A stretch of 64,000 nucleotides of DNA, from NCBI GenBank assembly GCA_965203875.1, contig OZ241914.1, forward strand, positions 333,209-397,208. Reading direction: 5' to 3'. Positions 1 to 64,000 of the stretch are shown one piece after another. The notes beneath the pieces are model-generated. The model was not told the origin of the DNA and ran no database searches. It saw nothing but the letters and a program-made list of their open reading frames with translations. This stretch comes from Bdellovibrionales bacterium (lineage in GTDB: Bacteria; Bdellovibrionota; Bdellovibrionia; Bdellovibrionales; JAUICD01). A program made the translations under genes and the position numbers. How positions within the stretch are numbered: the stretch's first letter is position 1; each line of letters starts with the position of its first letter.

Positions 1-603
1 ACGCCATTTTCACATTTCAAATATCCATAAGCATTTTTGCCCTTGACTTGAAAAGTTACACTTTTTACTCCTGCTTCGTCCCCATAATTTATATCCATTA
101 TATTATATTTAAAATTCATCCTTTCGGACCATCTAGAATATAAACGCATCAACATCTGAACCCAGTCGCATGCCTCTGTTCCGCCAGCACCTGACTTAAT
201 AGTTAAATATGAATCACCACTATCTAACTCTCCACTTAACAATGTTTCTAACTCCAATGTTTTTATTTGCTCTAAAACTTTTGATATTTCTAAGGTTAGC
301 TCTGAAAAAAGATTTTCATCAGATTCTTCTATAGCTATATCAAACATTGCTTTTAGATCTCGAACACTAGAATTAACCTTATTAAAAGTGTCTATCGTTT
401 TTTCAAGCGAAGATATTTCCAAATTTATTTTTGTTAGCTCCAAATGATTGGACCATAAATCTGGATTGTTTACCGATTTTTTTAATTCTTTGACTTTACC
501 TTTCTTTGTGTCAACTTCAAAGATACCCCCTTAGTTTGTCTACTAAAGAAGTTACTTCTACAATCTTAGAATTTATTAAGTGTTTTTCATCTTGTATAGA
601 CAT
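1..603 (-). CDS. prfB: Peptide chain release factor 2, 5' portion (gene runs off window start); two frames joined by +1 frameshift
   Basis: ATG at 603-601. Frame 0 reads MSIQDEKHLINSKIVEVTSLVDKLRGYL then TGA (519-517). The +1 frame continues EVDTKKGKVKELKKSVNNPDLW...SYLTIKSGAGGTEACDWVQMLMRLYSRWSE...GYLKCENG, typical RF2 domains 1-2. Absent from the ORF track because it is split and open-ended. Confidence 0.9.
517..531 (-). other. Programmed +1 ribosomal frameshift site of prfB (AGGGGG-TAT-CTT-TGA)
   Basis: The minus strand reads CTA AGG GGG TAT CTT TGA A. An internal SD-like AGGGGG lies 3 nt before the slippery CTT followed by in-frame TGA, matching the E. coli prfB autoregulatory site. Confidence 0.85.
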
Positions 604-608
604 GATTT

Positions 609-1409
609 TTATTCCTTCGAGTTTTCGATAGACTGTTTTATAATATCACTGACATATTTGTCGCCTTTAGAAGCTCCTAAAAAAGTTTTGATCTGAGAAT
701 GAATAGTGGGGTCGTTTATAATTGCCCCTAGAGTGCCTTCTCCCATTTCAATTTTTTTAATAACCTTCGATAAATCGGATAACAAATTTCTTAATTCATC
801 TTTTGATACGTCATTTAAAACATCATTTATACTTTTTAGTAGGATTTTTAGTTCACGAGTTATACCTTCAAGATTATTTAGTACACTACTTCCTTCGGAT
901 TCTTCTGAATTTATTTTTTCCAACATAAGTTTTATGTTATTTAGTACGTCAGATAGAGTTTCTAACGGAGAATTGTCCTTAGAAAAGGCGGCTAGAATAC
1001 CTGTATTAGCTCCTACTTCTATAAAATCTCCGTTTCTTAACACACCATTTTGATTATTTTCAGGTTTTATCAAGACAAACATATCACCTAGGGCACCTTG
1101 AGTTTTTATAAATGCCTTAGAGCCTTTGGTAACCATAGGTTGAAATTCTTTATATAGATTCAAAACAACAAGCACTTCATTGTCAGGCATTATGTTTATT
1201 TCTTTTACATTACCTGCGGGTACACCAAGTATTTGAATTAAACTGCCTGGGCCTAATCCCTCTACAGAATCTACTTTCATATTTAGCTTATATCTAGGTC
1301 TAAAGAAACTTATTCCGCCATCTTCTAAAGAAGTTAAAGCAACGATGAGAATAATAAACGCTGCACTTATAAATATTCCAACTTGTATTTCCAAACTACG
1401 TTTAAACAT
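609..1409 (-). CDS. mlaD: MCE-domain substrate-binding protein of Mla-type ABC transporter
   Basis: N-terminal TM (IQVGIFISAAFIILIVAL) followed by an MCE-like domain. It follows mlaF. The ATG at 1409 has GGAG 7 nt upstream, whereas the ORF-track TTG at 1442 would overlap mlaF. Confidence 0.8.
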   Translation of the reverse strand: MFKRSLEIQVGIFISAAFIILIVALTSLEDGGISFFRPRYKLNMKVDSVEGLGPGSLIQILGVPAGNVKEINIMPDNEVLVVLNLYKEFQPMVTKGSKAFIKTQGALGDMFVLIKPENNQNGVLRNGDFIEVGANTGILAAFSKDNSPLETLSDVLNNIKLMLEKINSEESEGSSVLNNLEGITRELKILLKSINDVLNDVSKDELRNLLSDLSKVIKKIEMGEGTLGAIINDPTIHSQIKTFLGASKGDKYVSDIIKQSIENSKE

Positions 1410-1422
1410 AAAACTTCTCCAA

Positions 1423-2151
1423 TTAAATTTTTCCTTCAGCAAATTTATTAATCATACCATCTTTTTTACCAGTTAGTTCTTCCTTTGTACCTATTTCTCC
1501 TACTTTACCCTCATGCAAAATAGCTACTCTATCACATACTGCAAAAACTGTAGGTATATCATGCGTCACTAAAATAGAAGTGATACCGATTTTTTTTAAC
1601 TTCAACATCATCTCTCTTATTTTTATTGTGTTAAATGGATCAAGGCCAGAGGTTGGTTCATCATACAAAATTACCTCTGGTTCTAGTATGATAGCCCTGG
1701 CTAAGCCTAATCTTTTTTGCATACCTCCGGACAATTCGGCAGGTAGAAGCTCTGCACTTTCTTCTAATCCAAACATTTTAAGAGTACTAAATATTTTGTT
1801 TGATATTTTATCATCGTCTAAATCTGTGTGCTCTTTTAATGGATATGCTAAGTTTTCATAAACACTCATCGAATCAAACAAAGCTCCACCTTGAAATGCA
1901 TAAGCTACTTTTTTTCTAATATCTACTAATTGATGTTCTTTTAGAGCAGTAATTTCTTCTCCATTTACTTTTATGCTTCCTGATTCTGGCATTTCTAAAC
2001 CAATAATGCCTCTTAGAATCACACTTTTCCCAGCGCCACTACCTCCGATTAAACCTAGGCACTCACCTTTTTTTACATCGAAGTTCACATCAGTATGAAC
2101 TATGTTTTTACCAAATCGTTTGGCAAAATTTCTTACTTTTATAATATCCAT
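1423..2151 (-). CDS. mlaF: ABC transporter ATP-binding protein (MlaF-like)
   Basis: Walker A GGSGAGKS, ABC signature LSGGMQKR, Walker B ILYDEPTSGLD. ATG at 2151 is preferred over the ORF-track TTG at 2166. Confidence 0.9.
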   Translation of the reverse strand: MDIIKVRNFAKRFGKNIVHTDVNFDVKKGECLGLIGGSGAGKSVILRGIIGLEMPESGSIKVNGEEITALKEHQLVDIRKKVAYAFQGGALFDSMSVYENLAYPLKEHTDLDDDKISNKIFSTLKMFGLEESAELLPAELSGGMQKRLGLARAIILEPEVILYDEPTSGLDPFNTIKIREMMLKLKKIGITSILVTHDIPTVFAVCDRVAILHEGKVGEIGTKEELTGKKDGMINKFAEGKI

Positions 2152-2930
2152 TTTTCTATTATCCAAAATATTTTACTTATGAAAAAATCGCTTATTACAA
2201 TCAGTATAGAAGATACTACAACAGAATGTCTTGTTGCCATGCCAACAGCCTTGGTCCCTGCTTTAGCGGTGAGTCCATAATAACATGCAGTAAGAGAGAT
2301 AAAAAATGCAAAGGCAAAAGGTTTTGCAAAACCGCTCATAAAATCAATAAAAAATACAGACGAATAAACTTTTAGAAGAAAAAAACCTATGTCTATATTT
2401 AACTCCACATTAGCTACCATTGCAGCACCAAATAGACCAATAAAGTTAGATATCAGAACCAAGGCAGGTAAAGCTATTAAACAAGCCAGTACTCTTGGAA
2501 TGACTATTTTTTTTACGGGGGATGTTCCTAATGCTCGTATAGCATCTACTTGTTGAGTAACTGACATAGAAGCAACTTCTGACGCTATACCAGCTCCAAC
2601 TCTTGCTGCAAACATTAAACTGGTAAGTACAGGTCCCATCTCTTTTACAATAGTCAGAGATACCATTCTTGGAACATAAGTTTTCATACCAAATTTTTCT
2701 AAACCTAATCCAAATTGCAGTGAGATAACCATTCCTATACTAAGTGAAGTTACTCCTATTAAACCTAAAGATCTTATACCTACCTGATTCAGGTGATATA
2801 CAATTAGACCAGGATAGTAAGGGGGTCTGAATCCTTCTTTTATTGACTGAAAGAGTAAGACCCAAGAGCCTCCTATAAATCTAACTTGTGATATTACAAA
2901 GCTTCCTATGGATTGTGCTATGGCCTGCAT
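2139..2930 (-). CDS. mlaE: ABC transporter permease (MlaE/YrbE family)
   Basis: 263 aa polytopic membrane protein. Its position upstream of and overlapping mlaF, and its length and topology, fit the MlaE family. Confidence 0.85.
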   Translation of the reverse strand: MQAIAQSIGSFVISQVRFIGGSWVLLFQSIKEGFRPPYYPGLIVYHLNQVGIRSLGLIGVTSLSIGMVISLQFGLGLEKFGMKTYVPRMVSLTIVKEMGPVLTSLMFAARVGAGIASEVASMSVTQQVDAIRALGTSPVKKIVIPRVLACLIALPALVLISNFIGLFGAAMVANVELNIDIGFFLLKVYSSVFFIDFMSGFAKPFAFAFFISLTACYYGLTAKAGTKAVGMATRHSVVVSSILIVISDFFISKIFWIIEKWIL

Positions 2931-3406
2931 TATTCAACCTTAAAATTTTTGATAAAGTTATCAAATTTATTTTTGGCCTCTATTATTGTGCTAGGCGAAC
3001 CCACCAGCATTATGCTGTAATTGCAATTTTTCTTTATAAATACCAACAGGTCTATTTGTCGTTTAACATCATTTAATCCAGTTAATAATGTGGATCTTAT
3101 AGTAGGAACTTCGTTGTATGTTAATGTGACTTCCTTCGATGATTCGATATTTGATAGGCCGGAAGCATAATTATTAAAAACTGTTTTTAGATCTGTACTT
3201 GCTTTTTTGCTGCATTCTGTGTGGAAGGAAATAATATTGCCGTGGTTATCTTTCCATGACTTATCGGCAAAACTTGACTTAAACTGCTTAAAGCCAGCGG
3301 GCTCTGTAAAACTAATTTGCTTTGAGGTTTTAAATTTATTTGGGTCTAAGCTTACGGATATACAGCCCGAGATTAGGCATAGGAAAATTATTAATATAAA
3401 TCTCAT
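2930..3406 (-). CDS. Lipoprotein of unknown function, first gene of the mla operon
   Basis: Signal peptide with lipobox MRFILIIFLCLISGC. Its stop overlaps the mlaE ATG (TAATG). Confidence 0.7.
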   Translation of the reverse strand: MRFILIIFLCLISGCISVSLDPNKFKTSKQISFTEPAGFKQFKSSFADKSWKDNHGNIISFHTECSKKASTDLKTVFNNYASGLSNIESSKEVTLTYNEVPTIRSTLLTGLNDVKRQIDLLVFIKKNCNYSIMLVGSPSTIIEAKNKFDNFIKNFKVE

Positions 3407-3706
3407 GATATCTTCCAGTGTTGGTTACACTTTGGGTTGTATTGGGTTTGTCTGCTCTATCAGATAACTATTTAAAAGGACAACTGAAATACCTGATTTA
3501 CACAGTTCAATATTAACTAGCCCTGCTCTACTCATAGCACCTCCAGACCAGCAAATAAAATCAGAATTAACCACATATGTCAATAAAACGAAGGTTAGAG
3601 CCTTTGTTTTGATTAAGTGCCTATCTAGCTTTGCTAAGAGCTTTGGCTTAACCGCTCTGCTATCTAGCATTTGTCAAAACTTTAGGGCCTTAAGTTAATT
3701 TTTAGT

Positions 3707-4705
3707 CTATCTTGAATATCTACAATGGTTGTCTGATGAGAATATGCTTCCTCTAGCCATTTGTTTGTTGGCAAATGAGATACTCACTGTCGTGTTGTTA
3801 CAGTCTTCCAAATCTTCTGGAGTACCTCTTACTCTGACTTTGAAATTGGCAGTTCTTTCTGAGAATAACTCATATATTATTTCAAATTCCCTACCATCAT
3901 TTACTCTTGTAAATCTGCCCTCTTGAATAATCCAAGGTTCTAGGTCATGAAGATGAGTCATATCGTTATGCCATATGTATGCGTCTGTTTCTGCATAGGA
4001 ATCCTGTGTTGGACTATGGTCTAGAAATATATTTAATCCCAATCTTAAATTTTCTACCGCTCTTCTACAGGACTGACTTCCAATAACAAATTGTGCGTGC
4101 AATCCACTCCATCTAGTGTTAGCACACACCCCTAGAAGTTCTAAAAAGTTATCAAATACATCTTTGTTTGTGATTCTTATTGTCTCTCTTCCACTTGGAT
4201 TTGCTGTTGTAAGCGACATTCCATTCCAACTACTTCCTACAAACTTTCCGCTATTGTCACATCCATATCTGTGTTGTGCGCTTGTATAATTGTTGTCATA
4301 TCGCCCATCTCTATTGCCATAATTCTGTCCATAACCATTCCTATAATCATAGTTTTGTCCATAGTTATTCCTATTACCGTAGTTCTGCCCATAACCATTT
4401 CTATTATCGTAATTTTGACCGTAACGGTTTTGTTGACCCGGTGACTGATTATAGGATCCTCGTCCTCTGTTGTTGTTTTTATAATTTTGGCAATAATCTC
4501 CACCGTAAAACGGACCAACATATCTGCTACCCTGCCTTCCACAGTTGGTAACACTCATCGCCAAGATAGCGGCAGCTACCACAAAGTAGGTTATGTTGAG
4601 TTTATTTGCAAATTTACTACGGCTTGAGGTAGGTGCTGATCTACCAGATGCTAATTTTGCTGACTTTTTAGCTTTTAACTTAGTTTTTAACCTTCTGAAT
4701 CCCAT
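3707..4705 (-). CDS. Membrane-anchored or secreted protein with an Asn/Gly/Tyr/Gln-rich decapeptide repeat region and a Cys-containing C-terminal domain, unknown function
   Basis: 332 aa. Basic N-terminus, hydrophobic segment YFVVAAAILAMSVTNC, then RYGQNYDNRNGYGQNYGNRNNYGQNYDYRNGYGQNYGNRDGRYDNNY, then a roughly 190-aa non-repetitive domain. Confidence 0.7.
   Translation of the reverse strand: MGFRRLKTKLKAKKSAKLASGRSAPTSSRSKFANKLNITYFVVAAAILAMSVTNCGRQGSRYVGPFYGGDYCQNYKNNNRGRGSYNQSPGQQNRYGQNYDNRNGYGQNYGNRNNYGQNYDYRNGYGQNYGNRDGRYDNNYTSAQHRYGCDNSGKFVGSSWNGMSLTTANPSGRETIRITNKDVFDNFLELLGVCANTRWSGLHAQFVIGSQSCRRAVENLRLGLNIFLDHSPTQDSYAETDAYIWHNDMTHLHDLEPWIIQEGRFTRVNDGREFEIIYELFSERTANFKVRVRGTPEDLEDCNNTTVSISFANKQMARGSIFSSDNHCRYSR
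4286..4432 (-). repeat. Imperfect 30-nt tandem repeats encoding (N/D)(R/Y)RNGYGQNYG decapeptides
   Basis: About 5 successive YGQNY units are visible in the protein, and 30-nt periodicity is visible in the DNA. Confidence 0.85.
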
Positions 4706-4745
4706 TAAATGCTCGATCGGAATTCTATCAAGATAGCATTAGTTT

Positions 4746-5471
4746 TTAAGCCTCTTTTTTAGGTGGAATTTTGAAAAATCTATTGTTTACAAATGCTGCT
4801 AAGCCAAATAATACAGCCAATACACTAACTAAGGTTGAAAAATAATAGTCTCCTCTATAATCTCCTCTCAAACTTTCTATCCATATCCTGCTAATACCGT
4901 ACATGATTAAATAGGCAAAAAAACGGCCTTCTACCTTATTTTTTTCCATATACAAAATTATTGTCATTATTAAAAAACCCGAAAATGAGGAGTATAACTG
5001 CGTGGGATGAATGCTTACATCGCCTTTAGTAATTGCAAAAATGCTAGAAGTTTGTTTTCCAAAACAGCATCCGGCCAGAAAGCATCCTAGCCTTCCCAGC
5101 CCATAGCCTAAAGGTATAACAGGTGCAAATAAATTCAAAAAAATAGAGATTTTTTGCTTCCTTAGGGCCAAAAATCCCCAGCCTGCTATCAAGGCAAATA
5201 TAAATCCTCCATAGAATACAAAACCGCCCTGATATATTTTTAGAATATTGAGAGGATTTTCGATATAGTATACAGGATATTCTATTATTGCATGAGATAT
5301 TCTTGCACCAATCAATCCAGAAACTATTAATACTAAAGATAAATCTAGAGCATCTTTTGCAAGATTAATCTTTTTAGATCTTCGGTATACCCATACTATG
5401 CATATACATAAGCTTATAGACATTACCAACAGGTAGGAAGAAAGATGTAGAGAGCTTAAAATGGGTGCCAC
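4746..5471 (-). CDS. Prolipoprotein diacylglyceryl transferase paralog (divergent, Cys-substituted signature)
   Basis: Polytopic, 241 aa. GLGRLGCFLAGCCFGK aligns to the Lgt signature GRxGNFxNxE, and HPTQLYS is conserved. A GTG start follows the TAA of the upstream lgt directly. Confidence 0.7.
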   Translation of the reverse strand: MAPILSSLHLSSYLLVMSISLCICIVWVYRRSKKINLAKDALDLSLVLIVSGLIGARISHAIIEYPVYYIENPLNILKIYQGGFVFYGGFIFALIAGWGFLALRKQKISIFLNLFAPVIPLGYGLGRLGCFLAGCCFGKQTSSIFAITKGDVSIHPTQLYSSFSGFLIMTIILYMEKNKVEGRFFAYLIMYGISRIWIESLRGDYRGDYYFSTLVSVLAVLFGLAAFVNNRFFKIPPKKEA

Positions 5472-6311
5472 TTAATTAATACGTTCCTCTATAGGATGTT
5501 TAATTCTAATATGTAGCAAAATTACTCCTGACAAAATCATGATGAAACATAATATTTGACCCATACTAAAATATTGTAGAAAAAACCCAAGCTGATTATC
5601 CGGCTGTCTGAAGAATTCTATGACAAATCTAAAAACTCCATAGATTATGAGATATGAAGTAGATATTATTCCTGTTCTTAGCCACTTGTTACTTTTTGAA
5701 CTCTTAAAAAATCCTTTTTTAATTTCACTTTTTTCTATTATTACTAAGATAAGGAATATCAATATTCCTTCCGATAAAGCTTGATATATTTGAGAAGGGT
5801 GCCTTGGCATACTGTCCACCATGGGGAAAACTACCGCCCAGGGAACATCTGTAACTCTACCTACCAATTCTCCGTTGATAAAATTACCAACTCTTCCTAA
5901 GGCTATTCCAATACAAGCTGCAATAACTACGTTGTCCATGATATGAAAGAATCCGACATTTAACTTTTTAGCCACCAGCACACTGCTAACAATAAAACCT
6001 ATAGCAGCTCCGTGATACGATAGTCCTCCTTTCCAAACAGCAAATATCTCTAGAGGATTTTGTATGTAATTCCAGTAGTCATATACAAATACATATATTA
6101 GCCTTGCACCTACAATCATACCAATCATCAAATAAGTAATAAGCAGTCCAATTTGGTCAGGATTTAGAGCGAACTTTGATTTTTTCCATCTGCTTACAAG
6201 AATTAAATATCCTATGAAAAATCCCAGTACATACATCAACCCATACCATCTGATCTGAATAAATCCGAATTTTATAAGAGTAGGATCTAAATCGTGTACA
6301 AAATATTGCAT
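5472..6311 (-). CDS. lgt: Prolipoprotein diacylglyceryl transferase
   Basis: Canonical GRVGNFINGELVGR signature, HPSQIYQALSEG, GGLSYHGAAIG; 279 aa polytopic. Confidence 0.9.
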   Translation of the reverse strand: MQYFVHDLDPTLIKFGFIQIRWYGLMYVLGFFIGYLILVSRWKKSKFALNPDQIGLLITYLMIGMIVGARLIYVFVYDYWNYIQNPLEIFAVWKGGLSYHGAAIGFIVSSVLVAKKLNVGFFHIMDNVVIAACIGIALGRVGNFINGELVGRVTDVPWAVVFPMVDSMPRHPSQIYQALSEGILIFLILVIIEKSEIKKGFFKSSKSNKWLRTGIISTSYLIIYGVFRFVIEFFRQPDNQLGFFLQYFSMGQILCFIMILSGVILLHIRIKHPIEERIN

Positions 6312-6400
6312 GTTGTTTATTTCAAAATATCAGCATGGTTACACAAGTTTTTTTAAAATATGAACCACGCATAATTACCTTTTTGTTTAAAAAATACTAA

Positions 6401-6976
6401 CTAAAGTTTGGACTGTGCCAGCTTTTTTTCCATAATGGCTTTTTTAGAATCTCTAATCATAACTATTATTAAAAGTATTATCCCTGATACAATTCCTATG
6501 TCTGCCACATTAAATGCAGGCCAAGAGTAACCTTTATAATAAAAATCCAAAAAATCTATAACATATTGTGTGCCTTCTCCTGACAATTTACCACGGACAC
6601 GGTCGATGTAGTTTCCTATAGCACCTCCAAAGATCAAGGACAGACTTGTGATTTGAATTCTATCGCTATTTTCTACTGATCTGAGTACAGAGATCACTAC
6701 TAAAAGTGCAATGGGTGGTATTAAAAAAAAGAAAATATCTCTAAAAACAGGATTTGATTCTGATAAAAATCCAAAAGCTGCTCCTGGATTTCTAACATAT
6801 GTTATATTAAAAAAATCTGGTATGACTTCTATAACATCCCCTACTCTTAAGCTAACATGAACGTACATTTTTGTTAGTTGATCCAGGGCACATAAAAAAC
6901 CAGATATCGAAACCAATAGCAAATACTTAAAGTATTTTGAACTCATCAGAAAACCTCGTTTATTTATACTCATCAA
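6401..6976 (-). CDS. lspA: Lipoprotein signal peptidase II
   Basis: DQLTK, NPGAAFGF, GGAIGNYIDR and FNVADIGI motifs. Conserved ileS-lspA synteny. An alternative start at 6946 (MSSKYF) is possible. Confidence 0.9.
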   Translation of the reverse strand: MMSINKRGFLMSSKYFKYLLLVSISGFLCALDQLTKMYVHVSLRVGDVIEVIPDFFNITYVRNPGAAFGFLSESNPVFRDIFFFLIPPIALLVVISVLRSVENSDRIQITSLSLIFGGAIGNYIDRVRGKLSGEGTQYVIDFLDFYYKGYSWPAFNVADIGIVSGIILLIIVMIRDSKKAIMEKKLAQSKL

Positions 6977-6996
6977 TCCATCAATTCTACATCATA

Positions 6997-9714
6997 TTAT
7001 TTAAGTGCGTCTATACACTTAGAGCAAATATCAGGTAACTCTTTAGAAGAATTAACGGTAATGCTAAAATTCCAGCACCTAGCACATTTCTTACCCGCAG
7101 CTTTTTTAGCTATTATACTAGACTCACCCAAGTTTAGTTTCAATTCTGACACAATAAAAAGTTCACGCAAATCGTCTTTATAAGAATTAAGAACATCATA
7201 AATTTCTTTTGGTTGGGATAAGATAAGTTGTGCTTCTAGACTGGAACCTATCTGTTTTGACTCTCTTAACTCTTCTAATTTTTTCTTTGCCTGATCCCTG
7301 ATCTCAAATATGGTCTCATACCTACTAGCCAATTTAGGGTTATCCCACTCGTCTTTTGTGTCTGGCATATTGGTTAAAAATATACTCTTTTTTGTTTTAT
7401 TGGGTAGGAATGTATAAACTTCTTCTGCTAAGAAACTCAATATAGGGGCCATAAGTCTAGTTAAATTATAGGTTAGATAAAAAAGTGCCGTCTGTGTTGA
7501 TTTTCTTAAATGGCCAGTTTTTTTACTGGTATATAATCTATCCTTTACTATATCTAAGTATAAAGAAGATAGGTCTACACTAAAGAAGTTATTTAATAAA
7601 TGGTATATCTTAAAAAACTCATGATTTTCATAGTGTTCTTTGGTCGTCTTAATTATGTTATTTAGTCTATGTAAAATCCATTGTTCTAGCATATGCAGTT
7701 TGTTATATGAAATTGGATTTTTATAATCAAATTCATCCAAGTTGCCCAACATGAATCTCATAGTGTTTCTTATTCGTCTGTAGGTCTCTTTTAGTCTATC
7801 AAAGGATTCTGGACTACAGTGTATATCTTGAGTGTAGTCTTCGTGAGAAGCCCACAATCTAAGTATTTCTGCTCCGTCTTTTTGGATTATCTTTTTTGGG
7901 TCTACTACGTTACCTCTGCTTTTACTCATTTTTACACCTTTAGAAAACATAACAAATCCATGGGTGATTACCTGTTTAAACGGAGCAACTTTTTGTTTAG
8001 CTATAGAGGTTAGTAAGCTTGTATGAAACCATCCTCTATGTTGGTCGCTGCCTTCTAAGTATATATCAGCTGGAAAAGGCCTTTTTTGATAATTTGCATA
8101 AGCCCAAGCAATACCACTATCGAACCAAACATCCAGTATGTCCTTTCCCTTTATAAAGTTGTGTGCCCCACAACAAGATATGGTTTTTTTTATTAGTGTA
8201 TCTATGTCGTTTGACCAATATTCTTCTATTCCATTACCATTTTGAATTAGATCAGCTATTTTTAGCATTGTTTTTTTATCAGCATGTGCTTTTTTACATT
8301 TAGCACAGTAGAATACTGGGATAGGGACACCCCATATTCTTTGTCTACTTATACACCAATCAGGGCGAGCTTCTATCATAGAGCCTATTCTGTTCAAACC
8401 CCATTTTGGGAGCCAAGAAACTTTGTTAATTTGTTCTAGTGCAAGCTTTCTTACGTTTAGTTTATCATGATCCATTTTAAAAAACCATTGAGGAGTGGTT
8501 CTAAATATTATAGGTGTTTTGCTCCTCCAGCAATGAGGGTAACTATGTTTAATTGTTTCAGAAAAAACCAAGTGTTTTGATTGTTTGAATCTTTCTATTA
8601 ATAAATTGTTAGCTTCAAATACATGCATTCCTTTGTAATCTGGAACTTGATCTGTATACTTCCCAAATTCATCCACCGGACTAAATATTTCCAGATCATA
8701 TTTTTTACCCAGCTCGAAATCTTCTTGCCCATGCCCTGGTGCTGTATGAACTATACCAGTGCCTGTTTCTAAAGTTACATGATCGCCCAGTACAACAGGT
8801 GATTCTTTTTCTGGATACATTATATGACTTGTCTTTAGATCACAGAGTTTACTTCCTTTAAATGAAGAAGATATTTTTTTAATACTAAGATTTGTTGTTT
8901 TTTCAAAATGATCTTTTAGTCCATCTGCCATTATTACATGGTCGTTATCCAGTTTATAAACACTGTAATCAAAATCTTTATCCACCGCATGTGCTCTATT
9001 TGCAGGTATTGTCCAAGGTGTAGTTGTCCAAATCATTATATGTAAGTTGTCGTATTTAAAGCTGCTAGAACTATTTACAACTGGGAATTTTACGTAGATA
9101 GAAGGGCTTTTGTGTTCAAAGTATTCTATTTCTGCTTCTGCAAGTGAGGTCTGTAGAGCGTAGCACCAGTAAACAGCTTTTTCACCTCTGTAAATAAGTC
9201 CTTTTTCTACCAGATCAGCAAGTATTCTGATTTGGCAAGCTTCATATTCTTTATCTAAAGTAAGGCAAGGCTTGTTCCAAGAGGCTAGAACCCCAAACCT
9301 AGCAAATTGTTCAGATTGAATTTTCACCCATTTGTTTGCTTCATCTCTACAAAGGGATCTAATGTTAGCGTCTGACTTTTCATCTTGTTTGATCTTTTTG
9401 GTTACAATATGTTCAATAGGCAAACCATGACAATCCCAGCTTGGTACAAATTCAGCACTAAACCCTGTCATATTCTTATATTTTATTACTATATCCTTTA
9501 GCACTTTGTTTAAAACATGACCCATATGCAAATCACCATTGGCGTAAGGAGGTCCATCTATTAAAACAAAAGGTTTTTTATTTTGTTTAATTTGAGCTTG
9601 GTGTAGGCTCATGTCTTTCCATCTTTGGATAATTTCAGGTTCTCTTGCTGAGAGATTTCCTTTCATCGGAAATTGAGTTTTGGGAAGATTAAGTGTATGC
9701 CTGTAGCCTTTCAT
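6997..9714 (-). CDS. ileS: Isoleucine--tRNA ligase
   Basis: 905 aa. HIGH-type motif GDLHMGHV, KMSKS (VKMSKSRGN), C-terminal zinc knuckles CARCWN...CSKC. Confidence 0.95.
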   Translation of the reverse strand: MKGYRHTLNLPKTQFPMKGNLSAREPEIIQRWKDMSLHQAQIKQNKKPFVLIDGPPYANGDLHMGHVLNKVLKDIVIKYKNMTGFSAEFVPSWDCHGLPIEHIVTKKIKQDEKSDANIRSLCRDEANKWVKIQSEQFARFGVLASWNKPCLTLDKEYEACQIRILADLVEKGLIYRGEKAVYWCYALQTSLAEAEIEYFEHKSPSIYVKFPVVNSSSSFKYDNLHIMIWTTTPWTIPANRAHAVDKDFDYSVYKLDNDHVIMADGLKDHFEKTTNLSIKKISSSFKGSKLCDLKTSHIMYPEKESPVVLGDHVTLETGTGIVHTAPGHGQEDFELGKKYDLEIFSPVDEFGKYTDQVPDYKGMHVFEANNLLIERFKQSKHLVFSETIKHSYPHCWRSKTPIIFRTTPQWFFKMDHDKLNVRKLALEQINKVSWLPKWGLNRIGSMIEARPDWCISRQRIWGVPIPVFYCAKCKKAHADKKTMLKIADLIQNGNGIEEYWSNDIDTLIKKTISCCGAHNFIKGKDILDVWFDSGIAWAYANYQKRPFPADIYLEGSDQHRGWFHTSLLTSIAKQKVAPFKQVITHGFVMFSKGVKMSKSRGNVVDPKKIIQKDGAEILRLWASHEDYTQDIHCSPESFDRLKETYRRIRNTMRFMLGNLDEFDYKNPISYNKLHMLEQWILHRLNNIIKTTKEHYENHEFFKIYHLLNNFFSVDLSSLYLDIVKDRLYTSKKTGHLRKSTQTALFYLTYNLTRLMAPILSFLAEEVYTFLPNKTKKSIFLTNMPDTKDEWDNPKLASRYETIFEIRDQAKKKLEELRESKQIGSSLEAQLILSQPKEIYDVLNSYKDDLRELFIVSELKLNLGESSIIAKKAAGKKCARCWNFSITVNSSKELPDICSKCIDALK

Positions 9715-9914
9715 GACTAAAACTCCTAGAGTTGACCCTTAATAATAAGGACTGCTATATCAAATATCAAAACAACTATTCATTTAAAAATCCAACAAAC
9801 ACATCATACACCAGATCACACGCATAGCGTCACGATGTGTTTGTTGATCTGCATACAGGAGGACATTTTTATTCTTGAAAAACGTTGTTGTGCAAACTAG
9901 TCTTTGGACGATTT

Positions 9915-10196
9915 ATGGGTTTATCAGAAGTACAAATGCAGAGAATGGCTAGGAATGTCGTGGATATGCTTGAACAAAATAATGCCGCAAAATTTTTATC
10001 TGCAAAAGAGACGGTGGTATCTAAAGTATCAGAGATTATTAAAAATAATTTTAATTTAGAAAAAGAGTTAGATCGTGAGGTTAATGTATTAGTTGATCAG
10101 CTAATTGCAAACTCAAATGATAAAGCACTTGATAGGCATAAAATGTTTAAAATGGCAAAAGAGCGATTGGCCAAACAAAAAGGTTTTGTTTTATGA
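9915..10196 (+). CDS. DUF507 family protein
   Basis: About 93 aa helical protein (MGLSEVQMQRMARNVVDMLEQ...), first of two tandem overlapping DUF507-like genes. The ATG at 9915 is preferred over the ORF-track start at 9885. Confidence 0.65.
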   Translation: MGLSEVQMQRMARNVVDMLEQNNAAKFLSAKETVVSKVSEIIKNNFNLEKELDREVNVLVDQLIANSNDKALDRHKMFKMAKERLAKQKGFVL

Positions 10197-10450
10197 TTTC
10201 TTTAGATAGACAATCTTTTTTGGCAAAGGAAATTATAAATGGTATGGATGGGTTTTTGAAATTTGAGAATAAAGACAGAGCTCTAAAGTTGGCTAAAAAA
10301 GTTATTTTCGATTTTGCTTCTGGTTTAGAAGATATAGATGTTGTGGTTAAACAAAAGATTGCATCTATAAAAAGAGGTATTTTAGAAGGTACAAATGAGT
10401 GGAAAGCATTGTACGACAGATTTTATCTAGAAGAGGCAAAAAAGAGATGA
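10193..10450 (+). CDS. DUF507 family protein (second copy)
   Basis: 85 aa. ATGA overlap with the preceding gene and a similar helical pattern. Confidence 0.6.
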   Translation: MISLDRQSFLAKEIINGMDGFLKFENKDRALKLAKKVIFDFASGLEDIDVVVKQKIASIKRGILEGTNEWKALYDRFYLEEAKKR

Positions 10451-11715
10451 GAATTTTTATTACATGTATGTTTATTGCCAGCGTTGGATGGGGCTTTGAT
10501 CTGAATCTACACGGAAATTATAAATTTGAAGGCACGACTATTAGTCAATCAGAAAAATCTAAGGCATATTTGATTCACAATTTGACACTAAACCCCCAGA
10601 TAATCGCTGCGGATGACGTGTATATTCATGCAAGATTAGATATATTTAACAATGATTATTTGGGATACTTGGGAGGAGATTTTTTAGGCGGCAAAAGAGG
10701 TGGAGGCTATCAATATCAAATTCCATCAGGTGTAAATGCTAACCTAGCCTATATTTCTTGGACCATTGAGCATGGTAATTTAATGCTAGGTAGGATCCCA
10801 TTGGACTTTGGATTGGGATTAAATTTATCTTCTAGAGGTAGACACTATATAGACAATATGGATGGAGTTGCGTTTAAGGCGGTGATGGGTAATTTTGCTA
10901 TCACACCCGCTTATGGGATAGTTAAAACTGATAAAACAAAAATTCACTCCAGTGAGTATATGGGTAGTGCGATATACGAAAATCCAGAAATTTTATTTGG
11001 TGCCCTCTACCACAAAAGGATTGGTCATGTTGATGGAACAGAGTTAGATGGTATATATGGTACCGATGGGTTTACTTCAAAGGGTAAAGTTAATATCAGA
11101 TCATTAAATTTTCATGCCGAAAAATCTATTAGCAAATTTAAGATTAGAACTGAAATAGGCACTCAAACTGGTGATACCGGCATAGGTGCTGAAAACGGAA
11201 ATGAGCTTAAGATAGATTCATTTGGACTAGTTGCTAAAGTCAGTTCTGATGAAGTAATTGATACAATAGAGATTGGCCTTAACATGGGTTATATATCTGG
11301 GGATGACCCACAAACAGCAGACGTATATGAAGGCTATTTAGTAGATAGAGATTATGATGTTGGTTTAATTTTATTTAACCAAGTGTTAAGACAAAATATT
11401 TTAGGTACTCATAAGCTTTTAACTAACGAAGGGTTGGAATTGAATAATGCAGCTGACTTTGAATTTTTAACTAATGCTTTTTATCTCTCTCCTGAAGTAA
11501 AATTTCCTGTAGCTGAAAAAGTAGATTTAAAGGCCAGCATTATATGGGCTAGAGTTTTGCAAAATACTAGCAACAACTTTGAAATAGACGTAACAACCAG
11601 TTACAACATTACTGATGAAGCCAGCTTTTCGCTAGATTTAGGATACCTTTTTCCAAGTTCTGCTAGACCTGATAGGGCAATGATTGCTCAGGCTTATTTA
11701 GCTATAGATTTCTAA
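10447..11715 (+). CDS. Putative outer-membrane beta-barrel protein
   Basis: Signal-like MRIFITCMFIASVGWG, alternating beta-strand pattern, C-terminal ...AYLAIDF (terminal Phe). ATGA overlap with the upstream gene. Confidence 0.6.
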   Translation: MRIFITCMFIASVGWGFDLNLHGNYKFEGTTISQSEKSKAYLIHNLTLNPQIIAADDVYIHARLDIFNNDYLGYLGGDFLGGKRGGGYQYQIPSGVNANLAYISWTIEHGNLMLGRIPLDFGLGLNLSSRGRHYIDNMDGVAFKAVMGNFAITPAYGIVKTDKTKIHSSEYMGSAIYENPEILFGALYHKRIGHVDGTELDGIYGTDGFTSKGKVNIRSLNFHAEKSISKFKIRTEIGTQTGDTGIGAENGNELKIDSFGLVAKVSSDEVIDTIEIGLNMGYISGDDPQTADVYEGYLVDRDYDVGLILFNQVLRQNILGTHKLLTNEGLELNNAADFEFLTNAFYLSPEVKFPVAEKVDLKASIIWARVLQNTSNNFEIDVTTSYNITDEASFSLDLGYLFPSSARPDRAMIAQAYLAIDF

Positions 11716-14226
11716 TATCTTTAGGGATTCTTTTACAATATTATCAGAGTTTATTCCGTGGTAAGAATATATGTCACTGGGTCTTCCACATTTGGAATGC
11801 TTTCTTGTAGCAAGTGTGCTAGCCTTTACTCCTAGTACAGAACCTGCATTATCTAAAAGACCTGGCTCACCATCATGTACGGTAATTATAGGCACTTCTT
11901 TTTCCATTAGATGAAAAAACTGTGAAAAATTATTTTCACAAGCTAAGTTGCCTAATAATAAATCGGGACTTGTTACTACAGATACATTTGCATAAATTCC
12001 ATACTTTAATAATTCCAAAGATGCAGTGATAACTTCAGTTGTTGGAGATCCCATAGATAACAGATTAATTACATTATCTTCTGGTTCATATGCATGGTAG
12101 TTAGAAAAGTGTATCAAGTTATACCCGCCTTTTAATACATCATGCTTGATTGTATTTAAGATGGTAGCATTATCTAAACTTTTAACAGTTGGTTCATAAG
12201 CAAAACTGCCATTTTTTTCTGTACTCAAAGTAACGGTTTCTGTTTTAAATCTGCTTTGTTTTTTTAAATGCTTTAAAAAATCTTTTTGATCTACACCTCT
12301 TGTAGTGGCTCTGATTAACACACCTGTACGAGCTTGATTATCTCCTGTAACATGTTTTTTTAATGTATCTACAAAAATCCAATCCATCTCCTGACAAAAA
12401 AATGGTTCCCATGTGATTTGGTTAGGGATTTGAAAATCTGATTTCCAACCATGTTGTGCTCCTTCAGGCGATAAGGTTATTCCAGAAGGCGTGCCTACTA
12501 GGATAAAATTAGAATCCCAATACAAGTTATAAAAATATTGATCATGTGCTCTTTTGATAAAAAAATCATACACAGACATTATAGGTATTATCGGAACACC
12601 CAATATCTCTTTTATCTTACCAAAAGAGCCGACACAGCTCATTGTGTTGGCTTCTGTTATTTCAAATCTTAAAAATCTGTTTATCTTATTTTTGTCAGGC
12701 ACTAGATGCGGAGACTTAGGGTCTCTTACTTTCAGATCGGTTTCTAAGTCATTTACCTTACTTCCATACACTTTTCCATCCATAGATGGATTTAAGTTTG
12801 TAGAAGTTCCAACATCTGGAGACATTATAGCCAACAAATTGGCTATGGGTTTAAATGCAAGCTCATTTTTTTCCACTTTTGTATTCGCAATTCTAGTGAG
12901 TTTGGCTATTAGCTGACCAAGCATCCACTGTGTATGAGGGAAAATTGCAAACTTTAGATTGATATCTAAACTATCTGGAATGTTATCCAATTTAATTTTA
13001 TTTTTATCCTTTAGGTTTGATACCTTTTTAAAATCATTTAGTAGTTTCTTGTGTCTTTTTTGTAAAAACGAATATTCATTTGTTCCGGATTTGAAAAGTT
13101 CAAACGCATTTTGTATATCTTCATTTTTTTTCAAAGCTTCGACTTCTTTTTTATCAGGTAGCGTATTGTGATTTGAACATATGGCCTTTGATTCAAGGCC
13201 CCACCCTTTGATAGTGTGTGCAATTATTATAGTTGGCTTATCTGACCTTTTACTTTCAATTAAACATTTAATTATTTGTTCAAAATCATGACCTCCAAAG
13301 TCATTTAGACCTCGTATTAAATCTTTATCACTAACCCTATCTAAAAATGGCTTTATCTTGGAATTTTTTTCTAATATTTTTTTTCTCACTTCAGATATGT
13401 TGGAAGATAATAAAATGGCCTGTAGTTCAAAATCAGATAATTGTTCTTCTAGTAAATCTTTAAACTCTCCACCTTGCTTAAATAATTTTTTTCTAAAACT
13501 TCCATGTTGAAGCATAATACAATTCCAACCATTGGCTTTAGCGGTATCATATATTCTTTTACTATCGTTTCCATATACGTCCTGATCAATAACTCTATGT
13601 CCATCCAAGCTTTGCCTGTTATAATCTATTATCCATGTTACATTATTTAATTTTCTTTCGGCAAAATCAGGCATTGCTTCCATGAGCGATCCTTCTCTAA
13701 ATTCTGAATCACCAATCAAAGCCCAAAAGTGAGCATCTTTAGGAGTTTCAAAGCCATGTGCTTCAACAAATTTGTAAGCTAAGGCCAAGTAGCCTAAATT
13801 AACAGGAGGTATACCTACTGTTCCTGATGGAAGAAATCCAGCATGATCCGGATCATACTTTGAATGGTAAGACTGAAATACATAATCATTTTTAGAAAAA
13901 GCTCTTAAATTATGCATAGCTTTTTTAGCTTCATTTTTATTTATTGGATTTAAATTTTTATCCAAAAATAAGTTTAAAAGATAATTGTAAGAATGATCCG
14001 TAGGCGAAGCATGAGGTTTTACTGCCATGTAATCTTGGCCTGATTTTACTACTAAATGCAATGCTCCTAATAAATGTAAGCAACTAGATGAAGCTGCAGG
14101 ATGTCCACCTACTTTAGGATCGCCTTTTTGCTTATCTTCTCTGTTATTTGCCAGATAGATCATCTGGGTAGCTAGGTATAAAGCTCTTCTAGCTATAGAG
14201 TTTAATAGGCTAATGTCATATTCCAT
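11698..14226 (-). CDS. 2-oxoacid (pyruvate) dehydrogenase E1 component, homodimeric AceE type
   Basis: 842 aa. KVGGHPAASSS and the ThDP motif GDSEFREGSLMEAM...NNVTWIIDYNRQSLDG resemble AceE. There is no adjacent E2 gene. Confidence 0.75.
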   Translation of the reverse strand: MEYDISLLNSIARRALYLATQMIYLANNREDKQKGDPKVGGHPAASSSCLHLLGALHLVVKSGQDYMAVKPHASPTDHSYNYLLNLFLDKNLNPINKNEAKKAMHNLRAFSKNDYVFQSYHSKYDPDHAGFLPSGTVGIPPVNLGYLALAYKFVEAHGFETPKDAHFWALIGDSEFREGSLMEAMPDFAERKLNNVTWIIDYNRQSLDGHRVIDQDVYGNDSKRIYDTAKANGWNCIMLQHGSFRKKLFKQGGEFKDLLEEQLSDFELQAILLSSNISEVRKKILEKNSKIKPFLDRVSDKDLIRGLNDFGGHDFEQIIKCLIESKRSDKPTIIIAHTIKGWGLESKAICSNHNTLPDKKEVEALKKNEDIQNAFELFKSGTNEYSFLQKRHKKLLNDFKKVSNLKDKNKIKLDNIPDSLDINLKFAIFPHTQWMLGQLIAKLTRIANTKVEKNELAFKPIANLLAIMSPDVGTSTNLNPSMDGKVYGSKVNDLETDLKVRDPKSPHLVPDKNKINRFLRFEITEANTMSCVGSFGKIKEILGVPIIPIMSVYDFFIKRAHDQYFYNLYWDSNFILVGTPSGITLSPEGAQHGWKSDFQIPNQITWEPFFCQEMDWIFVDTLKKHVTGDNQARTGVLIRATTRGVDQKDFLKHLKKQSRFKTETVTLSTEKNGSFAYEPTVKSLDNATILNTIKHDVLKGGYNLIHFSNYHAYEPEDNVINLLSMGSPTTEVITASLELLKYGIYANVSVVTSPDLLLGNLACENNFSQFFHLMEKEVPIITVHDGEPGLLDNAGSVLGVKASTLATRKHSKCGRPSDIYSYHGINSDNIVKESLKILEIYS

Positions 14227-14318
14227 TTATGCATCCAAGTAAAAAAGTAATGATATAACAATCAAGAAATTTTTTCAAGCATACGATTTTCTTACGTTCA
14301 TAATAGACGATAGGTTAC

Positions 14319-15908
14319 TTATCTATTTGCCTGCTTTTTTTGTGAGATGGCAGCTTTGACCAAACCATTAAACAGAGGATGAGGTAAAAAAGGTTTTGAT
14401 TGAAATTCAGGATGGAACTGAACTCCTATAAACCAAGGATGATCCTTTAGTTCAATCATTTCAACCAAATTTCTTTTTTGATTTATACCAGATATAATCA
14501 TACCATGCTTTTTCAAAATATCTTTGTATTTATTATTTAACTCGTATCGATGTCGATGTCTTTCTGTTATATAAGGTTTCTTATAGATTTTTTTTGCTAT
14601 GGTGCTGGGTGATAGGTGACATTTGTATGAACCTAATCGCATTGTGCCACCTTTATTTAGAGTTTTTACTTGATCTTTCATAGTGTGTATAACATATTTT
14701 CCTTTTTTCGAAAACTCACTGCTAGTTGCTGATTCCATATTACAAACATTTCTTGCATATTCAATTATACAAACTTGCATTCCAAGGCATATTCCTAGAT
14801 AAGGGATTTTATTCTCCCTAGCTATCTTAGCTGCAAGAATCTTACCTTCTATTCCTCTATTTCCAAAACCTCCTGGAATTATAATTGCATTTATGTTTTT
14901 TAAATGACTTTCTTTAAATTTTTCTGAATCTATATACACTACCTCAATTTTAGCTCTATTTTTTATACCACCATGTATGATTGCTTCATGTAATGATTTA
15001 TAACTTTCTTTTAGATTTACATATTTTCCTACAAGAGCTATTTTTATTTCTACATTGGCTGATTTTAGATCACTAACAACTTTATCCCATTTAGTTAAAT
15101 TAGGCTTATTACTCTTAAGTTTGAGAGTTTTAACTATATTAGTATCTAAATTTTCTTTGTGCATCAATATTGGCAAGGTGTAAATCGAATCCACATTTGG
15201 AGATGAGATTATTTTGTCCATGTTTACACTACATTGTAGGGATATTTTTTCTTTGGCACTTATGCTGATCTTATCAGTGCTTCTGCATATTAAAAAATCT
15301 GGCTGTAAACCTAAACTCCTAAGCTCTCTTACTGAGTGCTGTGTTGGTTTTGTTTTAATTTCGCCTGCGGATGCAATTTCAGGAATCAATGTTACATGAA
15401 CTATAACAGAATTGGATACTCCCTTAGTGCTTCTGATTTGACGTATAGTTTCTAAAAAAGGTAGACCTTCAATATCACCTACCGTTCCACCAATCTCTAC
15501 TAAAGTGATGTCTTTATTTTTGGATACTTTAAAGATTCTTCTTTTGATCTCATCAGTTATATGAGGAATCACTTGCACCGTTCCACCTAGATAATCGCCT
15601 TTTCTTTCATTTTGTATGACTGTTTCATATATTTGACCTGTGCTTACGCTATTTTGATAAGACATTGTGCAATTAGTAAATCTTTCGTAATGACCTAGAT
15701 CAAGATCTGTTTCAGCTCCATCTTCTGTAACATATACTTCGCCATGTTGGAATGGGTTCATAGTACCTGGATCTACGTTAATATAAGGGTCAAATTTTAT
15801 TATGGATATTTTAAATCCTCTTGCTTCTAACAGTGTAGCAATAGATGCTGTTGCTAGACCTTTGCCAACTGACGATGCCACACCTCCTGTTATAAAAATA
15901 TATTTCAA
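14319..15908 (-). CDS. pyrG: CTP synthase
   Basis: MKYIFITGGVASSVGKG N-terminus; GATase domain GICLGMQ...HRHRYE; 529 aa. Confidence 0.95.
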   Translation of the reverse strand: MKYIFITGGVASSVGKGLATASIATLLEARGFKISIIKFDPYINVDPGTMNPFQHGEVYVTEDGAETDLDLGHYERFTNCTMSYQNSVSTGQIYETVIQNERKGDYLGGTVQVIPHITDEIKRRIFKVSKNKDITLVEIGGTVGDIEGLPFLETIRQIRSTKGVSNSVIVHVTLIPEIASAGEIKTKPTQHSVRELRSLGLQPDFLICRSTDKISISAKEKISLQCSVNMDKIISSPNVDSIYTLPILMHKENLDTNIVKTLKLKSNKPNLTKWDKVVSDLKSANVEIKIALVGKYVNLKESYKSLHEAIIHGGIKNRAKIEVVYIDSEKFKESHLKNINAIIIPGGFGNRGIEGKILAAKIARENKIPYLGICLGMQVCIIEYARNVCNMESATSSEFSKKGKYVIHTMKDQVKTLNKGGTMRLGSYKCHLSPSTIAKKIYKKPYITERHRHRYELNNKYKDILKKHGMIISGINQKRNLVEMIELKDHPWFIGVQFHPEFQSKPFLPHPLFNGLVKAAISQKKQANR

Positions 15909-15973
15909 TTTAACCTACCTCAACACTTGATGGTTTAGCAGTTGGCTTATAACGGCTATTCCTAATTTAACTT

Positions 15974-16525
15974 CTATGCAGTTGATTTTGTAAGTGCATC
16001 ATTCATTGATTTTTTAATCAAAGGCAAGCCTTCTTTAGTTTTTGAAGAATGAACAAATACATAATCTGTTTCTGATAACTTTTTTATCTCTTTTAATTTT
16101 ATTTTTGATTTTTTTGATTTATCAGCTTTGCTTAAAACTATGTAAATAGGAATAGATCTCTTTTTAGCAAAAGTGAAGAGCATCATCTCGTCATTGGTTA
16201 AATCTCTTCTTATGTCCATTACAAGTACTAGTAGTTTTAGAGATGATCTAGTGATCAAATAATTTTCAACCATATTTTTCCATTTATTAATTTCAGAAAT
16301 ACTTCTTTTTGCATAGCCATACCCTGGCATATCAACCAATATATAATTTCCCATGTTAAAAAAGTTTAAAAGATTGGTCTTACCAGGAGTTTTAGATACC
16401 CTGGCAACTTTACTACCAGATAAAGAATTCAAAAACGAGGATTTGCCGGAGTTAGACCTACCCACAAGAGCGACCTCAGGCAAAGAACTTGTAAAATATT
16501 TATCAACACAACTCTTTATAAACAC
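15974..16525 (-). CDS. engB: Ribosome biogenesis GTPase YsxC/EngB
   Basis: G1 GRSNSGKSS, G3 DMPGYG, G4-like SKADK; 183 aa. Confidence 0.9.
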   Translation of the reverse strand: MFIKSCVDKYFTSSLPEVALVGRSNSGKSSFLNSLSGSKVARVSKTPGKTNLLNFFNMGNYILVDMPGYGYAKRSISEINKWKNMVENYLITRSSLKLLVLVMDIRRDLTNDEMMLFTFAKKRSIPIYIVLSKADKSKKSKIKLKEIKKLSETDYVFVHSSKTKEGLPLIKKSMNDALTKSTA

Positions 16526-16643
16526 AACTTTGTCTCATTTTTAGGACTGAAAGTCTCAAAAACGGTACTAAAGCTAAGGTTTTAGCCACCTAGTGTCAAC
16601 AAATTTATAAGTGTTTATAAGTAGAAAGCTTACAACATGTAAT

Positions 16644-16659
16644 TGGCACAATTTTTGAT
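16644..16659 (+). promoter_or_regulatory. Candidate sigma-54 (-24/-12) promoter TGGCAC-N5-TTGA
   Basis: TTGGCACAATTTTTGAT matches TGGCAC-N5-TTGC at every position except the final C. It lies about 30 nt upstream of the EBP start codon. Confidence 0.45.
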
Positions 16660-16688
16660 TGTGTACATTTAGATAAATGGAGGTCTTT

Positions 16689-17945
16689 ATGAAAGCTGCA
16701 AATAATACATGCTATGGATATCTCTTATCAGATGACATGCATGGTAAGTGGATACCTGTAACAGATGGATCAACTTTAAATTATTACATAGATCAAAATA
16801 AACCGGAGTTATCTAATATACGGATTAAGATCAATGGAAGCCGTGTATACATTAGTAATGTACATTTGAGTGCTCCGTTGTATATCAATGGAGCACAAAT
16901 AATAGATGCAGTGCTAAACAACGGTGATGTCATATCGGCTTGTGACAATAAATTATTCTTTTTTACGAAAAAAATAAATGTTAGTGCAGCTCAATCTGAC
17001 AATATACTATGGCAAAAAGAGTTATCTCTACTGCCAGGGTATGCTGTTACAAAGCATCCTGTTCTGCTATCAGGTGAGTCTGGAGTTGGAAAAGATGTGC
17101 TAGCTAAATTTATACATAAGATGTCCAGACGAAATAGACAACCTTATGTTAGTATAAACTGTAGTACTCTGACTGACAATATGATTGAAAGTGAATTATT
17201 TGGTCACAAAAAAGGTAGCTTCACCGGTTCTGTATGTGACCGCAAAGGAGCATTTCTGTCAGCAAAAGGTGGAACCTTGTTTTTAGATGAAATAAGTGAT
17301 TTACCAATGCATCTTCAACCAAAACTTCTAAGAGCACTAGAGAACAATGAGATAAAACCCTTGGGCGAAGATATAAGTATAAAAACAAATGTGAGAGTCA
17401 TCTCTGCAACCAATAGAAATTTGACAGATTTAGTTAGGAAACAAAAGTTTAGATCTGATTTATTTTTTAGATTAAATGTTATTCATGTTAAAATACCTCC
17501 TTTACGATATAGAAGAGAAGATATAAAGCCGTTGCTTTCTAATTTTTGTGCTAGTAAAAAAGTTAAGTTTAATGATTGTGCCATCAATGCATTAGAACAA
17601 TATTATTGGCCAGGAAATGTTAGAGAGCTTAAAAATTTTGTGTTTAGAACATCAACTACATTTTATAATAAAACTGTATATGAACATAATCTAACTAGTC
17701 TTTTAGAGCTGAGCAATGCTGGTTTTAATAAATATGGTTTTGGCTATAACTCTGATCAATTTGAACAAGTTGAGAAAGATACGATGATAGAAATTTTAAA
17801 ACGAAATAATGGCGATGTTACATCATCCGCTGATGAGTTTAAAATATCTAAAAGTAAATTTTATTATAAACTAAGAAAATGGAATATTAAACCGAAAATG
17901 TTTGGTAGTCAGAGTCACAGGACGGTATCAGATGTTCGAGCCTAG
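16689..17945 (+). CDS. Sigma-54-dependent transcriptional activator (EBP) with FHA-like N-terminal domain and C-terminal HTH
   Basis: Walker A GESGVGKDV, Walker B GGTLFLDEISDL, ESELFGHKKGSFTGS (a GAFTGA variant), RSDLFFRLNV, WPGNVRELKN. GGAGG lies 5 nt before the ATG at 16689. Confidence 0.9.
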   Translation: MKAANNTCYGYLLSDDMHGKWIPVTDGSTLNYYIDQNKPELSNIRIKINGSRVYISNVHLSAPLYINGAQIIDAVLNNGDVISACDNKLFFFTKKINVSAAQSDNILWQKELSLLPGYAVTKHPVLLSGESGVGKDVLAKFIHKMSRRNRQPYVSINCSTLTDNMIESELFGHKKGSFTGSVCDRKGAFLSAKGGTLFLDEISDLPMHLQPKLLRALENNEIKPLGEDISIKTNVRVISATNRNLTDLVRKQKFRSDLFFRLNVIHVKIPPLRYRREDIKPLLSNFCASKKVKFNDCAINALEQYYWPGNVRELKNFVFRTSTTFYNKTVYEHNLTSLLELSNAGFNKYGFGYNSDQFEQVEKDTMIEILKRNNGDVTSSADEFKISKSKFYYKLRKWNIKPKMFGSQSHRTVSDVRA

Positions 17946-19005
17946 CAAATTTTAGAGCAATAGGAAATCCTATTTCCTTTGTAAGAGTTTTAATACGCTC
18001 TGGATTTTTCATTAGATGAAATATTTCTAAAAAATTGCATATTTGTACAATTTCTGATGGAAACATCCCAAGCTCTACTTTCATAAAGTTTGTAAGGTTA
18101 GCATCATTAATTATACTACCTCTTTCTATTTTAGACTCTGGATCATAGCTTTTAAACGCTGTTAAAAATCCCAAAGTTAGATAAGCAAAACGTTCCTTTG
18201 GATCTGTCTCATCACACACATTTATATTATCTAGATATACTGTGAAGTCTTCTAAAGAACTTTTGTTTTGCATGGCTGTATGTAAAGTTGGAGAAATATA
18301 TTTTAGAATATCTAAATCTAATAGCTCTAAAAAAACTGACTTAGGATTTGCTAATTTCAAAATTTTTATAATTTCTTCTCTTATTCTAGGTAACTTTGCG
18401 TTTTTAATTTCTGAACCTAGTTTGGTAATGGCATTTTTTAATTCAGGCTCTATAGAAAATTTTAGCTTTTCTGCAAATCGTAAGATTCGTAGAATCCTGA
18501 TAGGATCTTCTTTTAATCTTACATAAGGATCACCAATCATTCTGATGATTCTTTTATTGATATCTTTGACACCATCTTCATAATCTTCAATTTTCTTTGC
18601 AATTGGATCGTAAAATATGCTGTTTATCGTCAAATCTCTTCTTGATGCATCATCTTCTGCTCCACCAAATACGTTGTCATTGGTTGATAAATCTGTACTA
18701 TTTTCAGGTGCTTTTCTAAACGTAGCCACTTCAAATTGTTTAACTCCTCTTTTAACCAGCACAAGCTTAAATCTTTTTCCAATAAGATAACTATTTTTTA
18801 CCAAAAACCTGACTGTTTTAGGTTTTGCACTTGTCACTATATCAAAATCTTTTGGCTGTAGGCCTAGTAGTAGGTCTCGGACACATCCTCCTACTAGATA
18901 AGCGACAAAACCTCCATCTTGTAGCTGTTTTATGATTGTTAATGCTTCAGAGTCTATTGCTCTAGCATCTATTAGATTTAGCATTTGTCTGGTAAGACTA
19001 GTCAT
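17887..19005 (-). CDS. tRNA nucleotidyltransferase / poly(A) polymerase family protein
   Basis: YLVGGCVRDLLLG..PKDFDIVT and RRDLTINSIFYD motifs; 372 aa. Confidence 0.85.
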   Translation of the reverse strand: MTSLTRQMLNLIDARAIDSEALTIIKQLQDGGFVAYLVGGCVRDLLLGLQPKDFDIVTSAKPKTVRFLVKNSYLIGKRFKLVLVKRGVKQFEVATFRKAPENSTDLSTNDNVFGGAEDDASRRDLTINSIFYDPIAKKIEDYEDGVKDINKRIIRMIGDPYVRLKEDPIRILRILRFAEKLKFSIEPELKNAITKLGSEIKNAKLPRIREEIIKILKLANPKSVFLELLDLDILKYISPTLHTAMQNKSSLEDFTVYLDNINVCDETDPKERFAYLTLGFLTAFKSYDPESKIERGSIINDANLTNFMKVELGMFPSEIVQICNFLEIFHLMKNPERIKTLTKEIGFPIALKFARLEHLIPSCDSDYQTFSV

Positions 19006-19113
19006 TTTTGAAGTTTCCTTAATTTTAATAACAAAATATTAACATGACACTTAAAAGATGATAGTTATCATAACAGTTAAGTTTTAGTTATTTTGTCACA
19101 AAGCTGCAAGTGA

Positions 19114-20553
19114 ATGTATTTCAAAGATCTAAATCTTTCAGATGAATTATTTCAAGGCATTACTTCAAATGGCTTCGAGGAGTGTACTCCTATACAGGCT
19201 GCTACCATCCCAGACTGTTTAAAAGGCAAAGATATATCAGGGCTTGCTCAGACTGGCACTGGCAAAACTGCTGCATTTTTGGTTCCTTTGATGGAGAGGG
19301 TTTTTATGGGAAAGCTTGGAAAAAATGGGTTTTCCAATTGGCAGAAAGGTCAATTTTGTCTGATTATGGTCCCAACAAGAGAGCTTGCAGAGCAAGTATA
19401 CCAAGATTTTTACTCTTTTAAGGGTGCTACAGTTCTGGATGCTGTCCAAATCTATGGCGGCACCACTTATGACAGACAAAACAAAATGATCAAACAGGGG
19501 GTTGAATTTATTATAAGTACCCCTGGTAGACTTATCGATTTGTATAAATCTCATTCTTTAGATCTCAGACAATGTAGGGCAATTGTTTTTGATGAAGCTG
19601 ACAAAATGTTTGATATGGGATTCAAAGATGACATGCAATTTTTATTGCACAGAATTCCTAGAAATAGACAACTTATGTTTTTTAGCGCAACCATGGATTT
19701 TTCTGTTATCAACATGGCTTATAAGTTTGGGGCATCACCTATAGAAATAGATCTAAGCAAAAAGCACGTAAGAACACAAAATGTAGATGACTACATATAC
19801 CATATAGGAGAATCACAAAAACCACAGTATCTACTGTCTGTGTTGAACAAACTTAATCCTAAACAGACAATAGTATTTAGTAACTTCAAGCACAAAATTG
19901 AAGTGCTGGAAATGTTTTTAAATAAAAATGGCATTACTTCAACTGGTATTTCTAGTCTTTTGACACAGCAGCAGCGTAAAAGAGTCATGGATCAGTTTAG
20001 AAACCACCCAGATTTTAATGTGCTGGTAGCAACTGATGTGGCAGCTAGAGGATTAGACATAGAAAATGTAGATCTAGTAATTAACTATGAGCTTGCTGAT
20101 AACCCAGAAAATTATATCCATAGAATTGGAAGAACAGGTAGAGCTAAAAAAATTGGCGTTGCCTGTAGCCTGGTCTCTGATTTAGATGTTCCTAACTTAC
20201 TTAGAGTTGAAGAATACCTAGCAAGTAAACTAAAAACACAATGGCTTGAAAAATCTGATCTAATAGAAGATTTTGTAACTTTAGATAAAGTAAAACAAGA
20301 TATAGCTAAGAAAAAATATAAACCTACTAAAAAAACTAAAAAGCCTAAAACCAGACCTAAAAAGATATCTAAAAAAACATCTAAAGCAGCATCGTATAAA
20401 CCCAAACAGGTTACTAAATCTTTTGAAGATAAAAGGATAAATAAAAAGGTAAAGAAAAAAGTGAAGGTAAGAAAGGGAAGAAGTGGGAAGAGTAAAAAAG
20501 GTGTTTTGTCTTTTATTGATAGACTAAAAGGTCTGACAAAATGTTTTTATTAA
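19114..20553 (+). CDS. DEAD-box ATP-dependent RNA helicase with Lys-rich C-terminal tail
   Basis: Q motif region, AQTGTGKTAAF, VFDEADKMFDMGF, SAT, HRIGRTGRA. Confidence 0.95.
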   Translation: MYFKDLNLSDELFQGITSNGFEECTPIQAATIPDCLKGKDISGLAQTGTGKTAAFLVPLMERVFMGKLGKNGFSNWQKGQFCLIMVPTRELAEQVYQDFYSFKGATVLDAVQIYGGTTYDRQNKMIKQGVEFIISTPGRLIDLYKSHSLDLRQCRAIVFDEADKMFDMGFKDDMQFLLHRIPRNRQLMFFSATMDFSVINMAYKFGASPIEIDLSKKHVRTQNVDDYIYHIGESQKPQYLLSVLNKLNPKQTIVFSNFKHKIEVLEMFLNKNGITSTGISSLLTQQQRKRVMDQFRNHPDFNVLVATDVAARGLDIENVDLVINYELADNPENYIHRIGRTGRAKKIGVACSLVSDLDVPNLLRVEEYLASKLKTQWLEKSDLIEDFVTLDKVKQDIAKKKYKPTKKTKKPKTRPKKISKKTSKAASYKPKQVTKSFEDKRINKKVKKKVKVRKGRSGKSKKGVLSFIDRLKGLTKCFY

Positions 20554-20700
20554 AACCGAAGGGTTTTAAGCAATTCTTTTGTAGGTTACCTTGAATGTTA
20601 GGCAACATTTTCAATAAGTGCACACCTAGCTTCACTTTCGGCCTCCGGCCTATTCGTTACGCTAGTGCACACTTATTGAAAACGAAGACCTTTAATATAA
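20553..20700 (-). repeat. Nested-hairpin extragenic repeat, copy 1 (sense on minus strand, downstream of recA)
   Basis: The minus strand reads TAAAGGTCTTCGTTTTCAATAAGTGTGCACTAGC...GGCCGGAGGCC...GCTAGGTGTGCACTTATTGAAAATGTTGCCTAACATTCAAGGTAAC. It is homologous to the copies at 28941, 32679 and 49141. Confidence 0.7.
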
Positions 20701-20714
20701 AATGAAAACCCTTA

Positions 20715-21782
20715 TTACTTTTTTGCTTCTTTGGTAGTGATATTAGGCTTAGCAGCACCAGTACCACCGTCCACAGACTGTATACCATGCATTATTAACA
20801 GTTTGTTTCTTAAAAGATTCAGTACATTAGTATGTTTCTTTAAGTAAGCTTTAGCACCTTCTCTACCTTGAGCAATCTTACTTCCTTCATAACTGTACCA
20901 GGAACCTGCCTTTTGAACCAAGTTCTTAGACACAGCAAGATCCAATATATCACCTTCTATAGAAATACCATCGCCATACATCAAATCAAATTCCACCTTA
21001 GCAAATGGAGGAGCCAATTTATTTTTTACAACCTTAACTACAGTTTTACACCCTATGGCAGTATCACCTTCCTTTATTACAGAAGATCTTCTGACATCAA
21101 GCCTGACAGAAGAATAAAATTTAAGTGCGTTTCCACCAGTAGTGGTTTCTGGATTCCCAAACATAACACCTATTTTCATTCTGATCTGGTTTATAAAAAC
21201 TACAGTGGTATGTGATCTATTAATGGCAGCCGTTAGTTTACGTAAAGCCTGAGACATTAACCTAGCCTGCAAACCCATATGGCTATCGCCCATCTCACCT
21301 TCTATCTCTGCTTTAGGGGTCAAAGCAGCCACAGAATCTACAACTAGAATATCTACACCACCAGAGCGTACCAAAGTTTCTGTAATCTCAAGTGCTTGCT
21401 CACCTGTATCAGGCTGAGAGATCAACATATCTTTTGTTTCAACACCCAATTTTTTTGCATAAGCCAAATCTAAAGCATGCTCTGCATCTACAAATGCAGC
21501 CGTACCACCATTTTTTTGACATTGAGCTATTATCGACAATGCCAAAGTAGTTTTACCAGAAGATTCAGGTCCGTAGACTTCCACGATTCTACCTCTAGGA
21601 ACACCTCCAATGCCAAGTCCAATATCTAACGAAAGAGAACCAGTAGATATAGTAGAAATATTTTGATAAGAAGTTTTCTTTTCCCCCAACTTCATTATAG
21701 AGCCTTTGCCAAATTGTTTTTCTATAGTGCTTATAGCTACTTCTAAAGCCTTTTTTCTTTCTGTTCTATTAGTCTCCAACAT
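20715..21782 (-). CDS. recA: Recombinase A
   Basis: 355 aa. [12 protein letters not shown] Walker A; highly conserved RecA sequence throughout. Confidence 0.97.
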
Positions 21783-21834
21783 AGACGCCTCCTAGTAATA
21801 AAAATCATCCGATAGTTCGTCCCATTCCTACTAT

Positions 21835-21858
21835 AAAGGTAGTCCTAAAAGTACCTTT
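21835..21858 (-). promoter_or_regulatory. 7-bp inverted repeat AAAGGTA-N10-TACCTTT upstream of recA (candidate operator)
   Basis: Perfect palindromic arms about 55-75 nt upstream of the recA ATG, adjacent to a TATAGT -10-like hexamer on the minus strand. Confidence 0.3.
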
Positions 21859-21890
21859 TTCAGATTTGCCTAATATTTAACGCTTGGGGT

Positions 21891-22337
21891 CTATATTAAT
21901 TGATGAAGGATTTGCAAAAAAATATTGGTAAAAAGCCCTGCAACCACATCATCCAATACAACACCCATGCTACCTTTTACAGTTCTATCCAAATACCCTA
22001 TTGGAAACGGTTTTGTAATATCTAGAATTCTAAAAATTATAAAAGATAAAAAAATATACACTATAGTTGGAGGCAGTATAGCCATGGCCACCAAATAACC
22101 GGCTATTTCATCAATTACTATAGAGCTATGATCTCTTGTGTTCATGTTGGTTTCATAAATTTCAACAAGCACAATAGAAACAATAATAAATACTAAAGCA
22201 AAAGATAAATAAACCATATCATTAAATTGGCCCAATAAAATAACCAGAGGAATGCCCAAAGCTGTTCCTATTGTTCCAGAAGCTCTGGGTGCCAAACCAC
22301 AATAAAATCCGGTCACAATTAATTTTACAAATGTCAT
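21891..22337 (-). CDS. pgpA: Phosphatidylglycerophosphatase A
   Basis: GLAPRASGTIGTALG and DITKPFPIGYLD motifs typical of PgpA. ATG at 22337 is preferred over the ORF-track GTG at 22355. Confidence 0.85.
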   Translation of the reverse strand: MTFVKLIVTGFYCGLAPRASGTIGTALGIPLVILLGQFNDMVYLSFALVFIIVSIVLVEIYETNMNTRDHSSIVIDEIAGYLVAMAILPPTIVYIFLSFIIFRILDITKPFPIGYLDRTVKGSMGVVLDDVVAGLFTNIFLQILHQLI

Positions 22338-22448
22338 AGCACTTCTTCCTATCACGTTTTTTTTTGACTGAATAGCTACTAATTTATTGAGAGAAAATCT
22401 ACATCATGCTAGAACAAGCATTACGACCTCAATATTGGAGTTAATCCT

Positions 22449-22871
22449 TTGATAGAAAGTTCAAAAAAAAATAAAATACTCGATAAGCTGGCTAGATACC
22501 TTGCAATAAGAGATCATTCTGTACAGGAATTAAAAGATAAACTTATAAAAAATTTTGATGAACAAGAAATAAACCAAGCAATAGAATATGCAGATAAAGC
22601 CGGTTGGCTAGTTCCAGAAGAAGAGTTATCACAGAAAGTGGCATCAAGGCTTAATTCCAAGTACAAAGGCAGAAGATATATAAACAAGTATTTATCTACA
22701 AAGGGTTTGCCTACAGTTGAAATTAAAGAAGACATAGAAATATCAAAAGCTAGGAAATTAATTAGAAAAAAACTCTATGACAAAGAACCTACGTTAAAAG
22801 TATATAGATTTTTATGTTCGCAAGGATATGATAGTAGTATAGCAAGAAGAGTAGTACATGAAAAGTCATGA
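22449..22871 (+). CDS. recX: Recombination regulator RecX
   Basis: 140 aa helical-repeat protein (LAIRDHSVQELKDKL...) located immediately upstream of and overlapping alaS. TTG start. Confidence 0.8.
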   Translation: MIESSKKNKILDKLARYLAIRDHSVQELKDKLIKNFDEQEINQAIEYADKAGWLVPEEELSQKVASRLNSKYKGRRYINKYLSTKGLPTVEIKEDIEISKARKLIRKKLYDKEPTLKVYRFLCSQGYDSSIARRVVHEKS

Positions 22872-25476
22872 GGTAAGACAAAGTTTTATTGATTATTTTG
22901 CCGAAAACGGACATATGCATTTAAAGAGCAGTTCTCTTGTTCCGGATGGCCAAGATCTTTTGTTTACAAATTCGGGAATGAATCAATTCAAAAATGTTTT
23001 TTTAGGCATAGAATCACCTCCGTCTGATAAAGTGGTCACATGTCAAAAGTGTTTAAGAGCTGGTGGGAAGCATAATGATCTGGAAAATGTCGGCCACACA
23101 GCAAGACACCATACGTTTTTTGAAATGCTGGGAAATTTTTCTTTTGGAAGTTATTTTAAAAAAGAAGCAATTTTCTATGCATGGGACTATTTAACAAAAA
23201 CCCTAAAATTAGACAAGGATCGATTGTACATCAGTGTTTTTAAAGATGATCTGGAGTCATTTGATATTTGGCACAAACAAGAAAAGATACCTACAGATAG
23301 AATATTCAAATTTGGCGAAGAAGATAATTTTTGGAGAATGGGTAGTACAGGTCCTTGTGGACCTTGTAGTGAAATATACTATGATCATTATCCAGAAAGA
23401 GGAAAACCTAAGGATATAAATGATGACACAACCAATAGGTTTGTCGAAATATGGAATTTGGTATTTATGCAGTTTTATGAAACAGAAAACAAACGGCAAA
23501 AAATTCCAAAACCTTGTGTAGATACAGGGGCTGGTTTAGAAAGATTGTCTGCTGTTATGCAAAATACAAATGTAAATTTTGAAACTGATCTATTCTTATT
23601 TCTAACGGATAAACTATCTAGCAAAACTAATATATCTTACAAAAGTGACAATAAAACTATAATAGCAATGAGAGTGTTAGCAGATCATGCTAGAGCGGTT
23701 TCGTTTTTAATCGCAGATGGAGTGATGCCATCAAATGATGGTAGAGGGTACGTTTTAAGAAGAATCATTAGAAGAGCAATAATGTATTCCAGAAAATTGT
23801 CAGAGCACACAGACTTGCTATCTAGTTTAACAAAAGAAGTTATTTCAAAAATGAAATCTGTATATCCAGATTTGGATAAAAATAAAGCTCTAATATTAAG
23901 AACCACAAAAAATGAAGAGGAAAAATTTATGCATACCTTAGATCAAGGTGAAGAACTTTTAAATGAAGCTTTGCAAAAATCGCATAACAAAATTTTGGAT
24001 GGTGCTGTTGCTTTTAAGTTATATGACACGTACGGCTTTCCTGTTGACCTAACCAAAGTTATTGCTAAAGAACATGGAATCACTGTAGATGAAGAATCAT
24101 TTTTAAAGCATATGTCTAAGGCTAAAGCTATATCTAAATCCACTTGGACAGGACAGCATATAAATAAAAATGAAGAACACGTCATAGCATTTGTATCCAA
24201 AAATAATAAAACAAAATTTCTAGGATATGAAATGCTAGAGTGTGAATCTAAAGTGTTAGCTATATCAGATACTAAAAGCCAAGTGCAAGAACTTAAATCG
24301 AATCAGTTAGGATTTTTGATTTTGGACAAAACTTGTTTTTATGCTGAGAGCGGGGGACAAGTGGGGGATGTAGGTGAAATCCTAAGTTTAGCAGAAGTGC
24401 AAGACACTATAAAAAGAAATGATGTTTTTGTGCATGTGGTAAAGATAAATCAAAGTAAGTCAATAAAGGTAGGTGACAAAGTAAAGTTAATTGTAGATAA
24501 GCAACAAAGAGAGAAAGCATCAAACAATCATTCTGCAACTCATCTTCTGTATTACGGATTAAAAAAATTTTTAGGCGATCATATAAAACAAGCAGGTAGT
24601 CATGTAAACGGTGATCGCTTAAGGTTTGATTTTACCCACGACAAACAAGTGACTCCAGAAGAAATAGCAATGATAGAAAATGAAATTAACCAAGTTATCT
24701 CGGATAAAATAGATGTAATACATGAAAGCATGGAATACGACACTGCCACTAAAAAAGGTGCTGTAGGTATGTTTGGAGAAAAATATGGCAAAATAGTCAG
24801 AACAATAAAGATGGGAGATGTATCTTTTGAATTGTGTGGAGGAACGCATGTTAAAAATACCTCCAGCATCCAGGCATTTAAAATTGTATCAGAAGGCAGT
24901 GTTAAGTCAGGCGTTAGAAGAATAGAAGCCGTTGCTGGAGTTGAAGGAGTAAAGTTTTTACTTAAAAATACAAGAGAAAATATTCTAAGCAAAAAAACTG
25001 CCCACGTTCAAGATAGCTGGCAGAATTATAAGAATAATATTTTTGTTTTACCAGATTGGATAAAAGAGAAAGAAAAAATCGAAAAAGATTTGAAAAAACA
25101 AATCAAAATGCTAGGTCGCCCTAAGTTAGATATAGATCAATATATAAAAAATGCTGAAGGTATAGGAAATCATAAATTTATATTTGCACACATTAAGTCA
25201 AAAGACAGAAGCTACTTGATGAACGCTGTGACTAAACTTAAATCCAAAATTAATTCTGGATTAATTGTAGTCATTGGAAAGGATAGAAAAATTCCTTTGA
25301 TAGTAACTGCAAAAAATATTGGCGTGGATTCAAATGATATCTTAAATAAAATTGTAAAAATAGCCGGAGGTGGCGGAGGAGGCAGAAAAGAATTGGCTCA
25401 AGGCTTTATATTAAACATAGACAAATTGACTGAATGTAAAGATACCATAAATAAGTATATGAAAGAGGTTGTTTGA
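22858..25476 (+). CDS. alaS: Alanine--tRNA ligase
   Basis: 872 aa. HHTFFEMLGNFSFG, editing-domain HSATHLL, C-terminal GGGGGG (DHHA1). Confidence 0.97.
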   Translation: MKSHEVRQSFIDYFAENGHMHLKSSSLVPDGQDLLFTNSGMNQFKNVFLGIESPPSDKVVTCQKCLRAGGKHNDLENVGHTARHHTFFEMLGNFSFGSYFKKEAIFYAWDYLTKTLKLDKDRLYISVFKDDLESFDIWHKQEKIPTDRIFKFGEEDNFWRMGSTGPCGPCSEIYYDHYPERGKPKDINDDTTNRFVEIWNLVFMQFYETENKRQKIPKPCVDTGAGLERLSAVMQNTNVNFETDLFLFLTDKLSSKTNISYKSDNKTIIAMRVLADHARAVSFLIADGVMPSNDGRGYVLRRIIRRAIMYSRKLSEHTDLLSSLTKEVISKMKSVYPDLDKNKALILRTTKNEEEKFMHTLDQGEELLNEALQKSHNKILDGAVAFKLYDTYGFPVDLTKVIAKEHGITVDEESFLKHMSKAKAISKSTWTGQHINKNEEHVIAFVSKNNKTKFLGYEMLECESKVLAISDTKSQVQELKSNQLGFLILDKTCFYAESGGQVGDVGEILSLAEVQDTIKRNDVFVHVVKINQSKSIKVGDKVKLIVDKQQREKASNNHSATHLLYYGLKKFLGDHIKQAGSHVNGDRLRFDFTHDKQVTPEEIAMIENEINQVISDKIDVIHESMEYDTATKKGAVGMFGEKYGKIVRTIKMGDVSFELCGGTHVKNTSSIQAFKIVSEGSVKSGVRRIEAVAGVEGVKFLLKNTRENILSKKTAHVQDSWQNYKNNIFVLPDWIKEKEKIEKDLKKQIKMLGRPKLDIDQYIKNAEGIGNHKFIFAHIKSKDRSYLMNAVTKLKSKINSGLIVVIGKDRKIPLIVTAKNIGVDSNDILNKIVKIAGGGGGGRKELAQGFILNIDKLTECKDTINKYMKEVV

Positions 25477-26123
25477 TGAGAACAAAAATAAATTCACCAA
25501 AAGCAAAGTATTTGAAAGAACTTTTTTGTGATGAAGACGCTAATTTTGAACTGGCAAAATCCAACGCTAATAAGCTCAATCCTGATATGTCCATTTCTTT
25601 TATTGAGGGTAAAATTTTACAAGTGCTCTTAAGATCAATACATGCAAAAAAGGTGATAGAAGTTGGGACATTTACCGGATATTCTGCTCTATGGATTGCA
25701 AAAGCTCTGAATAACGAAGGTAAGATTTGGACTTTGGAACAAAATCCAGAACATGCCAAGCTGGCTAAAGAAGCATTGTCTGATTTTCCTGTGTGCGAAG
25801 TGTTGGAAGGAAATGCTTTAGATAGTTTAAAATTGTTGGAAAAAGAAGCTCCCTTTGATGCTATATTTATCGATGCTGATAAAAGTGGATATTTGGATTA
25901 TTTAGATTGGGCATCTAAACATATAAGAAAAGGTGGACTTATCATAGGTGATAACACTTATCTTTTTGAAAATGTATACCTAGATTCTCCAACTAATGAT
26001 GTTTCTAAAAAAGCATGGGAAGCTATGCGTAAATTTAATAAAACACTTAGCAATCCAGACAAATACACATCTGTCATTTTGCCTACTGAAGAGGGTATGT
26101 CCATAAGCATAAAAGAATTTTAA
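25473..26123 (+). CDS. SAM-dependent O-methyltransferase (family 3, caffeoyl-CoA OMT-like)
   Basis: VIEVGTFTGYSALWIAKAL, FDAIFIDADK; 216 aa. Confidence 0.8.
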   Translation: MMRTKINSPKAKYLKELFCDEDANFELAKSNANKLNPDMSISFIEGKILQVLLRSIHAKKVIEVGTFTGYSALWIAKALNNEGKIWTLEQNPEHAKLAKEALSDFPVCEVLEGNALDSLKLLEKEAPFDAIFIDADKSGYLDYLDWASKHIRKGGLIIGDNTYLFENVYLDSPTNDVSKKAWEAMRKFNKTLSNPDKYTSVILPTEEGMSISIKEF

Positions 26124-26668
26124 TGAGAGTTATTGGAGGCTATTTAAAAGGCAGAACGCTTGTCAGCTTTCAAAACTTAAACATCAGACCGATGTCTAAT
26201 ATGGTGAAAGAAAGTGTATTTAATATAATAAACTTTAAAATACAAAATTCATCAGTATTAGATTTATTTTCTGGTACAGGCAGTTTGTCTATAGAATCAG
26301 CTTCTAGAGGAGCTAAAAATATAATTGCAGTAGACAGTGGAAAAAACTCTGTAAACATAATAAGAAAAAATGTAGAAAAATTTAATCTATCAGATTCAAT
26401 AACAGTATGCAGACAAGATGCTTTTAAATTTCTAAAAAAATGCACTACTCAATTTGATATAGTTTTTGTTGATCCACCGTTTGTGAAAAAAATATCAGAT
26501 AAGATCGTGTCGTCAGTTTCAAATAGTGATGTAATACACAAAGATAGCATGCTGTTCATACAGGTAAGTAAGCATGACAACATTAAAGATTCATATGGAA
26601 AGCTATTTGTAGCAAATAAAAAATCATACAGTGATAAACATCTAATAATATTTAAAGTTAAACAGTAG
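26123..26668 (+). CDS. rsmD: 16S rRNA (guanine966-N2)-methyltransferase
   Basis: DLFSGTGSLSIESASRGA and the FVDPPF motif; 181 aa. Confidence 0.85.
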   Translation: MRVIGGYLKGRTLVSFQNLNIRPMSNMVKESVFNIINFKIQNSSVLDLFSGTGSLSIESASRGAKNIIAVDSGKNSVNIIRKNVEKFNLSDSITVCRQDAFKFLKKCTTQFDIVFVDPPFVKKISDKIVSSVSNSDVIHKDSMLFIQVSKHDNIKDSYGKLFVANKKSYSDKHLIIFKVKQ

Positions 26669-26688
26669 TATTTTTAACTAAAAACTTT

Positions 26689-27543
26689 TTATTTTTTATA
26701 TAACATCACAAGAGATTCTATATTTTCTCCAGCAAGCATCCTGCAAAGCATGCCGAGTATTTTTAATACCTCTGGTTTTAAATCTAGTAGGTCGTTATAT
26801 TTTGTACCAGTTTTTAATTCATATTGTTCAATATCATCACAAACTTTTCCCATGATGCGGTTAACATCACATAAAATATCTTTGAATTTTCCTAATCCAT
26901 TAAGATTAAATTCATTCTTTACAAATTTAATAAACCAATAGAAATTTCTGATGGTTTTCCTTACATTATGGTAGTCTTTGTATATTAGTTTTACTTTTGT
27001 TTCGTTAGAATTGCGTCCTTTTTCTGTTATACTAATTGTATCTTGTAGGTATGACTTTAAAAACTGATGAAGTTCAAAGGTTGAAGTACTAATAAATTCA
27101 CCTTTAAAATCCAGTTTATTTAGATGTTCTAAGTTGGAACCAAGTAGATTTTCTAAAAATTTACTTATCTTTTTAGATTGTTCTTCCACGCTTGAGTTTG
27201 CTTTGATTGCATCTTTTAATTTGCCCATTTTGATAACCATCATATCTAAGTCTTTTGGGATCAAATGAGAGGTGTCGAAGATGAAATAAGCTGATCTAAG
27301 TCTCTGTGCGGTTTTTCTCATATAGACAAGTTGCTTAAAGTCTTTTGAGCTGGCTGGCAAACCAGCCTCTAGTCTAGAAAGAACGGCTTTAAATTCTAAA
27401 ATTTGTTTGAACGAAAAAGATTCTTCAAATCTAGAGGCACGTTTTTCAAAGATAGAATGCAAATCACGATCTGTTAGATCTAATATATCGTTAAACGATG
27501 TTATTTTTTTTACTGATGATGTATCTAAATCACTTACTAACAT
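26689..27543 (-). CDS. Hypothetical all-helical protein (weak CHAD-like H/R-K-x-x-R-x-x-Y pattern)
   Basis: 284 aa. MRKTAQRLRSAYFIF and YHNVRKTIRNFYWFIKF resemble CHAD repeat motifs. No other recognisable domain. Confidence 0.45.
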   Translation of the reverse strand: MLVSDLDTSSVKKITSFNDILDLTDRDLHSIFEKRASRFEESFSFKQILEFKAVLSRLEAGLPASSKDFKQLVYMRKTAQRLRSAYFIFDTSHLIPKDLDMMVIKMGKLKDAIKANSSVEEQSKKISKFLENLLGSNLEHLNKLDFKGEFISTSTFELHQFLKSYLQDTISITEKGRNSNETKVKLIYKDYHNVRKTIRNFYWFIKFVKNEFNLNGLGKFKDILCDVNRIMGKVCDDIEQYELKTGTKYNDLLDLKPEVLKILGMLCRMLAGENIESLVMLYKK

Positions 27544-27709
27544 TTCTTACCTTGTCACACCTTACCTTGGTTACTAGAATTTTTATTCTATTGTTGAACA
27601 TACCCTTGCTAACAACAGGATGTGTCAGTAACCAGTGAATATTGTAATTTATAAGGCTACCTTGTTTCAAGTAATTTTGCTATTATCTCTATAAGAGACA
27701 GTTTAGCTT

Positions 27710-28942
27710 ATGAATATTAAAAAAAATGTTTCTATTAGAGAACGTGGTGTGGCACTGCTCATATCTTTGTTTAGTATTATGATGCTTAGCTTTATTGCTG
27801 TTGAAGTTAGTTATGATACTAGCATTGACTACATTATATCGAGCAGAGAGTACCATAAACTCAGAGCTTATTATGCCGCAAAGTCTGGAGTAGAGTTATC
27901 GTTACTTAGAATATTGATGTACAAAAAAGCACAAAGTCAATTTAAACAACAGTTATCTGCTAATCCTAGTTTAGTTGATACAATATGGAATTTTCCATTT
28001 TCTTGGCCTGTTGATATACCAGAAGATTTGGCTGGTGTAGATCAGCAAGGTATAACAGAAGTTTCCAAGGAATCATTGTTAGAAGACGTGCAGTATCAAA
28101 CTATGATTCAAAGTGAAGGTGTTAAAATAGATATAAACTCACTTGCGGCTGCTAATGAATCTTTAGCCAATTCTATAAAGGTGCAGCTTGCTAGCTTATT
28201 TAGAAATTATATAGACTCGTTAGAAGAATCAGATTCAGAAATAGAAGATGTGGATTATGAAAGAGTGATAGAAAATATAAAGGATTGGGTGGATGCAGAT
28301 GATATGTCATTTGATAATAGAGATGAAAAGGCTCTGTATGAAGATCCGAATTTACCTTATAATAGGGCATTTAGAACTTTGGAAGAATTAAGGATGGTGA
28401 GTGGTGTTACAGATCGAGTTTTTAATTTTCTTAAACCTAGTATAACGGTGTATGGAGTGGGTGGTGTAAATCCAAATAAAGTAAGTAAGGTGGTATTAAG
28501 ATCAGTTCATTCTACTATCACTGATGAGATAATAGATCGAATGAATGAGCATTTTGAGCAGTCTGGCCCTTTTAAGAACGAAGATGATTTTTTTGGTTTT
28601 CTATCTAGGTTTAATGTAAATGTTAATGAAATTAAGGATTCTGGCATACGGTTATATTTTTCTGAAGAAGGTGAGACAAATTTTTTGATAAAGAGTGTTG
28701 GAAAGTCTGGGGTTGTGAACAAAGAGGTACAAGTTGTGGTCTATGACAGAGATAAAGTTAAAAGTATACTAGGAATTTCTAATAGGCAGGCGGCTGTTGG
28801 AACTTCTACTACATCTACAACTTCTACTACTGCCAGTGGTGGGAAAAGTGATGAAGTTAGTCCTGCTGCCTCTACGACAAGTACGGTCCCTTCGAAGGTT
28901 CCTCAGGGTAGACCTGAAATAATATATTGGTATGAAAGCTAG
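27710..28942 (+). CDS. Type II secretion minor pseudopilin GspK-like protein with Thr/Ser-rich C-terminal extension
   Basis: N-terminus RERGVALLISLFSIMMLSFIAVEV; KIDINSLAA, IKDWVDADD, FRTLEELRMVSGV...VNPNK match the GspK architecture. No other gsp genes in the window. Confidence 0.7.
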   Translation: MNIKKNVSIRERGVALLISLFSIMMLSFIAVEVSYDTSIDYIISSREYHKLRAYYAAKSGVELSLLRILMYKKAQSQFKQQLSANPSLVDTIWNFPFSWPVDIPEDLAGVDQQGITEVSKESLLEDVQYQTMIQSEGVKIDINSLAAANESLANSIKVQLASLFRNYIDSLEESDSEIEDVDYERVIENIKDWVDADDMSFDNRDEKALYEDPNLPYNRAFRTLEELRMVSGVTDRVFNFLKPSITVYGVGGVNPNKVSKVVLRSVHSTITDEIIDRMNEHFEQSGPFKNEDDFFGFLSRFNVNVNEIKDSGIRLYFSEEGETNFLIKSVGKSGVVNKEVQVVVYDRDKVKSILGISNRQAAVGTSTTSTTSTTASGGKSDEVSPAASTTSTVPSKVPQGRPEIIYWYES

Positions 28943-29047
28943 AGGTTTTCAATTTTTAATAAGTGTATACAGCGAAACGACAAGGCCAAAGGCCTTAGTG
29001 TAGCTATGTATACTTATTAAAAATGTTGCCCAACGTTCAAGGTAGAC
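28941..29047 (+). repeat. Nested-hairpin extragenic repeat, copy 2 (starts at the gspK-like stop codon)
   Basis: TAGAGGTTTTCAATTTTTAATAAGTGTATACAGC...AAGGCCAAAGGCCTT...GCTATGTATACTTATTAAAAATGTTGCCCAACGTTCAAGGTAGAC. Confidence 0.7.
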
Positions 29048-29060
29048 TCCAACAGACTTT

Positions 29061-29088
29061 CTAAAGGTTTTCAAATTCTATCAACTGC
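29061..29088 (+). repeat. Solo left end of the same repeat family
   Basis: CTAAAGGTTTTCAAATTCTATCAA closely matches the start of copy 3 (CTAAAGGTTTTCAATTTTATCAA). Confidence 0.4.
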
Positions 29089-29128
29089 TACAGCTACAGA
29101 TCATCATGCAAGCTACCAAACAAAGAGT

Positions 29129-29161
29129 TTGACAAAAATTGGGGGGGGGGGGGGGTAACAT
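29129..29161 (+). promoter_or_regulatory. Candidate sigma-70 promoter TTGACA-(AAAATT+G15)-TAACAT with an overlong 21-nt spacer
   Basis: The AGTTTGACAAAAAT context is shared with the paralog promoter at 33696, where the spacer is 16 nt and lacks the G tract. Confidence 0.4.
29141..29155 (+). repeat. Homopolymeric G15 tract
   Basis: Read directly: 15 consecutive G in an AT-rich intergenic region. Confidence 0.95.
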
Positions 29162-29213
29162 ACTTTTTGAGCAGCTTTTTTTTGCTGTTTAAGTCTTTAC
29201 AAGGGGGTAAGGG

Positions 29214-30179
29214 GTGTTTTTAAGTAATTTTCTAAAATTAGGTTTGTACAAGTCATCTTGTATATTGTTTTCATGTTTGTTCTTTGTATCGTGTAATACT
29301 GTTAGTAGTAAGCCTACAGAGATTGTATCTAATGCTGGTAGTAGAAAGATTGCAAGTGCTAGTGCTGCTGCTATGGCTGTAAATTCTAGTGCTTTTTTAG
29401 CAATGCAAGCTTGTCCTGTACTGGCTAGTATTCAGTCTAGAATCCCATCATGGAGGGGTACTCCTGATCGTGATGAACATATTGGTCGAAGACTTAAGAA
29501 CTTCATTACAAATAATTACCCTGATCGTGATGAACATATTAACCGCTACAACGCAGAATACGTTATGAATATGCTACAAGAAACAGACGGTCAGGGTAGA
29601 ACCTTGCACCAGAGGCTTATGTTGGAGTTATCTTCTAATAGTGATTGTTTAAGTCGTATAGGTGATCTAAGAGAAAACATATGTTTTTACAGAGAGTATA
29701 GCGAAGCTTGCGATGCTTTGCATAAGCTTGACAAGCTAGACGGGGAAACTATTATACAAGAGTTTGAAGAGTTTGCAGGAGCTTCTATAGAGTCTATCGA
29801 TCCTAGTCAGTTAGTAGGTAAACTTGATGGGTTTATTCAAAGCAGAGGTTTGATTGCCAGATTCTTTCATAGGGAACCAGTGTTATACAAAGAACCGTCA
29901 TCACGAGAGGAAGAATTAGAACAATTAGAAGCAGAAGCGAGATCGCAGGAAATGAATTTTAGAACATCTCTTATAACAGCCCCTATAATACTGGCACTAC
30001 TGTCAGGAATACATAAGGCTGCAGCGACAACTGCTGGGGCAGCAGCAGTGGGAGCGGTGGGAACGGTAGGAGCAACAGTAGTAACACTGGCTATGGTTGG
30101 TGGTGTAGTTTGGCTTGCAACTGGTGGATTTGACAAGAGATTGAAAAATAGACTTAGACCTAGAGCAGAAAATCCATAA
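29214..30179 (+). CDS. Lipoprotein family A, copy 1: N-terminal lipobox, Cys-containing middle domain, Ala/Gly/Val-rich C-terminal membrane segment, Arg-rich tail
   Basis: GTG start 6 nt after AAGGGGG. LYKSSCILFSCLFFVSCNTVSSKPTEIV is paralogous to 33759..34568. C-terminus AAATTAGAAAVGAVGTVGATVVTLAMVGGVVWLATGG...RLRPRAENP. Confidence 0.75.
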   Translation: MFLSNFLKLGLYKSSCILFSCLFFVSCNTVSSKPTEIVSNAGSRKIASASAAAMAVNSSAFLAMQACPVLASIQSRIPSWRGTPDRDEHIGRRLKNFITNNYPDRDEHINRYNAEYVMNMLQETDGQGRTLHQRLMLELSSNSDCLSRIGDLRENICFYREYSEACDALHKLDKLDGETIIQEFEEFAGASIESIDPSQLVGKLDGFIQSRGLIARFFHREPVLYKEPSSREEELEQLEAEARSQEMNFRTSLITAPIILALLSGIHKAAATTAGAAAVGAVGTVGATVVTLAMVGGVVWLATGGFDKRLKNRLRPRAENP

Positions 30180-30248
30180 TGCTAATTAAGAATGTTTTGA
30201 GTAAAAGCTAGCCTTATGTAGCTGGTTTTGTTATTGCCTTTAATGTTT

Positions 30249-31115
30249 ATGAAGGTACTTATTTCCGGATCAAATGGCTTTATTGGAAAACATCTTAAAC
30301 AATTTCTGATCCGAAAAAACTTTTCTGTAACCTCCTTGGTAAGAAATCACCCTAAAGATTCTGAAATTCTATTTAAGCCTGACAATAATTACTTAGATAC
30401 CTCGAGCATAAAAGGTGTTAATGTAGTCATAAATCTTTCAGGATCAAATATAGCTGTTCGCTGGAGTAAAAAAAATAAAAAACTGATAAAAGATAGCAGG
30501 CTCAACAGCACTAAAACTTTGGTTAACTCTATTTTAAAACTTAAACATCCTCCAGAGCTTTTTATTTCAGCGTCTGCGGTTGGTATATATGGTAATAGAG
30601 CTTCTGAGATTCTTTTTGAAGAAAGTAATGCTGGTTCTGATTTTTTATCTAAACTTTGTATTGAATGGGAATCTGAAGCTAATAGGTTAAATCAAAAAGA
30701 TGTTCGTGTTGTAAACTTGAGGCTAGGTATGGTTTTAGAAAACAGCGGAGGCGTATTAAAAAAAATGATACCTGTGTTTAAATCAGGATTAGGTGCAATT
30801 GTTGGTTCTGGAGATCAGTACATAAGTTGGATTGATATAAAAGACCTTTTATCTTTAGTATCATTTATCATAAAAACACCTGGCATTAAAGGACCTGTAA
30901 ATGCTTGTAGCCCCAACCCCGTTACAAATCAGGAATTTTCATTGGAATTGGCTCGATCACTTAAAAAGCCTTGCTTTTTAAAAATACCAACATGTGCTAT
31001 TAGGTTACTGATGGGAGAAATGGGAAATGTAATTTTATATAGTCAAAGAGTAGAGCCTAGAAAAGTTTTAACCAAAGGATTTAAATTTAATCATGAATCG
31101 TTAAAGTTCTCTTAA
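30249..31115 (+). CDS. SDR-family epimerase, YfcH/TIGR01777-like (NAD-binding domain plus DUF1731-like C-terminus)
   Basis: MKVLISGSNGFIGKHL Rossmann motif; about 288 aa. Start at M8 of the ORF-track translation. Confidence 0.75.
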   Translation: MKVLISGSNGFIGKHLKQFLIRKNFSVTSLVRNHPKDSEILFKPDNNYLDTSSIKGVNVVINLSGSNIAVRWSKKNKKLIKDSRLNSTKTLVNSILKLKHPPELFISASAVGIYGNRASEILFEESNAGSDFLSKLCIEWESEANRLNQKDVRVVNLRLGMVLENSGGVLKKMIPVFKSGLGAIVGSGDQYISWIDIKDLLSLVSFIIKTPGIKGPVNACSPNPVTNQEFSLELARSLKKPCFLKIPTCAIRLLMGEMGNVILYSQRVEPRKVLTKGFKFNHESLKFS

Positions 31116-31126
31116 AAACTCGGTTT

Positions 31127-31867
31127 TTATTTTAGTTGGTAGGATAAGGCAAGCCTGATTTGATGATTGTTGCCAGAGCCAAATCTAGTTTGGTTTTTAA
31201 GTGATAAGTTTTCTGATGTTGTTTGTTCTGGAAGTTTTGTTTCTAGTGTATAGTCATCAAATTGTGTGTAGTTGTAACTTAAACTTAAATCTATAAGGTC
31301 TCGAAGTTGAAGGTAGTTGAATCCAAGTCCTAATTGAGTTGATGCAGCAAAATTGGAACCATCATGAGCAATATGATTTTGTGTAGTAGGTGATGAAAGA
31401 GTTGTTTTTGTGTGAATGTTAGCTATGCCAAAAGCAAGTGTTACATAAGGAACTATTGGATCAACAGATTGAGTTAATGCCCAGTCTATATCTGCTAACC
31501 AAACAAACGTGTCATTTTTACCTTCCAAGAAGAGTTTGGGATTGTCGGTTAGTATAGTAAAATTATTATCGTGTAGATAGTAAAGTTCGGTACCAATCTC
31601 TAAATCAAATAATAAAGTGTCAACAGCATATTTTACACCAAATCCTGGTATGTTTAGGTATTTGTCTTTAAACTCTGCATAATTTTGATTTTCTGATGTG
31701 CCTGTATTAAAAATAAAAACTTGCATTTTGTTAGGTAAGTTTGCAAAGGTGAAAATGCCTACTTTCCAACGTTGGTCATCAAACTCTTTTTCAGTTTGAG
31801 AGTAAGCTAAATGGGTGAATCCTTGCAGAATAAGGAAAACAAAAATCATTCTAAACTTAAATAACAT
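31127..31867 (-). CDS. Small outer-membrane beta-barrel protein (OMP1)
   Basis: Signal MLFKFRMIFVFLILQGFTHLAYS and an amphipathic beta-strand pattern. Start uncertain (the ORF track gives GTG at 31891). Confidence 0.6.
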   Translation of the reverse strand: MLFKFRMIFVFLILQGFTHLAYSQTEKEFDDQRWKVGIFTFANLPNKMQVFIFNTGTSENQNYAEFKDKYLNIPGFGVKYAVDTLLFDLEIGTELYYLHDNNFTILTDNPKLFLEGKNDTFVWLADIDWALTQSVDPIVPYVTLAFGIANIHTKTTLSSPTTQNHIAHDGSNFAASTQLGLGFNYLQLRDLIDLSLSYNYTQFDDYTLETKLPEQTTSENLSLKNQTRFGSGNNHQIRLALSYQLK

Positions 31868-31967
31868 AACAATATCGTAGCACAACTTCACTTAGTTAAG
31901 TTATAATTTTTTATTTCTTATCTAGAGATAACGACTGTAGTTTGCTTAAAAAATTATTTTAGTTGAT

Positions 31968-32558
31968 CTAGAGTGTTTCAAAATGGACGTTAGTATTTTT
32001 TACAATGGCTATTGGGTAATGTTGTGGCAGAAACCAGGACAGGGTTTTTAATATACCTGTGTGTTCTGATTGTGGCGGATCTCCTAGTGAGTTGGCACAG
32101 AAGCATATGTCGAAGGTGTTTTTATTGTTTTTTAGTATAGAGAATTTAGCTTGATATACTCCCTGGTCTAAGAAAAATTGTCTTAGTATGGATCTCACAT
32201 AGCTTGGAATCGCAAGCTTTTGTGCTGTGTTAATGTTGAAAGGTTTAGCTAAAAATCGCCCTGTTTCTTTAAAGAGCCATATCATGCCGTAGGTAAAAAT
32301 AAAATCTGGAAAATCTTTATCTGGATTTAGTACAATTCCGACACCTTTGTTGTGTGCCCAGCTAAGAAGCTTAGTTGCAGGTTCTTTAGATGATTTGCTG
32401 GACGATATTAGCATGTATGGCATTCCATCCGATCCTTGTTGCGGAAGATCATGTGCTATGCTGATGTTGCATTTTGGGAACATATTTAGAAAACTGTGAT
32501 CCCAATTTTTATCTCTATTCTTATCTTCTATTTCTAGGTGTTTTAGAAACTCATTCAT
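31968..32558 (-). CDS. Hypothetical cytoplasmic protein
   Basis: 196 aa with no signal peptide and no recognisable motif. The SD-like AAGGG is supplied by the end of the adjacent repeat element. Confidence 0.55.
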   Translation of the reverse strand: MNEFLKHLEIEDKNRDKNWDHSFLNMFPKCNISIAHDLPQQGSDGMPYMLISSSKSSKEPATKLLSWAHNKGVGIVLNPDKDFPDFIFTYGMIWLFKETGRFLAKPFNINTAQKLAIPSYVRSILRQFFLDQGVYQAKFSILKNNKNTFDICFCANSLGDPPQSEHTGILKTLSWFLPQHYPIAIVKNTNVHFETL

Positions 32559-32645
32559 TAAAGCCCTTCGTTTTTGATAAGTATATATAATGAAATGACA
32601 AGGTTATAAACCTTTAGCACGGTTAAACATATTGCTGATAGTAAA
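32559..32645 (+). repeat. Degenerate copy of the nested-hairpin repeat (array member a)
   Basis: TTAAAGCCCTTCGTTTTTGATAAGTATATATAATGAAATGACAAGGTTATAAACCTTTAGC aligns with copy 2 (AAAGGTTTTCAATTTTTAATAAGTGTATACAGCGAAACGACAAGGCCAAAGGCCTTAG). Confidence 0.45.
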
Positions 32646-32678
32646 AAAACCGCAGCCGCAAGGCTGGTTGTGCAACGT

Positions 32679-32790
32679 CTAAAGGTTTTCAATTTTATCA
32701 AATATTTGATTAGCAAAGCGGCAAGTCGGAAGGCTTAAAGCGTAGCTAAGAGAATATTTGGTAAATGTTAACCAACGTTCAAGGTAGACT
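32679..32790 (+). repeat. Nested-hairpin extragenic repeat, copy 3 (array member b)
   Basis: CTAAAGGTTTTCAATTTTATCAAATATTTGATTAGC...AAGTCGGAAGGCTT...GCTAAGAGAATATTTGGTAAATGTTAACCAACGTTCAAGGTAGACT. The arms differ from the other copies but stay complementary. Confidence 0.7.
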
Positions 32791-32803
32791 ATGAAAGAAT
32801 TTA

Positions 32804-32885
32804 CATTAAAGCCCTTCGTGTAGTAAAACTTCTGCTAACGGAATGCAAGACCGGAGGTCAAAACTAAGCCTTCTCATTTTTATAT
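32804..32885 (+). repeat. Degenerate copy of the repeat (array member c)
   Basis: Starts with CATTAAAGCCCTTCGT, an exact 16-nt repeat of 32556-32571. It contains the central mini-hairpin GACCGGAGGTC. Confidence 0.35.
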
Positions 32886-32892
32886 AGTATTT

Positions 32893-33078
32893 TTAAATTT
32901 CTTCAAGAGCACATTTTACGGAATAATCGCTTACTTTATTACAAAAGTATTCATCTCCTTGTGAGCATAAATTTAAACTTTTTTCGTATAAATCACACCA
33001 ACTTTCAAAGGAACTCCAATTATTGGAGTTATTACAACCTGTTAATGTTAATATTGCTAATAAAATTATTTTTTTCAT
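32893..33078 (-). CDS. Small Cys-rich lipoprotein
   Basis: MKKIILLAILTLTGC lipobox, with 5 further Cys in about 45 mature residues. ATG at 33078 with GGAAG upstream. Confidence 0.6.
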   Translation of the reverse strand: MKKIILLAILTLTGCNNSNNWSSFESWCDLYEKSLNLCSQGDEYFCNKVSDYSVKCALEEI

Positions 33079-33110
33079 GCTTTTTCTTCCACGCACAGAA
33101 ATTGGTATGT

Positions 33111-33488
33111 TTAAGTCATTTGTTTGATTCCTGGTAACAGGTCAAACAGGCATTCTTTAAAGTAATGGGATTCATTGCTCAGATTAACATCAAATCCATA
33201 TATACCTTTACCTAACATATATGTTTTAACTACATAACCACTGATGTCTAAGTTCATAGGTTCTAGAGTGAAAGTTATAAACTTACCTTCTATAGGATTT
33301 AAATTTATATGCTGTTTTAACTCTTGAGAAACTAAACTAGCTCTGTCTACATGAAACATTAAGCTATCATTGGATGCATTTACTAGTACCGCACTATTTA
33401 GTACTAAATTGGAAGGATCAACGGTCTGAACACAGGTGGCTTTTATGCCTGTTACATTTTTTACCAAATGCTTCTGGGTGTTTAACAT
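33111..33488 (-). CDS. Hypothetical protein (weak PilZ-like beta-rich pattern, no RxxxR)
   Basis: About 125 aa. AAGGGGG lies 5 nt before the ATG at 33488. The LDISGYVV segment is only vaguely PilZ-like. Confidence 0.5.
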   Translation of the reverse strand: MLNTQKHLVKNVTGIKATCVQTVDPSNLVLNSAVLVNASNDSLMFHVDRASLVSQELKQHINLNPIEGKFITFTLEPMNLDISGYVVKTYMLGKGIYGFDVNLSNESHYFKECLFDLLPGIKQMT

Positions 33489-33695
33489 AAGCACCCCCTT
33501 TATTATACAGGTCGGACATACCTGGCCTAAAGTTTAGGGTAATAGGTATAATCTTTCTTTGATGTTTCTTTACAATACACGTTTGGGTAAAGAATCTCTA
33601 AACTATACACTCAGATTGTTACTATATGGATCATAAACAGTATACAACCGTTCTGTTATTGGAAATATTTCTGGATTGCAGGTTGATTATTTAGT

Positions 33696-33723
33696 TTGAC
33701 AAAAATGTAAGAGAGGGTATTTT
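33696..33723 (+). promoter_or_regulatory. Candidate sigma-70 promoter TTGACA-16 nt-TATTTT of lipoprotein family A copy 2
   Basis: Consensus -35, a 16-nt spacer and a TATTTT -10-like hexamer, about 35 nt upstream of the ATG at 33759. Confidence 0.45.
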
Positions 33724-33758
33724 TGTTTATCGGTCTAAAGTTAAATCAAGGGGGCAGA

Positions 33759-34568
33759 ATGTCTTTTAGACAATTTTTTGATTTAGGTTTATATAAGTCA
33801 TCTTGTATATTGTTTGCCAGTTTATTTTTTGTATCTTGCAACACTGCTAGTAGTAAACCCACAGAGATTGTATCTGCTGCAGGAACTAGGAATATTGCTA
33901 GCTCTGCCATAACTAATATTAATGCTAGTGCATTTTTGATGATGCAATATTGTCCTGTGGTTACTCGCATTCAATCTAGAGTCCTAGAAGCTGGTGGCAG
34001 TCTTAACGGTGAACAGATGATGGCTTTAATGCAAGAAAAAGATTTTACAGGCAGAACTTTACAACAAAGACTTATGTCAGAATTGTCTTCTAATAATGAT
34101 TGTATTAGACGTGTTGCTGAGCTTAGAGAAAATATATGTCTTTACGGAGAGTATAGTGAGGTTTGCGAAATTTTATATCAACTTGAAAAGCTAAAAACAG
34201 AAGATATTGTACAGGAGTTTGAGGAGTTTACGGGTGCCTCTGTAGACTCTATTGATCCTAGCCAGTTGCCTGGTAAAGTTGAGGCATTTGTAAACTCTAA
34301 CAGTACTTTCTTTGGTAGAATAAATAATACACTAAACAATAATAAACATATTATGATTCCTGCTGTTATTGCATTAGTATTTATAACTGTAGCAGCAGCT
34401 TTACCAATAATTCCAGCAGTAGGGGCAGCATTAGGTTATGGTGCAGTAACAGCAGCTTCGGTACTAACAGATGTGGCGGCTGTAACCGTAATTAGTACAA
34501 TTGGAATGTCGTTGGTTGGCTGGTTAATTTATAGAAAAGATGTAAGAAACAGAAGAAGACCTAACTAA
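33759..34568 (+). CDS. Lipoprotein family A, copy 2
   Basis: ATG 5 nt after AAGGGGG. MSFRQFFDLGLYKSSCILFASLFFVSCNTASSKPTEIV is shared with copy 1, as is RENIC.Y.EYSE.C...EFEEF.GAS.DSIDPSQL. Hydrophobic AGV-rich C-terminus ending RKDVRNRRRPN. Confidence 0.75.
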   Translation: MSFRQFFDLGLYKSSCILFASLFFVSCNTASSKPTEIVSAAGTRNIASSAITNINASAFLMMQYCPVVTRIQSRVLEAGGSLNGEQMMALMQEKDFTGRTLQQRLMSELSSNNDCIRRVAELRENICLYGEYSEVCEILYQLEKLKTEDIVQEFEEFTGASVDSIDPSQLPGKVEAFVNSNSTFFGRINNTLNNNKHIMIPAVIALVFITVAAALPIIPAVGAALGYGAVTAASVLTDVAAVTVISTIGMSLVGWLIYRKDVRNRRRPN

Positions 34569-34637
34569 TTCGTTGCAGATATTCTGGATATGACGGGTAA
34601 AACAACTTCGTTTGATAGAACAAGGATTAAATAATCT

Positions 34638-35363
34638 TCATTCATTAAAGATGCTTGGTTTAATGGTTCCTTTTAACTCAATTTTGTGCCCGTATAGGCT
34701 GCCAATATTGTCATGGTGTTGGCCATTGTCTTCGTTTGCACTATCACCACTACCATAATATAATTTGAATCCTTTTGTGAAAATATAGTTGTACAAAGCA
34801 CCCAGCTCTATGGGTCCTACATCTACGTCAATTCCTGCTCCAACTTGTCCGGCATGAGACATAGCCCATTTTTCTTGTTCTTCATTAGGTTCATTTAGTC
34901 CTATGTTGTTGAACGCTAATCCATAATCAGACGTAACATAAGGGGTCATAAAAGAAAAGATGTCATCAAAATGCCAGTTTCCTCCAACAAACCAAATAAG
35001 TTTGTTTTGATTTCCTATGTCTTCTGCCGACTCCCCAGTACCTTGAATATTATGTTTAAAATAGGTAATGCTTGTGTCAAAAGATGGGCCCTTATAGGGT
35101 TTGTACTCACTGGTTAGTGTGAACGAAGGAAGTAAAGTTTCTTTTAAGTCATATTCTCCTGCTGCTAGTGTTGAGGTTTCCCCTTGGTTTGAAACGTTGA
35201 GTTTATCGTATAGGACCGTGCCGAGTGAAAGAGCTATACTCCAACCGTAATCGTCGTAATAAAATACTCTGTCGTCATAATAGTCTCTGATTTGGGCTTT
35301 AGCATTTGATACAAAAAGGCAAATGATCAATACAGCAACCGATCTATAACCAATTTTTTTCAT
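34638..35363 (-). CDS. Small outer-membrane beta-barrel protein (OMP2), tandem paralog of OMP3
   Basis: Signal ...LFVSNAKA/QIRDYYDD. Alternating strands (WSIALSLGTVLY, LIWFVGGNWHF, GAGIDVDVGPIELGALYNY). GGAGG SD. Confidence 0.75.
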   Translation of the reverse strand: MKKIGYRSVAVLIICLFVSNAKAQIRDYYDDRVFYYDDYGWSIALSLGTVLYDKLNVSNQGETSTLAAGEYDLKETLLPSFTLTSEYKPYKGPSFDTSITYFKHNIQGTGESAEDIGNQNKLIWFVGGNWHFDDIFSFMTPYVTSDYGLAFNNIGLNEPNEEQEKWAMSHAGQVGAGIDVDVGPIELGALYNYIFTKGFKLYYGSGDSANEDNGQHHDNIGSLYGHKIELKGTIKPSIFNE

Positions 35364-35395
35364 AACTTTCCTCCATACATGTCCTAAAGATTGTA

Positions 35396-36160
35396 CTAGT
35401 TGTTAAGGATACTTGGTTTAATGGTTCCTTTTAACTCAATTTTGTGCCCACCTAGGCTATCAAAATCAAAGCCATATCCTTTCAAAGCTGCTCCTTCGCT
35501 GTTAGGTATTTGCACTGGTGCAGGCAGTATCAGCTCTAGTTCGTATCCATTTGTTAGTACGTAGTTATACAAAAGGCCTAGCTTTACAGGGCCTACGTTT
35601 ATATCAACTCCTGCTCCAGCTTGGGTGGCCAGAGACAGTGACGAGTCGTCTAAAAGTTCCACATTTTCACTTTCAAGATTCACAAAGTTGTAGGCTAGCC
35701 CAACATCAGCAGTAACATAGGGAGTTAAACGAGAGACCACTTCATCGAAGTTATAATTTCCTCCAACAAACCAAATAAGCCTACTTGAACTACCTACATC
35801 AGTACCTTCTTCTGATAAATCGTGTGAAAAATAAGTAAGACCTGTATCAAAAGATAAGCCCATGTAAGGCTTATACTCTCCAGTCACCATAAACGACGGA
35901 AGTAGAGTTTCTTTCAATTCCAGCGTTCCTTTTGCGGAGATGTTTGACAAGGCATTGACTATAGTTGATGATGGAGCAGTCACTTCTTTGAATGAAAGAT
36001 AGTAATCTTGTTCTCCGTACAGGACAGTGCCCAGCGATAGAGCTACACTCCAACCGTAGTCATCGTAATAAAACACTCTGTCGTCATAATAGTCTCTGAT
36101 TTGGGCTTTGGCATTTGATACAAAAAGACAAACTCCCAGTAGCAACAATAACCTTTTCAT
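35396..36160 (-). CDS. Small outer-membrane beta-barrel protein (OMP3)
   Basis: MKRLLLLLGVCLFVSNAKA signal. GAGGGGG SD before the ATG at 36160. N- and C-terminal blocks are nearly identical to OMP2. Confidence 0.75.
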   Translation of the reverse strand: MKRLLLLLGVCLFVSNAKAQIRDYYDDRVFYYDDYGWSVALSLGTVLYGEQDYYLSFKEVTAPSSTIVNALSNISAKGTLELKETLLPSFMVTGEYKPYMGLSFDTGLTYFSHDLSEEGTDVGSSSRLIWFVGGNYNFDEVVSRLTPYVTADVGLAYNFVNLESENVELLDDSSLSLATQAGAGVDINVGPVKLGLLYNYVLTNGYELELILPAPVQIPNSEGAALKGYGFDFDSLGGHKIELKGTIKPSILNN

Positions 36161-36443
36161 AGATCCCCCTCTTAAGCTGCGTCCCAAAGCCAGTTTTTAC
36201 ACGATCTAATAAAAATATCAATACTAAAGCTTGCCAGCTACGTTGTGCAGTGCTCCAGTTTTGTAGCTGTGCACCTAAGCTAGTTGAGCCATTTAATAAA
36301 ATCTAAAAAACTTACGAAACTACTAAGATCATGCAGCCGAAGGGCAATAAAATTCTTGTTACTAAAAAATACAGCTCAGGCGTAAGCCGGCCAACCTGTG
36401 ACCTCTATGCTCTTGTAAGGATAAACAGCTTCGTACGAAGACT

Positions 36444-37148
36444 CTAGTAAACAAAGTTGACTTCAATTCTGTGGTTATTACTACCTTTAAATTCTGTATC
36501 CAAGTTATTCAAGTATTCTGGTCTGTGTGGCAATAACCTGGTGTAACTATATCCCAAGCCAAGTTTTGCAACCTTAGCATCAATATTCCACCCAAGTCCT
36601 AGTGAAAAAAATGGCACATATATTTTATCATCTGTTGCCAACACTTTTCCTTGTGCACGTGTTGTAGCATCCTCAAGCTGAACACTAGCTGTTCTACCTT
36701 GCCAAAGTTTAATATGATTATGCAAAAACCCAGCTCTGACTGTTAGTTTTGGTGCAAAAGGAATCTTTTCAAAATAAACAGCACCTCCTAGTGAAAATGG
36801 TGCCAACTTTCTTTCTCCTTCCAAGCAGCCGTTACCACTTGTACAAGGAGAATCTTCTGTCGACTCTACTTCATAAACTAGCTCTTGACTATACGATGCT
36901 AGAAACGGAAACTCCAAGTCCAATGAAAGAGGGTGTTGTTCAAATTTATAGCCAAATCTTAAAACAGCAGGAGTATATATCGTTTGAGCTTTATATTTTC
37001 TTTCGATACCAGAGCCAACATCTTCTGTTGTCTGCGTACCAAATAGCATCACACCAAAAGATGGTTCCAGGAAAAATCCAGCATGTGTGTCATCAGTTTG
37101 CGACCATACAACCGCAGGGATAAAAAGTACCAAAAACGCCCATCTCAT
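36444..37148 (-). CDS. Small outer-membrane beta-barrel protein (OMP4)
   Basis: Signal MRWAFLVLFIPAVVWS, C-terminal HRIEVNFVY, AAGGGGG SD. Confidence 0.7.
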   Translation of the reverse strand: MRWAFLVLFIPAVVWSQTDDTHAGFFLEPSFGVMLFGTQTTEDVGSGIERKYKAQTIYTPAVLRFGYKFEQHPLSLDLEFPFLASYSQELVYEVESTEDSPCTSGNGCLEGERKLAPFSLGGAVYFEKIPFAPKLTVRAGFLHNHIKLWQGRTASVQLEDATTRAQGKVLATDDKIYVPFFSLGLGWNIDAKVAKLGLGYSYTRLLPHRPEYLNNLDTEFKGSNNHRIEVNFVY

Positions 37149-37380
37149 ACCAAAAGCCCCCTTATTACTTAAGCTAGGTTCGATCTCCGATTACAAACCA
37201 ATACACTATTATTATCAAGATATTTATAATTGCAACAAGGCTTGCTATAAAAAAGATTTGCAATAACTTAAACTTGGCTTGTTTTTCATTAAAAACAGTA
37301 TCAATTTATACATGTTTGTATACTTCATTAATTAAAAAAAATATTTTCTTTATATTAAAGCCTATGTATTATCATTTACC

Positions 37381-38424
37381 ATGAAAAAAGCTTTGATAAC
37401 TGGAGTTACAGGTCAAGATGGTAGCCATCTAGCAGAATTCTTGCTTAAGAAAAACTATATCGTGCACGGCTTACAGCGTACAAGTTCTTGGCCCAATACC
37501 AACAGAATCGAACATATAATTTCAAAATATAAGGGCACATTTAAATTACACCAAGGAGATTTGACGGATGCATTAAATATAGCCAACCTAATACAAAATA
37601 TACAACCTGATGAAATTTATAACCTAGGTGCTATGAGCCACGTACACGCCTCTTTTGATCAACCAATATACACCACAAACGTTAATGCGTTGGGATTGTT
37701 ACATATTTTAGAAGCCGTAAAAAATACCAAGCTAGGCAATACAAAATTAAAGGACAAATGCAGAATATACCAGGCTTCTACAAGCGAACTTTTTGGATTA
37801 GTACAAGAAACGCCTCAAACAGAAAAAACTCCTTTTTACCCTCGTTCGCCCTATGGAGTAAGTAAGTTGTATGCTTACTGGATCGGAGTCAACTACAGAG
37901 AAGCTTATGGTATGTTTGTATCAAACGGTATTTTGTTTAACCATGAATCTTCTACTAGAGGCCATAGATTTGTAACAAGAAAAATAACCAGAGCCGTTGC
38001 AAAAATACATCTTGGGCATCAAGATAAACTCTACTTAGGTAATTTATCTGCCACAAGAGATTGGGGTCATATAAAAGATTGTGTAAAAGCAATACATGCA
38101 ATTTTACAGCACGATAAACCAGATGATTTTGTAATTGCAACTGGCATATCTACATCTGTAAGAGATTTTGTCAAAATGGCTTTTAAAGAAGTAGGTGTAG
38201 GTATTGTGTTTGAAGGTAAAGACGCCAATGAAGTGGGCAAATGTTCGAAAACTGATAAAATCTTAGTGGAAGTTGACCCAAAATATTTTAGGCCAGCAGA
38301 AGTTTTGCATTTAGAAGGGGATGCATCTAAAGCAAAACAAATCCTAGGGTGGGAGAACAAAACAGATTTACAAGCATTGGTAAAAGAAATGGTTTGTCAT
38401 GATCTAGCCTCGTTAAAAAGGTAA
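37381..38424 (+). CDS. gmd: GDP-mannose 4,6-dehydratase
   Basis: KKALITGVTGQDGSHLAEFLL, catalytic YGVSKLY; 347 aa. Confidence 0.95.
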   Translation: MKKALITGVTGQDGSHLAEFLLKKNYIVHGLQRTSSWPNTNRIEHIISKYKGTFKLHQGDLTDALNIANLIQNIQPDEIYNLGAMSHVHASFDQPIYTTNVNALGLLHILEAVKNTKLGNTKLKDKCRIYQASTSELFGLVQETPQTEKTPFYPRSPYGVSKLYAYWIGVNYREAYGMFVSNGILFNHESSTRGHRFVTRKITRAVAKIHLGHQDKLYLGNLSATRDWGHIKDCVKAIHAILQHDKPDDFVIATGISTSVRDFVKMAFKEVGVGIVFEGKDANEVGKCSKTDKILVEVDPKYFRPAEVLHLEGDASKAKQILGWENKTDLQALVKEMVCHDLASLKR

Positions 38425-38430
38425 TTATAA

Positions 38431-39360
38431 TTGAATACCCAAACCAAGATACTAGTACTAGGTGGAACAGGGCTTGTAGGCTCCTCACTGGTTAGGTTAT
38501 TTAATAAAGAAAAGTTTAAAAATGTTATATCACCAAATAGAAAAGAACTAGATCTTTTTAACGGGCAAGATGTAATAGATTTTTTTACAAAGCATAAACC
38601 ACAAGTAGTGATCAATGCCGCCGCAAAAGTCGGAGGCATAAATGCCAACAATACTTACAGAGCAGACTTTATACTGCAAAACTTGAACATACAAAACAAC
38701 ATATTCAATGCTAGCCTTAAAGTGAATGTACCAAAATTTCTTTTTTTTGGATCATCTTGCATTTATCCAAAATATGCCGAGCAACCAATCAAGGAAGAAA
38801 GCCTTTTAACAGGGTCTTTAGAAACTACAAATGAACCCTATGCAGTTGCTAAAATTGCAGGTTTAAAGGTGGCAGAAAATATCAAAAGACAATTTGGGCT
38901 AAACTTTTTTTCTGTGCTACCAACTAATTTGTATGGAGTGAACGATAACTTTCATCCTGAAAATTCTCACGTCATACCAGGAATCGTTCACAGAATGCAT
39001 AAAGTCATTAAATCTGGAAAAGATACATTTGAAATTTGGGGTAGCGGTACAGTTAAAAGAGAATTTCTCTACGTGGATGATCTGGCCGATGCTTGTCTTT
39101 TTTTACTTTTACAAAAAGATGTGCCTCAATTTATAAACATAGGTACAGGTCAAGATATTACCATCACAGAGTTGACTCACAAGATCGCAAATAGGATGGG
39201 GTTTAAAGGTAAATTTGTATTTAACACTAGTTATCCAGATGGAACCCCTAGAAAATTATTAGATGTCTCCAAGATACATAATATGGGATGGAAACATAAA
39301 ATATCACTGGATGAAGGCTTAGATAAGACAATACGCTATTTTCAGGGTCTAAATTTTTGA
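38431..39360 (+). CDS. fcl: GDP-L-fucose synthase
   Basis: ILVLGGTGLVGSS, YAVAKIAG; 309 aa. Follows gmd. TTG start. Confidence 0.9.
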   Translation: MNTQTKILVLGGTGLVGSSLVRLFNKEKFKNVISPNRKELDLFNGQDVIDFFTKHKPQVVINAAAKVGGINANNTYRADFILQNLNIQNNIFNASLKVNVPKFLFFGSSCIYPKYAEQPIKEESLLTGSLETTNEPYAVAKIAGLKVAENIKRQFGLNFFSVLPTNLYGVNDNFHPENSHVIPGIVHRMHKVIKSGKDTFEIWGSGTVKREFLYVDDLADACLFLLLQKDVPQFINIGTGQDITITELTHKIANRMGFKGKFVFNTSYPDGTPRKLLDVSKIHNMGWKHKISLDEGLDKTIRYFQGLNF

Positions 39361-39532
39361 TAATCTTGTCATTATAAAATGGCACCTAATTGTTGGGTAG
39401 CTATATGATAGATGAAGCTAGCAGGCTCTAAACAGTACTTAAGGATACTTTTATTGCTCGATGCATAATTACATCATAAGACAATCTAACATACTGAAAA
39501 TACTGTGAAAACGCCTCGGATATTGTGAAAAG

Positions 39533-39676
39533 CAACAATATTACCCAATATTAGCCAATATTACCCAATATTAGCCAATATTACCCAATATTAGCCAATA
39601 TTACCCAATATTAGCCAATATTACCCAATATTAGCCAGTATTACCCAATATTAGCCAATATTACCCAATATTAGCT
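39533..39676. repeat. Tandem array of about 14 decamers alternating TTACCCAATA / TTAGCCAATA (6.5+ copies of a 20-mer)
   Basis: Read directly. Perfect copies except one A>G at 39638. The array ends 28 nt before the start codon of the ATPase gene. Confidence 0.95.
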
Positions 39677-39703
39677 TTAAATACCCCACAGTTTTGGAGT
39701 AGA

Positions 39704-40912
39704 GTGTATTCTATGAAGTACAATCCTTTTAAACCGGGCAGTGTAGTCCATCCAGGGATGTTTGTTGGTAGGATGCGTGAAATACGGCTTATTGAAAAAT
39801 GCCTATTTCAGACAAAAAACGGCAACCCGCAAAACTTCCTAATCCAGGGAGAAAGAGGTATTGGTAAGTCCTCTTTAGTATTGTATGCCAAGCACTTGGC
39901 TGCAGGAAGGTTAACAGGCTCCTATAATTTTGTAGTCATTAAAATTGATTTAGAACCTCATTATAAATTTTTAGATATTATCAAAAAATTAATTTCCGAA
40001 GCTAAAATAGAATTAAGCAGCAACAACATTTTTGAGTCGATTAAAACTCAAGCTACTGACACTTTATCGAAGTTCCAAACAACACATTTGTCTTTTTCTG
40101 AAAAAGAAACTCCGGATAATATGTTAGTGAGTGAAATTTCAAACGTGTTAAAAAAAATTAGCGAATTAAAAAAAGTCGATGGAGTTTTAGTTTTGATTGA
40201 CGAGGCGGACAAACCTAGCTCTGGTTCTGAGCTGGGTACCTTTTTTAAACTATTAACAGAAAGACTTGTCTCTATAGAATGTAATAATATATGCATAGGT
40301 GCCGCAGGACTTTTTGAAACTATAGACAAATTGCGAAAAAGTCATGAATCTAGTTTAAGGCTATTTCATATTTTAAGCATGAGCGTCCTAATTGACAACG
40401 AAAGAGAGCAAGTTATTGAAGCTGGTCTAAAAGAAGCTAATGAAAAAAACAATTTTCAAACCAAAATTGCCAAAGATGCAAAAAAATTAATAGCTGAACT
40501 GTCAGAAGGATACCCTTATTTTCTACAACAATTTGCTTACAACTCGTTTGAGGCAGACGACGATCGCTTGATAGATAAAGGCGATATTCATAAAGGAATT
40601 TATGATGAAAATACAGGGGCTTTGAAACAGTTAGGGGAAAAGCTTTTCAATAATATATTTTATAACAAAATTGGCTCTGATAACCATAGAAAAGTTTTAC
40701 AATGTATGGCTACACAAAAGCAAAAATGGATTGTTCGATCTAACATATTAAAAAATTCTGGTCTAAAAGCCACTACAGTGAACAATGCAATTAAAGCGTT
40801 GAAAGAAAAACAGATCATTTTTGATAATCCTAATAAAAAAGGGGAATATCGATTGCCATCCACATCTTTTGCTACATGGGTACTTGCTTTTACTCAAAAC
40901 TCACAACAATAA
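39704..40912 (+). CDS. P-loop AAA+/ORC-Cdc6-like (archaeal-ATPase/COG1672-type) NTPase with C-terminal winged-helix domain
   Basis: NPFKPGSVV.PGMFVGRMREI, Walker A GERGIGKSS, Walker B VLVLIDEADK, C-terminal KALKEKQIIFDNPNKKGEYRL wHTH-like. The start may be GTG at 39704 or ATG at 39713. Confidence 0.7.
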   Translation: MYSMKYNPFKPGSVVHPGMFVGRMREIRLIEKCLFQTKNGNPQNFLIQGERGIGKSSLVLYAKHLAAGRLTGSYNFVVIKIDLEPHYKFLDIIKKLISEAKIELSSNNIFESIKTQATDTLSKFQTTHLSFSEKETPDNMLVSEISNVLKKISELKKVDGVLVLIDEADKPSSGSELGTFFKLLTERLVSIECNNICIGAAGLFETIDKLRKSHESSLRLFHILSMSVLIDNEREQVIEAGLKEANEKNNFQTKIAKDAKKLIAELSEGYPYFLQQFAYNSFEADDDRLIDKGDIHKGIYDENTGALKQLGEKLFNNIFYNKIGSDNHRKVLQCMATQKQKWIVRSNILKNSGLKATTVNNAIKALKEKQIIFDNPNKKGEYRLPSTSFATWVLAFTQNSQQ

Positions 40913-40995
40913 CCAGTTTGTGATGGTACGTAAGTGTTCAGCATTGTTGCTCTGCTTATCAGACATTTGTTTGTTCAAACTTTGGGGTCTTAAAT

Positions 40996-43077
40996 TTAGC
41001 CAGACAGGGTGAGGGACAAAAATCCTTTCTGTACTACCTTATCTTTTAATTTCCTATGTTCAAGCTTAGATAAATTTGGATCTTTTTTTAATAACAACTT
41101 TGCCACATTCCTAGCCTTAGTCAAAATTTCCAGATCAGATGACATATTGGCCATCTTAAGTACTAAGACTCCGGATTGCCTTGTACCTAAAAAATCTCCA
41201 GGTCCTCTAAGCTCCAGATCCTTATCCGCAATTTTAAACCCATCCATAGTCTCTTCCATTATCTTCATCCTCTGCCTGCCTTCAGAAGATACCGCATTTG
41301 CCAGCATCAAAATACAATAACTAGCATATTTCCCTCTACCAACTCTGCCTCTTAACTGATGCAACTGACTTAAGCCAAATCTTTCGGCATTCTCAATCCA
41401 AATTAAGTTTGCATTAGGAACATCAACACCCACTTCAATCACTGTAGTAGACACCAACAAATCCACCTCATGTGCTACAAATTTTTGAAACACACGTTCT
41501 TTTTCATCCTTGTGTAATTTGCTGTGTAACAGCTCAACTTTAAATTCAGCAAACTCTTTTTTTAACTTTTCAAACTCAGTAGTGGCATCTTTTAAATCGA
41601 TTTTTTCGCTAACTTCAATCAAAGGATAAACAATATAAGCCTGCCTATTTTGTCTAAGTTGCTTTTTTATAAACTCTATTACCTGCGATCTTTTATTCTG
41701 ATAAGTTATTCTTGTTGTGATAGGAAACCTTCCTTTAGGCATCTCATCTATTATCGATACATCCAAATCACCATATAAAGTCATAGAAAGAGATCTTGGA
41801 ATGGGAGTTGCGGTCATCACAAGCAAATGAGGGTGGTCACCTTTTGACTTAAGAGCTGTTCTCTGTTCCACTCCAAATCTATGTTGCTCATCTACAATTA
41901 CAAGTCCTAAATTTTTAAACTGAACCCCCGTTTGAATCAAAGAGTGTGTACCAACACATAACAAAGCCTTACCACTTTCTAATGACTTTGTGATTTCTTC
42001 TCTCTGGCTTTTTTTCATACTACCAGTCAATAAAACCATCTTATCTAAAAAATCTTTAAATAAACTTTTTGCTTTTTTAAAATGTTGCTCCGCTAAAATT
42101 TCTGTAGGAGCCATTATAGCCACTTGATACCCACACGACATAACATACATTGCAGAAAGTAGAGCAACTATTGTTTTGCCTGATCCAACATCACCCTGAA
42201 TTAATCTATGCATGGGTTTTGTAACACCTAGATCAGATATAATCTCATTTAACACTTTGGATTGTGCACCGGTGAGATTAAATTCCAACTTATCGATATA
42301 TCTTTTTAAATGCGGGTCATTGGATGTAAATGACTTAGTATGTTCCTCAGAAATATTTGACCTAACCATTAATAATGGAAGCTGAAGCCAAAAAAATTCT
42401 TCAAATTTAATCCTGTTATGATAGTATGATTTTTTAGATAAAAATTGTGAATCAACATCACTATCAGGGCTATGAACCTTAAAGATAGCCTTTTCGATCT
42501 CTACAAGTTTACTTTGATCTAATATCCAATCAGGAAGGTATTCTTCTAGCTGACCCTTTATACCAACAAGGGCAGTTTTAATAATATCATGCAATTTCTT
42601 TTGGCTAATCCCTTCTACTTCAGGATACACTGGCATTATATGATTTTTTTTGTTCTCGGTATGCTCTAATATGTCAGGATGATGAAATTCAATTCTGCCT
42701 TTGTAATGTGATACACATCCTTCGATGGTCACACGCTTTCCAATATTCAATCTGGAAAAATATCCTTTGTAAGGAGTGCGAAAATACTTACAGGCAATAG
42801 AACCCGTTGCGTCCTTTACTAAAACCGTCCAAATTTTTCTGTTTCTACCCACCTTAATACTGTTTACTAAAGCAATGGTTGCTGGAAAACTTACATGATC
42901 CCCTGGCTTCAGAGTGTTAATCGACTTGGCTCTACGATAATCTAAGTAATGTTTGGGATAGTACTCTATTAAATCTAGTACTGTCTTGATTTGTTTTTTT
43001 TTAAACAAATTAGCTATCTTTGGGCCAACACCCTTGATGTACTGAACAGGTGTATCGATATTTAAACGCATTAGCAA
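40996..43077 (-). CDS. recG: ATP-dependent DNA helicase RecG
   Basis: 693 aa. Wedge domain N-terminus, GDVGSGKT, VIVDEQHRFG, TATPIPR, QLRGRVGRG. Confidence 0.95.
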   Translation of the reverse strand: MLMRLNIDTPVQYIKGVGPKIANLFKKKQIKTVLDLIEYYPKHYLDYRRAKSINTLKPGDHVSFPATIALVNSIKVGRNRKIWTVLVKDATGSIACKYFRTPYKGYFSRLNIGKRVTIEGCVSHYKGRIEFHHPDILEHTENKKNHIMPVYPEVEGISQKKLHDIIKTALVGIKGQLEEYLPDWILDQSKLVEIEKAIFKVHSPDSDVDSQFLSKKSYYHNRIKFEEFFWLQLPLLMVRSNISEEHTKSFTSNDPHLKRYIDKLEFNLTGAQSKVLNEIISDLGVTKPMHRLIQGDVGSGKTIVALLSAMYVMSCGYQVAIMAPTEILAEQHFKKAKSLFKDFLDKMVLLTGSMKKSQREEITKSLESGKALLCVGTHSLIQTGVQFKNLGLVIVDEQHRFGVEQRTALKSKGDHPHLLVMTATPIPRSLSMTLYGDLDVSIIDEMPKGRFPITTRITYQNKRSQVIEFIKKQLRQNRQAYIVYPLIEVSEKIDLKDATTEFEKLKKEFAEFKVELLHSKLHKDEKERVFQKFVAHEVDLLVSTTVIEVGVDVPNANLIWIENAERFGLSQLHQLRGRVGRGKYASYCILMLANAVSSEGRQRMKIMEETMDGFKIADKDLELRGPGDFLGTRQSGVLVLKMANMSSDLEILTKARNVAKLLLKKDPNLSKLEHRKLKDKVVQKGFLSLTLSG

Positions 43078-43243
43078 TGAGTTAAATTAAGTTTTACCGC
43101 TCCTGTCAACTTAACTACCATTCAAAACCTAACATCAGGCTATACAATTTAACTTGTCTCTGCCACATATAGTCAATTATAGAGTCATGTTTTTCTTTAA
43201 GCTATGCTGTCAAGACACTAAGCTAGAGGGATTAGGAAACTAA

Positions 43244-45955
43244 ATGCAGACAACTGACTACATGAATTCTCTCAGTTCTGACTATATCGACTCTCTACAC
43301 AAAGACTATAAAAAAGATCCTTTGAGTGTGGATAAAGAATGGCGACGTTTCTTTGAAGGTCTGGAACTTGGAGCATCACAAAAAGAACCCGTTGGTTCTG
43401 GGTCTGCAAATTATGCAGAACTACTAAGAGAAAAAGCATACATGTATGCCAAACTGGACCCTTTAAACATTTCTAATAAACCCAGCGAAGACATACATAA
43501 GTTATTAAACTTAAATCCTAAGGAGCAACAAGACTTAACTAAGGACACTTGGTTTATACAAAGAGGTTGCAAAACTAACAAGGATGTCGTCAATTTTTTG
43601 ATTAACTCATACTGTTCAGAGTTGAGTGTTCAGTTTAATGACTGCGAAGTTGAAGAAAGACAGTTTTTGATATCTCAGTTTGAACAAGAAGGCTTGGATA
43701 CTAAACTAACAGACGAGCAAAAAGTAGAACGCCTTATACAACTAAACTCAATAGAAGCCATGGAAAGATTCCTACACTCTAGATTTGTAGGCACAAAAAG
43801 ATTTTCTATTGAAGGTTCTGATACAGGCATTATTATTTTAGAAACTTTGCTAGAAAGAGCCATGACAGAAAATTTTGTTATAGCTATGGCACATAGAGGA
43901 AGAATCAATGTGTTGACCAATTTCATGGGTAAAGCAATTAAGTTAGTCTTAGCAGAATTTGATGGACAAGAAGCTTTGCTAAACGATAAAAATGAAAGCG
44001 GGGATGTGAAATATCACATGGGATTTTCTGCTGTAAGAAACACTAAGCACGGACCTGTTAATATATCCTTGGCTTTCAATCCATCACATTTGGAATATGT
44101 ATGTCCTGTAGTTTTAGGAAGTAGCTGGGCAAAACAACTAAGCAAACATAGCAACGGTAAAACACAAGATTATATGTCTGTCTTGCCTGTAATGATTCAT
44201 GGGGATGCAGCATTTTCAGGTCAAGGAGTTGTGTACGAAACTTTTCAGATGTCAGGTCTGAAAGCAAACAACGTAGGTGGTACCATCCATATAATTTTTG
44301 ATAATCAAATTGGATTCACAGTAAACCCAGATGAATTCAAAACAGCAACTTATGCTTCTGATGTTTCAAAAACGTTCAATATTCCTGTGCTTCATGTAAA
44401 CTCTGATAGTGTAGAAGGTTCAATCAGAGCTGCACAGATCGCAATAGCTTACAGAAATAAATTCTTCAAGGATATAGTTATAAGACATGTTGGCTACAGA
44501 AGATATGGTCACAACGAAGGAGATGAGCCATCCTACACCCAGCCTACACTATACAGTAATATTAAGAAACATCCAACGGTCAGACAAATTTATGCTAAAA
44601 AACTATCGGAACAAAATTTGATAACTCAGGATGAAATAAAAAAACTCTATAACGATAAAATAGATGAACTGCAAAAGGTGCTTGATCTTGTTAGGGAAAA
44701 TCCTTTGAAACAAAAACCAGATACCATTAAAGGCTCGTGGGTTGGTTTAAGACGAACATATAGTGACGAAGATATGTTTTTTCGGGTAAACACTTCTGGT
44801 TTAAGAGCTGACATAGATAAAGTAATCAAAACCATGGGAAGTCCTCCTGAAAAATTCAACTGGCATCCTAAGCTTAGAAAACAATATGAAAAGCTATATG
44901 AGTTATATTCAAAAAATGGGCTTATGAACTGGACTCTTGCAGAAATGGCAGCCTATGGCACCTTAATTCTGGAAGGTACCAGCGTAAGATTGACAGGACA
45001 AGATTCTATCAGAGGGACGTTTTCTCATAGACACGCAAAGTATATCGATTTTTATAATCAATCTCTCTATTCTCCTCTAGAAACTTTGGCATCTGGTGGA
45101 ACCAATGTTTTTATTTACAACAGCTTTTTATCAGAAACCGCAGTGCTTGGCTTTGAATATGGTGTGTCCGCAGCAAACCCCTGGATGCTCACAATATGGG
45201 AAGCTCAATTTGGAGACTTTGCAAACGGAGCACAGGTAATAATTGATCAATTTATTGTTGCAGCTGAATCTAAATGGAATAGAATGAGCGGCATAGTGTT
45301 GTTTCTACCCCATGGGTATGAAGGTCAGGGCCCTGAACATTCAAGTGCTAGGTTAGAGAGATTTTTATCACTATGTACAAATAAAAATATACAAGTATGT
45401 TATCCAACAACTCCAGCACAATTCTTTCACTTACTAAGAAGACAAATCAAGAGAGATTTTAGAAAACCCCTGATCATAATGTCTCCAAAGTCTCTATTAA
45501 GACACAGAAAGGTCGTATCTCATATTGACGAATTCTGCAGTGATACAATAACATTTAAAGAGGTATTAGTTGATGAATTAGAGGACAAGGAAAATGTTAA
45601 TAAAGTATTACTATGTTCCGGAAAAATATACTACGACTTGCTTGATAAAAAAGAATCAAGCGGTGACAATAAATCTTTAATAGTGAGACTCGAACAAATT
45701 TATCCTTTTCCAGGACATTATATTAATAAGATTTTGTCTCAATATCCCAATATTGAGAAATTGTGTTGGGTACAGGAAGAACCTAGAAATATGGGAGCTT
45801 ATAGATTTGTGAGAACTCGAATGTACCGTGTTTTAAATAATATGAAATTGGATCTAGAGTACATAGGCAGACCGTTAAGTGCTAGTCCTGCTACAGGTAG
45901 TAGTAAGAGACACTCGATAGAGCAAGATAGAATAATAAATGAGGCTCTAAAATAG
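43244..45955 (+). CDS. sucA: 2-oxoglutarate dehydrogenase E1 component
   Basis: 903 aa. [48 protein letters not shown]. Confidence 0.95.
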
Positions 45956-45965
45956 GAGATACAAA

Positions 45966-47144
45966 ATGGGTTTAGCAAAAATAATTATACCTTCTGTAGG
46001 CGAATCTATACAAGAGGTCACAATATCCGAATGGTTAAAAAAAGACGGAGATTTTGTAGAAAAAGGTGAAGATGTTCTATCTATTGATACTGATAAAGCT
46101 TCCGTTGAAGTTGCAGCAGATGTCAGTGGCAAACTTAAAATATCAACACAGCCTGGTGAGACAGTTAAAGTAGGAACTGTAGTAGGAACGATTGATGACA
46201 AAGCTACAAAACCAAAAAATGCAGTGACCGAACAAAAGAAAAAACCCAACATAAAAGATGCTGTTAAACCTGCTAAGAAACAGCAAATAACAAAAACCAA
46301 TAATGAGTTAGAAAATTTGTCCCCAGCTGTAAGGCATCAAGTTTTATCTAAAAACATAAACACAGACTCAATTCAAGGTAGTGGAAAAGATGGGCGCATT
46401 TTAAAACAAGATTTAAACCCTAAACCAAGATCAGCAGCACCCAAAGACTTAAAAACAATAGAACCGATGTCATCTATAAGAAAAACAATTGCAAAGAGAC
46501 TAAAGGGTGTACAACAAACTGCTGCCATACTCTCTACTTTTAACGAAGTAGATTTAACTGAACTGATGTCATTAAGAGCTAGATATCAAGATGAATTTAT
46601 CAAAAAATACGATATAAAACTTGGCTTAATGAGTGTATTTATAAAAGCCTGCATAGAGAGTTTAAAAGATTTTCCTACAGTAAATGCCTTCATAGAAGGT
46701 GATAATATAATATACAACAACTACTACAACATAGGTGTTGCGGTGAGTACCGATAATGGTTTGTTAGTGCCTGTTATTAAAAATGCTGATCGGATGACTT
46801 TAGCAGAACTGGAATTAGCGATAAAAAATTTTGCTGAACTTGCTCGTAATAAAAAAATATCCCTAGATGACTTAAGTGGTGGTACTTTTACCGTTACTAA
46901 TGGTGGTGTATTTGGTTCTATGCTATCGACCCCTATATTGAATGCACCACAAAGTGGTATTTTAGGTATGCACTCTATAATTGAAAGACCTGTAGTTGTA
47001 AATTCTAAGATCGAGATAAGAAAAATGATGTACTTGGCATTGTCTTATGATCACAGAATTGTAGATGGCAGAGAAGCTGTAAGCTTCTTAGTCAAAGTGA
47101 AACAATGTATAGAAGATCCTAGAAGACTGCTTTTGAGCATATAG
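45966..47144 (+). CDS. sucB: Dihydrolipoyllysine-residue succinyltransferase (E2o)
   Basis: Lipoyl motif [15 protein letters not shown] segment, catalytic SYDHRIVDG. Confidence 0.93.
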
Positions 47145-47205
47145 TTTTTAAACATATTAGTTTGTTTAAAAACTTTGGTTACAATAAAATTTATTTGGAG
47201 GAGTT

Positions 47206-48582
47206 TTGTTTGACGTAATATTTATAGGCGGAGGTCCAGGTGGTTACACAGGTGCGATTAAAGCATCCCAGTTAGGGCTAAAGGTAGCTTTGGTTGATAA
47301 GTCAAACAACCTAGGTGGGACATGTCTTAATGTGGGCTGTATACCCAGTAAGGCTCTTTTAGATTCATCAGAACATTACACCTTTATGTCATCTGGTGCG
47401 GCCAAGCATGGAATAGATGTCGAGTTTAAACTCAATCTAAATAACATGATGAAAAGAAAAGATGGTATTGTTTCAGAATTGACTTCTGGCATAAAATACC
47501 TAATGAAAAAAAATAAAATTAAAGTGTTTCAAGGCAATGGAGAAATCTTATCTCCAAACATGGTTTCTGTTTCTAGCGAAAAATCAAAAAATTTGGTTGA
47601 AACTGAGAACATAGTGATTGCTACTGGTAGCACTCCAATTGAACTTCCTTTTTTAAAGTTTGACTACAAAAAAGTTATACATTCGACCCAAGGACTCAGC
47701 TTGGAATCGGTACCAAAAAGCATGCTTGTAATAGGAGCAGGTGCAATAGGATTAGAGCTGGGTTCTGTATGGCAAAGGCTTGGTTCCAAAGTAACAATTA
47801 TAGAAGCATCCGATAAAATCTGTGGTGCTATGGATAGAGAAATTAGCGAAGAAACACAGAAAAATTTGACTCACCAAGGTATGAAAATACTTTTAAACTC
47901 AAAAGTTCAATCAGCAAAAATTAAGAAAAATAGCGTTGAGTTAAATTTAGATGATTCTACCAAAGTTGAAGGTGATGTATGTCTTGTAGCAGTGGGAAGA
48001 AAAGCCAATACCGAATGCCTCGGTTTGAACAATGTATCTATTAATTTGTCAAAGAAAGGCACTATTTGTGTTGATGATCAATTTCAAACTTCGATGCCAG
48101 GTATATATGCAATAGGTGATGTTATAGATGGACCTATGTTGGCTCATAAAGCAGAAGAAGAAGGCGTTGCTGTTGCAGAAATAATTTCTAGCGGAAAAAG
48201 TTGGGTGAATTACTTTACTCTACCTAGTGTTATATATACCCATCCTGAGGTTGCAAGTGTTGGATACACCGAAGAACAGTTAAAGGAAAAGGGTATTGAA
48301 TATAAAAAAGGAAAATTTTTATTTAAGGCAAATGGCAGAGCAAAGGCGATGGGTGATACAAGTGGGTTTGTTAAATTTTTGTCAGATAAAACAACTGATA
48401 AAATTTTAGGTTGTCACGTAGTAGGGCCTAGGGCATCTGACATATTGTCAGAAGCTATAGTCGGTATGGAATTTTCAGCTAGTAGTGAGGATATTGCTAG
48501 AAGTTTTCATTCTCATCCTACGCTTAGTGAAGTTGTCAGAGAAGCAGCCTTGGATGTAAATGGTTTATCCAGACAAAGCTAA
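47206..48582 (+). CDS. lpdA: Dihydrolipoyl dehydrogenase (E3)
   Basis: GGGPGGY, redox-active CLNVGCIPSK, HSHPTLSE. TTG start after GGAGGAG. Confidence 0.93.
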   Translation: MFDVIFIGGGPGGYTGAIKASQLGLKVALVDKSNNLGGTCLNVGCIPSKALLDSSEHYTFMSSGAAKHGIDVEFKLNLNNMMKRKDGIVSELTSGIKYLMKKNKIKVFQGNGEILSPNMVSVSSEKSKNLVETENIVIATGSTPIELPFLKFDYKKVIHSTQGLSLESVPKSMLVIGAGAIGLELGSVWQRLGSKVTIIEASDKICGAMDREISEETQKNLTHQGMKILLNSKVQSAKIKKNSVELNLDDSTKVEGDVCLVAVGRKANTECLGLNNVSINLSKKGTICVDDQFQTSMPGIYAIGDVIDGPMLAHKAEEEGVAVAEIISSGKSWVNYFTLPSVIYTHPEVASVGYTEEQLKEKGIEYKKGKFLFKANGRAKAMGDTSGFVKFLSDKTTDKILGCHVVGPRASDILSEAIVGMEFSASSEDIARSFHSHPTLSEVVREAALDVNGLSRQS

Positions 48583-48709
48583 CTAACCTTAACTCTTGAA
48601 TGACTTGCTGTCCGTAGGCCAATAGCTTTTACAAAAACTTTTGTAAGTACTATAAACATAATTCTATACCATTGCTATCATTACTAGATTTTGTTAATAT
48701 CGAAATACG

Positions 48710-49135
48710 ATGTCAGAGGAAGCTAAAATGCAACCACAAAAACCGACTGATGAACAAGAACGACTATTTGAAGTAGACAAATTATCCCAGGGATTTGGAA
48801 TAGGAGTTATATCAGCAGCTGGGGCATTATTGGTTATATCGGTGGCAATACATTTATTGAAAATGCTAGGATTAAAAATTGACACCGGTTCAATAGCAAT
48901 TGGAGCAGGGTTTTTTACTGGAAATATAATAGCCATTTTGATTGTATCAGAAATCAGTATATTGTCATATAGTCTGGCCAAAGCAGTTTACGATTGCAGT
49001 AGGAAAATTAATGCTAATGTAGAACGACATAAGAGATGGTACTTTGCTAACGCTCATAAAAATGCATGGTATGGTATAAAACAAGCTCTAACTATAGCAC
49101 TAAGATCTACTGTATCTATCTTTAGAAAAAACTAG
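48710..49135 (+). CDS. Small membrane protein, unknown function
   Basis: 141 aa with two hydrophobic helices (GIGVISAAGALLVISVAIHLL; AIGAGFFTGNIIAILIVSEISIL) and a basic C-terminus. Confidence 0.5.
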   Translation: MSEEAKMQPQKPTDEQERLFEVDKLSQGFGIGVISAAGALLVISVAIHLLKMLGLKIDTGSIAIGAGFFTGNIIAILIVSEISILSYSLAKAVYDCSRKINANVERHKRWYFANAHKNAWYGIKQALTIALRSTVSIFRKN

Positions 49136-49140
49136 TTTAC

Positions 49141-49251
49141 ATAGAACGTTGCTTCGGCTTTTTTAATACATGTACCCTGGCTATACTTTCAGCCTTTGGC
49201 CTTCGGCCGGGCCGTTTCGCTATGTACACTTATTAAAAACGAAGACCTTTA
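49141..49251 (-). repeat. Nested-hairpin extragenic repeat, copy 4 (starts at the bamA stop codon and fills the convergent gap)
   Basis: The minus strand reads TAAAGGTCTTCGTTTTTAATAAGTGTACATAGCGAAACGGCCCGGCCGAAGGCCAAAGGC...GGTACATGTATTAAAAAAGCCGAAGCAACGTTC. Confidence 0.65.
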
Positions 49252-51573
49252 GAACATTCCTATTGAGAAATGAAAACGACCACTATCCACTAACCAATTT
49301 ATACCACTTATTGTGTTATCCAACCTTAAACCATACTCCAAACTGACAGGCCCCACAGGAGTAGCAAATCTCAACCCAACACCTACAGAATTTCTATACT
49401 CATCAGCAAAATCTAGCCCACTAATAACTACACCACCGCCATCATAAAAAATAACCCCACCAAGCAAATCTGTAATAGGAAATCTCAATTCAGATTTGGT
49501 TAAATAAAAATAACTCGTATCCACAATGGGTAAAACGCCTAAAAGATCATCACTAAAGCTAGAACGATCAGGAATAGAATTTAACTCATAACCTCTAATC
49601 GTAGATCTACCACCTAAAAAGAAACCCTTTGTCTCAGGTAAATACGAAGAATTTTTACTTTTGTTTATCAAATAACCACCAGAAAACAACTGTGCAAACA
49701 CAAAAGATTCAATAGGTAAATAATAATTCAAACTTCCAGTTAAACGATAAAATTTAGTATCCACATCATTTATGTTAAGCCCTAAAAAAGGAGCTGCATA
49801 CTCAATAGAAGATTGATAATACCAACCTTTGGAAGGATTAAATGGATGATTCCTAAAATCCATCTCTAAAGAAGGACCAGTAGAACCAGTAATAGCCTGA
49901 CTCTCGTTCACACTATCACCAACATACTCAAACAAAGTAGCGGTTTCAAAATTCCACAAACTGTAAGAAATATTCATGCTCTCATAAAACTTATGCTCCA
50001 AACTCAAATCCAAAGCTGTTTTATCTTCAACCGTTATCTCACCAGTTGTTCGCCCTGAAACAGAGGTAATATTCTTAGCTTTGGTAACACCAACCTTGCC
50101 GCCTAAATGTTTACCAAATATGTATGGTTCTAAATAACCAAAACTTAACTCATACTCCAAAATACCTTCTACATCCTGAGCCAAAGCTTTTTGTAATTCT
50201 AAACGACTACTAATTTTCCTAGCACTTCCGACAATATTGTCGTAATAAACTCCGGTAAAACCTCTCAAGGTTAAATTAAACTCATCATTCAAACCAACAC
50301 CAAAGTTAAACACACCAGGATCTTTTTCTATAAGTTCAATACGAACATTCATTATGTCCGGTTCATTCGATTTTACAGCCAATATGTCAACCTTAGTAAA
50401 CAAACCAGTTCTTAAAAGCCTCTGCTTATTTCTGTTAGTTTCAACTAAAGATAATAAACCGCCAGGTTTTAGATTTACTTCCTTTAAGATAACATCTTTT
50501 TTTGTTTTTGTATTTCCAGTGATAATAATATTACCTATCTTAACTTCCATACCTTCTGTAATATTTATTGTAACGCTAGCTAATCTTTGATTGTTGCTGT
50601 ACTGTATGACCTTATCCATGTCGTTAAACTCCATGTTTAAAAAAGATCTATCGGTGTAATAGTGTCTTATATCTTGCAGTGATTTTTTTAGCTTACCTAT
50701 GTTTAATTTATCTCCTGCATTTATATCCAAAATCTCTCTTATTTTTGTTTCTTTTACTTGCAATACCCCTAGCACACTAACTTTATCTATTCTTGTTACA
50801 AAACCTTCGTCTATTATTACTTGGACATTAGCAACTTCCTTTGAACTAGTAAAAGTTTCGGACATTGATCTAAGCTCAGGACGCAAATACCCTCTATACA
50901 CAAGATCTAACAATAAAGCTTCTACGCTTTCTTCTATATTACCTCTGAAATAACCGCCGTAATTTTTATCTAATTTAGAATTATGCTGTCTTATAAATCT
51001 AGAAAAAGTCTGGGCATTACTAGGATCTTTGCTTATCACTGTGATCTTTCCAAGCCTAGTAAATACTCCTGGATCAATTTCAAAAACTAAATCGTTTTGA
51101 AAATTGCTCATCTTTGATCTATGTCTTACTATAACCTCACTATACCCGTACTCTCTGTATAACTGTGTTACTTTTTCTGTTACATACGATGCTGGGTCTG
51201 ATAACTGTTCGCTATAATTACTCCAATCTAAAGTTTCTTGTATTCTACCTACTCCTACTACATCATCTCCTTCATTTTTGATATTAAAATGGGTTTTTAA
51301 TTTGTAAGGTTGTTTTATAATGAACTTTAAATGAGATTCACTTTCTCTATTTAATGAAACAGCAGAAGCTAAGTATTTATTATCTCTCAAATAATCTTCT
51401 ATTTCTTCCAAAATTTTCTGATCTAACTCATCAGAAAAAGTTTTTGAATTATATTTGTTAGTAAGTTTAACTAGTTCGGACTTTAATTTATCGTTTTCTG
51501 TTTCTATCTGCACTTGTACCAAGCTATCAGCATGAAGTAAATTAAAGAGCAATATACATATTATTTTTATCAC
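49249..51573 (-). CDS. bamA: Outer membrane protein assembly factor BamA (Omp85 family)
   Basis: 774 aa. N-terminal POTRA-like repeats, C-terminal barrel ending GRFHFSIGMF. The GTG start overlaps the tamB TGA (GTGA). Confidence 0.85.
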   Translation of the reverse strand: MIKIICILLFNLLHADSLVQVQIETENDKLKSELVKLTNKYNSKTFSDELDQKILEEIEDYLRDNKYLASAVSLNRESESHLKFIIKQPYKLKTHFNIKNEGDDVVGVGRIQETLDWSNYSEQLSDPASYVTEKVTQLYREYGYSEVIVRHRSKMSNFQNDLVFEIDPGVFTRLGKITVISKDPSNAQTFSRFIRQHNSKLDKNYGGYFRGNIEESVEALLLDLVYRGYLRPELRSMSETFTSSKEVANVQVIIDEGFVTRIDKVSVLGVLQVKETKIREILDINAGDKLNIGKLKKSLQDIRHYYTDRSFLNMEFNDMDKVIQYSNNQRLASVTINITEGMEVKIGNIIITGNTKTKKDVILKEVNLKPGGLLSLVETNRNKQRLLRTGLFTKVDILAVKSNEPDIMNVRIELIEKDPGVFNFGVGLNDEFNLTLRGFTGVYYDNIVGSARKISSRLELQKALAQDVEGILEYELSFGYLEPYIFGKHLGGKVGVTKAKNITSVSGRTTGEITVEDKTALDLSLEHKFYESMNISYSLWNFETATLFEYVGDSVNESQAITGSTGPSLEMDFRNHPFNPSKGWYYQSSIEYAAPFLGLNINDVDTKFYRLTGSLNYYLPIESFVFAQLFSGGYLINKSKNSSYLPETKGFFLGGRSTIRGYELNSIPDRSSFSDDLLGVLPIVDTSYFYLTKSELRFPITDLLGGVIFYDGGGVVISGLDFADEYRNSVGVGLRFATPVGPVSLEYGLRLDNTISGINWLVDSGRFHFSIGMF

Positions 51574-54500
51574 TTAAAATATACCTGGTACTTAAGATCT
51601 AATCCTAGTATATTATTATTTCTCTCATCTTGTATAATTAAATCTGAATCACCTTCTTTTGGTGCTAATTCTTCATAGTTACCCATGATGGATAATTTAT
51701 CACTAAGTTTATATTCAACTTTCATATCTGATGTCTGGCTGCTTCCCAGCTTTCTGCTAAGAACCGTGCTAATTTTATCAGTCCACTGTTTTTTGATTAC
51801 AACCTTAGCAGTGGTTTCTATAGCATCTTCTTCTGTTTCTTCCATTTCAGTAGATAATCTCAAATCTACTCCGGTTTTTTCTTTTATCGTTCTGTGTATT
51901 GGATTTTGTGTCACAAGATTGGTAGATGCACTCAATGCCTGGTTTTGTATTTGTGTTCCAATAGATATGCTATCGGTTTCTGATGTTGTGTAACCCACGG
52001 CTAACAGGTTTACTATATCCCAATGAGATAAATTAGTATTGCTTGCAAAAGAAATCACTGGCTCGTCTACATCGCCTCTTACATACATTGTTATAGTATG
52101 ATCTTTCAAAATAGTGGTAGCTTCTAGGTTTATGTCAGGATTAACTTCGTCTCCTCCTTTGAAATCAAATCTAGCGTCATTGATCAAAAACTCATTGCTA
52201 TTAAATTTTATTATGGTGTCTTTTTTGAGGTCAACTCTACCTAATAGCTTAGGGTAAACAGGTTGACCTTGTATATATAGGCTGCCGTTAAAAGAGCCTT
52301 CTACTAAAGAATTACTAATAGCTGTGTTGTTGTCAAAGTTAGTAAGAATGTTCATTTGTATAGGGCCTGCTAATTCTTCCTTATGGGATTTGGGTAAGAA
52401 TAGATAACTGGAATAAAGTTCGCTTGTGTCAGATTCTTCAAACTCTGTTGCTACTTTTACTTTTGTTGTATTGTAATTTCCTTCGAATAAAAATGGAAAC
52501 CATGATCCAGATATTTTAATATCTGCATCTCCTTGAGTCTCAACACCTTCTGGTATGTTTAATCTAATGTCCTTTAGTTTCAAATCTATTTTAGTTGGAA
52601 ACTCACCAAGACCTACAATACCAATATTTCCTTTAGCATACGCCGTTCCAGAAGCAAAGTTAGCCTTTAATTGGTCTATATTAAGTTGGTCTTTAGAAAA
52701 ACTTATTTTGCCATATAGATCTTCTACAGGATGCGGGACGTTTACAATATTTAGAAACGCATTTTTTATAGCACCGCGCCCTGAAAGTACGGTGTTATTA
52801 CCTTCTTTGTTTAGCGAACATTTTACGTGCAGTGTTCCTCTAACATCTTCTAAAAATGGCATTGCGAACGAAAATAAATCCAGATCAACATCTCCACGTA
52901 TTGACATACTAGGTCTGTTTTTTTCGTAGCCATTAATATTCAACATCATCTTTTTATTTTCATTCCCAATCATTTCAATAAATCCATCCATATTTCCATT
53001 GTCAAATACAAATCTAGAGTTTTTAGCTACAAGCTCTTTTTCTTTTTTAGCTAGTCTAACTTCAGATATATTCACTCGTCCATTTGCATTTTTTAGCCAG
53101 TGGGATTTGGATTTAAGTTTTATATCTGCGGTTAAAAAAGCACTATATTCTTTGCTATTACCACCCGCAATAGATAAGTAAGGAGCAAAATCCCATTTGT
53201 TTGCATTTAAGATTAATTCAAATGGCAATTTACTAGAATAAGGGATGTCAGAGACAACATGCAATGATTCATCCAACATCTTTGAGGTTAAAAGTAAATT
53301 TCTGGAAGTTATCTGCATGCTATAGTCAATATCAGAAATAGCTCTGTTAAAAGATCTTATATTTCTTAAACTACCGTTTAGCTTTGTGGTTGGGCTTAGA
53401 ACATGACCTATCATTGTGAGTTTAAAATTATTATCACCAGATAAATTTAAATTTGTATTTCTTAATACTTGGCTGCTTTCTAATTTGAGTTTGTCACCAG
53501 AAATCACAAGATCTATATTGCCATCAGGCCTGCCAACTCCGTCTAATGTAATTACCCCATCTTCTTTTATCAACTGCACATTATCTACAGTTACATGACC
53601 ATCATTAGCTTTTATATTAAAATTTAGATCATCAAAGTACTCATCAGATATAGCGCCATCCTTAACTGAACTGGTTAAAACGTAGTTTAAGCGATTAAAT
53701 TTAAGAGGTCCATTTAAGTTTATTTTTGCTTTACCTCTCCCGTATGCATCAAATGGTAGTTGCACTCGTCTTTTAAAAGCCATTATAAGTTCTGACAACT
53801 CAAACTCAGGCACTTCTCCATCTAAAGATATCGTTTTGTTATTAAGGTTAATTTTTATGTTGGCATTATAATTTGATACATCTATCCTTCCATTTAGATC
53901 ATCAAAAAAAAGGGAGCGGTCTTTATAAGATAAATTTGTATTTACATTATTTAAAAAATAATCTTCTAACCAAACACCTTTAGTATCAAGAGATGTGTTA
54001 AAAGAAGCTGTGCGTGCACTGCCAGAAACAGTACCTGATCCGGATACGTTGCCTTCTACTTTTAATCCTGAAATGTTGTTATTAAGTGCAGCCAAATCTA
54101 ATTTTTCAGATGAATAAGCAAAGTTAAATCCATCATCAAAATCTATTGATCCATTAACATCAAGTTTGCTATCTGCAATATTCAAACTGCTATCTATTTC
54201 CAATTTTTCTTTTCCAACAAAAACAGTTCCAACAATTTCAGTATTTTTTAGTGCAACCATCGGTTGATTGTTTGTAGTAACAATAAAATTTCTAACCTCT
54301 AATAGGTTATCCTGGCATGAAGCAGTAATATCTTGGTAATTAATGTCACATGCTACTTTACCAACTGCATAGCCACTAATTGGAGCTTTTACACCTAGGT
54401 TCGCTAAAAAAGGATTCAAATTCATAGAATTTATTTCTAAATTTAGTTTTAAAAGCTTATCTAGTCCAAATCTATTGAAGGTTGCTATTAAATCTATACC

Positions 54501-63874: not shown

Positions 63875-64000
63875 TTGGAAAGAAAAGAATCAGTATTAAA
63901 AAATGTAGCGTTACCTCATAGCTTGGAGGCTGAAAGATCCTTAATAGGGGCTGTGATGATATCTACCGATGTTATGGATGACTTGGACCAGGTTATTAGC
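63875..64000 (+). CDS. dnaB: Replicative DNA helicase DnaB, N-terminal 42 codons (runs off window end)
   Basis: TTG start 6 nt after GAGG. LERKESVLKNVALPHSLEAERSLIGAVMISTDVMDDL matches the DnaB N-terminal PHS.EAE.S.LG motif. The rplI-dnaB synteny is common. Confidence 0.8.
   Translation, partial: MERKESVLKNVALPHSLEAERSLIGAVMISTDVMDDLDQVIS

Follow-up and report, generated by a model that had tools for sequence, protein, structure and literature searches.

Repeat units in the window

The window, by which we mean the whole 64-kb stretch of DNA that was analyzed, carries a family of structured repeat units that lie between or directly behind genes, including recA (ORF 20715-21782, minus strand), a DEAD-box helicase gene convergent with it (19114-20553, plus strand), and two ORFs assigned with Pfam, one T2SS-K-like (27710-28942) and one Omp85/TamA-like (49249-51573). 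The initial annotation had listed four full copies plus fragments. The four copies are real: their sequences read as claimed, and a covariance model built from them (c1 to c4 below) returns them at 106 to 139 bits, with E values of 1e-25 to 1e-34. That list was too short, however, because more copies exist, some of them in tandem. Two degenerate copies, which are the next-best matches to the model (3570-3696, minus strand, and 32556-32675, plus strand), one truncated copy, and several short remnants are also present in the window. The units and remnants are as follows, with bit scores from the covariance models R1 and R2.

20573-20697, minus strand: full unit c1 (R1, 138.8 bits; R2, 127.1 bits); long stem AATAAGTGTGCACTAGC/GCTAGGTGTGCACTTATT, then mini-hairpin GGCC-GGA-GGCC
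28937-29058, plus strand: full unit c2 (R1, 122.4 bits); long stem AATAAGTGTATACAGC/GCTATGTATACTTATT, then mini-hairpin AAGGCC-AAA-GGCCTT
32677-32800, plus strand: full unit c3, in the middle of a tandem array (R1, 117.7 bits); long stem ATCAAATATTTGATTAGC/GCTAAGAGAATATTTGGT, then mini-hairpin AAGTC-GGAA-GGCTT
49124-49254, minus strand: full but divergent unit c4 (R1, 106 bits)
32556-32675, plus strand: degenerate unit c5, the first of three tandem units (R1, 20.2 bits; R2, 19.9 bits)
32805-32885, plus strand: truncated unit c6 (consensus alignment z of 7.4 versus shuffles)
3575-3696, minus strand: degenerate unit c7 (model match 3570-3696; R1, 29.4 bits; R2, 37.4 bits; consensus alignment z of 14)
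3697-3722, minus strand: 3'-block-like remnant ATTCAAGATAGACTAAAAATTAAC, from comparison by eye with the consensus CGTTCAAGGTAGACTACAAACAGATTTGC
20698-20714, minus strand: 5'-block remnant TAAGGGTTTTCATTTTATAT, which begins right after the recA stop TAA (20715-20717) and is followed by c1
20551-20569, minus strand: 5'-block-like remnant TTAAAACCCTTCGGTTTTA, a small hairpin (AAAACC-CTTC-GGTTTT) separate from c1
29059-29080, plus strand: solo 5'-block remnant CTAAAGGTTTTCAAATTC, directly after c2 (29064-29078 with two mismatches)

Unit c1 lies in the 3' flank of recA and has the same orientation as that gene. The interval originally given for this copy (20553-20700) does contain it but also takes in the hairpin at 20551-20569, which is not part of c1; this remnant overlaps the stop codon of the helicase gene and resembles a 5'-block variant, TTAAAGCCCTTCGTTTTT, at 32559-32576. 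The T2SS-K-like ORF stops at TAG (28940-28942), the first triplet of c2. Beyond the remnant that follows c2, no recognizable unit was found up to about 29140, and the consensus alignment of 29059-29145 reached a z of only 1.5. Similarly, the Omp85/TamA-like ORF stops at TAA (49249-49251), the first triplet of c4, and c4 fills the whole spacer up to the convergent ORF 48710-49135. This copy is more degenerate than c1 to c3, and its 3' block differs.

Units c5, c3, and c6 form the tandem array at 32556-32885, which is antisense to both neighboring genes. The TAA of c5 directly adjoins the start codon of ORF 31968-32558, a minus-strand ORF whose start reads CAT on the plus strand, and a minus-strand hairpin that resembles a terminator (32666-32653, with a T run) lies in the 3' part of c5. 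Unit c6 keeps the 5' block and the apical domain, with GACC-GGA-GGTC, and is without the right arm and the 3' block. Unit c7 stands behind ORF 3707-4705 (minus strand) in the same orientation and has partly lost its stem complementarity; the remnant at 3697-3722 provides the last codons and the TAG stop (3707-3709) of that ORF. The motif AACRTTCAAGGTA occurs exactly three times, always within the four copies first described, and the 5' block occurs 12 times versus 4.75 expected, a count reached in 0 of 100 shuffles.

Anatomy of the unit

The unit is longer than the roughly 110 nt at first proposed, about 120 to 127 nt, with a GC content of 0.32 to 0.44. It starts with TAA and a pyrimidine-rich 5' block, (A)GGYCYTTC(G/A), which is followed by a stem of about 24 to 26 bp whose sequence varies freely while its complementarity is kept. 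The stem has a conserved apical domain that consists of UAGC/GCUA, an internal loop of the GAA/GAA type, a helix of 2 bp, and a GC mini-hairpin with an A as the last base of its loop. The 3' block (..CAACGTTCAAGGTAGACT), which is also conserved, lies 3' of the stem, and after its GGTAGAC a conserved tail of about 15 to 20 nt (CTACAAAAGAATTGC-like) reaches the next TAA, outside the palindrome and on its 3' side only. The weakest part of the proposed architecture is the small hairpin within the 3' block: C-G, U·G, and U-A states are indeed seen, but the pairing is broken in about 7 of 23 copies.

On the named strand, the predicted folds of the four copies have energies of -46.6 kcal/mol (c1; z, -6.2), -35.9 kcal/mol (c2; z, -4.4), -35.1 kcal/mol (c3; z, -4.9), and -30.9 kcal/mol (c4; z, -1.3). 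The opposite strands of c1 and c3 reach -33.3 and -18.0 kcal/mol.

Several other identities were considered and rejected. The units have no conserved ORF, as the ATG of the 3' block reads ACG in many copies. A small peptide in c2 (ATG-TTG-CCC-AAC-GTT-CAA-GGT-AGA... to the next TAA) fails on the same point, and neither its frame nor its length is kept. Intrinsic terminators do not fit, because in either orientation the stem has its U run 5' and its A run 3'; a terminator scan picked up none of the full units and found 9 terminators versus 7.8 expected, which is no enrichment. ARAGORN found no tRNA or tmRNA in the window, and Rfam contained no known RNA that matched them.

Covariation and strand asymmetry

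A further 85 kb or so from the same or sister genomes contains 20 additional copies, mostly in head-to-tail arrays. Together, the window and the loci L126, L129, and L130 hold 25 strong matches, and L129 holds at least 14 units. Pair statistics were computed on a 25-copy alignment with 23 distinct rows.

The claim that the arms differ between copies yet stay complementary held up, as at least 10 distinct stem sequences still pair. Covariation was strong, in that 91.6% of cells are paired, versus 78.0 ± 0.9% in shuffles (0 of 500 reached the observed value) and only 34 to 39% with slid partners, and in that changes on both sides of a pair occupy 111 cells, versus 38.6 ± 6.2 in shuffles, and occur in 18 of the 30 pairs, although the shuffle statistics overstate independence because the covariance-model alignment leans toward the modeled structure and the copies are related by descent and recombination. 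One further apparent pairing, between the 5' block and the proximal 3' block (alignment columns 10:118; G-C in 12 copies and C-G in 8), was rejected as a sign of selection and was taken as linkage of two subfamilies, because three recombinant copies break it.

Wobbles and mismatches are not symmetric between strands. Among the paired cells on the named strand, G·T or T·G occurs 44 times and A·C or C·A 13 times (p = 5e-5), and in 18 of 22 copies this sense strand gives a better fold than the complementary strand, with a mean gain of 5.7 kcal/mol. A C-to-T mutational bias was rejected as the cause of the G·T excess, as unpaired columns have fewer C/T than G/A polymorphisms (13 versus 26). The large excess of G·T over A·C indicates that the folded form is the sense single strand rather than a symmetric cruciform. 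Therefore, of the two targets of selection suggested earlier, a folded RNA or cruciform DNA, the fold itself is kept but the cruciform is disfavored.

Placement behind genes

Ten of the 12 arrays directly follow a gene or tRNA whose orientation they share, a context that fits a REP/MITE-like element or a 3'-UTR module, as had been suggested. The fusion of first triplet and stop codon at the T2SS-K-like and TamA genes recurs at a UPF0102 gene in L126, at the genes for SAH hydrolase (with its native C terminus ...HYRY*) and a HATPase protein in L129, and at a Chalcone_3 gene in L130. At recA, an M24 peptidase gene, and the Chalcone_3 gene of L129, the unit is 0 to 4 nt from the stop codon, and one array begins 4 nt after the CCA end of a tRNA. 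The base of the stem is about 7 to 8 nt from the stop codon. Unit orientation is fixed relative to the TAA at these junctions, which places the units on the sense strand of the upstream gene. Orientation flips within a few kilobases (-, -, +, +, - along the window and +, -, -, -, +, - along L129), which indicates that it follows local genes and not a replichore. Two arrays, 32556-32885 in the window and 6100-6454 in L129, are antisense to both of their neighbors.

The sense orientation of those 10 arrays and the fusion of units with stop codons would also be expected of a 3'-UTR module that serves the host rather than itself, selected behind many genes and spread only by duplication and gene conversion. 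Such a module would set the stability or RNase III processing of mRNA 3' ends or slow terminating ribosomes. It would account for the toleration of G·U on the transcribed-sense strand only, and the base of the stem falls inside the 15-nt range that a passage in PMC12306157 gives for the effects of REPs in E. coli. The conserved apical domain (UAGCGRARYG ... AGCUAGG) looks, from its sequence, like what a protein- or RNase-binding site might require, and terminators are not enriched, so another 3'-end device could help. However, the two antisense arrays and the array behind a tRNA do not suit a host-serving module, and redundant arrays of two to four units are hard to explain by it; the differences between genomes described below also bear on this possibility.

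The position of the units further recalls the attC sites of integrons, structure-specific recombination sites that mark gene cassettes. Like attC sites, which fall in a size class of 57 to 141 nt, the units are imperfect palindromes that start on or close to the stop codon of the ORF before them and are oriented like that ORF, with conserved ends, a variable center, and a structure-defined, strand-specific single-strand fold that includes bulged bases, among them a bulged G. The inverse core of the attC consensus is RYYYAAC, which GCCTAAC in c1 resembles. Yet the genes that precede the units (recA, tamA, glnS, SAH hydrolase, map, and a tRNA) belong to the housekeeping core and differ in orientation, the units stand in gene-less tandem arrays and not in a cassette array, there is no R''/R' core pair or terminal GTTRRRY partner for the inverse core, and no integrase was found in the loci read. 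Gene content brings an attC-like identity close to refutation, and we consider it scarcely credible.

TAA junctions and possible modes of insertion

TAA stands at the start of 17 of 20 units, internal units included. TAA, once TAT, flanks all five single or terminal units, with a shared flank of 3 to 13 nt in which the TAA is perhaps part of the unit. The repeats that flank single units (TAA; TTCTAAAG; AGATTATCTATAG) span the same range of 3 to 13 nt, lengths that fit no single transposition chemistry and that could reflect recombination instead of transposition.

One possibility is that the units are non-autonomous derivatives of an HUH/Y1 element (IS200/IS605, or a RAYT-mobilized REPIN), with the top-strand hairpin as the structure recognized by the transposase. 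Insertion would then have a single orientation, on the 3' side of a short target (TAA or YTAA), and would leave no true target duplication. The strand-specific hairpin that tolerates G·T, the conserved bulged G in its right arm (GCUAG-G-C), and the fixed orientation relative to the 5' TAA are consistent with this mechanism. TAA is also present after the 3' end of each unit, so that each unit would provide a new target, which would explain the head-to-tail arrays. GTAG is found within the conserved 3' block (GGTAGAC), and the loops of the mini-hairpins are often C-GNA-G triloops, which are very stable in DNA. However, the units have one central hairpin rather than two subterminal ones, and GTAG is away from the hairpin foot, its place in REPs. 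The replication-orientation bias of IS200/IS605 is absent; insertion into the lagging-strand template does not predict an orientation that follows the upstream gene and flips every few kilobases. The flanks at L126a share 13 nt, including the unusual TAT, which looks like duplication or recombination rather than a target plus an element end. Furthermore, the gene tables of about 100 kb of sister-assembly loci and the 30 window ORFs scanned with Pfam contain no Y1/HUH, RAYT, or IS200-type gene or other transposase. An HUH/Y1 origin thus appears quite unlikely.

A multicopy family of proteins of 250 to 330 amino acids is encoded beside several arrays (29214-30179 and 33723-34568 in the window; P0020-P0045) and was considered as the mobilizing enzyme. 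This candidate was rejected: because of its lipoprotein signal (..LFFVSC) and C-terminal membrane anchor, the family is regarded as a surface or membrane protein and not a nuclease.

Cut-and-paste transposition as a classical MITE of a DDE transposase (IS5- or IS630-like), with duplication of TA, TAA, or YTAR, is very improbable, even though small size, AT-richness, lack of coding capacity, extragenic sites, and presence or absence between strains (one unit in L129 versus L130) are MITE traits that the units share. TA(A) flanks every unit, 13 of 19 5' junctions read YTAR, and the flanks match at the single units c4 (CTAA/CTAA) and c1 (TTAA/TTAA). Nested and clustered insertions, moreover, are common for MITEs (PMC10969869). 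On the other hand, the 5' end of the unit (TAAGGCCCTTCG...) and the reverse complement of its 3' end (GCAAATCTGTTTGTAGTCTACC...) do not match, and the unit departs from a textbook MITE in having no inverted repeats at its extreme ends; its palindrome lies internally, with the conserved tail on one side only. Strand-asymmetric pairing would be unexpected if terminal inverted repeats were recognized as double-stranded DNA, as would strict head-to-tail arrays and an orientation tied to the upstream gene. No DDE transposase was found in the loci read.

Array dynamics and distribution

Comparison of sister assemblies shows that arrays grow by addition of units at the TAA junction and that they shrink or are reshuffled through recombination between neighboring units and loss of the palindrome. 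At one site in L129, a unit and a 22-nt partial unit lie inserted between the stop TAA and the unit resident there; L130 has neither. Two units that are adjacent in L129 have recombined in L130 6761-6881, where the stem is broken, and at L130 12525-12585 the hairpin has been lost precisely. Flanking identity between L129 and L130 itself ranges from 84 to 99%. The junction of a partial 5' block with a full unit, as at recA, recurs in both L129 and L130; nested insertion was rejected as its origin because the expected remainder of the split unit was not found after the inserted unit.

These dynamics fit a selfish or neutral repeat and count against the host-serving 3'-UTR module introduced above. 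Decayed and truncated copies are many and are tolerated (c5, c6, c7, and the remnants in the window; the broken-stem recombinant and the hairpin-less unit in L130), and sister assemblies carry different numbers of units at a site. In a relative with 61% TamA identity, no unit stands behind tamA (...FSIGMF-TGA) or elsewhere in 22 kb, and 34 kb from the loci of two relatives likewise lacks units. Considering both its fit to gene context and this variability, a module maintained for host function is unlikely.

Searches of wider collections fit a lineage-restricted repeat. Rfam gave no match at the gathering score in the 64-kb window, and a search of the copy-rich L129 against Rfam 15 at E ≤ 5 returned only two tRNAs and subthreshold noise (miRNA precursor models at 24 to 28 bits versus thresholds of 93 to 101), in agreement with the earlier statement that the element was not recognized as a described family. 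There were no blastn matches among 72,556 plasmids and 50,697 phages, 0 matches in a pattern scan of 185,579 GTDB species genomes, and no match in 80 recA loci of other bacteria (1.37 Mb). A looser 16-base pattern gave only chance matches in JGI metagenomes, none of which was confirmed by the model, and look-ups of NCBI-only paralogues likewise yielded no family members. The nearest GTDB RecA proteins, from Pseudobdellovibrionaceae metagenome-assembled genomes, are only 73 to 74% identical. Unit sequences are present in sponge-metagenome runs. The host is an uncultured, small-genome (1.2 to 1.6 Mb) associate of marine invertebrates.

Relationship to known repeats

The family is previously undescribed, but its kind, the REP/ERIC/MITE-like bacterial intergenic repeat, is already familiar. 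REPs are 20 to 40 nt long, REPINs are about 100 nt and consist of two inverted REPs, and GTAG or CGTC stands at the foot of the hairpin. The units resemble REP/BIME/REPIN elements in being extragenic, structured, multicopy, and clustered, in lying mostly behind genes, where REPs are part of transcription units, and in having a hairpin that is kept by compensatory change and folds in a strand-specific manner. They differ from REPs in consisting of one stem of about 25 bp, with arms of about 24 to 26 nt, an apical domain, and asymmetric 5' and 3' blocks; in having GTAG away from the hairpin foot, in the 3' block alone, some 20 nt beyond the 3' side of the stem; and in showing no sequence similarity to REPs and no RAYT among the 30 window ORFs scanned with Pfam and the sister-assembly loci read. 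BIMEs alternate in orientation, whereas unit arrays are head to tail. According to a passage in PMC12306157, a large share of E. coli REPs are no more than 15 nt from a stop codon and there influence translation and the fate of the mRNA.

ERIC (IRU) elements, at about 127 bp, are nearly equal to the unit in length and are also imperfect palindromes. They are bounded by terminal inverted repeats with a TA duplication. Their sequence is apparently unrelated to that of the units, they belong to another lineage, they are not found in head-to-tail arrays, and they have not been reported fused to stop codons. ERICs occur in transcribed intergenic regions and at the 3' ends of genes, with orientation-dependent effects at the transcript level (PMC10969869).

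Correia elements (CREE/NEMIS) of Neisseria are flanked by TA, as the units are. They are non-coding repeats of 100 to 155 bp that are co-transcribed with their neighbors and form long hairpins that are cut by RNase III (PMC10969869). In contrast to the units, with their asymmetric termini and gene-tied orientation, Correia elements are bounded by terminal inverted repeats of 26 bp and can lie in either orientation. BOX elements of Streptococcus pneumoniae share the modular organization, with conserved end modules and a variable or repeated middle, and cluster with other repeats in intergenic regions (PMC10969869). However, it is the number of boxB modules that varies inside one BOX element, whereas here whole units are repeated; the sequence is apparently unrelated, and so is the host phylum.

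A repeat probably carried in 3' UTRs

On balance, we consider it somewhat probable that the units are a lineage-specific, non-coding, non-autonomous repeat of the REP/ERIC/MITE kind that would be co-transcribed as a 3'-UTR hairpin. Each unit would be transcribed together with its upstream gene, and the hairpin may be kept since it is the sense single strand that is selected or recognized, either as RNA or as the displaced non-template strand of DNA. Because the base of the stem is about 7 to 8 nt from the stop codon, the unit probably acts like E. coli REPs located less than 15 nt from a stop, which, in a passage of PMC12306157 that cites Liang et al. 2015, are said to stall ribosomes and affect mRNA. 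By analogy, the unit is probably a barrier to 3' exonucleases and a substrate for RNase III, and possibly a brake on terminating ribosomes; transcribed Correia and ERIC repeats are cut by RNase III and RNase E (PMC10969869).

A more specific version of this REP/ERIC/MITE-like interpretation, which we regard as unlikely, is that the repeat homes to stop codons: its insertion or recombination chemistry would recognize TAA in one orientation, and new copies would preferentially land on stops or just behind them, to be transcribed as 3' UTR, a safe harbor for a selfish element where the genome is compact. If so, a hairpin 7 to 8 nt from the stop codon could tune translation termination and mRNA decay for dozens of housekeeping genes, and the specificity for the sense strand might point to the non-template strand, displaced during transcription, as the substrate.

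Structured intergenic repeats such as REP, ERIC, and Correia elements shape mRNA stability, translation, and genome plasticity. To our knowledge, almost all of what has been learned of such repeats comes from a few cultured Proteobacteria. The units described here offer an unusually clean case, with highly varied stems that show clear compensatory change, a measurable strand asymmetry, and a base-for-base fusion to stop codons that includes native C termini (SAH hydrolase ...HYRY* and Omp85 ...GMF*). Thus, they provide a good natural data set for asking whether selection acts on such repeats in the form of RNA or of single-stranded DNA and how a repeat can spread in a compact genome while genes stay intact.

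In practice, short-read assemblies of this organism are broken up at the units, as contigs end within them. In runs that contain this genome, Logan contigs pile up on units (word depth, 211 versus 13 and 145 versus 3.7), and the end of one unit joins the start of another via linkers of 9 to 14 nt. The runs that hold this genome, including those returned as RNA, look like DNA, with flat depth and contigs of 10 to 26 kb.

Repeat Copies in the Window

The initial annotation described four full copies, plus fragments, of a repeat with a common architecture, and the sequences in all four intervals match that description. The four copies were used to build a covariance model (R1). Scanned without filters at every position of the window, it scored them at 106 to 139 bits, and additional degenerate copies and remnants were found. 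A second covariance model, built from 25 copies, returned the same inventory for the window.

Repeat units in the window
20573-20697, minus strand: full copy
28937-29058, plus strand: full copy
32677-32800, plus strand: full copy
49124-49254, minus strand: full copy
3570-3696, minus strand: degenerate copy (R1, 29 bits)
32556-32675, plus strand: degenerate copy (R1, 20 bits)
32556-32885, plus strand: intergenic tandem of three units, the degenerate copy 32556-32675 and the full copy 32677-32800 listed above and then a truncated one (sequence and alignment)

The unit is about 120 to 127 nt long rather than the roughly 110 nt first proposed because a conserved tail of about 15 nt comes after GGTAGAC. 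The interval initially assigned to one copy, 20553-20700, does contain a copy but also takes in a small hairpin (20551-20569) that is separate from it. The four full copies are 69 to 77% identical in pairwise alignment and diverge mainly in the stem arms. Across the 64 kb there are exactly three occurrences of the 3' motif AACRTTCAAGGTA, all within copies, and the 5' block AAGGTYTTCRWTTTT, allowing up to two mismatches, occurs 12 times versus 4.75 expected, a count that no shuffle reached. Short 5'-block remnants flank the copies at 20573-20697 and 28937-29058. RNA folds of the named strands, i.e., those carrying the unit in the sense orientation, had energies of -46.6, -35.9, -35.1, and -30.9 kcal/mol, better than all 200 shuffles in three of the four copies.

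On the minus strand, opposite the degenerate unit at 32556-32675, there is a terminator-like hairpin (32653-32666, CAGCCTTGCGGCTG) followed by a T run (CGGTTTTTTT). The minus-strand genes at this site may therefore use the degenerated 3' portion of a unit as their terminator. The full copy at 49124-49254 has a block, AAAAAAGCCGAAGC, similar to the terminator-like one.

Copies beyond the Window

Other parts of the genome were reached via contigs encoding a lineage-specific multicopy protein family and were scanned with R1. This covariance-model search of further loci from the same or sister genomes extended the family beyond the four copies listed initially: L126 has a full and a variant unit, L129 has at least 14 units in six arrays, and L130, from a sister assembly, has arrays orthologous to those of L129. 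The same scan found no units in L124, L125, and L128 or in loci of two relatives (L002 and L003) whose TamA is 58 to 61% identical. In Logan contigs of runs that contain the sequence, word depth piles up on the units (211 versus 13 and 145 versus 3.7), and the contigs break off within units or connect two units, 3' end to 5' end, by linkers of 9 to 14 nt. Therefore, copies number in the tens genome-wide and tandem arrangement is frequent. The family is also present in sponge-metagenome strains.

Anatomy and Covariation of the Unit

The anatomy of the unit was derived from 23 distinct copies. The unit starts with TAA in 17 of 20 cases (TAG, TGA, and TAT once each), followed by a 5' block in one of two flavors, (A)GGTYTTCAATTTT or GGCCCTTCGTTTT. 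The long stem has three parts. The outer one consists of U4/A4 and a covarying pair (CG...CG, CA...UG, or CG...UG), the middle one is free in sequence, and the inner one (UAGC/GCUAG) is conserved and has a bulged G. The hairpin also has an internal loop of the GAA/GAA type, a covarying 2-bp helix (AC/GU, GC/GC, or GU/AC), and a GC mini-hairpin in which A is the last loop base in every copy. The 3' block is AAAA(U/C)GUUNNNCAACGUUCAAGGUAGACU, and a tail of the type ACAAACAGAUUUGC extends to the next TAA. The small hairpin that had been attributed to the 3' block is kept in most copies but is lost in about 7 of 23. The variant unit of L126 retains both end blocks around a wholly different, GC-rich stem (GCCACAGCC/GGCUGUGGC).

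The compensatory stem changes noted initially were evident when pairs were counted on a model-based alignment of 25 copies. In this alignment, which was fitted to the structure and holds copies related by descent and recombination, 91.6% of pair cells were standard pairs, compared with 78.0 ± 0.9% for shuffled partners (observed value reached in 0 of 500) and 34 to 39% when partners were slid by 1 to 3 columns. Changes had occurred on both sides in 18 of 30 pairs, and there were 111 double-change cells versus 38.6 ± 6.2 in shuffles. The middle stem has at least 10 different sequences, each self-complementary, and the covariation proposed for the GC mini-hairpin holds as GGCC/GGCC versus GACC/GGUC among the 23 distinct copies. 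Despite the caveats of the alignment, covariation of the stem is hardly in doubt, given the slid-partner control and the sequences themselves.

The hairpin is selected on the sense strand. Paired cells contained G·T or T·G 44 times versus 13 for A·C or C·A (binomial p = 5e-5). A transition in a Watson-Crick pair yields either mismatch with equal chance, and thus the pairing of the named strand is the protected one. A general C-to-T bias of the named strand could be rejected as the cause of the G·T excess because unpaired columns had C/T polymorphisms in 13 cases versus G/A in 26. Furthermore, in 18 of 22 copies the fold of the named strand is more stable than that of the complement, with a mean advantage of 5.7 kcal/mol. 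Selection on either a folded RNA or cruciform DNA had been suggested; this strand asymmetry of pairing and folding retains the folded sense strand but indicates that a symmetric DNA cruciform is not the conserved form. What folds is either RNA of the named sense or that single DNA strand.

Placement behind Genes

The position and orientation of units follow gene ends. A gene or tRNA lies directly 5' of the first unit, on the same strand, in 10 of 12 arrays, and in the following cases the first triplet of the unit is itself the stop codon.

Stop codons that are the first triplet of a unit
28940-28942, window: TAG of the T2SS-K-like ORF
49249-49251, window: TAA of TamA
L126: UPF0102
L129: SAH hydrolase
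L129: HATPase gene
L130: Chalcone_3

A unit or unit remnant lies 0 to 4 nt past the stop of recA, the M24 peptidase, and the L129 Chalcone_3, and the distance from stop codon to stem base is 7 to 8 nt. L129 has tRNA genes at 13816-13889 and 5078-5164. A three-unit array begins 4 nt past the CCA end of the former, and therefore units are not confined to protein-coding genes. Native C termini are undamaged; for example, SAH hydrolase ends ...HYRY-stop, and TamA ends ...FSIGMF-stop, the same as in a unit-less relative. The L126 GlnRS ORF extends 14 codons into a unit, and ORF 3707-4705 (minus strand) terminates within a remnant resembling the 3' block. The latter ORF, with no Pfam match, includes 3.8 copies of an in-frame 30-bp repeat (4311-4425).

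Unit orientation tracks the local gene, flipping within a few kilobases. Two arrays, 32556-32885 in the window and 6100-6454 in L129, are antisense to both neighbors. The L129 array sits within a segment of about 1.2 kb that is repeated along with a paralogous lipoprotein-family gene, and a segmental duplication may have brought it there.

Array Dynamics

TAA also begins internal units, and TAA or TAT follows all five single or terminal units; thus, TAA is part of the junction and not merely the stop codon of a gene. Compared with L130, in which the resident unit is fused to the Chalcone_3 stop TAA, L129 has an extra unit and a 22-nt partial unit inserted between the two. The L130 unit at 6761-6881 is the crossover product of two adjacent L129 units, and its stem arms are mismatched because the crossover joined two different units. 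At L130 12525-12585, a unit has precisely lost its hairpin. A junction in which a partial 5' block of 14 to 22 nt, ending in ..AAT or ..TAT, precedes a full unit starting with TAA was seen four times. Decayed copies are common.

Relation to Known Repeats

The initial annotation recognized no described family, and the Rfam comparison likewise returned no matching family. Blastn searches of plasmids and phages gave no match to the unit, a 20-base motif taken from it had no hit in 185,579 species genomes, and the covariance model had none in 1.37 Mb of other bacteria or in the retrieved metagenome loci. The unit falls outside the strict definitions of REPs (GTAG at the hairpin foot), MITEs (terminal inverted repeats), IS200/IS605 derivatives (replication-tied orientation), and attC sites (core pair and cassettes), none of whose named features it has. 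In its working it is closest to REP/ERIC-type 3'-UTR palindromes. It is therefore classed as a separate, new family within a known kind of repeat. Unusual features are the base-exact fusion to stop codons, the head-to-tail arrays, and the clear strand asymmetry.

The repeat behaves like a spreading and decaying element rather than a fixed regulatory site because it is lineage restricted, differs in copy number from one sister assembly to another, is often degenerate, and forms redundant arrays. A nonautonomous REP/ERIC/MITE-like element is the simplest account that covers both this behavior and the sense-strand selection and gene-end placement of the unit. Such units would be added by a putative copying enzyme at TAA junctions in a single orientation, and, given a compact genome whose 3' spacers are very short, the TAA most likely to be hit harmlessly would be the stop codon. 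The unit would then be cotranscribed as a 3'-UTR hairpin, and arrays would be reshaped via recombination. By analogy, the hairpin probably influences mRNA 3'-end stability and RNase III cleavage and possibly influences termination. The analogies are E. coli REPs located within 15 nt of the stop codon (PMC12306157, citing Liang et al. 2015) and repeats of the Correia and ERIC types (PMC10969869).

Host Lineage and Other Features

The window RecA is identically encoded on ENA ERZ25067941 contig_1 (1.24 Mb), and further window proteins were found on a 1.6-Mb contig (NCBI, ENA). The window has a GC content of about 34%, and its gene set (recA, recX, alaS, ileS, lgt, lspA, mlaDEF, tamA/tamB, T2SS-K-like, and the 2-oxoglutarate dehydrogenase complex) is that of a small-genome, Gram-negative bacterium. 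Outside the window the genome has SWIB, Fic, ankyrin, and reprolysin-like genes. Runs containing the window sequence come from two coded host organisms, and sponge and marine metagenomes contain 6 to 9% of its words. Among the 185,579 species genomes the closest RecA proteins were only 73 to 74% identical (Pseudobdellovibrionaceae MAGs), followed by mixed phyla at 61 to 72%; the lineage is therefore absent from those genomes, and its phylogenetic placement is tentative. L125 1-6555 (ERZ25067941 contig_1, ~1.196-1.203 Mb) encodes a type II-B-like CRISPR-Cas system with a Csx12-type Cas9 (1516 aa), Cas1, Cas2, and Cas4, in a genome of only 1.2 Mb.

The lineage-specific multicopy proteins (window 29214-30179 and 33723-34568; L124-L130) are 250 to 330 aa long and have no Pfam match. 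They carry a lipoprotein signal (..LFFVSC) and, at the C terminus, a hydrophobic anchor; the N-terminal half is conserved and the C-terminal half varies. There are at least 26 relatives over three or four assemblies, often adjoining repeat arrays, and the family may consist of variable surface proteins. A G15 tract (29141-29155), flanked by TTGACA (29129-29134) and TAACAT (29156-29161), is located some 60 nt upstream of the lipoprotein-family ORF 29214-30179, the arrangement expected of a slipped-strand phase-variable promoter; the tract is 2 nt shorter in one contig of run X3.

At 39536-39675, seven 20-bp units in near-perfect tandem (CAATATTACCCAATATTAGC, 98% matches) immediately precede the GTG start codon of an ORF (39704-40912) for an AAA_16 ATPase and could be an iteron-like or protein-binding array. 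Adjacent paralogues of Lgt (prolipoprotein diacylglyceryl transferase) are encoded on the minus strand at 4746-5471 and 5472-6311, followed by lspA and ileS, a duplication that is unusual for a reduced genome. Two further adjacent paralogous ORFs, of 241 and 263 aa and neither with a Pfam match, occupy 34638-36187 on the minus strand; they have DNA segments in common that are 70 to 91% identical (repeats D3, D4, and D6).

Follow-up and report, generated by a model that had tools for sequence, protein, structure and literature searches.

The locus at 29129-29161 raises the question of why a bacterium with such AT-rich DNA should keep an uninterrupted run of 15 G residues (29141-29155, forward strand) within what appears to be a promoter, and whether the length of that run could decide if the lipoprotein-like gene downstream is expressed. 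The tract lies in a stretch of 64,000 nt (hereafter the window), which has a GC content of 34.3% and in which it is the sole run of G or C of seven or more; under a model of independent bases, about 3e-7 runs of G or C of 15 or more would be expected per window, in keeping with the original prediction that such a run was very unlikely to arise by chance. On its 5′ side, the forward-strand -35 box TTGACA (29129-29134) is a perfect match to consensus, is invariant in all 16 promoters that we aligned and is the first hexamer of the promoter called in the related sequence L001. It is followed by AAAATT (29135-29140, forward strand), by the G15 tract (a putative slipped-strand switch) and by the most likely -10 box, TAACAT (29156-29161, forward strand), which reads TAGCAT in most paralogs and keeps the T at -12, the A at -11 and the T at -7. 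The spacer from TTGACA to TAACAT is 21 nt, both boxes being assigned by consensus only, and every coordinate of this layout was as originally predicted.

An alternative -10 box, CATACT (29159-29164, forward strand), would give a spacer of 24 nt at G15. The choice of -10 hexamer between TA(A/G)CAT and CATACT is ambiguous because, in an alignment of 16 upstream regions, the L029 promoter lacks TAG and keeps CATACT; in that alignment, CATACT is also the hexamer with which the -10 box of a tract-less paralog, TATTTT, aligns. This tract-less version of the promoter is at 33696-33723 (forward strand) and comprises TTGACA (33696-33701), a spacer of 16 nt (AAAATGTAAGAGAGGG) and TATTTT (33718-33723), just as had been described from the window before our analysis. 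It precedes a paralogous lipobox protein gene (33759-34568, forward strand), whose ATG at 33759 follows AAGGGGG (the mechanical ORF start being a TTG at 33723), and whose product has 44% identity to that of the 29214 gene by tblastn. The permissive tract length depends on which -10 hexamer is used, and would therefore be 10-12 G with TA(A/G)CAT or 7-9 G with CATACT; 15 G is predicted to be too long with either. In a 600-nt region, a consensus scan of the G10 allele found in L001 calls TTGACA-16-TAACAT (10 of 12 matches) as the sole promoter-like site, and the same scan calls no promoter in the G15 allele of the window. The loss of 4-5 G that had been predicted to restore a spacer of 16-17 nt thus has a counterpart among existing sequences: the L001 allele, with its spacer of 16 nt.

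Tract length in related genomes had been named as a test of the prediction, and we found that the orthologous locus carries G15 in the window, G10 in L001 and G14 in L002, that is, a different length in each of three assemblies. The window and L001 are 99.67% identical over 6971 aligned bases, with 23 substitutions and exactly one indel, which is the tract itself, its flanks being constant; 25 A/T runs of 6-8 nt within the same alignment are all unchanged. L002, which is from a more divergent strain, has T6 in addition to G14 at this locus. Other orthologous pairs have G16 and G12 (L018 and L028), G17 and G14 (L024:5265 and L025:3845), G14 and G19 (L024:9929 and L025:8388), and G12 in both (L024:7257 and L025:5841, the L025 copy having an extra, interrupted G6 just upstream of its G12). 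As read from assembly consensus sequences, one set of which (ERZ25070167) is of low coverage, tract length differs in five of the six orthologous comparisons.

Might the tract be real but fixed, with no switching, so that these length differences are errors made by long-read sequencing or assembly in homopolymers? No homopolymer is harder to call than a long G run, and the ERZ25070167 contigs have 6-9x coverage, contain split genes and differ by 1 nt from ERZ25067941 in four of six A/T 8-mers; their tract lengths are therefore less reliable and part of the length differences in which they are involved may be sequencing error. The comparison of the window with L001 is free of this quality problem, however, and there a difference of 5 G stands alone among unchanged A/T runs. 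Moreover, the orthologous differences amount to 3-5 nt and go in both directions, longer and shorter, which is unlike systematic homopolymer compression; tracts range from G10 to G17 within one assembly alone; and the tract-less control promoter at 33696-33723, with its fixed spacer of 16 nt, is identical in the window and in a second strain (L030). We consider it improbable that error accounts for the differences. Comparison with L030 also brought to light what appears to be a second locally variable region, at about 35470-36520 of the window (about 4250-5300 of L030), where eleven indels fall within about 1 kb around an ORF at 35396-36187 (reverse strand) in strains that are otherwise near-identical.

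The tract at 29141-29155 is part of a conserved promoter and 5′UTR block of about 90 nt (29125-29213, forward strand), which is near-identical between copies and emerged from the alignment of 16 upstream regions as GAGTTTGACAAAAATT-Gn-TA(A/G)CATACTTTTTGAGCAGC-Tn-...AAGTCTTTACAAGGGGGTAAGG, also written GAGTTTGACAAAAATT-Gn-TA(A/G)CATACTTTTTGAGCAGC-Tn-...AAGTCTTTACAAGGGGGTAAGGAATG. In eleven stretches of this organism (227.6 kb) there are 22 genes with the signal peptide of the family, and the block precedes 15 of these; the 15 instances correspond to about eight distinct loci across three assemblies. Both AGTTTGACAAAAAT and a Shine-Dalgarno-like AAGGGGG (29201-29207, forward strand) are invariant in all 16 aligned upstream regions. 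In contrast to this invariance, n in the 15 copies is 9, 10, 12, 12, 12, 13, 14, 14, 14, 15, 15, 16, 16, 17 and 19; most tracts are G12-G19 (median 14), longer than any permissive length. As judged from consensus sequence, almost every copy would be off, which is plausible but unusual.

The long spacers bear on a further possibility, that a hypermutable tract plays no part in regulation, being either a neutral, slippage-prone remnant copied along with the duplicated block, or part of a 5′UTR or upstream region whose true promoter is elsewhere. Spacers of 18-25 nt, as in most copies, would render TTGACA useless as a -35 box, and read-through from the gspK-like gene that lies upstream of the block (27710-28942) is possible. 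However, long uninterrupted G runs persist at one and the same site in all 15 copies, and also in a second, unrelated promoter (described below), in a genome of 34% GC. In 227.6 kb, the G or C runs of eight or more number 17, and every one of them lies on the sense strand within the promoter spacer of a lipobox gene; there are none elsewhere. Homology upstream of non-orthologous paralogs starts about 4-10 nt before the -35 box and extends as far as the start codon, and that similarity should stop a few bases upstream of TTGACA is as expected if TTGACA marks the functional 5′ edge of a promoter. The consensus scan finds no other promoter-like site in the intergenic region, and the spacer of the tract-less paralog is exactly 16 nt. 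We therefore give a tract without any role the same small chance as sequencing error. Least probable of all, and in our opinion hardly credible, is that the G run acts as a G-quadruplex or as a regulator binding site and not via spacer length. In its favour, the G residues are on the sense (non-template) strand in every tract, and a run of 15 could in principle fold into a three-tetrad quadruplex with 1-nt loops, for which the original prediction gave 15 G as the minimum. However, 9 of the 15 tracts are shorter than this, so that we rejected the quadruplex as a conserved feature, and the placement of the tract between the two consensus boxes is enough to account for the data.

The explanation that we favour, and hold to be likely from the sequences compared, is that slipped-strand variation of the promoter-spacer homopolymer sets the transcription of each lipobox gene independently. 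The G15 run, which lies in the spacer of a putative sigma-70-type promoter (TTGACA...TAACAT) before a lipobox membrane protein gene, would be a hypermutable homopolymer, and slipped-strand mispairing during replication would cause G residues to be gained or lost. At 15 G, the spacer of 21 nt (24 nt with CATACT) would leave the 29214 copy off or very low; at 10-12 G, a spacer of 16-18 nt would turn the gene on, and expression from the presumed transcription start site would be length-dependent and reversible. The locus would then be one unit of a multi-gene system of at least a dozen paralogs, most of those that we fetched having the same block and each having its own tract length. The candidate phase switch of the original prediction gains support both from the differences between strains and from the presence of the same block, with G9-G19, before so many paralogs; and we suggest that random on-off switching of these membrane proteins probably takes place in this bacterium.

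Promoters and coding regions in this family need not have travelled together. Some paralogs have a different, tract-less promoter type, which lies behind a GC-rich hairpin. The coding regions of L026:9983-11069 and L029:11115-12186 are 96% identical and their similarity begins about 18 nt before the start codon; their promoters differ, that of L026 being the poly-G block and that of L029 being tract-less. Such arrangements suggest that promoter blocks and coding regions may have been reshuffled among paralogs by recombination.

The block also contains a T run in its predicted 5′UTR, for which the original prediction was correct as to presence and off by one base as to position: the T8 of the window is at 29176-29183 (forward strand), not 29177-29184. 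It varies from T6 to T9 in orthologs and paralogs and is interrupted in L026 and L027, and it may be regarded as a second, shorter slippage-prone run. In the window it sits in the loop of a weak hairpin (about 29166-29193), with a predicted folding energy of -16.1 kcal/mol (z = -3.05). We considered this hairpin as a regulatory element and rejected it: the changes between paralogs are not compensatory, and the hairpin is not conserved among them because its 3′ arm is missing, by deletion, in two copies (L024:5332 and L025:3909). A search of the window against Rfam gave zero matches.

What the promoter at 29129-29161 would control is a 321-aa lipobox protein (29214-30179, forward strand), the gene for which starts with GTG immediately after an in-frame TAA. 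GTG is the start codon in the window (29209-29216) and in L001 (GGGGTG), and all other copies of the block lead to ATG (GGAATG or GGGATG); the GTG could further lower translation of the 29214 copy. The N-terminus reads MFLSNFLKLGLYKSSCILFSCLFFVSC followed by N, with a lipobox-like FFVSC whose cysteine (Cys27) is invariant in the family alignment; the product is thus a predicted lipoprotein, with an N-terminal signal peptide ending in a lipobox. The signal peptide is followed by a conserved, helical N-domain, then by a variable C-terminal region that contains two hydrophobic segments, and finally by a basic tail. Mean pairwise identity in the family is 96% in the signal peptide, 88% in the N-domain (about 190 aa), 27% in the C-terminal region and 65% in the basic tail. 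This layout, in which a conserved promoter and signal peptide are joined to a divergent C-terminal region, fits a set of variable membrane proteins. Surface exposure may be presumed for such proteins; the two hydrophobic segments and the basic tail, however, make an inner-membrane topology possible instead, which would weaken any analogy with immune evasion.

Two further features of the family may be noted. In the window, the N-domain is longer by 19 aa (PDRDEHIGRRLKNFITNNY) owing to a 57-nt tandem duplication (29462-29539, with CCTGATCGTGATGAACATATT at 29462 and again at 29519); P0002 is the sole other member of the family alignment that has it. In addition, L018:17169-17897 and L028:5050-5778 encode a lipoprotein with the family signal peptide (LGLYKSSCILFSCLFFVSC) and a mature part that consists of repeats (SPMEYVIKY...KAGVEIP) and is unrelated. 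Use of the signal-peptide module extends beyond the first family.

The 29214 product has no match in Pfam or NCBIfam, and a sequence search of the PDB gave nothing meaningful; the AlphaFold2 model was poor (mean pLDDT 45) and all-helical. The family alignment had zero matches among GTDB species representatives, and a profile search of 1.84 billion representative proteins gave 14 matches, all within the same small family. A word-indexed search recovered 28 relatives, about 13 of them on one contig of 1.6 Mb and the others on a contig of 1.24 Mb and on short contigs. Scanning JGI metagenomes for the promoter pattern gave four contigs (L020-L023), all of them unrelated or G-rich junk. Judged by these searches, the gene family is apparently confined to this lineage.

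Poly-G spacers are also found before a second lipobox family (VKNQYLIIFITNIFLIAC..., 309-332 aa), whose two paralogs are 68% identical to each other and have no significant BLAST similarity to the first family. Here the tract lies between TTGACT and TAG(A/G)AT, as G25 with a spacer of 32 nt at L027:12054-12078 and as G11 with a spacer of 15 nt at L029:8434-8444, both genes being on the minus strand. As the second family has a poly-G promoter of its own, the poly-G spacer device is not limited to one gene family; and with many paralogs that have independent tracts, together with this second family, a population could show many combinations of proteins. It is to our minds an even question whether there is a still larger system, in which poly-G promoters, about a dozen or more and each switching independently, would serve two lineage-specific lipoprotein families as genome-wide contingency loci, with blocks swapped among paralogs by recombination. 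Separately, a 141-aa ORF of the window (48710-49135, forward strand) has no lipobox and contains a membrane module that tblastn matches to the C-terminus of the second family (36% identity, E = 7e-8); comparable free-standing copies are at L024:6612-7031 and L025:5189-5608.

Upstream of the promoter block, between it and the gspK-like gene, there is a palindromic intergenic repeat (28943-29065), REP- or MITE-like and about 110-125 nt long, with inverted arms of 27 nt (28952-28978 and 28998-29024) around a GC-rich core, AAGGCCnnAGGCC. It is partly deleted in L002. The repeat is dispersed, with further copies in the window at 20566-20691 (reverse strand), about 32571-32790 (forward strand) and 49198-49248 (reverse strand).

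The host is an uncultured Bdellovibrio-like bacterium with a small genome (about 1.6 Mb). The AlaS encoded in the window has 75% identity to its counterpart in a MAG labelled as Bdellovibrionales, the next matches among GTDB species representatives having 49% identity or less, and a literature search found no description of this organism. Other genes of this genome of about 1.6 Mb encode a Fic-domain protein, an ankyrin-repeat protein, a SWIB-domain protein and a large reprolysin-like metalloprotease (L026:12234-14782, L029:4052-5209, L024:11974-12465 and L018:18015-20891). The presence of such genes near loci of the family hints at a possible association with a eukaryotic host. The same genome has a CRISPR-Cas locus (L018:1-6555), which encodes Cas4, Cas2, Cas1 and a 1516-aa Csx12-type protein in a type II-B-like layout and which lies about 3.4 kb from a member of the lipobox family.

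Promoter-spacer tracts of this kind are well established in other bacteria. [quoted passage not shown] The porA arrangement resembles the one proposed here in having poly-G between -35 and -10 (the tract of opc is poly-C). In contrast to the present loci, porA and opc are single genes with no family that has a common promoter block, their products are a porin and Opc, and their tracts are about 9-14 nt. A further parallel is offered by T. pallidum tp0126 and the tpr genes, for which PMC7864442 (citing its references 15 and 16) describes poly-G in the promoters of putative envelope protein genes, with several paralogs having tracts whose lengths vary, in tpr both within and between strains. The tracts of T. 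pallidum do not reach the lengths seen here (they have about 7-12 G) and belong to a GC-rich genome, several tpr tracts overlap or adjoin the -10 box instead of lying in the spacer, and the products are beta-barrel candidates, unlike the lipobox proteins considered here.

A similar layout is that of the M. hyorhinis vlp system, where poly-A tracts occupy the promoters of all the lipoprotein genes (Citti and Wise 1995, as summarised in PMC10502178). By that summary, the two systems have in common a multi-gene lipoprotein family with a homopolymer-bearing promoter for each gene, a highly conserved 5′ region (promoter and signal peptide) in front of an otherwise divergent protein, and, as we propose for the present case, combinatorial expression through independent switching of each copy. 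They differ in that Vlp uses poly-A in a mollicute and the present system uses poly-G in a diderm, Bdellovibrio-like host; here, too, the conserved part extends over an N-domain of about 200 aa, and some paralogs have a second, tract-less promoter type. We found no sequence homology to Vlp or to other known variable lipoprotein families in Pfam, NCBIfam, the PDB or the 1.84 billion representative proteins, and the present system is Vlp-like in layout and, by sequence, not a member of the Vlp family.

The mechanism is already a textbook one; the novelty is in the host lineage, in the protein families and in how many loci are involved. Our literature search found no paper that combined Bdellovibrio, phase variation and homopolymeric tracts, and no report of repeat-mediated phase variation for this phylum. 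The setting is new as well: an uncultured, small-genome, Bdellovibrio-like lineage and an orphan lipoprotein family that is unmatched elsewhere in 1.84 billion representative proteins. For annotators there is a warning, in that a consensus assembly of such a genome captures a single, arbitrary state of expression; and for existing read data there is a testable prediction, namely how lengths are distributed at each tract. Should the tracts indeed switch, presumably under selection for switching, the family would mark the part of the envelope that is under the strongest fluctuating selection and would provide a handle on the lifestyle of an organism that is seen only in metagenomes. If the genome-wide contingency set proves to be true, it would point to strong fluctuating selection on the cell envelope of this bacterium, whether by host, phage or prey.

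Follow-up and report, generated by a model that had tools for sequence, protein, structure and literature searches.

The 64-kb window (viz. the whole stretch of 64,000 nucleotides that was analysed) contains a tandem array of decamers immediately upstream of a gene for an ORC/Cdc6-like AAA+ ATPase, and the reading that we favour, with a probability of about 0.6, is that the array and the gene constitute one two-part module, in which the array is the cognate platform for cooperative assembly of the ATPase and, in the window, probably also serves in autoregulation of the gene. ORC/Cdc6-type initiators are regarded as archaeal and eukaryotic, and the bacterial relatives of the window ATPase are annotated just as "ATP-binding protein"; a full-text literature search, which included the decamer sequences, found no description of either the protein family or the arrays. 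The family-wide pairing of gene and array, the tracking of one base (x) of the array core by residue 357 of the protein, and the joint travel of the gene and the array are new. The features of the window are as follows, with the evidence for each in brackets.

39500..39531, forward strand: two related 12-mers, ATACTGTGAAAA (39500-39511) and ATATTGTGAAAA (39520-39531), 20 bp apart (sequence)
39536..39675, forward strand: decamer array, 14 head-to-tail units of CAATATTA[C/G]C (sequence parse, TRF)
39676..39712, forward strand: spacer of 37 nt from the array to the start codon, containing GGAG (39696-39699) (sequence)
39713..40912, forward strand: gene for the ORC/Cdc6-like AAA+ (AAA_16) ATPase, 399 aa, with a C-terminal winged helix (Pfam, AF2, Foldseek)
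39848..39871, forward strand: Walker A, GERGIGKS, aa 46-53 (alignment of 22 sequences)
40190..40213, forward strand: Walker B, VLIDEADK, aa 160-167 (alignment of 22 sequences)
40349..40366, forward strand: SSLRLF, aa 213-218, with R216 nearly invariant (alignment, AF2 model)
40505..40534, forward strand: lid-domain motif EGYPYFLQQF, aa 265-274 (alignment of 22 sequences)
40772..40801, forward strand: recognition helix TTVNNAIKAL, aa 354-363, with the N357 codon at 40781-40783 (AF2 helix 353-365)

A preliminary description of this DNA had reported a phased decamer array with alternating C and G, and both the sequence parse and TRF bear this out. In the register CAATATTA[C/G]C, the alternation is strict across all 14 decamers, and the sole further deviation is CAGTATTACC, which carries the A>G change at 39638 that had also been reported. 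TRF describes the array as 7.0 copies of period 20 (98% matches) and also as 13.8 copies of period 10 (89%), and the core common to the family, A-T-T-A-[C/G]-C in this case, recurs once per 10 bp. The decamer CCAATATTAS is present in 12 copies in the 64-kb window, every one of them within the array; 0.5 copies are expected from shuffles, and a count of 12 was reached by 0/100 of these. The earlier proposal that the true unit is 20 bp holds for the window array and a few others (L085, L086, L117, L124; L-numbers denote individual loci), whereas the unit of the family as a whole is 10 bp, and a 20-bp super-period was therefore rejected as a family-wide trait. Copy-number variation, which had been suggested as a check in related strains, is seen in a strain whose flanks are 99.5% identical, where 13 decamers are present instead of 14, in a different order and starting C-C, indicating that the length of the array changes in 10-bp steps.

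The two 12-mers that had been noted upstream are also present, at the upstream edge of the array. This region could supply a weak -35-like hexamer (TTGTGA, 39524-39529), which lies 17 nt before an AATATT in the first repeats; the promoter scan reported nothing at 39500-39531, and the 12-mers are absent from the orthologous loci L002, L003 and L084-L088. The spacer between the array and the gene contains two -10-like hexamers with a putative promoter role, TAAATA (39678-39683) and TAGAGT (39700-39705), and the equivalent spacer of several orthologues also has a -10-like hexamer, e.g. TGGTATAAT in L088. Inside the repeats the scan found no sigma-70-like promoter matches, in agreement with what had been stated earlier. 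The reported distance of 28 nt from the array to the start of the gene is correct for the first possible GTG at 39704, but the ATG at 39713, which is the start annotated in the public copy and is conserved among homologues as M-K/R-Y-N-P-F, lies 37 nt from the array.

The predicted protein matches Pfam AAA_16 (PF13191) over residues 17-179 with 43.7 bits, where the gathering cut-off is 32.6 (E 5.4e-11), and its AF2 model (pLDDT 86, pTM 0.82) has the three-domain fold of Orc1/Cdc6, viz. an AAA+ base, a lid and a C-terminal winged helix, so that its earlier description as a P-loop NTPase with a C-terminal winged helix is upheld. The ORC-like label is likewise justified by the fold, as the best full-length PDB matches in Foldseek are the archaeal Cdc6/Orc1 structures 1fnn, 1w5s/1w5t, 2qby and 2v1u, of which 2qby and 2v1u are DNA-bound; the top six matches, including 1fnn, 1w5s/1w5t and 2qby, have E-values from 3e-9 to 6e-9 over 420-450 aligned columns, and CED-4, RFC and RuvB rank below Orc1/Cdc6. 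By sequence, however, the protein falls outside the Orc1/Cdc6 family TIGR02928 (NCBIfam), which it matches with 19 bits against a cut-off of 181.3 and in its N-terminal 84 residues only, and a PDB sequence search found no relatives, Orc/Cdc6 included. In the alignment of 22 sequences, G46-K52 of the Walker A motif and the following S54 are invariant and S53 is nearly so, and D163 and D166 of Walker B are invariant and E164 nearly invariant. SSLRLF is presumably, by its position, the counterpart of the arginine finger that Orc1/Cdc6-type AAA+ proteins have in box VII (S-R-[LF]). The motifs relevant to assembly are intact Walker A and B and a conserved candidate arginine finger, and the invariance or near-invariance of the catalytic motifs also speaks for the favoured reading. 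The lid motif EGYPYFLQQF, in which G266, Y267, P268, F270, Q272 and F274 are invariant, served as a search pattern and is GxP-like, as in STAND/AP-ATPases. The MalT-like STAND NTPases combine a NOD module that has a GxP motif with a C-terminal sensor (repeat) domain; the window protein has the invariant G-Y-P in its lid and Foldseek matches to CED-4 and NLRs at E about 1e-6, but it ends after the winged helix and has no sensor domain, and its Pfam scores for nSTAND1 and NACHT are far under the cut-offs. The winged helix gives weak matches to lambda O-type iteron-binding domains (Pfam 0.069, NCBIfam 0.016, PHROG 0.0018). The best match in PADLOC-DB 2.0 is SspC (E 5.6e-6), which is confined to the P-loop region and does not place the protein in a known anti-phage defence system.

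Evidence for a module comes from relatives of the gene, which form about 150 clusters at 50% identity (E<=1e-30). When the linkage was counted in non-redundant loci having both flanks, with an array defined by an exact 10-bp period within 320 bp of the gene, arrays were found beside the gene in 10/10 homologues of at least 50% identity and in 30/62 of those at 40-50%. Near the gene there are 46 arrays in 96 kb, compared with 2 in 514 kb elsewhere, an enrichment of about 120-fold; a stricter threshold leaves 17 arrays near the gene and none in 382 kb, and these strict-threshold arrays occur at lag 10 only, with none at lags 8, 9 or 11-13. The array-bearing members belong to Bdellovibrionota, Bacteroidota and Alphaproteobacteria, whereas in Acidobacteriota, Nitrospirota and other members the array is mostly undetected. 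A regular array was not detected in half of the homologues at 40-50% identity nor in nearly all of those below 40%, which indicates that the protein either can exist without an array or has dispersed sites that are missed by the array detector. The side on which the array lies also differs: Bdellovibrionota and Bacteroidota have it upstream of the gene, and alphaproteobacterial members mostly have it downstream. Of the 30 array-bearing loci with 40-50% identity, 23 have the array beyond the stop codon, and several arrays are inverted. The copy number ranges among relatives from 3 to about 33, with long arrays in L085 (about 33 units), L025 (24) and L053 (18), among others. The preliminary description had allowed that the array might be absent from orthologous loci where the gene is conserved, or that it might be a widespread satellite unlinked to the gene family. 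Neither holds: the array is not missing where the gene is conserved, relatives with no array at the orthologous site have no gene there either, and the arrays are tied to the gene family.

Further, the sequence of the array changes together with that of the protein. The arrays share the core A-x-T-A-[G/C]-C (the orientation of each motif being chosen by its TA[G/C]C core), and base x tracks residue 357 of the recognition helix. Where this residue is N, S or T, x is T in 23 loci, C in 4 and G in 1; where it is D, G or A, x is G in 10 loci, C in 2, and T or mixed in 3-4. The exceptions include N with C in L110, L125 and L136, N with G in L102, D with T in L130 and a mixed state in L133. In lineage groups read from a simple neighbour-joining tree, the D-with-G state is found in at least four groups, viz. 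L004 and L088; L010, L015 and L020; L024; and L123, L131, L130, L132 and L006, whose nearest relatives are N-with-T. Swapping of a domain together with its array does not explain the case of L004, as its C-terminal tail belongs to the clade of the window protein. The usual side-chain/base preferences are Asn with A:T and Asp with cytosine. Based on the co-occurrence of gene and array across phyla and the co-variation of the core and the recognition helix in independent lineages, the decamers are very likely the protein's own docking sites, in accordance with the earlier suggestion of a binding array for the adjacent protein.

In the mechanism that we propose, the core A-T-T-A-[C/G]-C of each decamer would be read by the recognition helix within the winged-helix domain, and Asn357 would face the base pair immediately 5' of TA. 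As the sites are placed head-to-tail and once per helical turn, successive protomers would share one orientation and one face of the DNA, where their AAA+ domains would be expected to touch and to assemble cooperatively in an ATP-dependent manner. Each protomer may take up either 10 bp or 20 bp, since 34 Angstrom per site may be tight for 45-kDa protomers. In the window, because the array separates the probable promoter region from the start codon, its occupancy should also throttle expression of the gene, which is thus probably autoregulated. However, arrays that are 3' of the stop codon or inverted cannot act by promoter occlusion, and autoregulation would at most apply to lineages with upstream arrays; because the array is downstream, and sometimes inverted, in most alphaproteobacterial members, the role that is conserved cannot be promoter-operator logic alone.

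Some lineages have the module and others do not, target duplications are frequent at its flanks, and we regard it as an accessory element which moves horizontally as a compact cassette (about 1.3-2.5 kb) that has no recombinase of its own, probably by recombination anchored in conserved neighbouring genes. The window gene is located after fcl and faces recG, whereas elsewhere the gene follows rpoD and a tRNA (L003), an RCC1 gene (L002) or pnp (six Rhodobacterales loci), and this change of genomic context with the pairing kept counts as support for a gene-array module. In relatives whose recG is 74-75% identical, the lpd-sucB-sucA/recG synteny is kept and both gene and array are absent. Direct repeats of 19-688 nt, with 83-100% identity, flank the module in 10 loci (L003, L010, L011, L014, L020, L025, L027, L047, L049 and L084). 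No conserved partner or neighbour gene was found among 170 loci, where no ParM/ParA, SMC-type, helicase or loader gene is linked.

The readings that compete with a module of assembly platform and ATPase differ mainly in what the complex is for, or in whether the protein binds the array at all. The arrangement could represent a minimal replication unit, in which an ORC/Cdc6-like initiator has an origin-like array beside it, either as a secondary or cryptic chromosomal origin or as the remnant of a small episome integrated by Campbell-type recombination, the array-gene and gene-array layouts then being permutations of a single circle. The protein shares the fold of the archaeal origin-binding Orc1/Cdc6 proteins, whose genes also adjoin their binding sites; the weak lambda O-type matches, the occurrence of the array on either side of the gene, and the variable flanking repeats, which fit a single crossover with a carried homologous segment, are in keeping with this. 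The iteron replicons (lambda O/ori-lambda; Rep pi, RepA, TrfA) similarly have helically phased direct repeats beside the gene for the winged-helix protein that binds them, they autorepress, and their specificity diversifies fast; rapid diversification of specificity, in the way of incompatibility determinants, is also seen in the window family, and the seven 20-bp super-units of the window approximate iteron dimensions. However, Rep proteins consist of tandem winged helices and have no AAA+ ATPase, and iterons are 17-22 bp long and accompanied by DnaA boxes and an AT-rich region, whereas the family unit is 10 bp, no DnaA box was found within 3.6 kb of the window array, no AT-rich unwinding region lies beside it (GC 0.31-0.37 there, which is background), and a linked helicase or loader gene is lacking. 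The family is also chromosomal: tblastn searches found no homologues of at least 40% identity in 72,556 plasmids (PLSDB) or 50,697 phages (INPHARED), in which the best relatives have at most 28% and 25% identity, respectively; seven IMG/VR contigs carry relatives of 37-44%, with a short array in L172 only, and no small circular contigs were found among the 170 loci. The bacterial hosts replicate in a DnaA-dependent manner, and no route from an ORC-like protein to DnaB loading is known. Taken together, the reading as a replication unit is unlikely. It is also rather improbable that the protein-array complex is itself the end product and acts in cis as a chromosomal landmark, either as a roadblock to replication or transcription in the manner of Tus/Ter and RTP/Ter, whose genes also lie beside a binding site, or as a site from which chromosome organisation is nucleated, as with ParB/parS and ParR/parC. 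The cis-linkage is tight regardless of side and orientation, there is one array per locus with at most 2 elsewhere in the 514 kb of flanks, some arrays (those of about 33, 24 and 18 units mentioned above) far exceed the needs of an operator, and the six Rhodobacterales loci are fixed in the same place after pnp while their specificities diverge. The ParR/parC arrays (ten 11-bp repeats in R1, 20-bp repeats in pSK41) are similar in consisting of repeats of about one turn beside an operon, upstream of which they serve as operator and as platform for a cooperative protein filament. But ParR is a small ribbon-helix-helix protein that needs the gene for its ParM motor, whereas the window has a lone AAA+-winged-helix gene outside any plasmid context and with no linked ParM/ParA (170 loci); no partner motor or SMC-type gene accompanies it, and the patchy, accessory distribution of the module is unusual for core chromosome functions.

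Three further readings dispense with protein binding to DNA. The earlier suggestion of a contingency repeat that shifts the spacing of promoter and gene in 20-bp steps, which we take as slippage that would switch expression with protein binding unneeded, agrees with the difference in unit number and order (14 vs 13) between 99.5%-identical genomes and with the range of 3 to about 33 copies among relatives. However, most alphaproteobacterial arrays are 3' of the stop codon or inverted, arrays of differing sequence all keep a period of exactly 10 bp, and the core co-varies with the DNA-reading residue, of which slippage repeats need keep neither; hence this reading is largely refuted by the comparison of sequences across the family, and we give it only a very slim chance. 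Scarcely more can be said for the repeats acting as RNA, in a structured or protein-bound 5' or 3' UTR, and not as DNA sites. In the Bacteroidota loci L011 and L014 the array lies 1-3 nt from the ATG and is thus probably transcribed, and the window array folds better than shuffles (z = -5.2); but this fold signal comes from the AATATT palindrome of the window's own unit, the orthologous arrays are unstructured (0 kcal/mol in L003, z +1.5 in L084, z -0.2 in L088), the only Rfam matches are miRNA noise far below threshold (28 bits, where the gathering cut-offs are 99-100), inverted arrays would yield a different RNA, and the co-varying residue lies in the recognition helix of the winged helix. 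A functionless satellite, left as a by-product of recombination or insertion of the cassette, is very improbable as well. The array is often found at one margin of the cassette, directly beside a flanking direct repeat (with a gap of 0-6 nt in L014 and L020), and, while a scan of viral contigs for the exact unit of the window gave no match, the looser pattern TTATTA[G/C]C x3 is present in 9 viral contigs that have no detectable homologue of the gene, so that short look-alike arrays do exist outside the family. Against this, every lineage keeps a period of exactly one helical turn, Bdellovibrionota, Bacteroidota and Alphaproteobacteria have the TA[G/C]C core in common, residue 357 and base x co-vary, and arrays are 120-fold enriched beside the gene. 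Lastly, a bolder version of the favoured two-part module, which is possible but doubtful, is that of a minimal selfish or domesticated bacterial element, consisting of a single ORC/Cdc6-like AAA+ protein and its own array of one-turn sites, in which a protein-array filament would be active as a cryptic origin or mini-replicon or as a heritable landmark or roadblock, with spread between phyla without a recombinase and an incompatibility-like diversification of specificity.

Of the systems with a related ATPase, archaeal Orc1/Cdc6 with its ORB sites is among the closest known, as it has the same AAA+ base, lid and C-terminal winged helix, intact ATPase motifs, and a gene adjoining DNA sites read by the winged helix (predicted in the present case). 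ORBs are few, longer sites, usually inverted around an unwinding element, whereas the sites of the window family are 3 to about 33 head-to-tail 10-bp repeats with no unwinding element found, the protein is far under the sequence cut-off (19 vs 181 bits), the hosts are bacterial, and the gene is accessory and mobile. ATP-bound DnaA, of the initiator clade, on phased low-affinity oriC sites and the STAND ATPase MalT on direct repeats of MalT boxes, each with an appended DNA-binding domain, extend along sites of the same orientation about one turn apart, as is proposed for the window protein. However, they bind DNA through other folds, DnaA by its domain IV and MalT by a LuxR-type HTH; neither has perfect tandem repeats as sites, and both are encoded by core chromosomal genes with known outputs. 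A precedent for an Orc1-type AAA+/ISM/winged-helix protein as a sequence-specific regulator is Sulfolobus Orc1-2, a non-initiator Orc1 paralogue that regulates transcription in response to DNA damage (PMC9738581). It differs in being an archaeal global regulator with dispersed promoter sites, and not a stand-alone bacterial cassette whose tandem array adjoins its gene.

The array-bearing members of the family thus offer a compact natural system for AAA+ assembly on sites spaced by one helical turn, a readable specificity code of one residue and one base (N357 with T, D with G or C) that is open to mutagenesis, and a mobile cassette of a single gene. If the complex has origin, roadblock or partition activity, it bears on the relation of ORC-like machinery to bacterial chromosome biology; if the protein is merely an autoregulated regulator, this is still a new family of orthogonal protein/operator pairs. 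In RNA-seq data from other strains of Rhodopseudomonas palustris, compared with L006, the tRNA alone is covered and the reads depart at its 3' end, indicating that the module is absent in those strains. The association of the module with tRNAs is only about two-fold, with 9 of 18 tRNAs within 600-700 bp, in 8 of the 170 loci. The Logan contigs from runs containing the window genome, which give no sign of junctions or excised circles, break at the array.

The decamer array in the window lies upstream of the gene for the ORC/Cdc6-like ATPase, and the features of this region are as follows.

39500-39511 and 39520-39531, two upstream 12-mers
39536-39675, + strand, decamer array in perfect register (TRF)
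39713-40912, + strand, gene for the ATPase (399 aa)

TRF describes the array with a period of 20 (7.0 copies, 98% matches) and also with a period of 10 (13.8 copies, 89%), and when parsed as CAATATTA[C/G]C it consists of 14 decamers, in which C and G alternate without exception and the A>G change at 39638 is the only other deviation. The 12 copies of CCAATATTAS in the 64-kb window are all within the array (expected 0.5; no shuffle reached 12), and the promoter scan called no sigma-70-type site inside the repeats. Thus, the array upstream of the ATPase gene, its strict alternation with a single A>G, the two 12-mers and the lack of sigma-70 sites, all noted in a preliminary description, are confirmed. 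The 28-nt gap between array and start claimed there is retained if the GTG at 39704, a possible start of this reading frame, is used; however, the ATG at 39713 (MKYNPF...), which is common to all homologues and the public annotation, is preceded by GGAG and lies 37 nt after the array. In the public copy of the window genome (L001; 99.5% identity over 12.6 kb) the array is one decamer shorter (13 versus 14 in the window) and its units read C C G C G C G [AG]C G C G C G; hence unit number varies between these related strains and array length changes by 10-bp steps. The proposal that the true unit is 20 bp fits the window, L085, L086, L117 and L124, the few arrays with strict alternation, but the period in the family is 10 bp and the L001 array begins with C-C, breaking the alternation. 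In our view the alternation reflects how a two-unit block was amplified and not a functional unit; one protomer per 20 bp is still allowed for.

The 399-aa product scores above the cut-off for Pfam AAA_16 and far short of that for the Orc1/Cdc6 NCBIfam model; judged by sequence, it lies outside the curated Orc1/Cdc6 family. Its AlphaFold2 model, built with 22 homologues, is confident (pLDDT 86, pTM 0.82), and the best whole-length PDB matches are archaeal Cdc6/Orc1 proteins (1fnn, 1w5s, 2qby and 2v1u; E 3e-9 to 2.5e-8), two of them DNA-bound structures, followed by RuvB, eukaryotic ORC, RFC and CED-4. The conserved motifs are Walker A, Walker B, SSLR(L/I)F with a nearly invariant R216, and a G-Y-P lid motif; the modelled winged helix comprises approximately residues 320-395, of which 353-365 form the recognition helix. 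By its predicted fold, the ATPase should work like an Orc1/Cdc6-type DNA-binding AAA+ protein.

The orthologues showing 52-68% identity are found in unrelated genomic contexts, yet a 10-bp array is present just 5' of every start codon. Arrays in compared loci include (ATTATTACCC)x5 after rpoD and a tRNA (L003), seven ATTATTA[G/C]n units after an RCC1-repeat gene (L002), seven to eight GATTATTACY (L084), ~33 alternating CGATTATTAG/CTATTATTAC units (L085), eight units (L086), 13 x YTYCAGTAGC (L088), and units of CCAGTAGCCT (L004) and AAAAGTAGCG (L059). In Bacteroidota homologues (~44% identity; L011, L014, L027 and L049) arrays of the GTTATTAGCA type end 1-3 nt before the ATG, and in Alphaproteobacteria the array is usually just past the stop codon (L006, L008, L010, L015, L016, L017, L019, L020, L022, L023, L025 with 24 units, L026, L047, L053 with 18 units, and L054).

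Array census at 170 loci from genomes, metagenomes and assemblies, by identity to the window protein
>=50%: both flanks present at 10 loci, array at 10
40-50%: both flanks present at 62 loci, array at 30 (7 upstream, 23 downstream)
30-40%: both flanks present at 46 loci, array at 2
<30%: both flanks present at 17 loci, array at 1

Within 320 bp of the gene there were 46 arrays in 96 kb versus 2 in 514 kb of other flank, one of these two being an additional array, 307 bp past the same gene; a stricter threshold gave 17 near the gene versus 0 in 382 kb. The period signal was seen solely at lag 10 and was absent at lags 8, 9 and 11-13, apart from a few lag-7 matches in two loci, indicating that an exact one-turn period is conserved while the sequence varies. 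Short TTATTA[G/C]C look-alike arrays also occur in nine viral contigs lacking the ATPase gene, and due to this three-unit matches alone are not diagnostic. A high-GC phage-like IMG/VR contig (L205, ~5440-5600) carries 15 or more GATTATTAGCA-like 10-bp units in a 1-kb intergenic region, with no ATPase homologue in the 10.5 kb examined. In L017 (4302-4435) two arrays, GCCTGCATTA x7 and then CGCTTATTAC x4-5, stand back to back after one gene and share an ATTA[G/C]C core. In L129, arrays in reverse orientation flank the gene on both sides (1334-1458 and 3053-3191), with units (CAATATTAGC and CATTATTAGC) identical to the window decamer even though the protein shares only 44% identity.

When the arrays are oriented by their common TA[G/C]C, nearly all of them fit A-x-T-A-[G/C]-C, and the variable base x is tracked by the residue aligned with N357 of the window protein, the fourth in the recognition-helix motif T-T-V-N-N-A-L.

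Residue at position 357 and array base x
N, S or T: x=T at 23 loci, x=G at 1, x=C at 4
D (once G, once A): x=G at 10, x=C at 2, T or mixed at 3-4

D is paired with G in at least four groups, and every one of these has N-with-T relatives that are closer to it than the other D groups are: L004 and L088 (mutual identity 67%, and 53-55% with the window clade); L010, L015 and L020 (64-65% to L026); L024 (53% to L016); and L123, L131, L130, L132 and L006. A swapped block of domain plus array does not account for this pattern, as the winged helix of L004 bears the C-terminal tail of the window clade. Asparagine usually pairs with A:T and aspartate with cytosine, and the observed pattern fits these preferences. 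The co-variation and the modelled fold are strong comparative evidence that the ATPase would read the array DNA directly; with the family pairing added, the cognate binding array suggested earlier is well supported as a prediction. The 18-unit array of L053 (4291-4488) naturally links the two main types of motif: its core shifts from CATTAGC via CACTAGC to CAGTAGC, the last of these at the distal end.

The contingency repeat that was also proposed, changing the distance from promoter to gene, is unsupported and the family comparison contradicts it, as it does an RNA element and a neutral satellite. Arrays are co-oriented with the gene in ~16/18 upstream and ~18/28 downstream cases and inverted in L026, L129, L123, L131 and L132; due to the placement on either side and the inverted arrays, the conserved role cannot be promoter occlusion. 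The array seems to be the functional target of the protein, tightly linked to its gene because specificity co-evolves. An initiator with iterons or an integrated mini-replicon, combining an ORC-like protein with an origin-like array, is an attractive interpretation in view of the ORC fold, the weak lambda-O-like matches of the winged helix, the array-gene layouts resembling circular permutations and the diversification of specificity in the family. However, neither origin hallmarks nor a plasmid form were found: close homologues were absent from known plasmids and phages, and no small circular contigs were seen among the loci. If the array is a chromosomal landmark or roadblock, this would explain the cis-linkage without promoter geometry and would also account for the very long arrays.

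On identical head-to-tail sites, one per turn, consecutive winged helices would share one duplex face and one orientation, a geometry that would suit an AAA+ oligomer growing cooperatively; functional analogies are DnaA on phased low-affinity oriC sites, MalT on direct MalT boxes, and ParR on parC. The array precedes the start codon by 2-90 nt in the window and its clade (2-40 nt in all but L086), and several orthologues have -10-like hexamers in this short spacer (e.g. TGGTATAAT in L088), which makes autoregulation a plausible additional consequence in the window lineage. The closest concepts are archaeal Orc1/ORB, Orc1-2 (a non-initiator regulator; PMC9738581), Rep/iteron, ParR/parC, and DnaA or MalT on phased sites. 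However, none of these unites a stand-alone bacterial ORC-like ATPase, 10-bp head-to-tail arrays of 3 to ~33 units on either gene side, a one-residue/one-base co-variation and the spread of a cassette without recombinase, and no published description of this ATPase family with its array was found in the literature. We rate the module as representing a known principle, viz. a protein whose gene adjoins a tandem array of its predicted binding sites, with a minority chance that the complex does something categorically new.

The window host is a member of Bdellovibrionota (best named RecG relatives Bdellovibrio and Pseudobdellovibrionaceae, ~53%), and the ATPase gene has housekeeping neighbours (gmd, fcl, recG, sucAB-lpd, recA and alaS). 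Two relatives with 74-75% identical recG keep the lpd-sucB-sucA/recG synteny, and both have outer-membrane-protein paralogues straight after recG, while the ATPase, the array, gmd and fcl are all absent. The family has no conserved neighbour: the one most widely shared is pnp, in six Rhodobacterales loci. We regard the module as accessory and mobile. In ten array-bearing loci, gene and array are bracketed by direct repeats of target DNA.

Direct repeats bracketing the cassette
L003: 27 nt, 93%, tRNA-Met 3' end
L010: 208 nt, 97%, pnp 3' end
L020: 224 nt, 92%, pnp 3' end
L025: 52 nt, 98%, tRNA-Arg end
L027: 113 nt, 93%
L047: 109 nt, 83%
L049: 595-688 nt, 89-90%
L084: 114 nt, 100%, endonuclease gene fragment
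L014: 28-34 nt, 91-96%
L011: 19-22 nt, 91-95%

The unique segment between the repeats is exactly array plus gene in L014, and in L020 the right-hand repeat directly adjoins the array; no recombinase is present inside the ten bracketed cassettes. The variable lengths, imperfect identity and conserved anchor genes do not fit a transposase or integrase; they would fit either illegitimate recombination facilitated by homology or a single crossover that brought a homologous segment along. In the Paracoccaceae-type genomes L010 (2745-2963 / 4414-4632) and L020 (2692-2915 / 4303-4526) the last 210-224 nt of pnp are on both cassette sides (92-97%), and in four more Rhodobacterales loci, of differing array types, the cassette follows pnp without a second copy. 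The bracketing repeats of the Bacteroidota loci L014 (2903-2938 / 4234-4273) and L011 (138-211 / 1739-1772) are themselves 7-8-bp tandem repeats (AACCTTAA-like and AGCCAAC-like). At L006 (2787-2860) the tRNA-Gly is the only part matched by RNA reads of other Rhodopseudomonas palustris strains, and these reads diverge exactly at its 3' end; hence the BisB18 cassette is absent at that tRNA in those strains. L086 (5227-6266 and 1-474) encodes a homologue with 55% identity, whose gene has a 4-nt overlap with a downstream gene that weakly matches AbiEi_4; a ScoMcrA-type HNH gene is nearby, and this hints at a defence-island context.

Other features of the window are as follows.

34638-35363, 35396-36187 and 36444-37148, - strand, three ORFs of a predicted secreted beta-barrel-like cluster (34638-37148)
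29141-29155, G15 homopolymer tract (TRF), ~60 nt upstream of the ORF at 29214-30179
20306-20491, dense A-rich 9-20-bp tandem repeats (TRF) at the 3' end of the DEAD-box helicase gene (19114-20553)
4311-4425, 30-bp tandem repeat x3.8 (74% matches) inside the ORF at 3707-4705 (- strand)

The ORFs at 34638-35363 and 35396-36187 are clear paralogues, with homologues directly after recG in the relatives L170 and L171, and the two tested (35396-36187 and 36444-37148) gave no Pfam match; between 36187 and 36444 the window and L001 differ by ~42 bp. The G15 tract is a candidate for slippage, the A-rich repeats probably encode a lysine-rich low-complexity tail, and the 30-bp repeat presumably corresponds to a 10-residue protein repeat.
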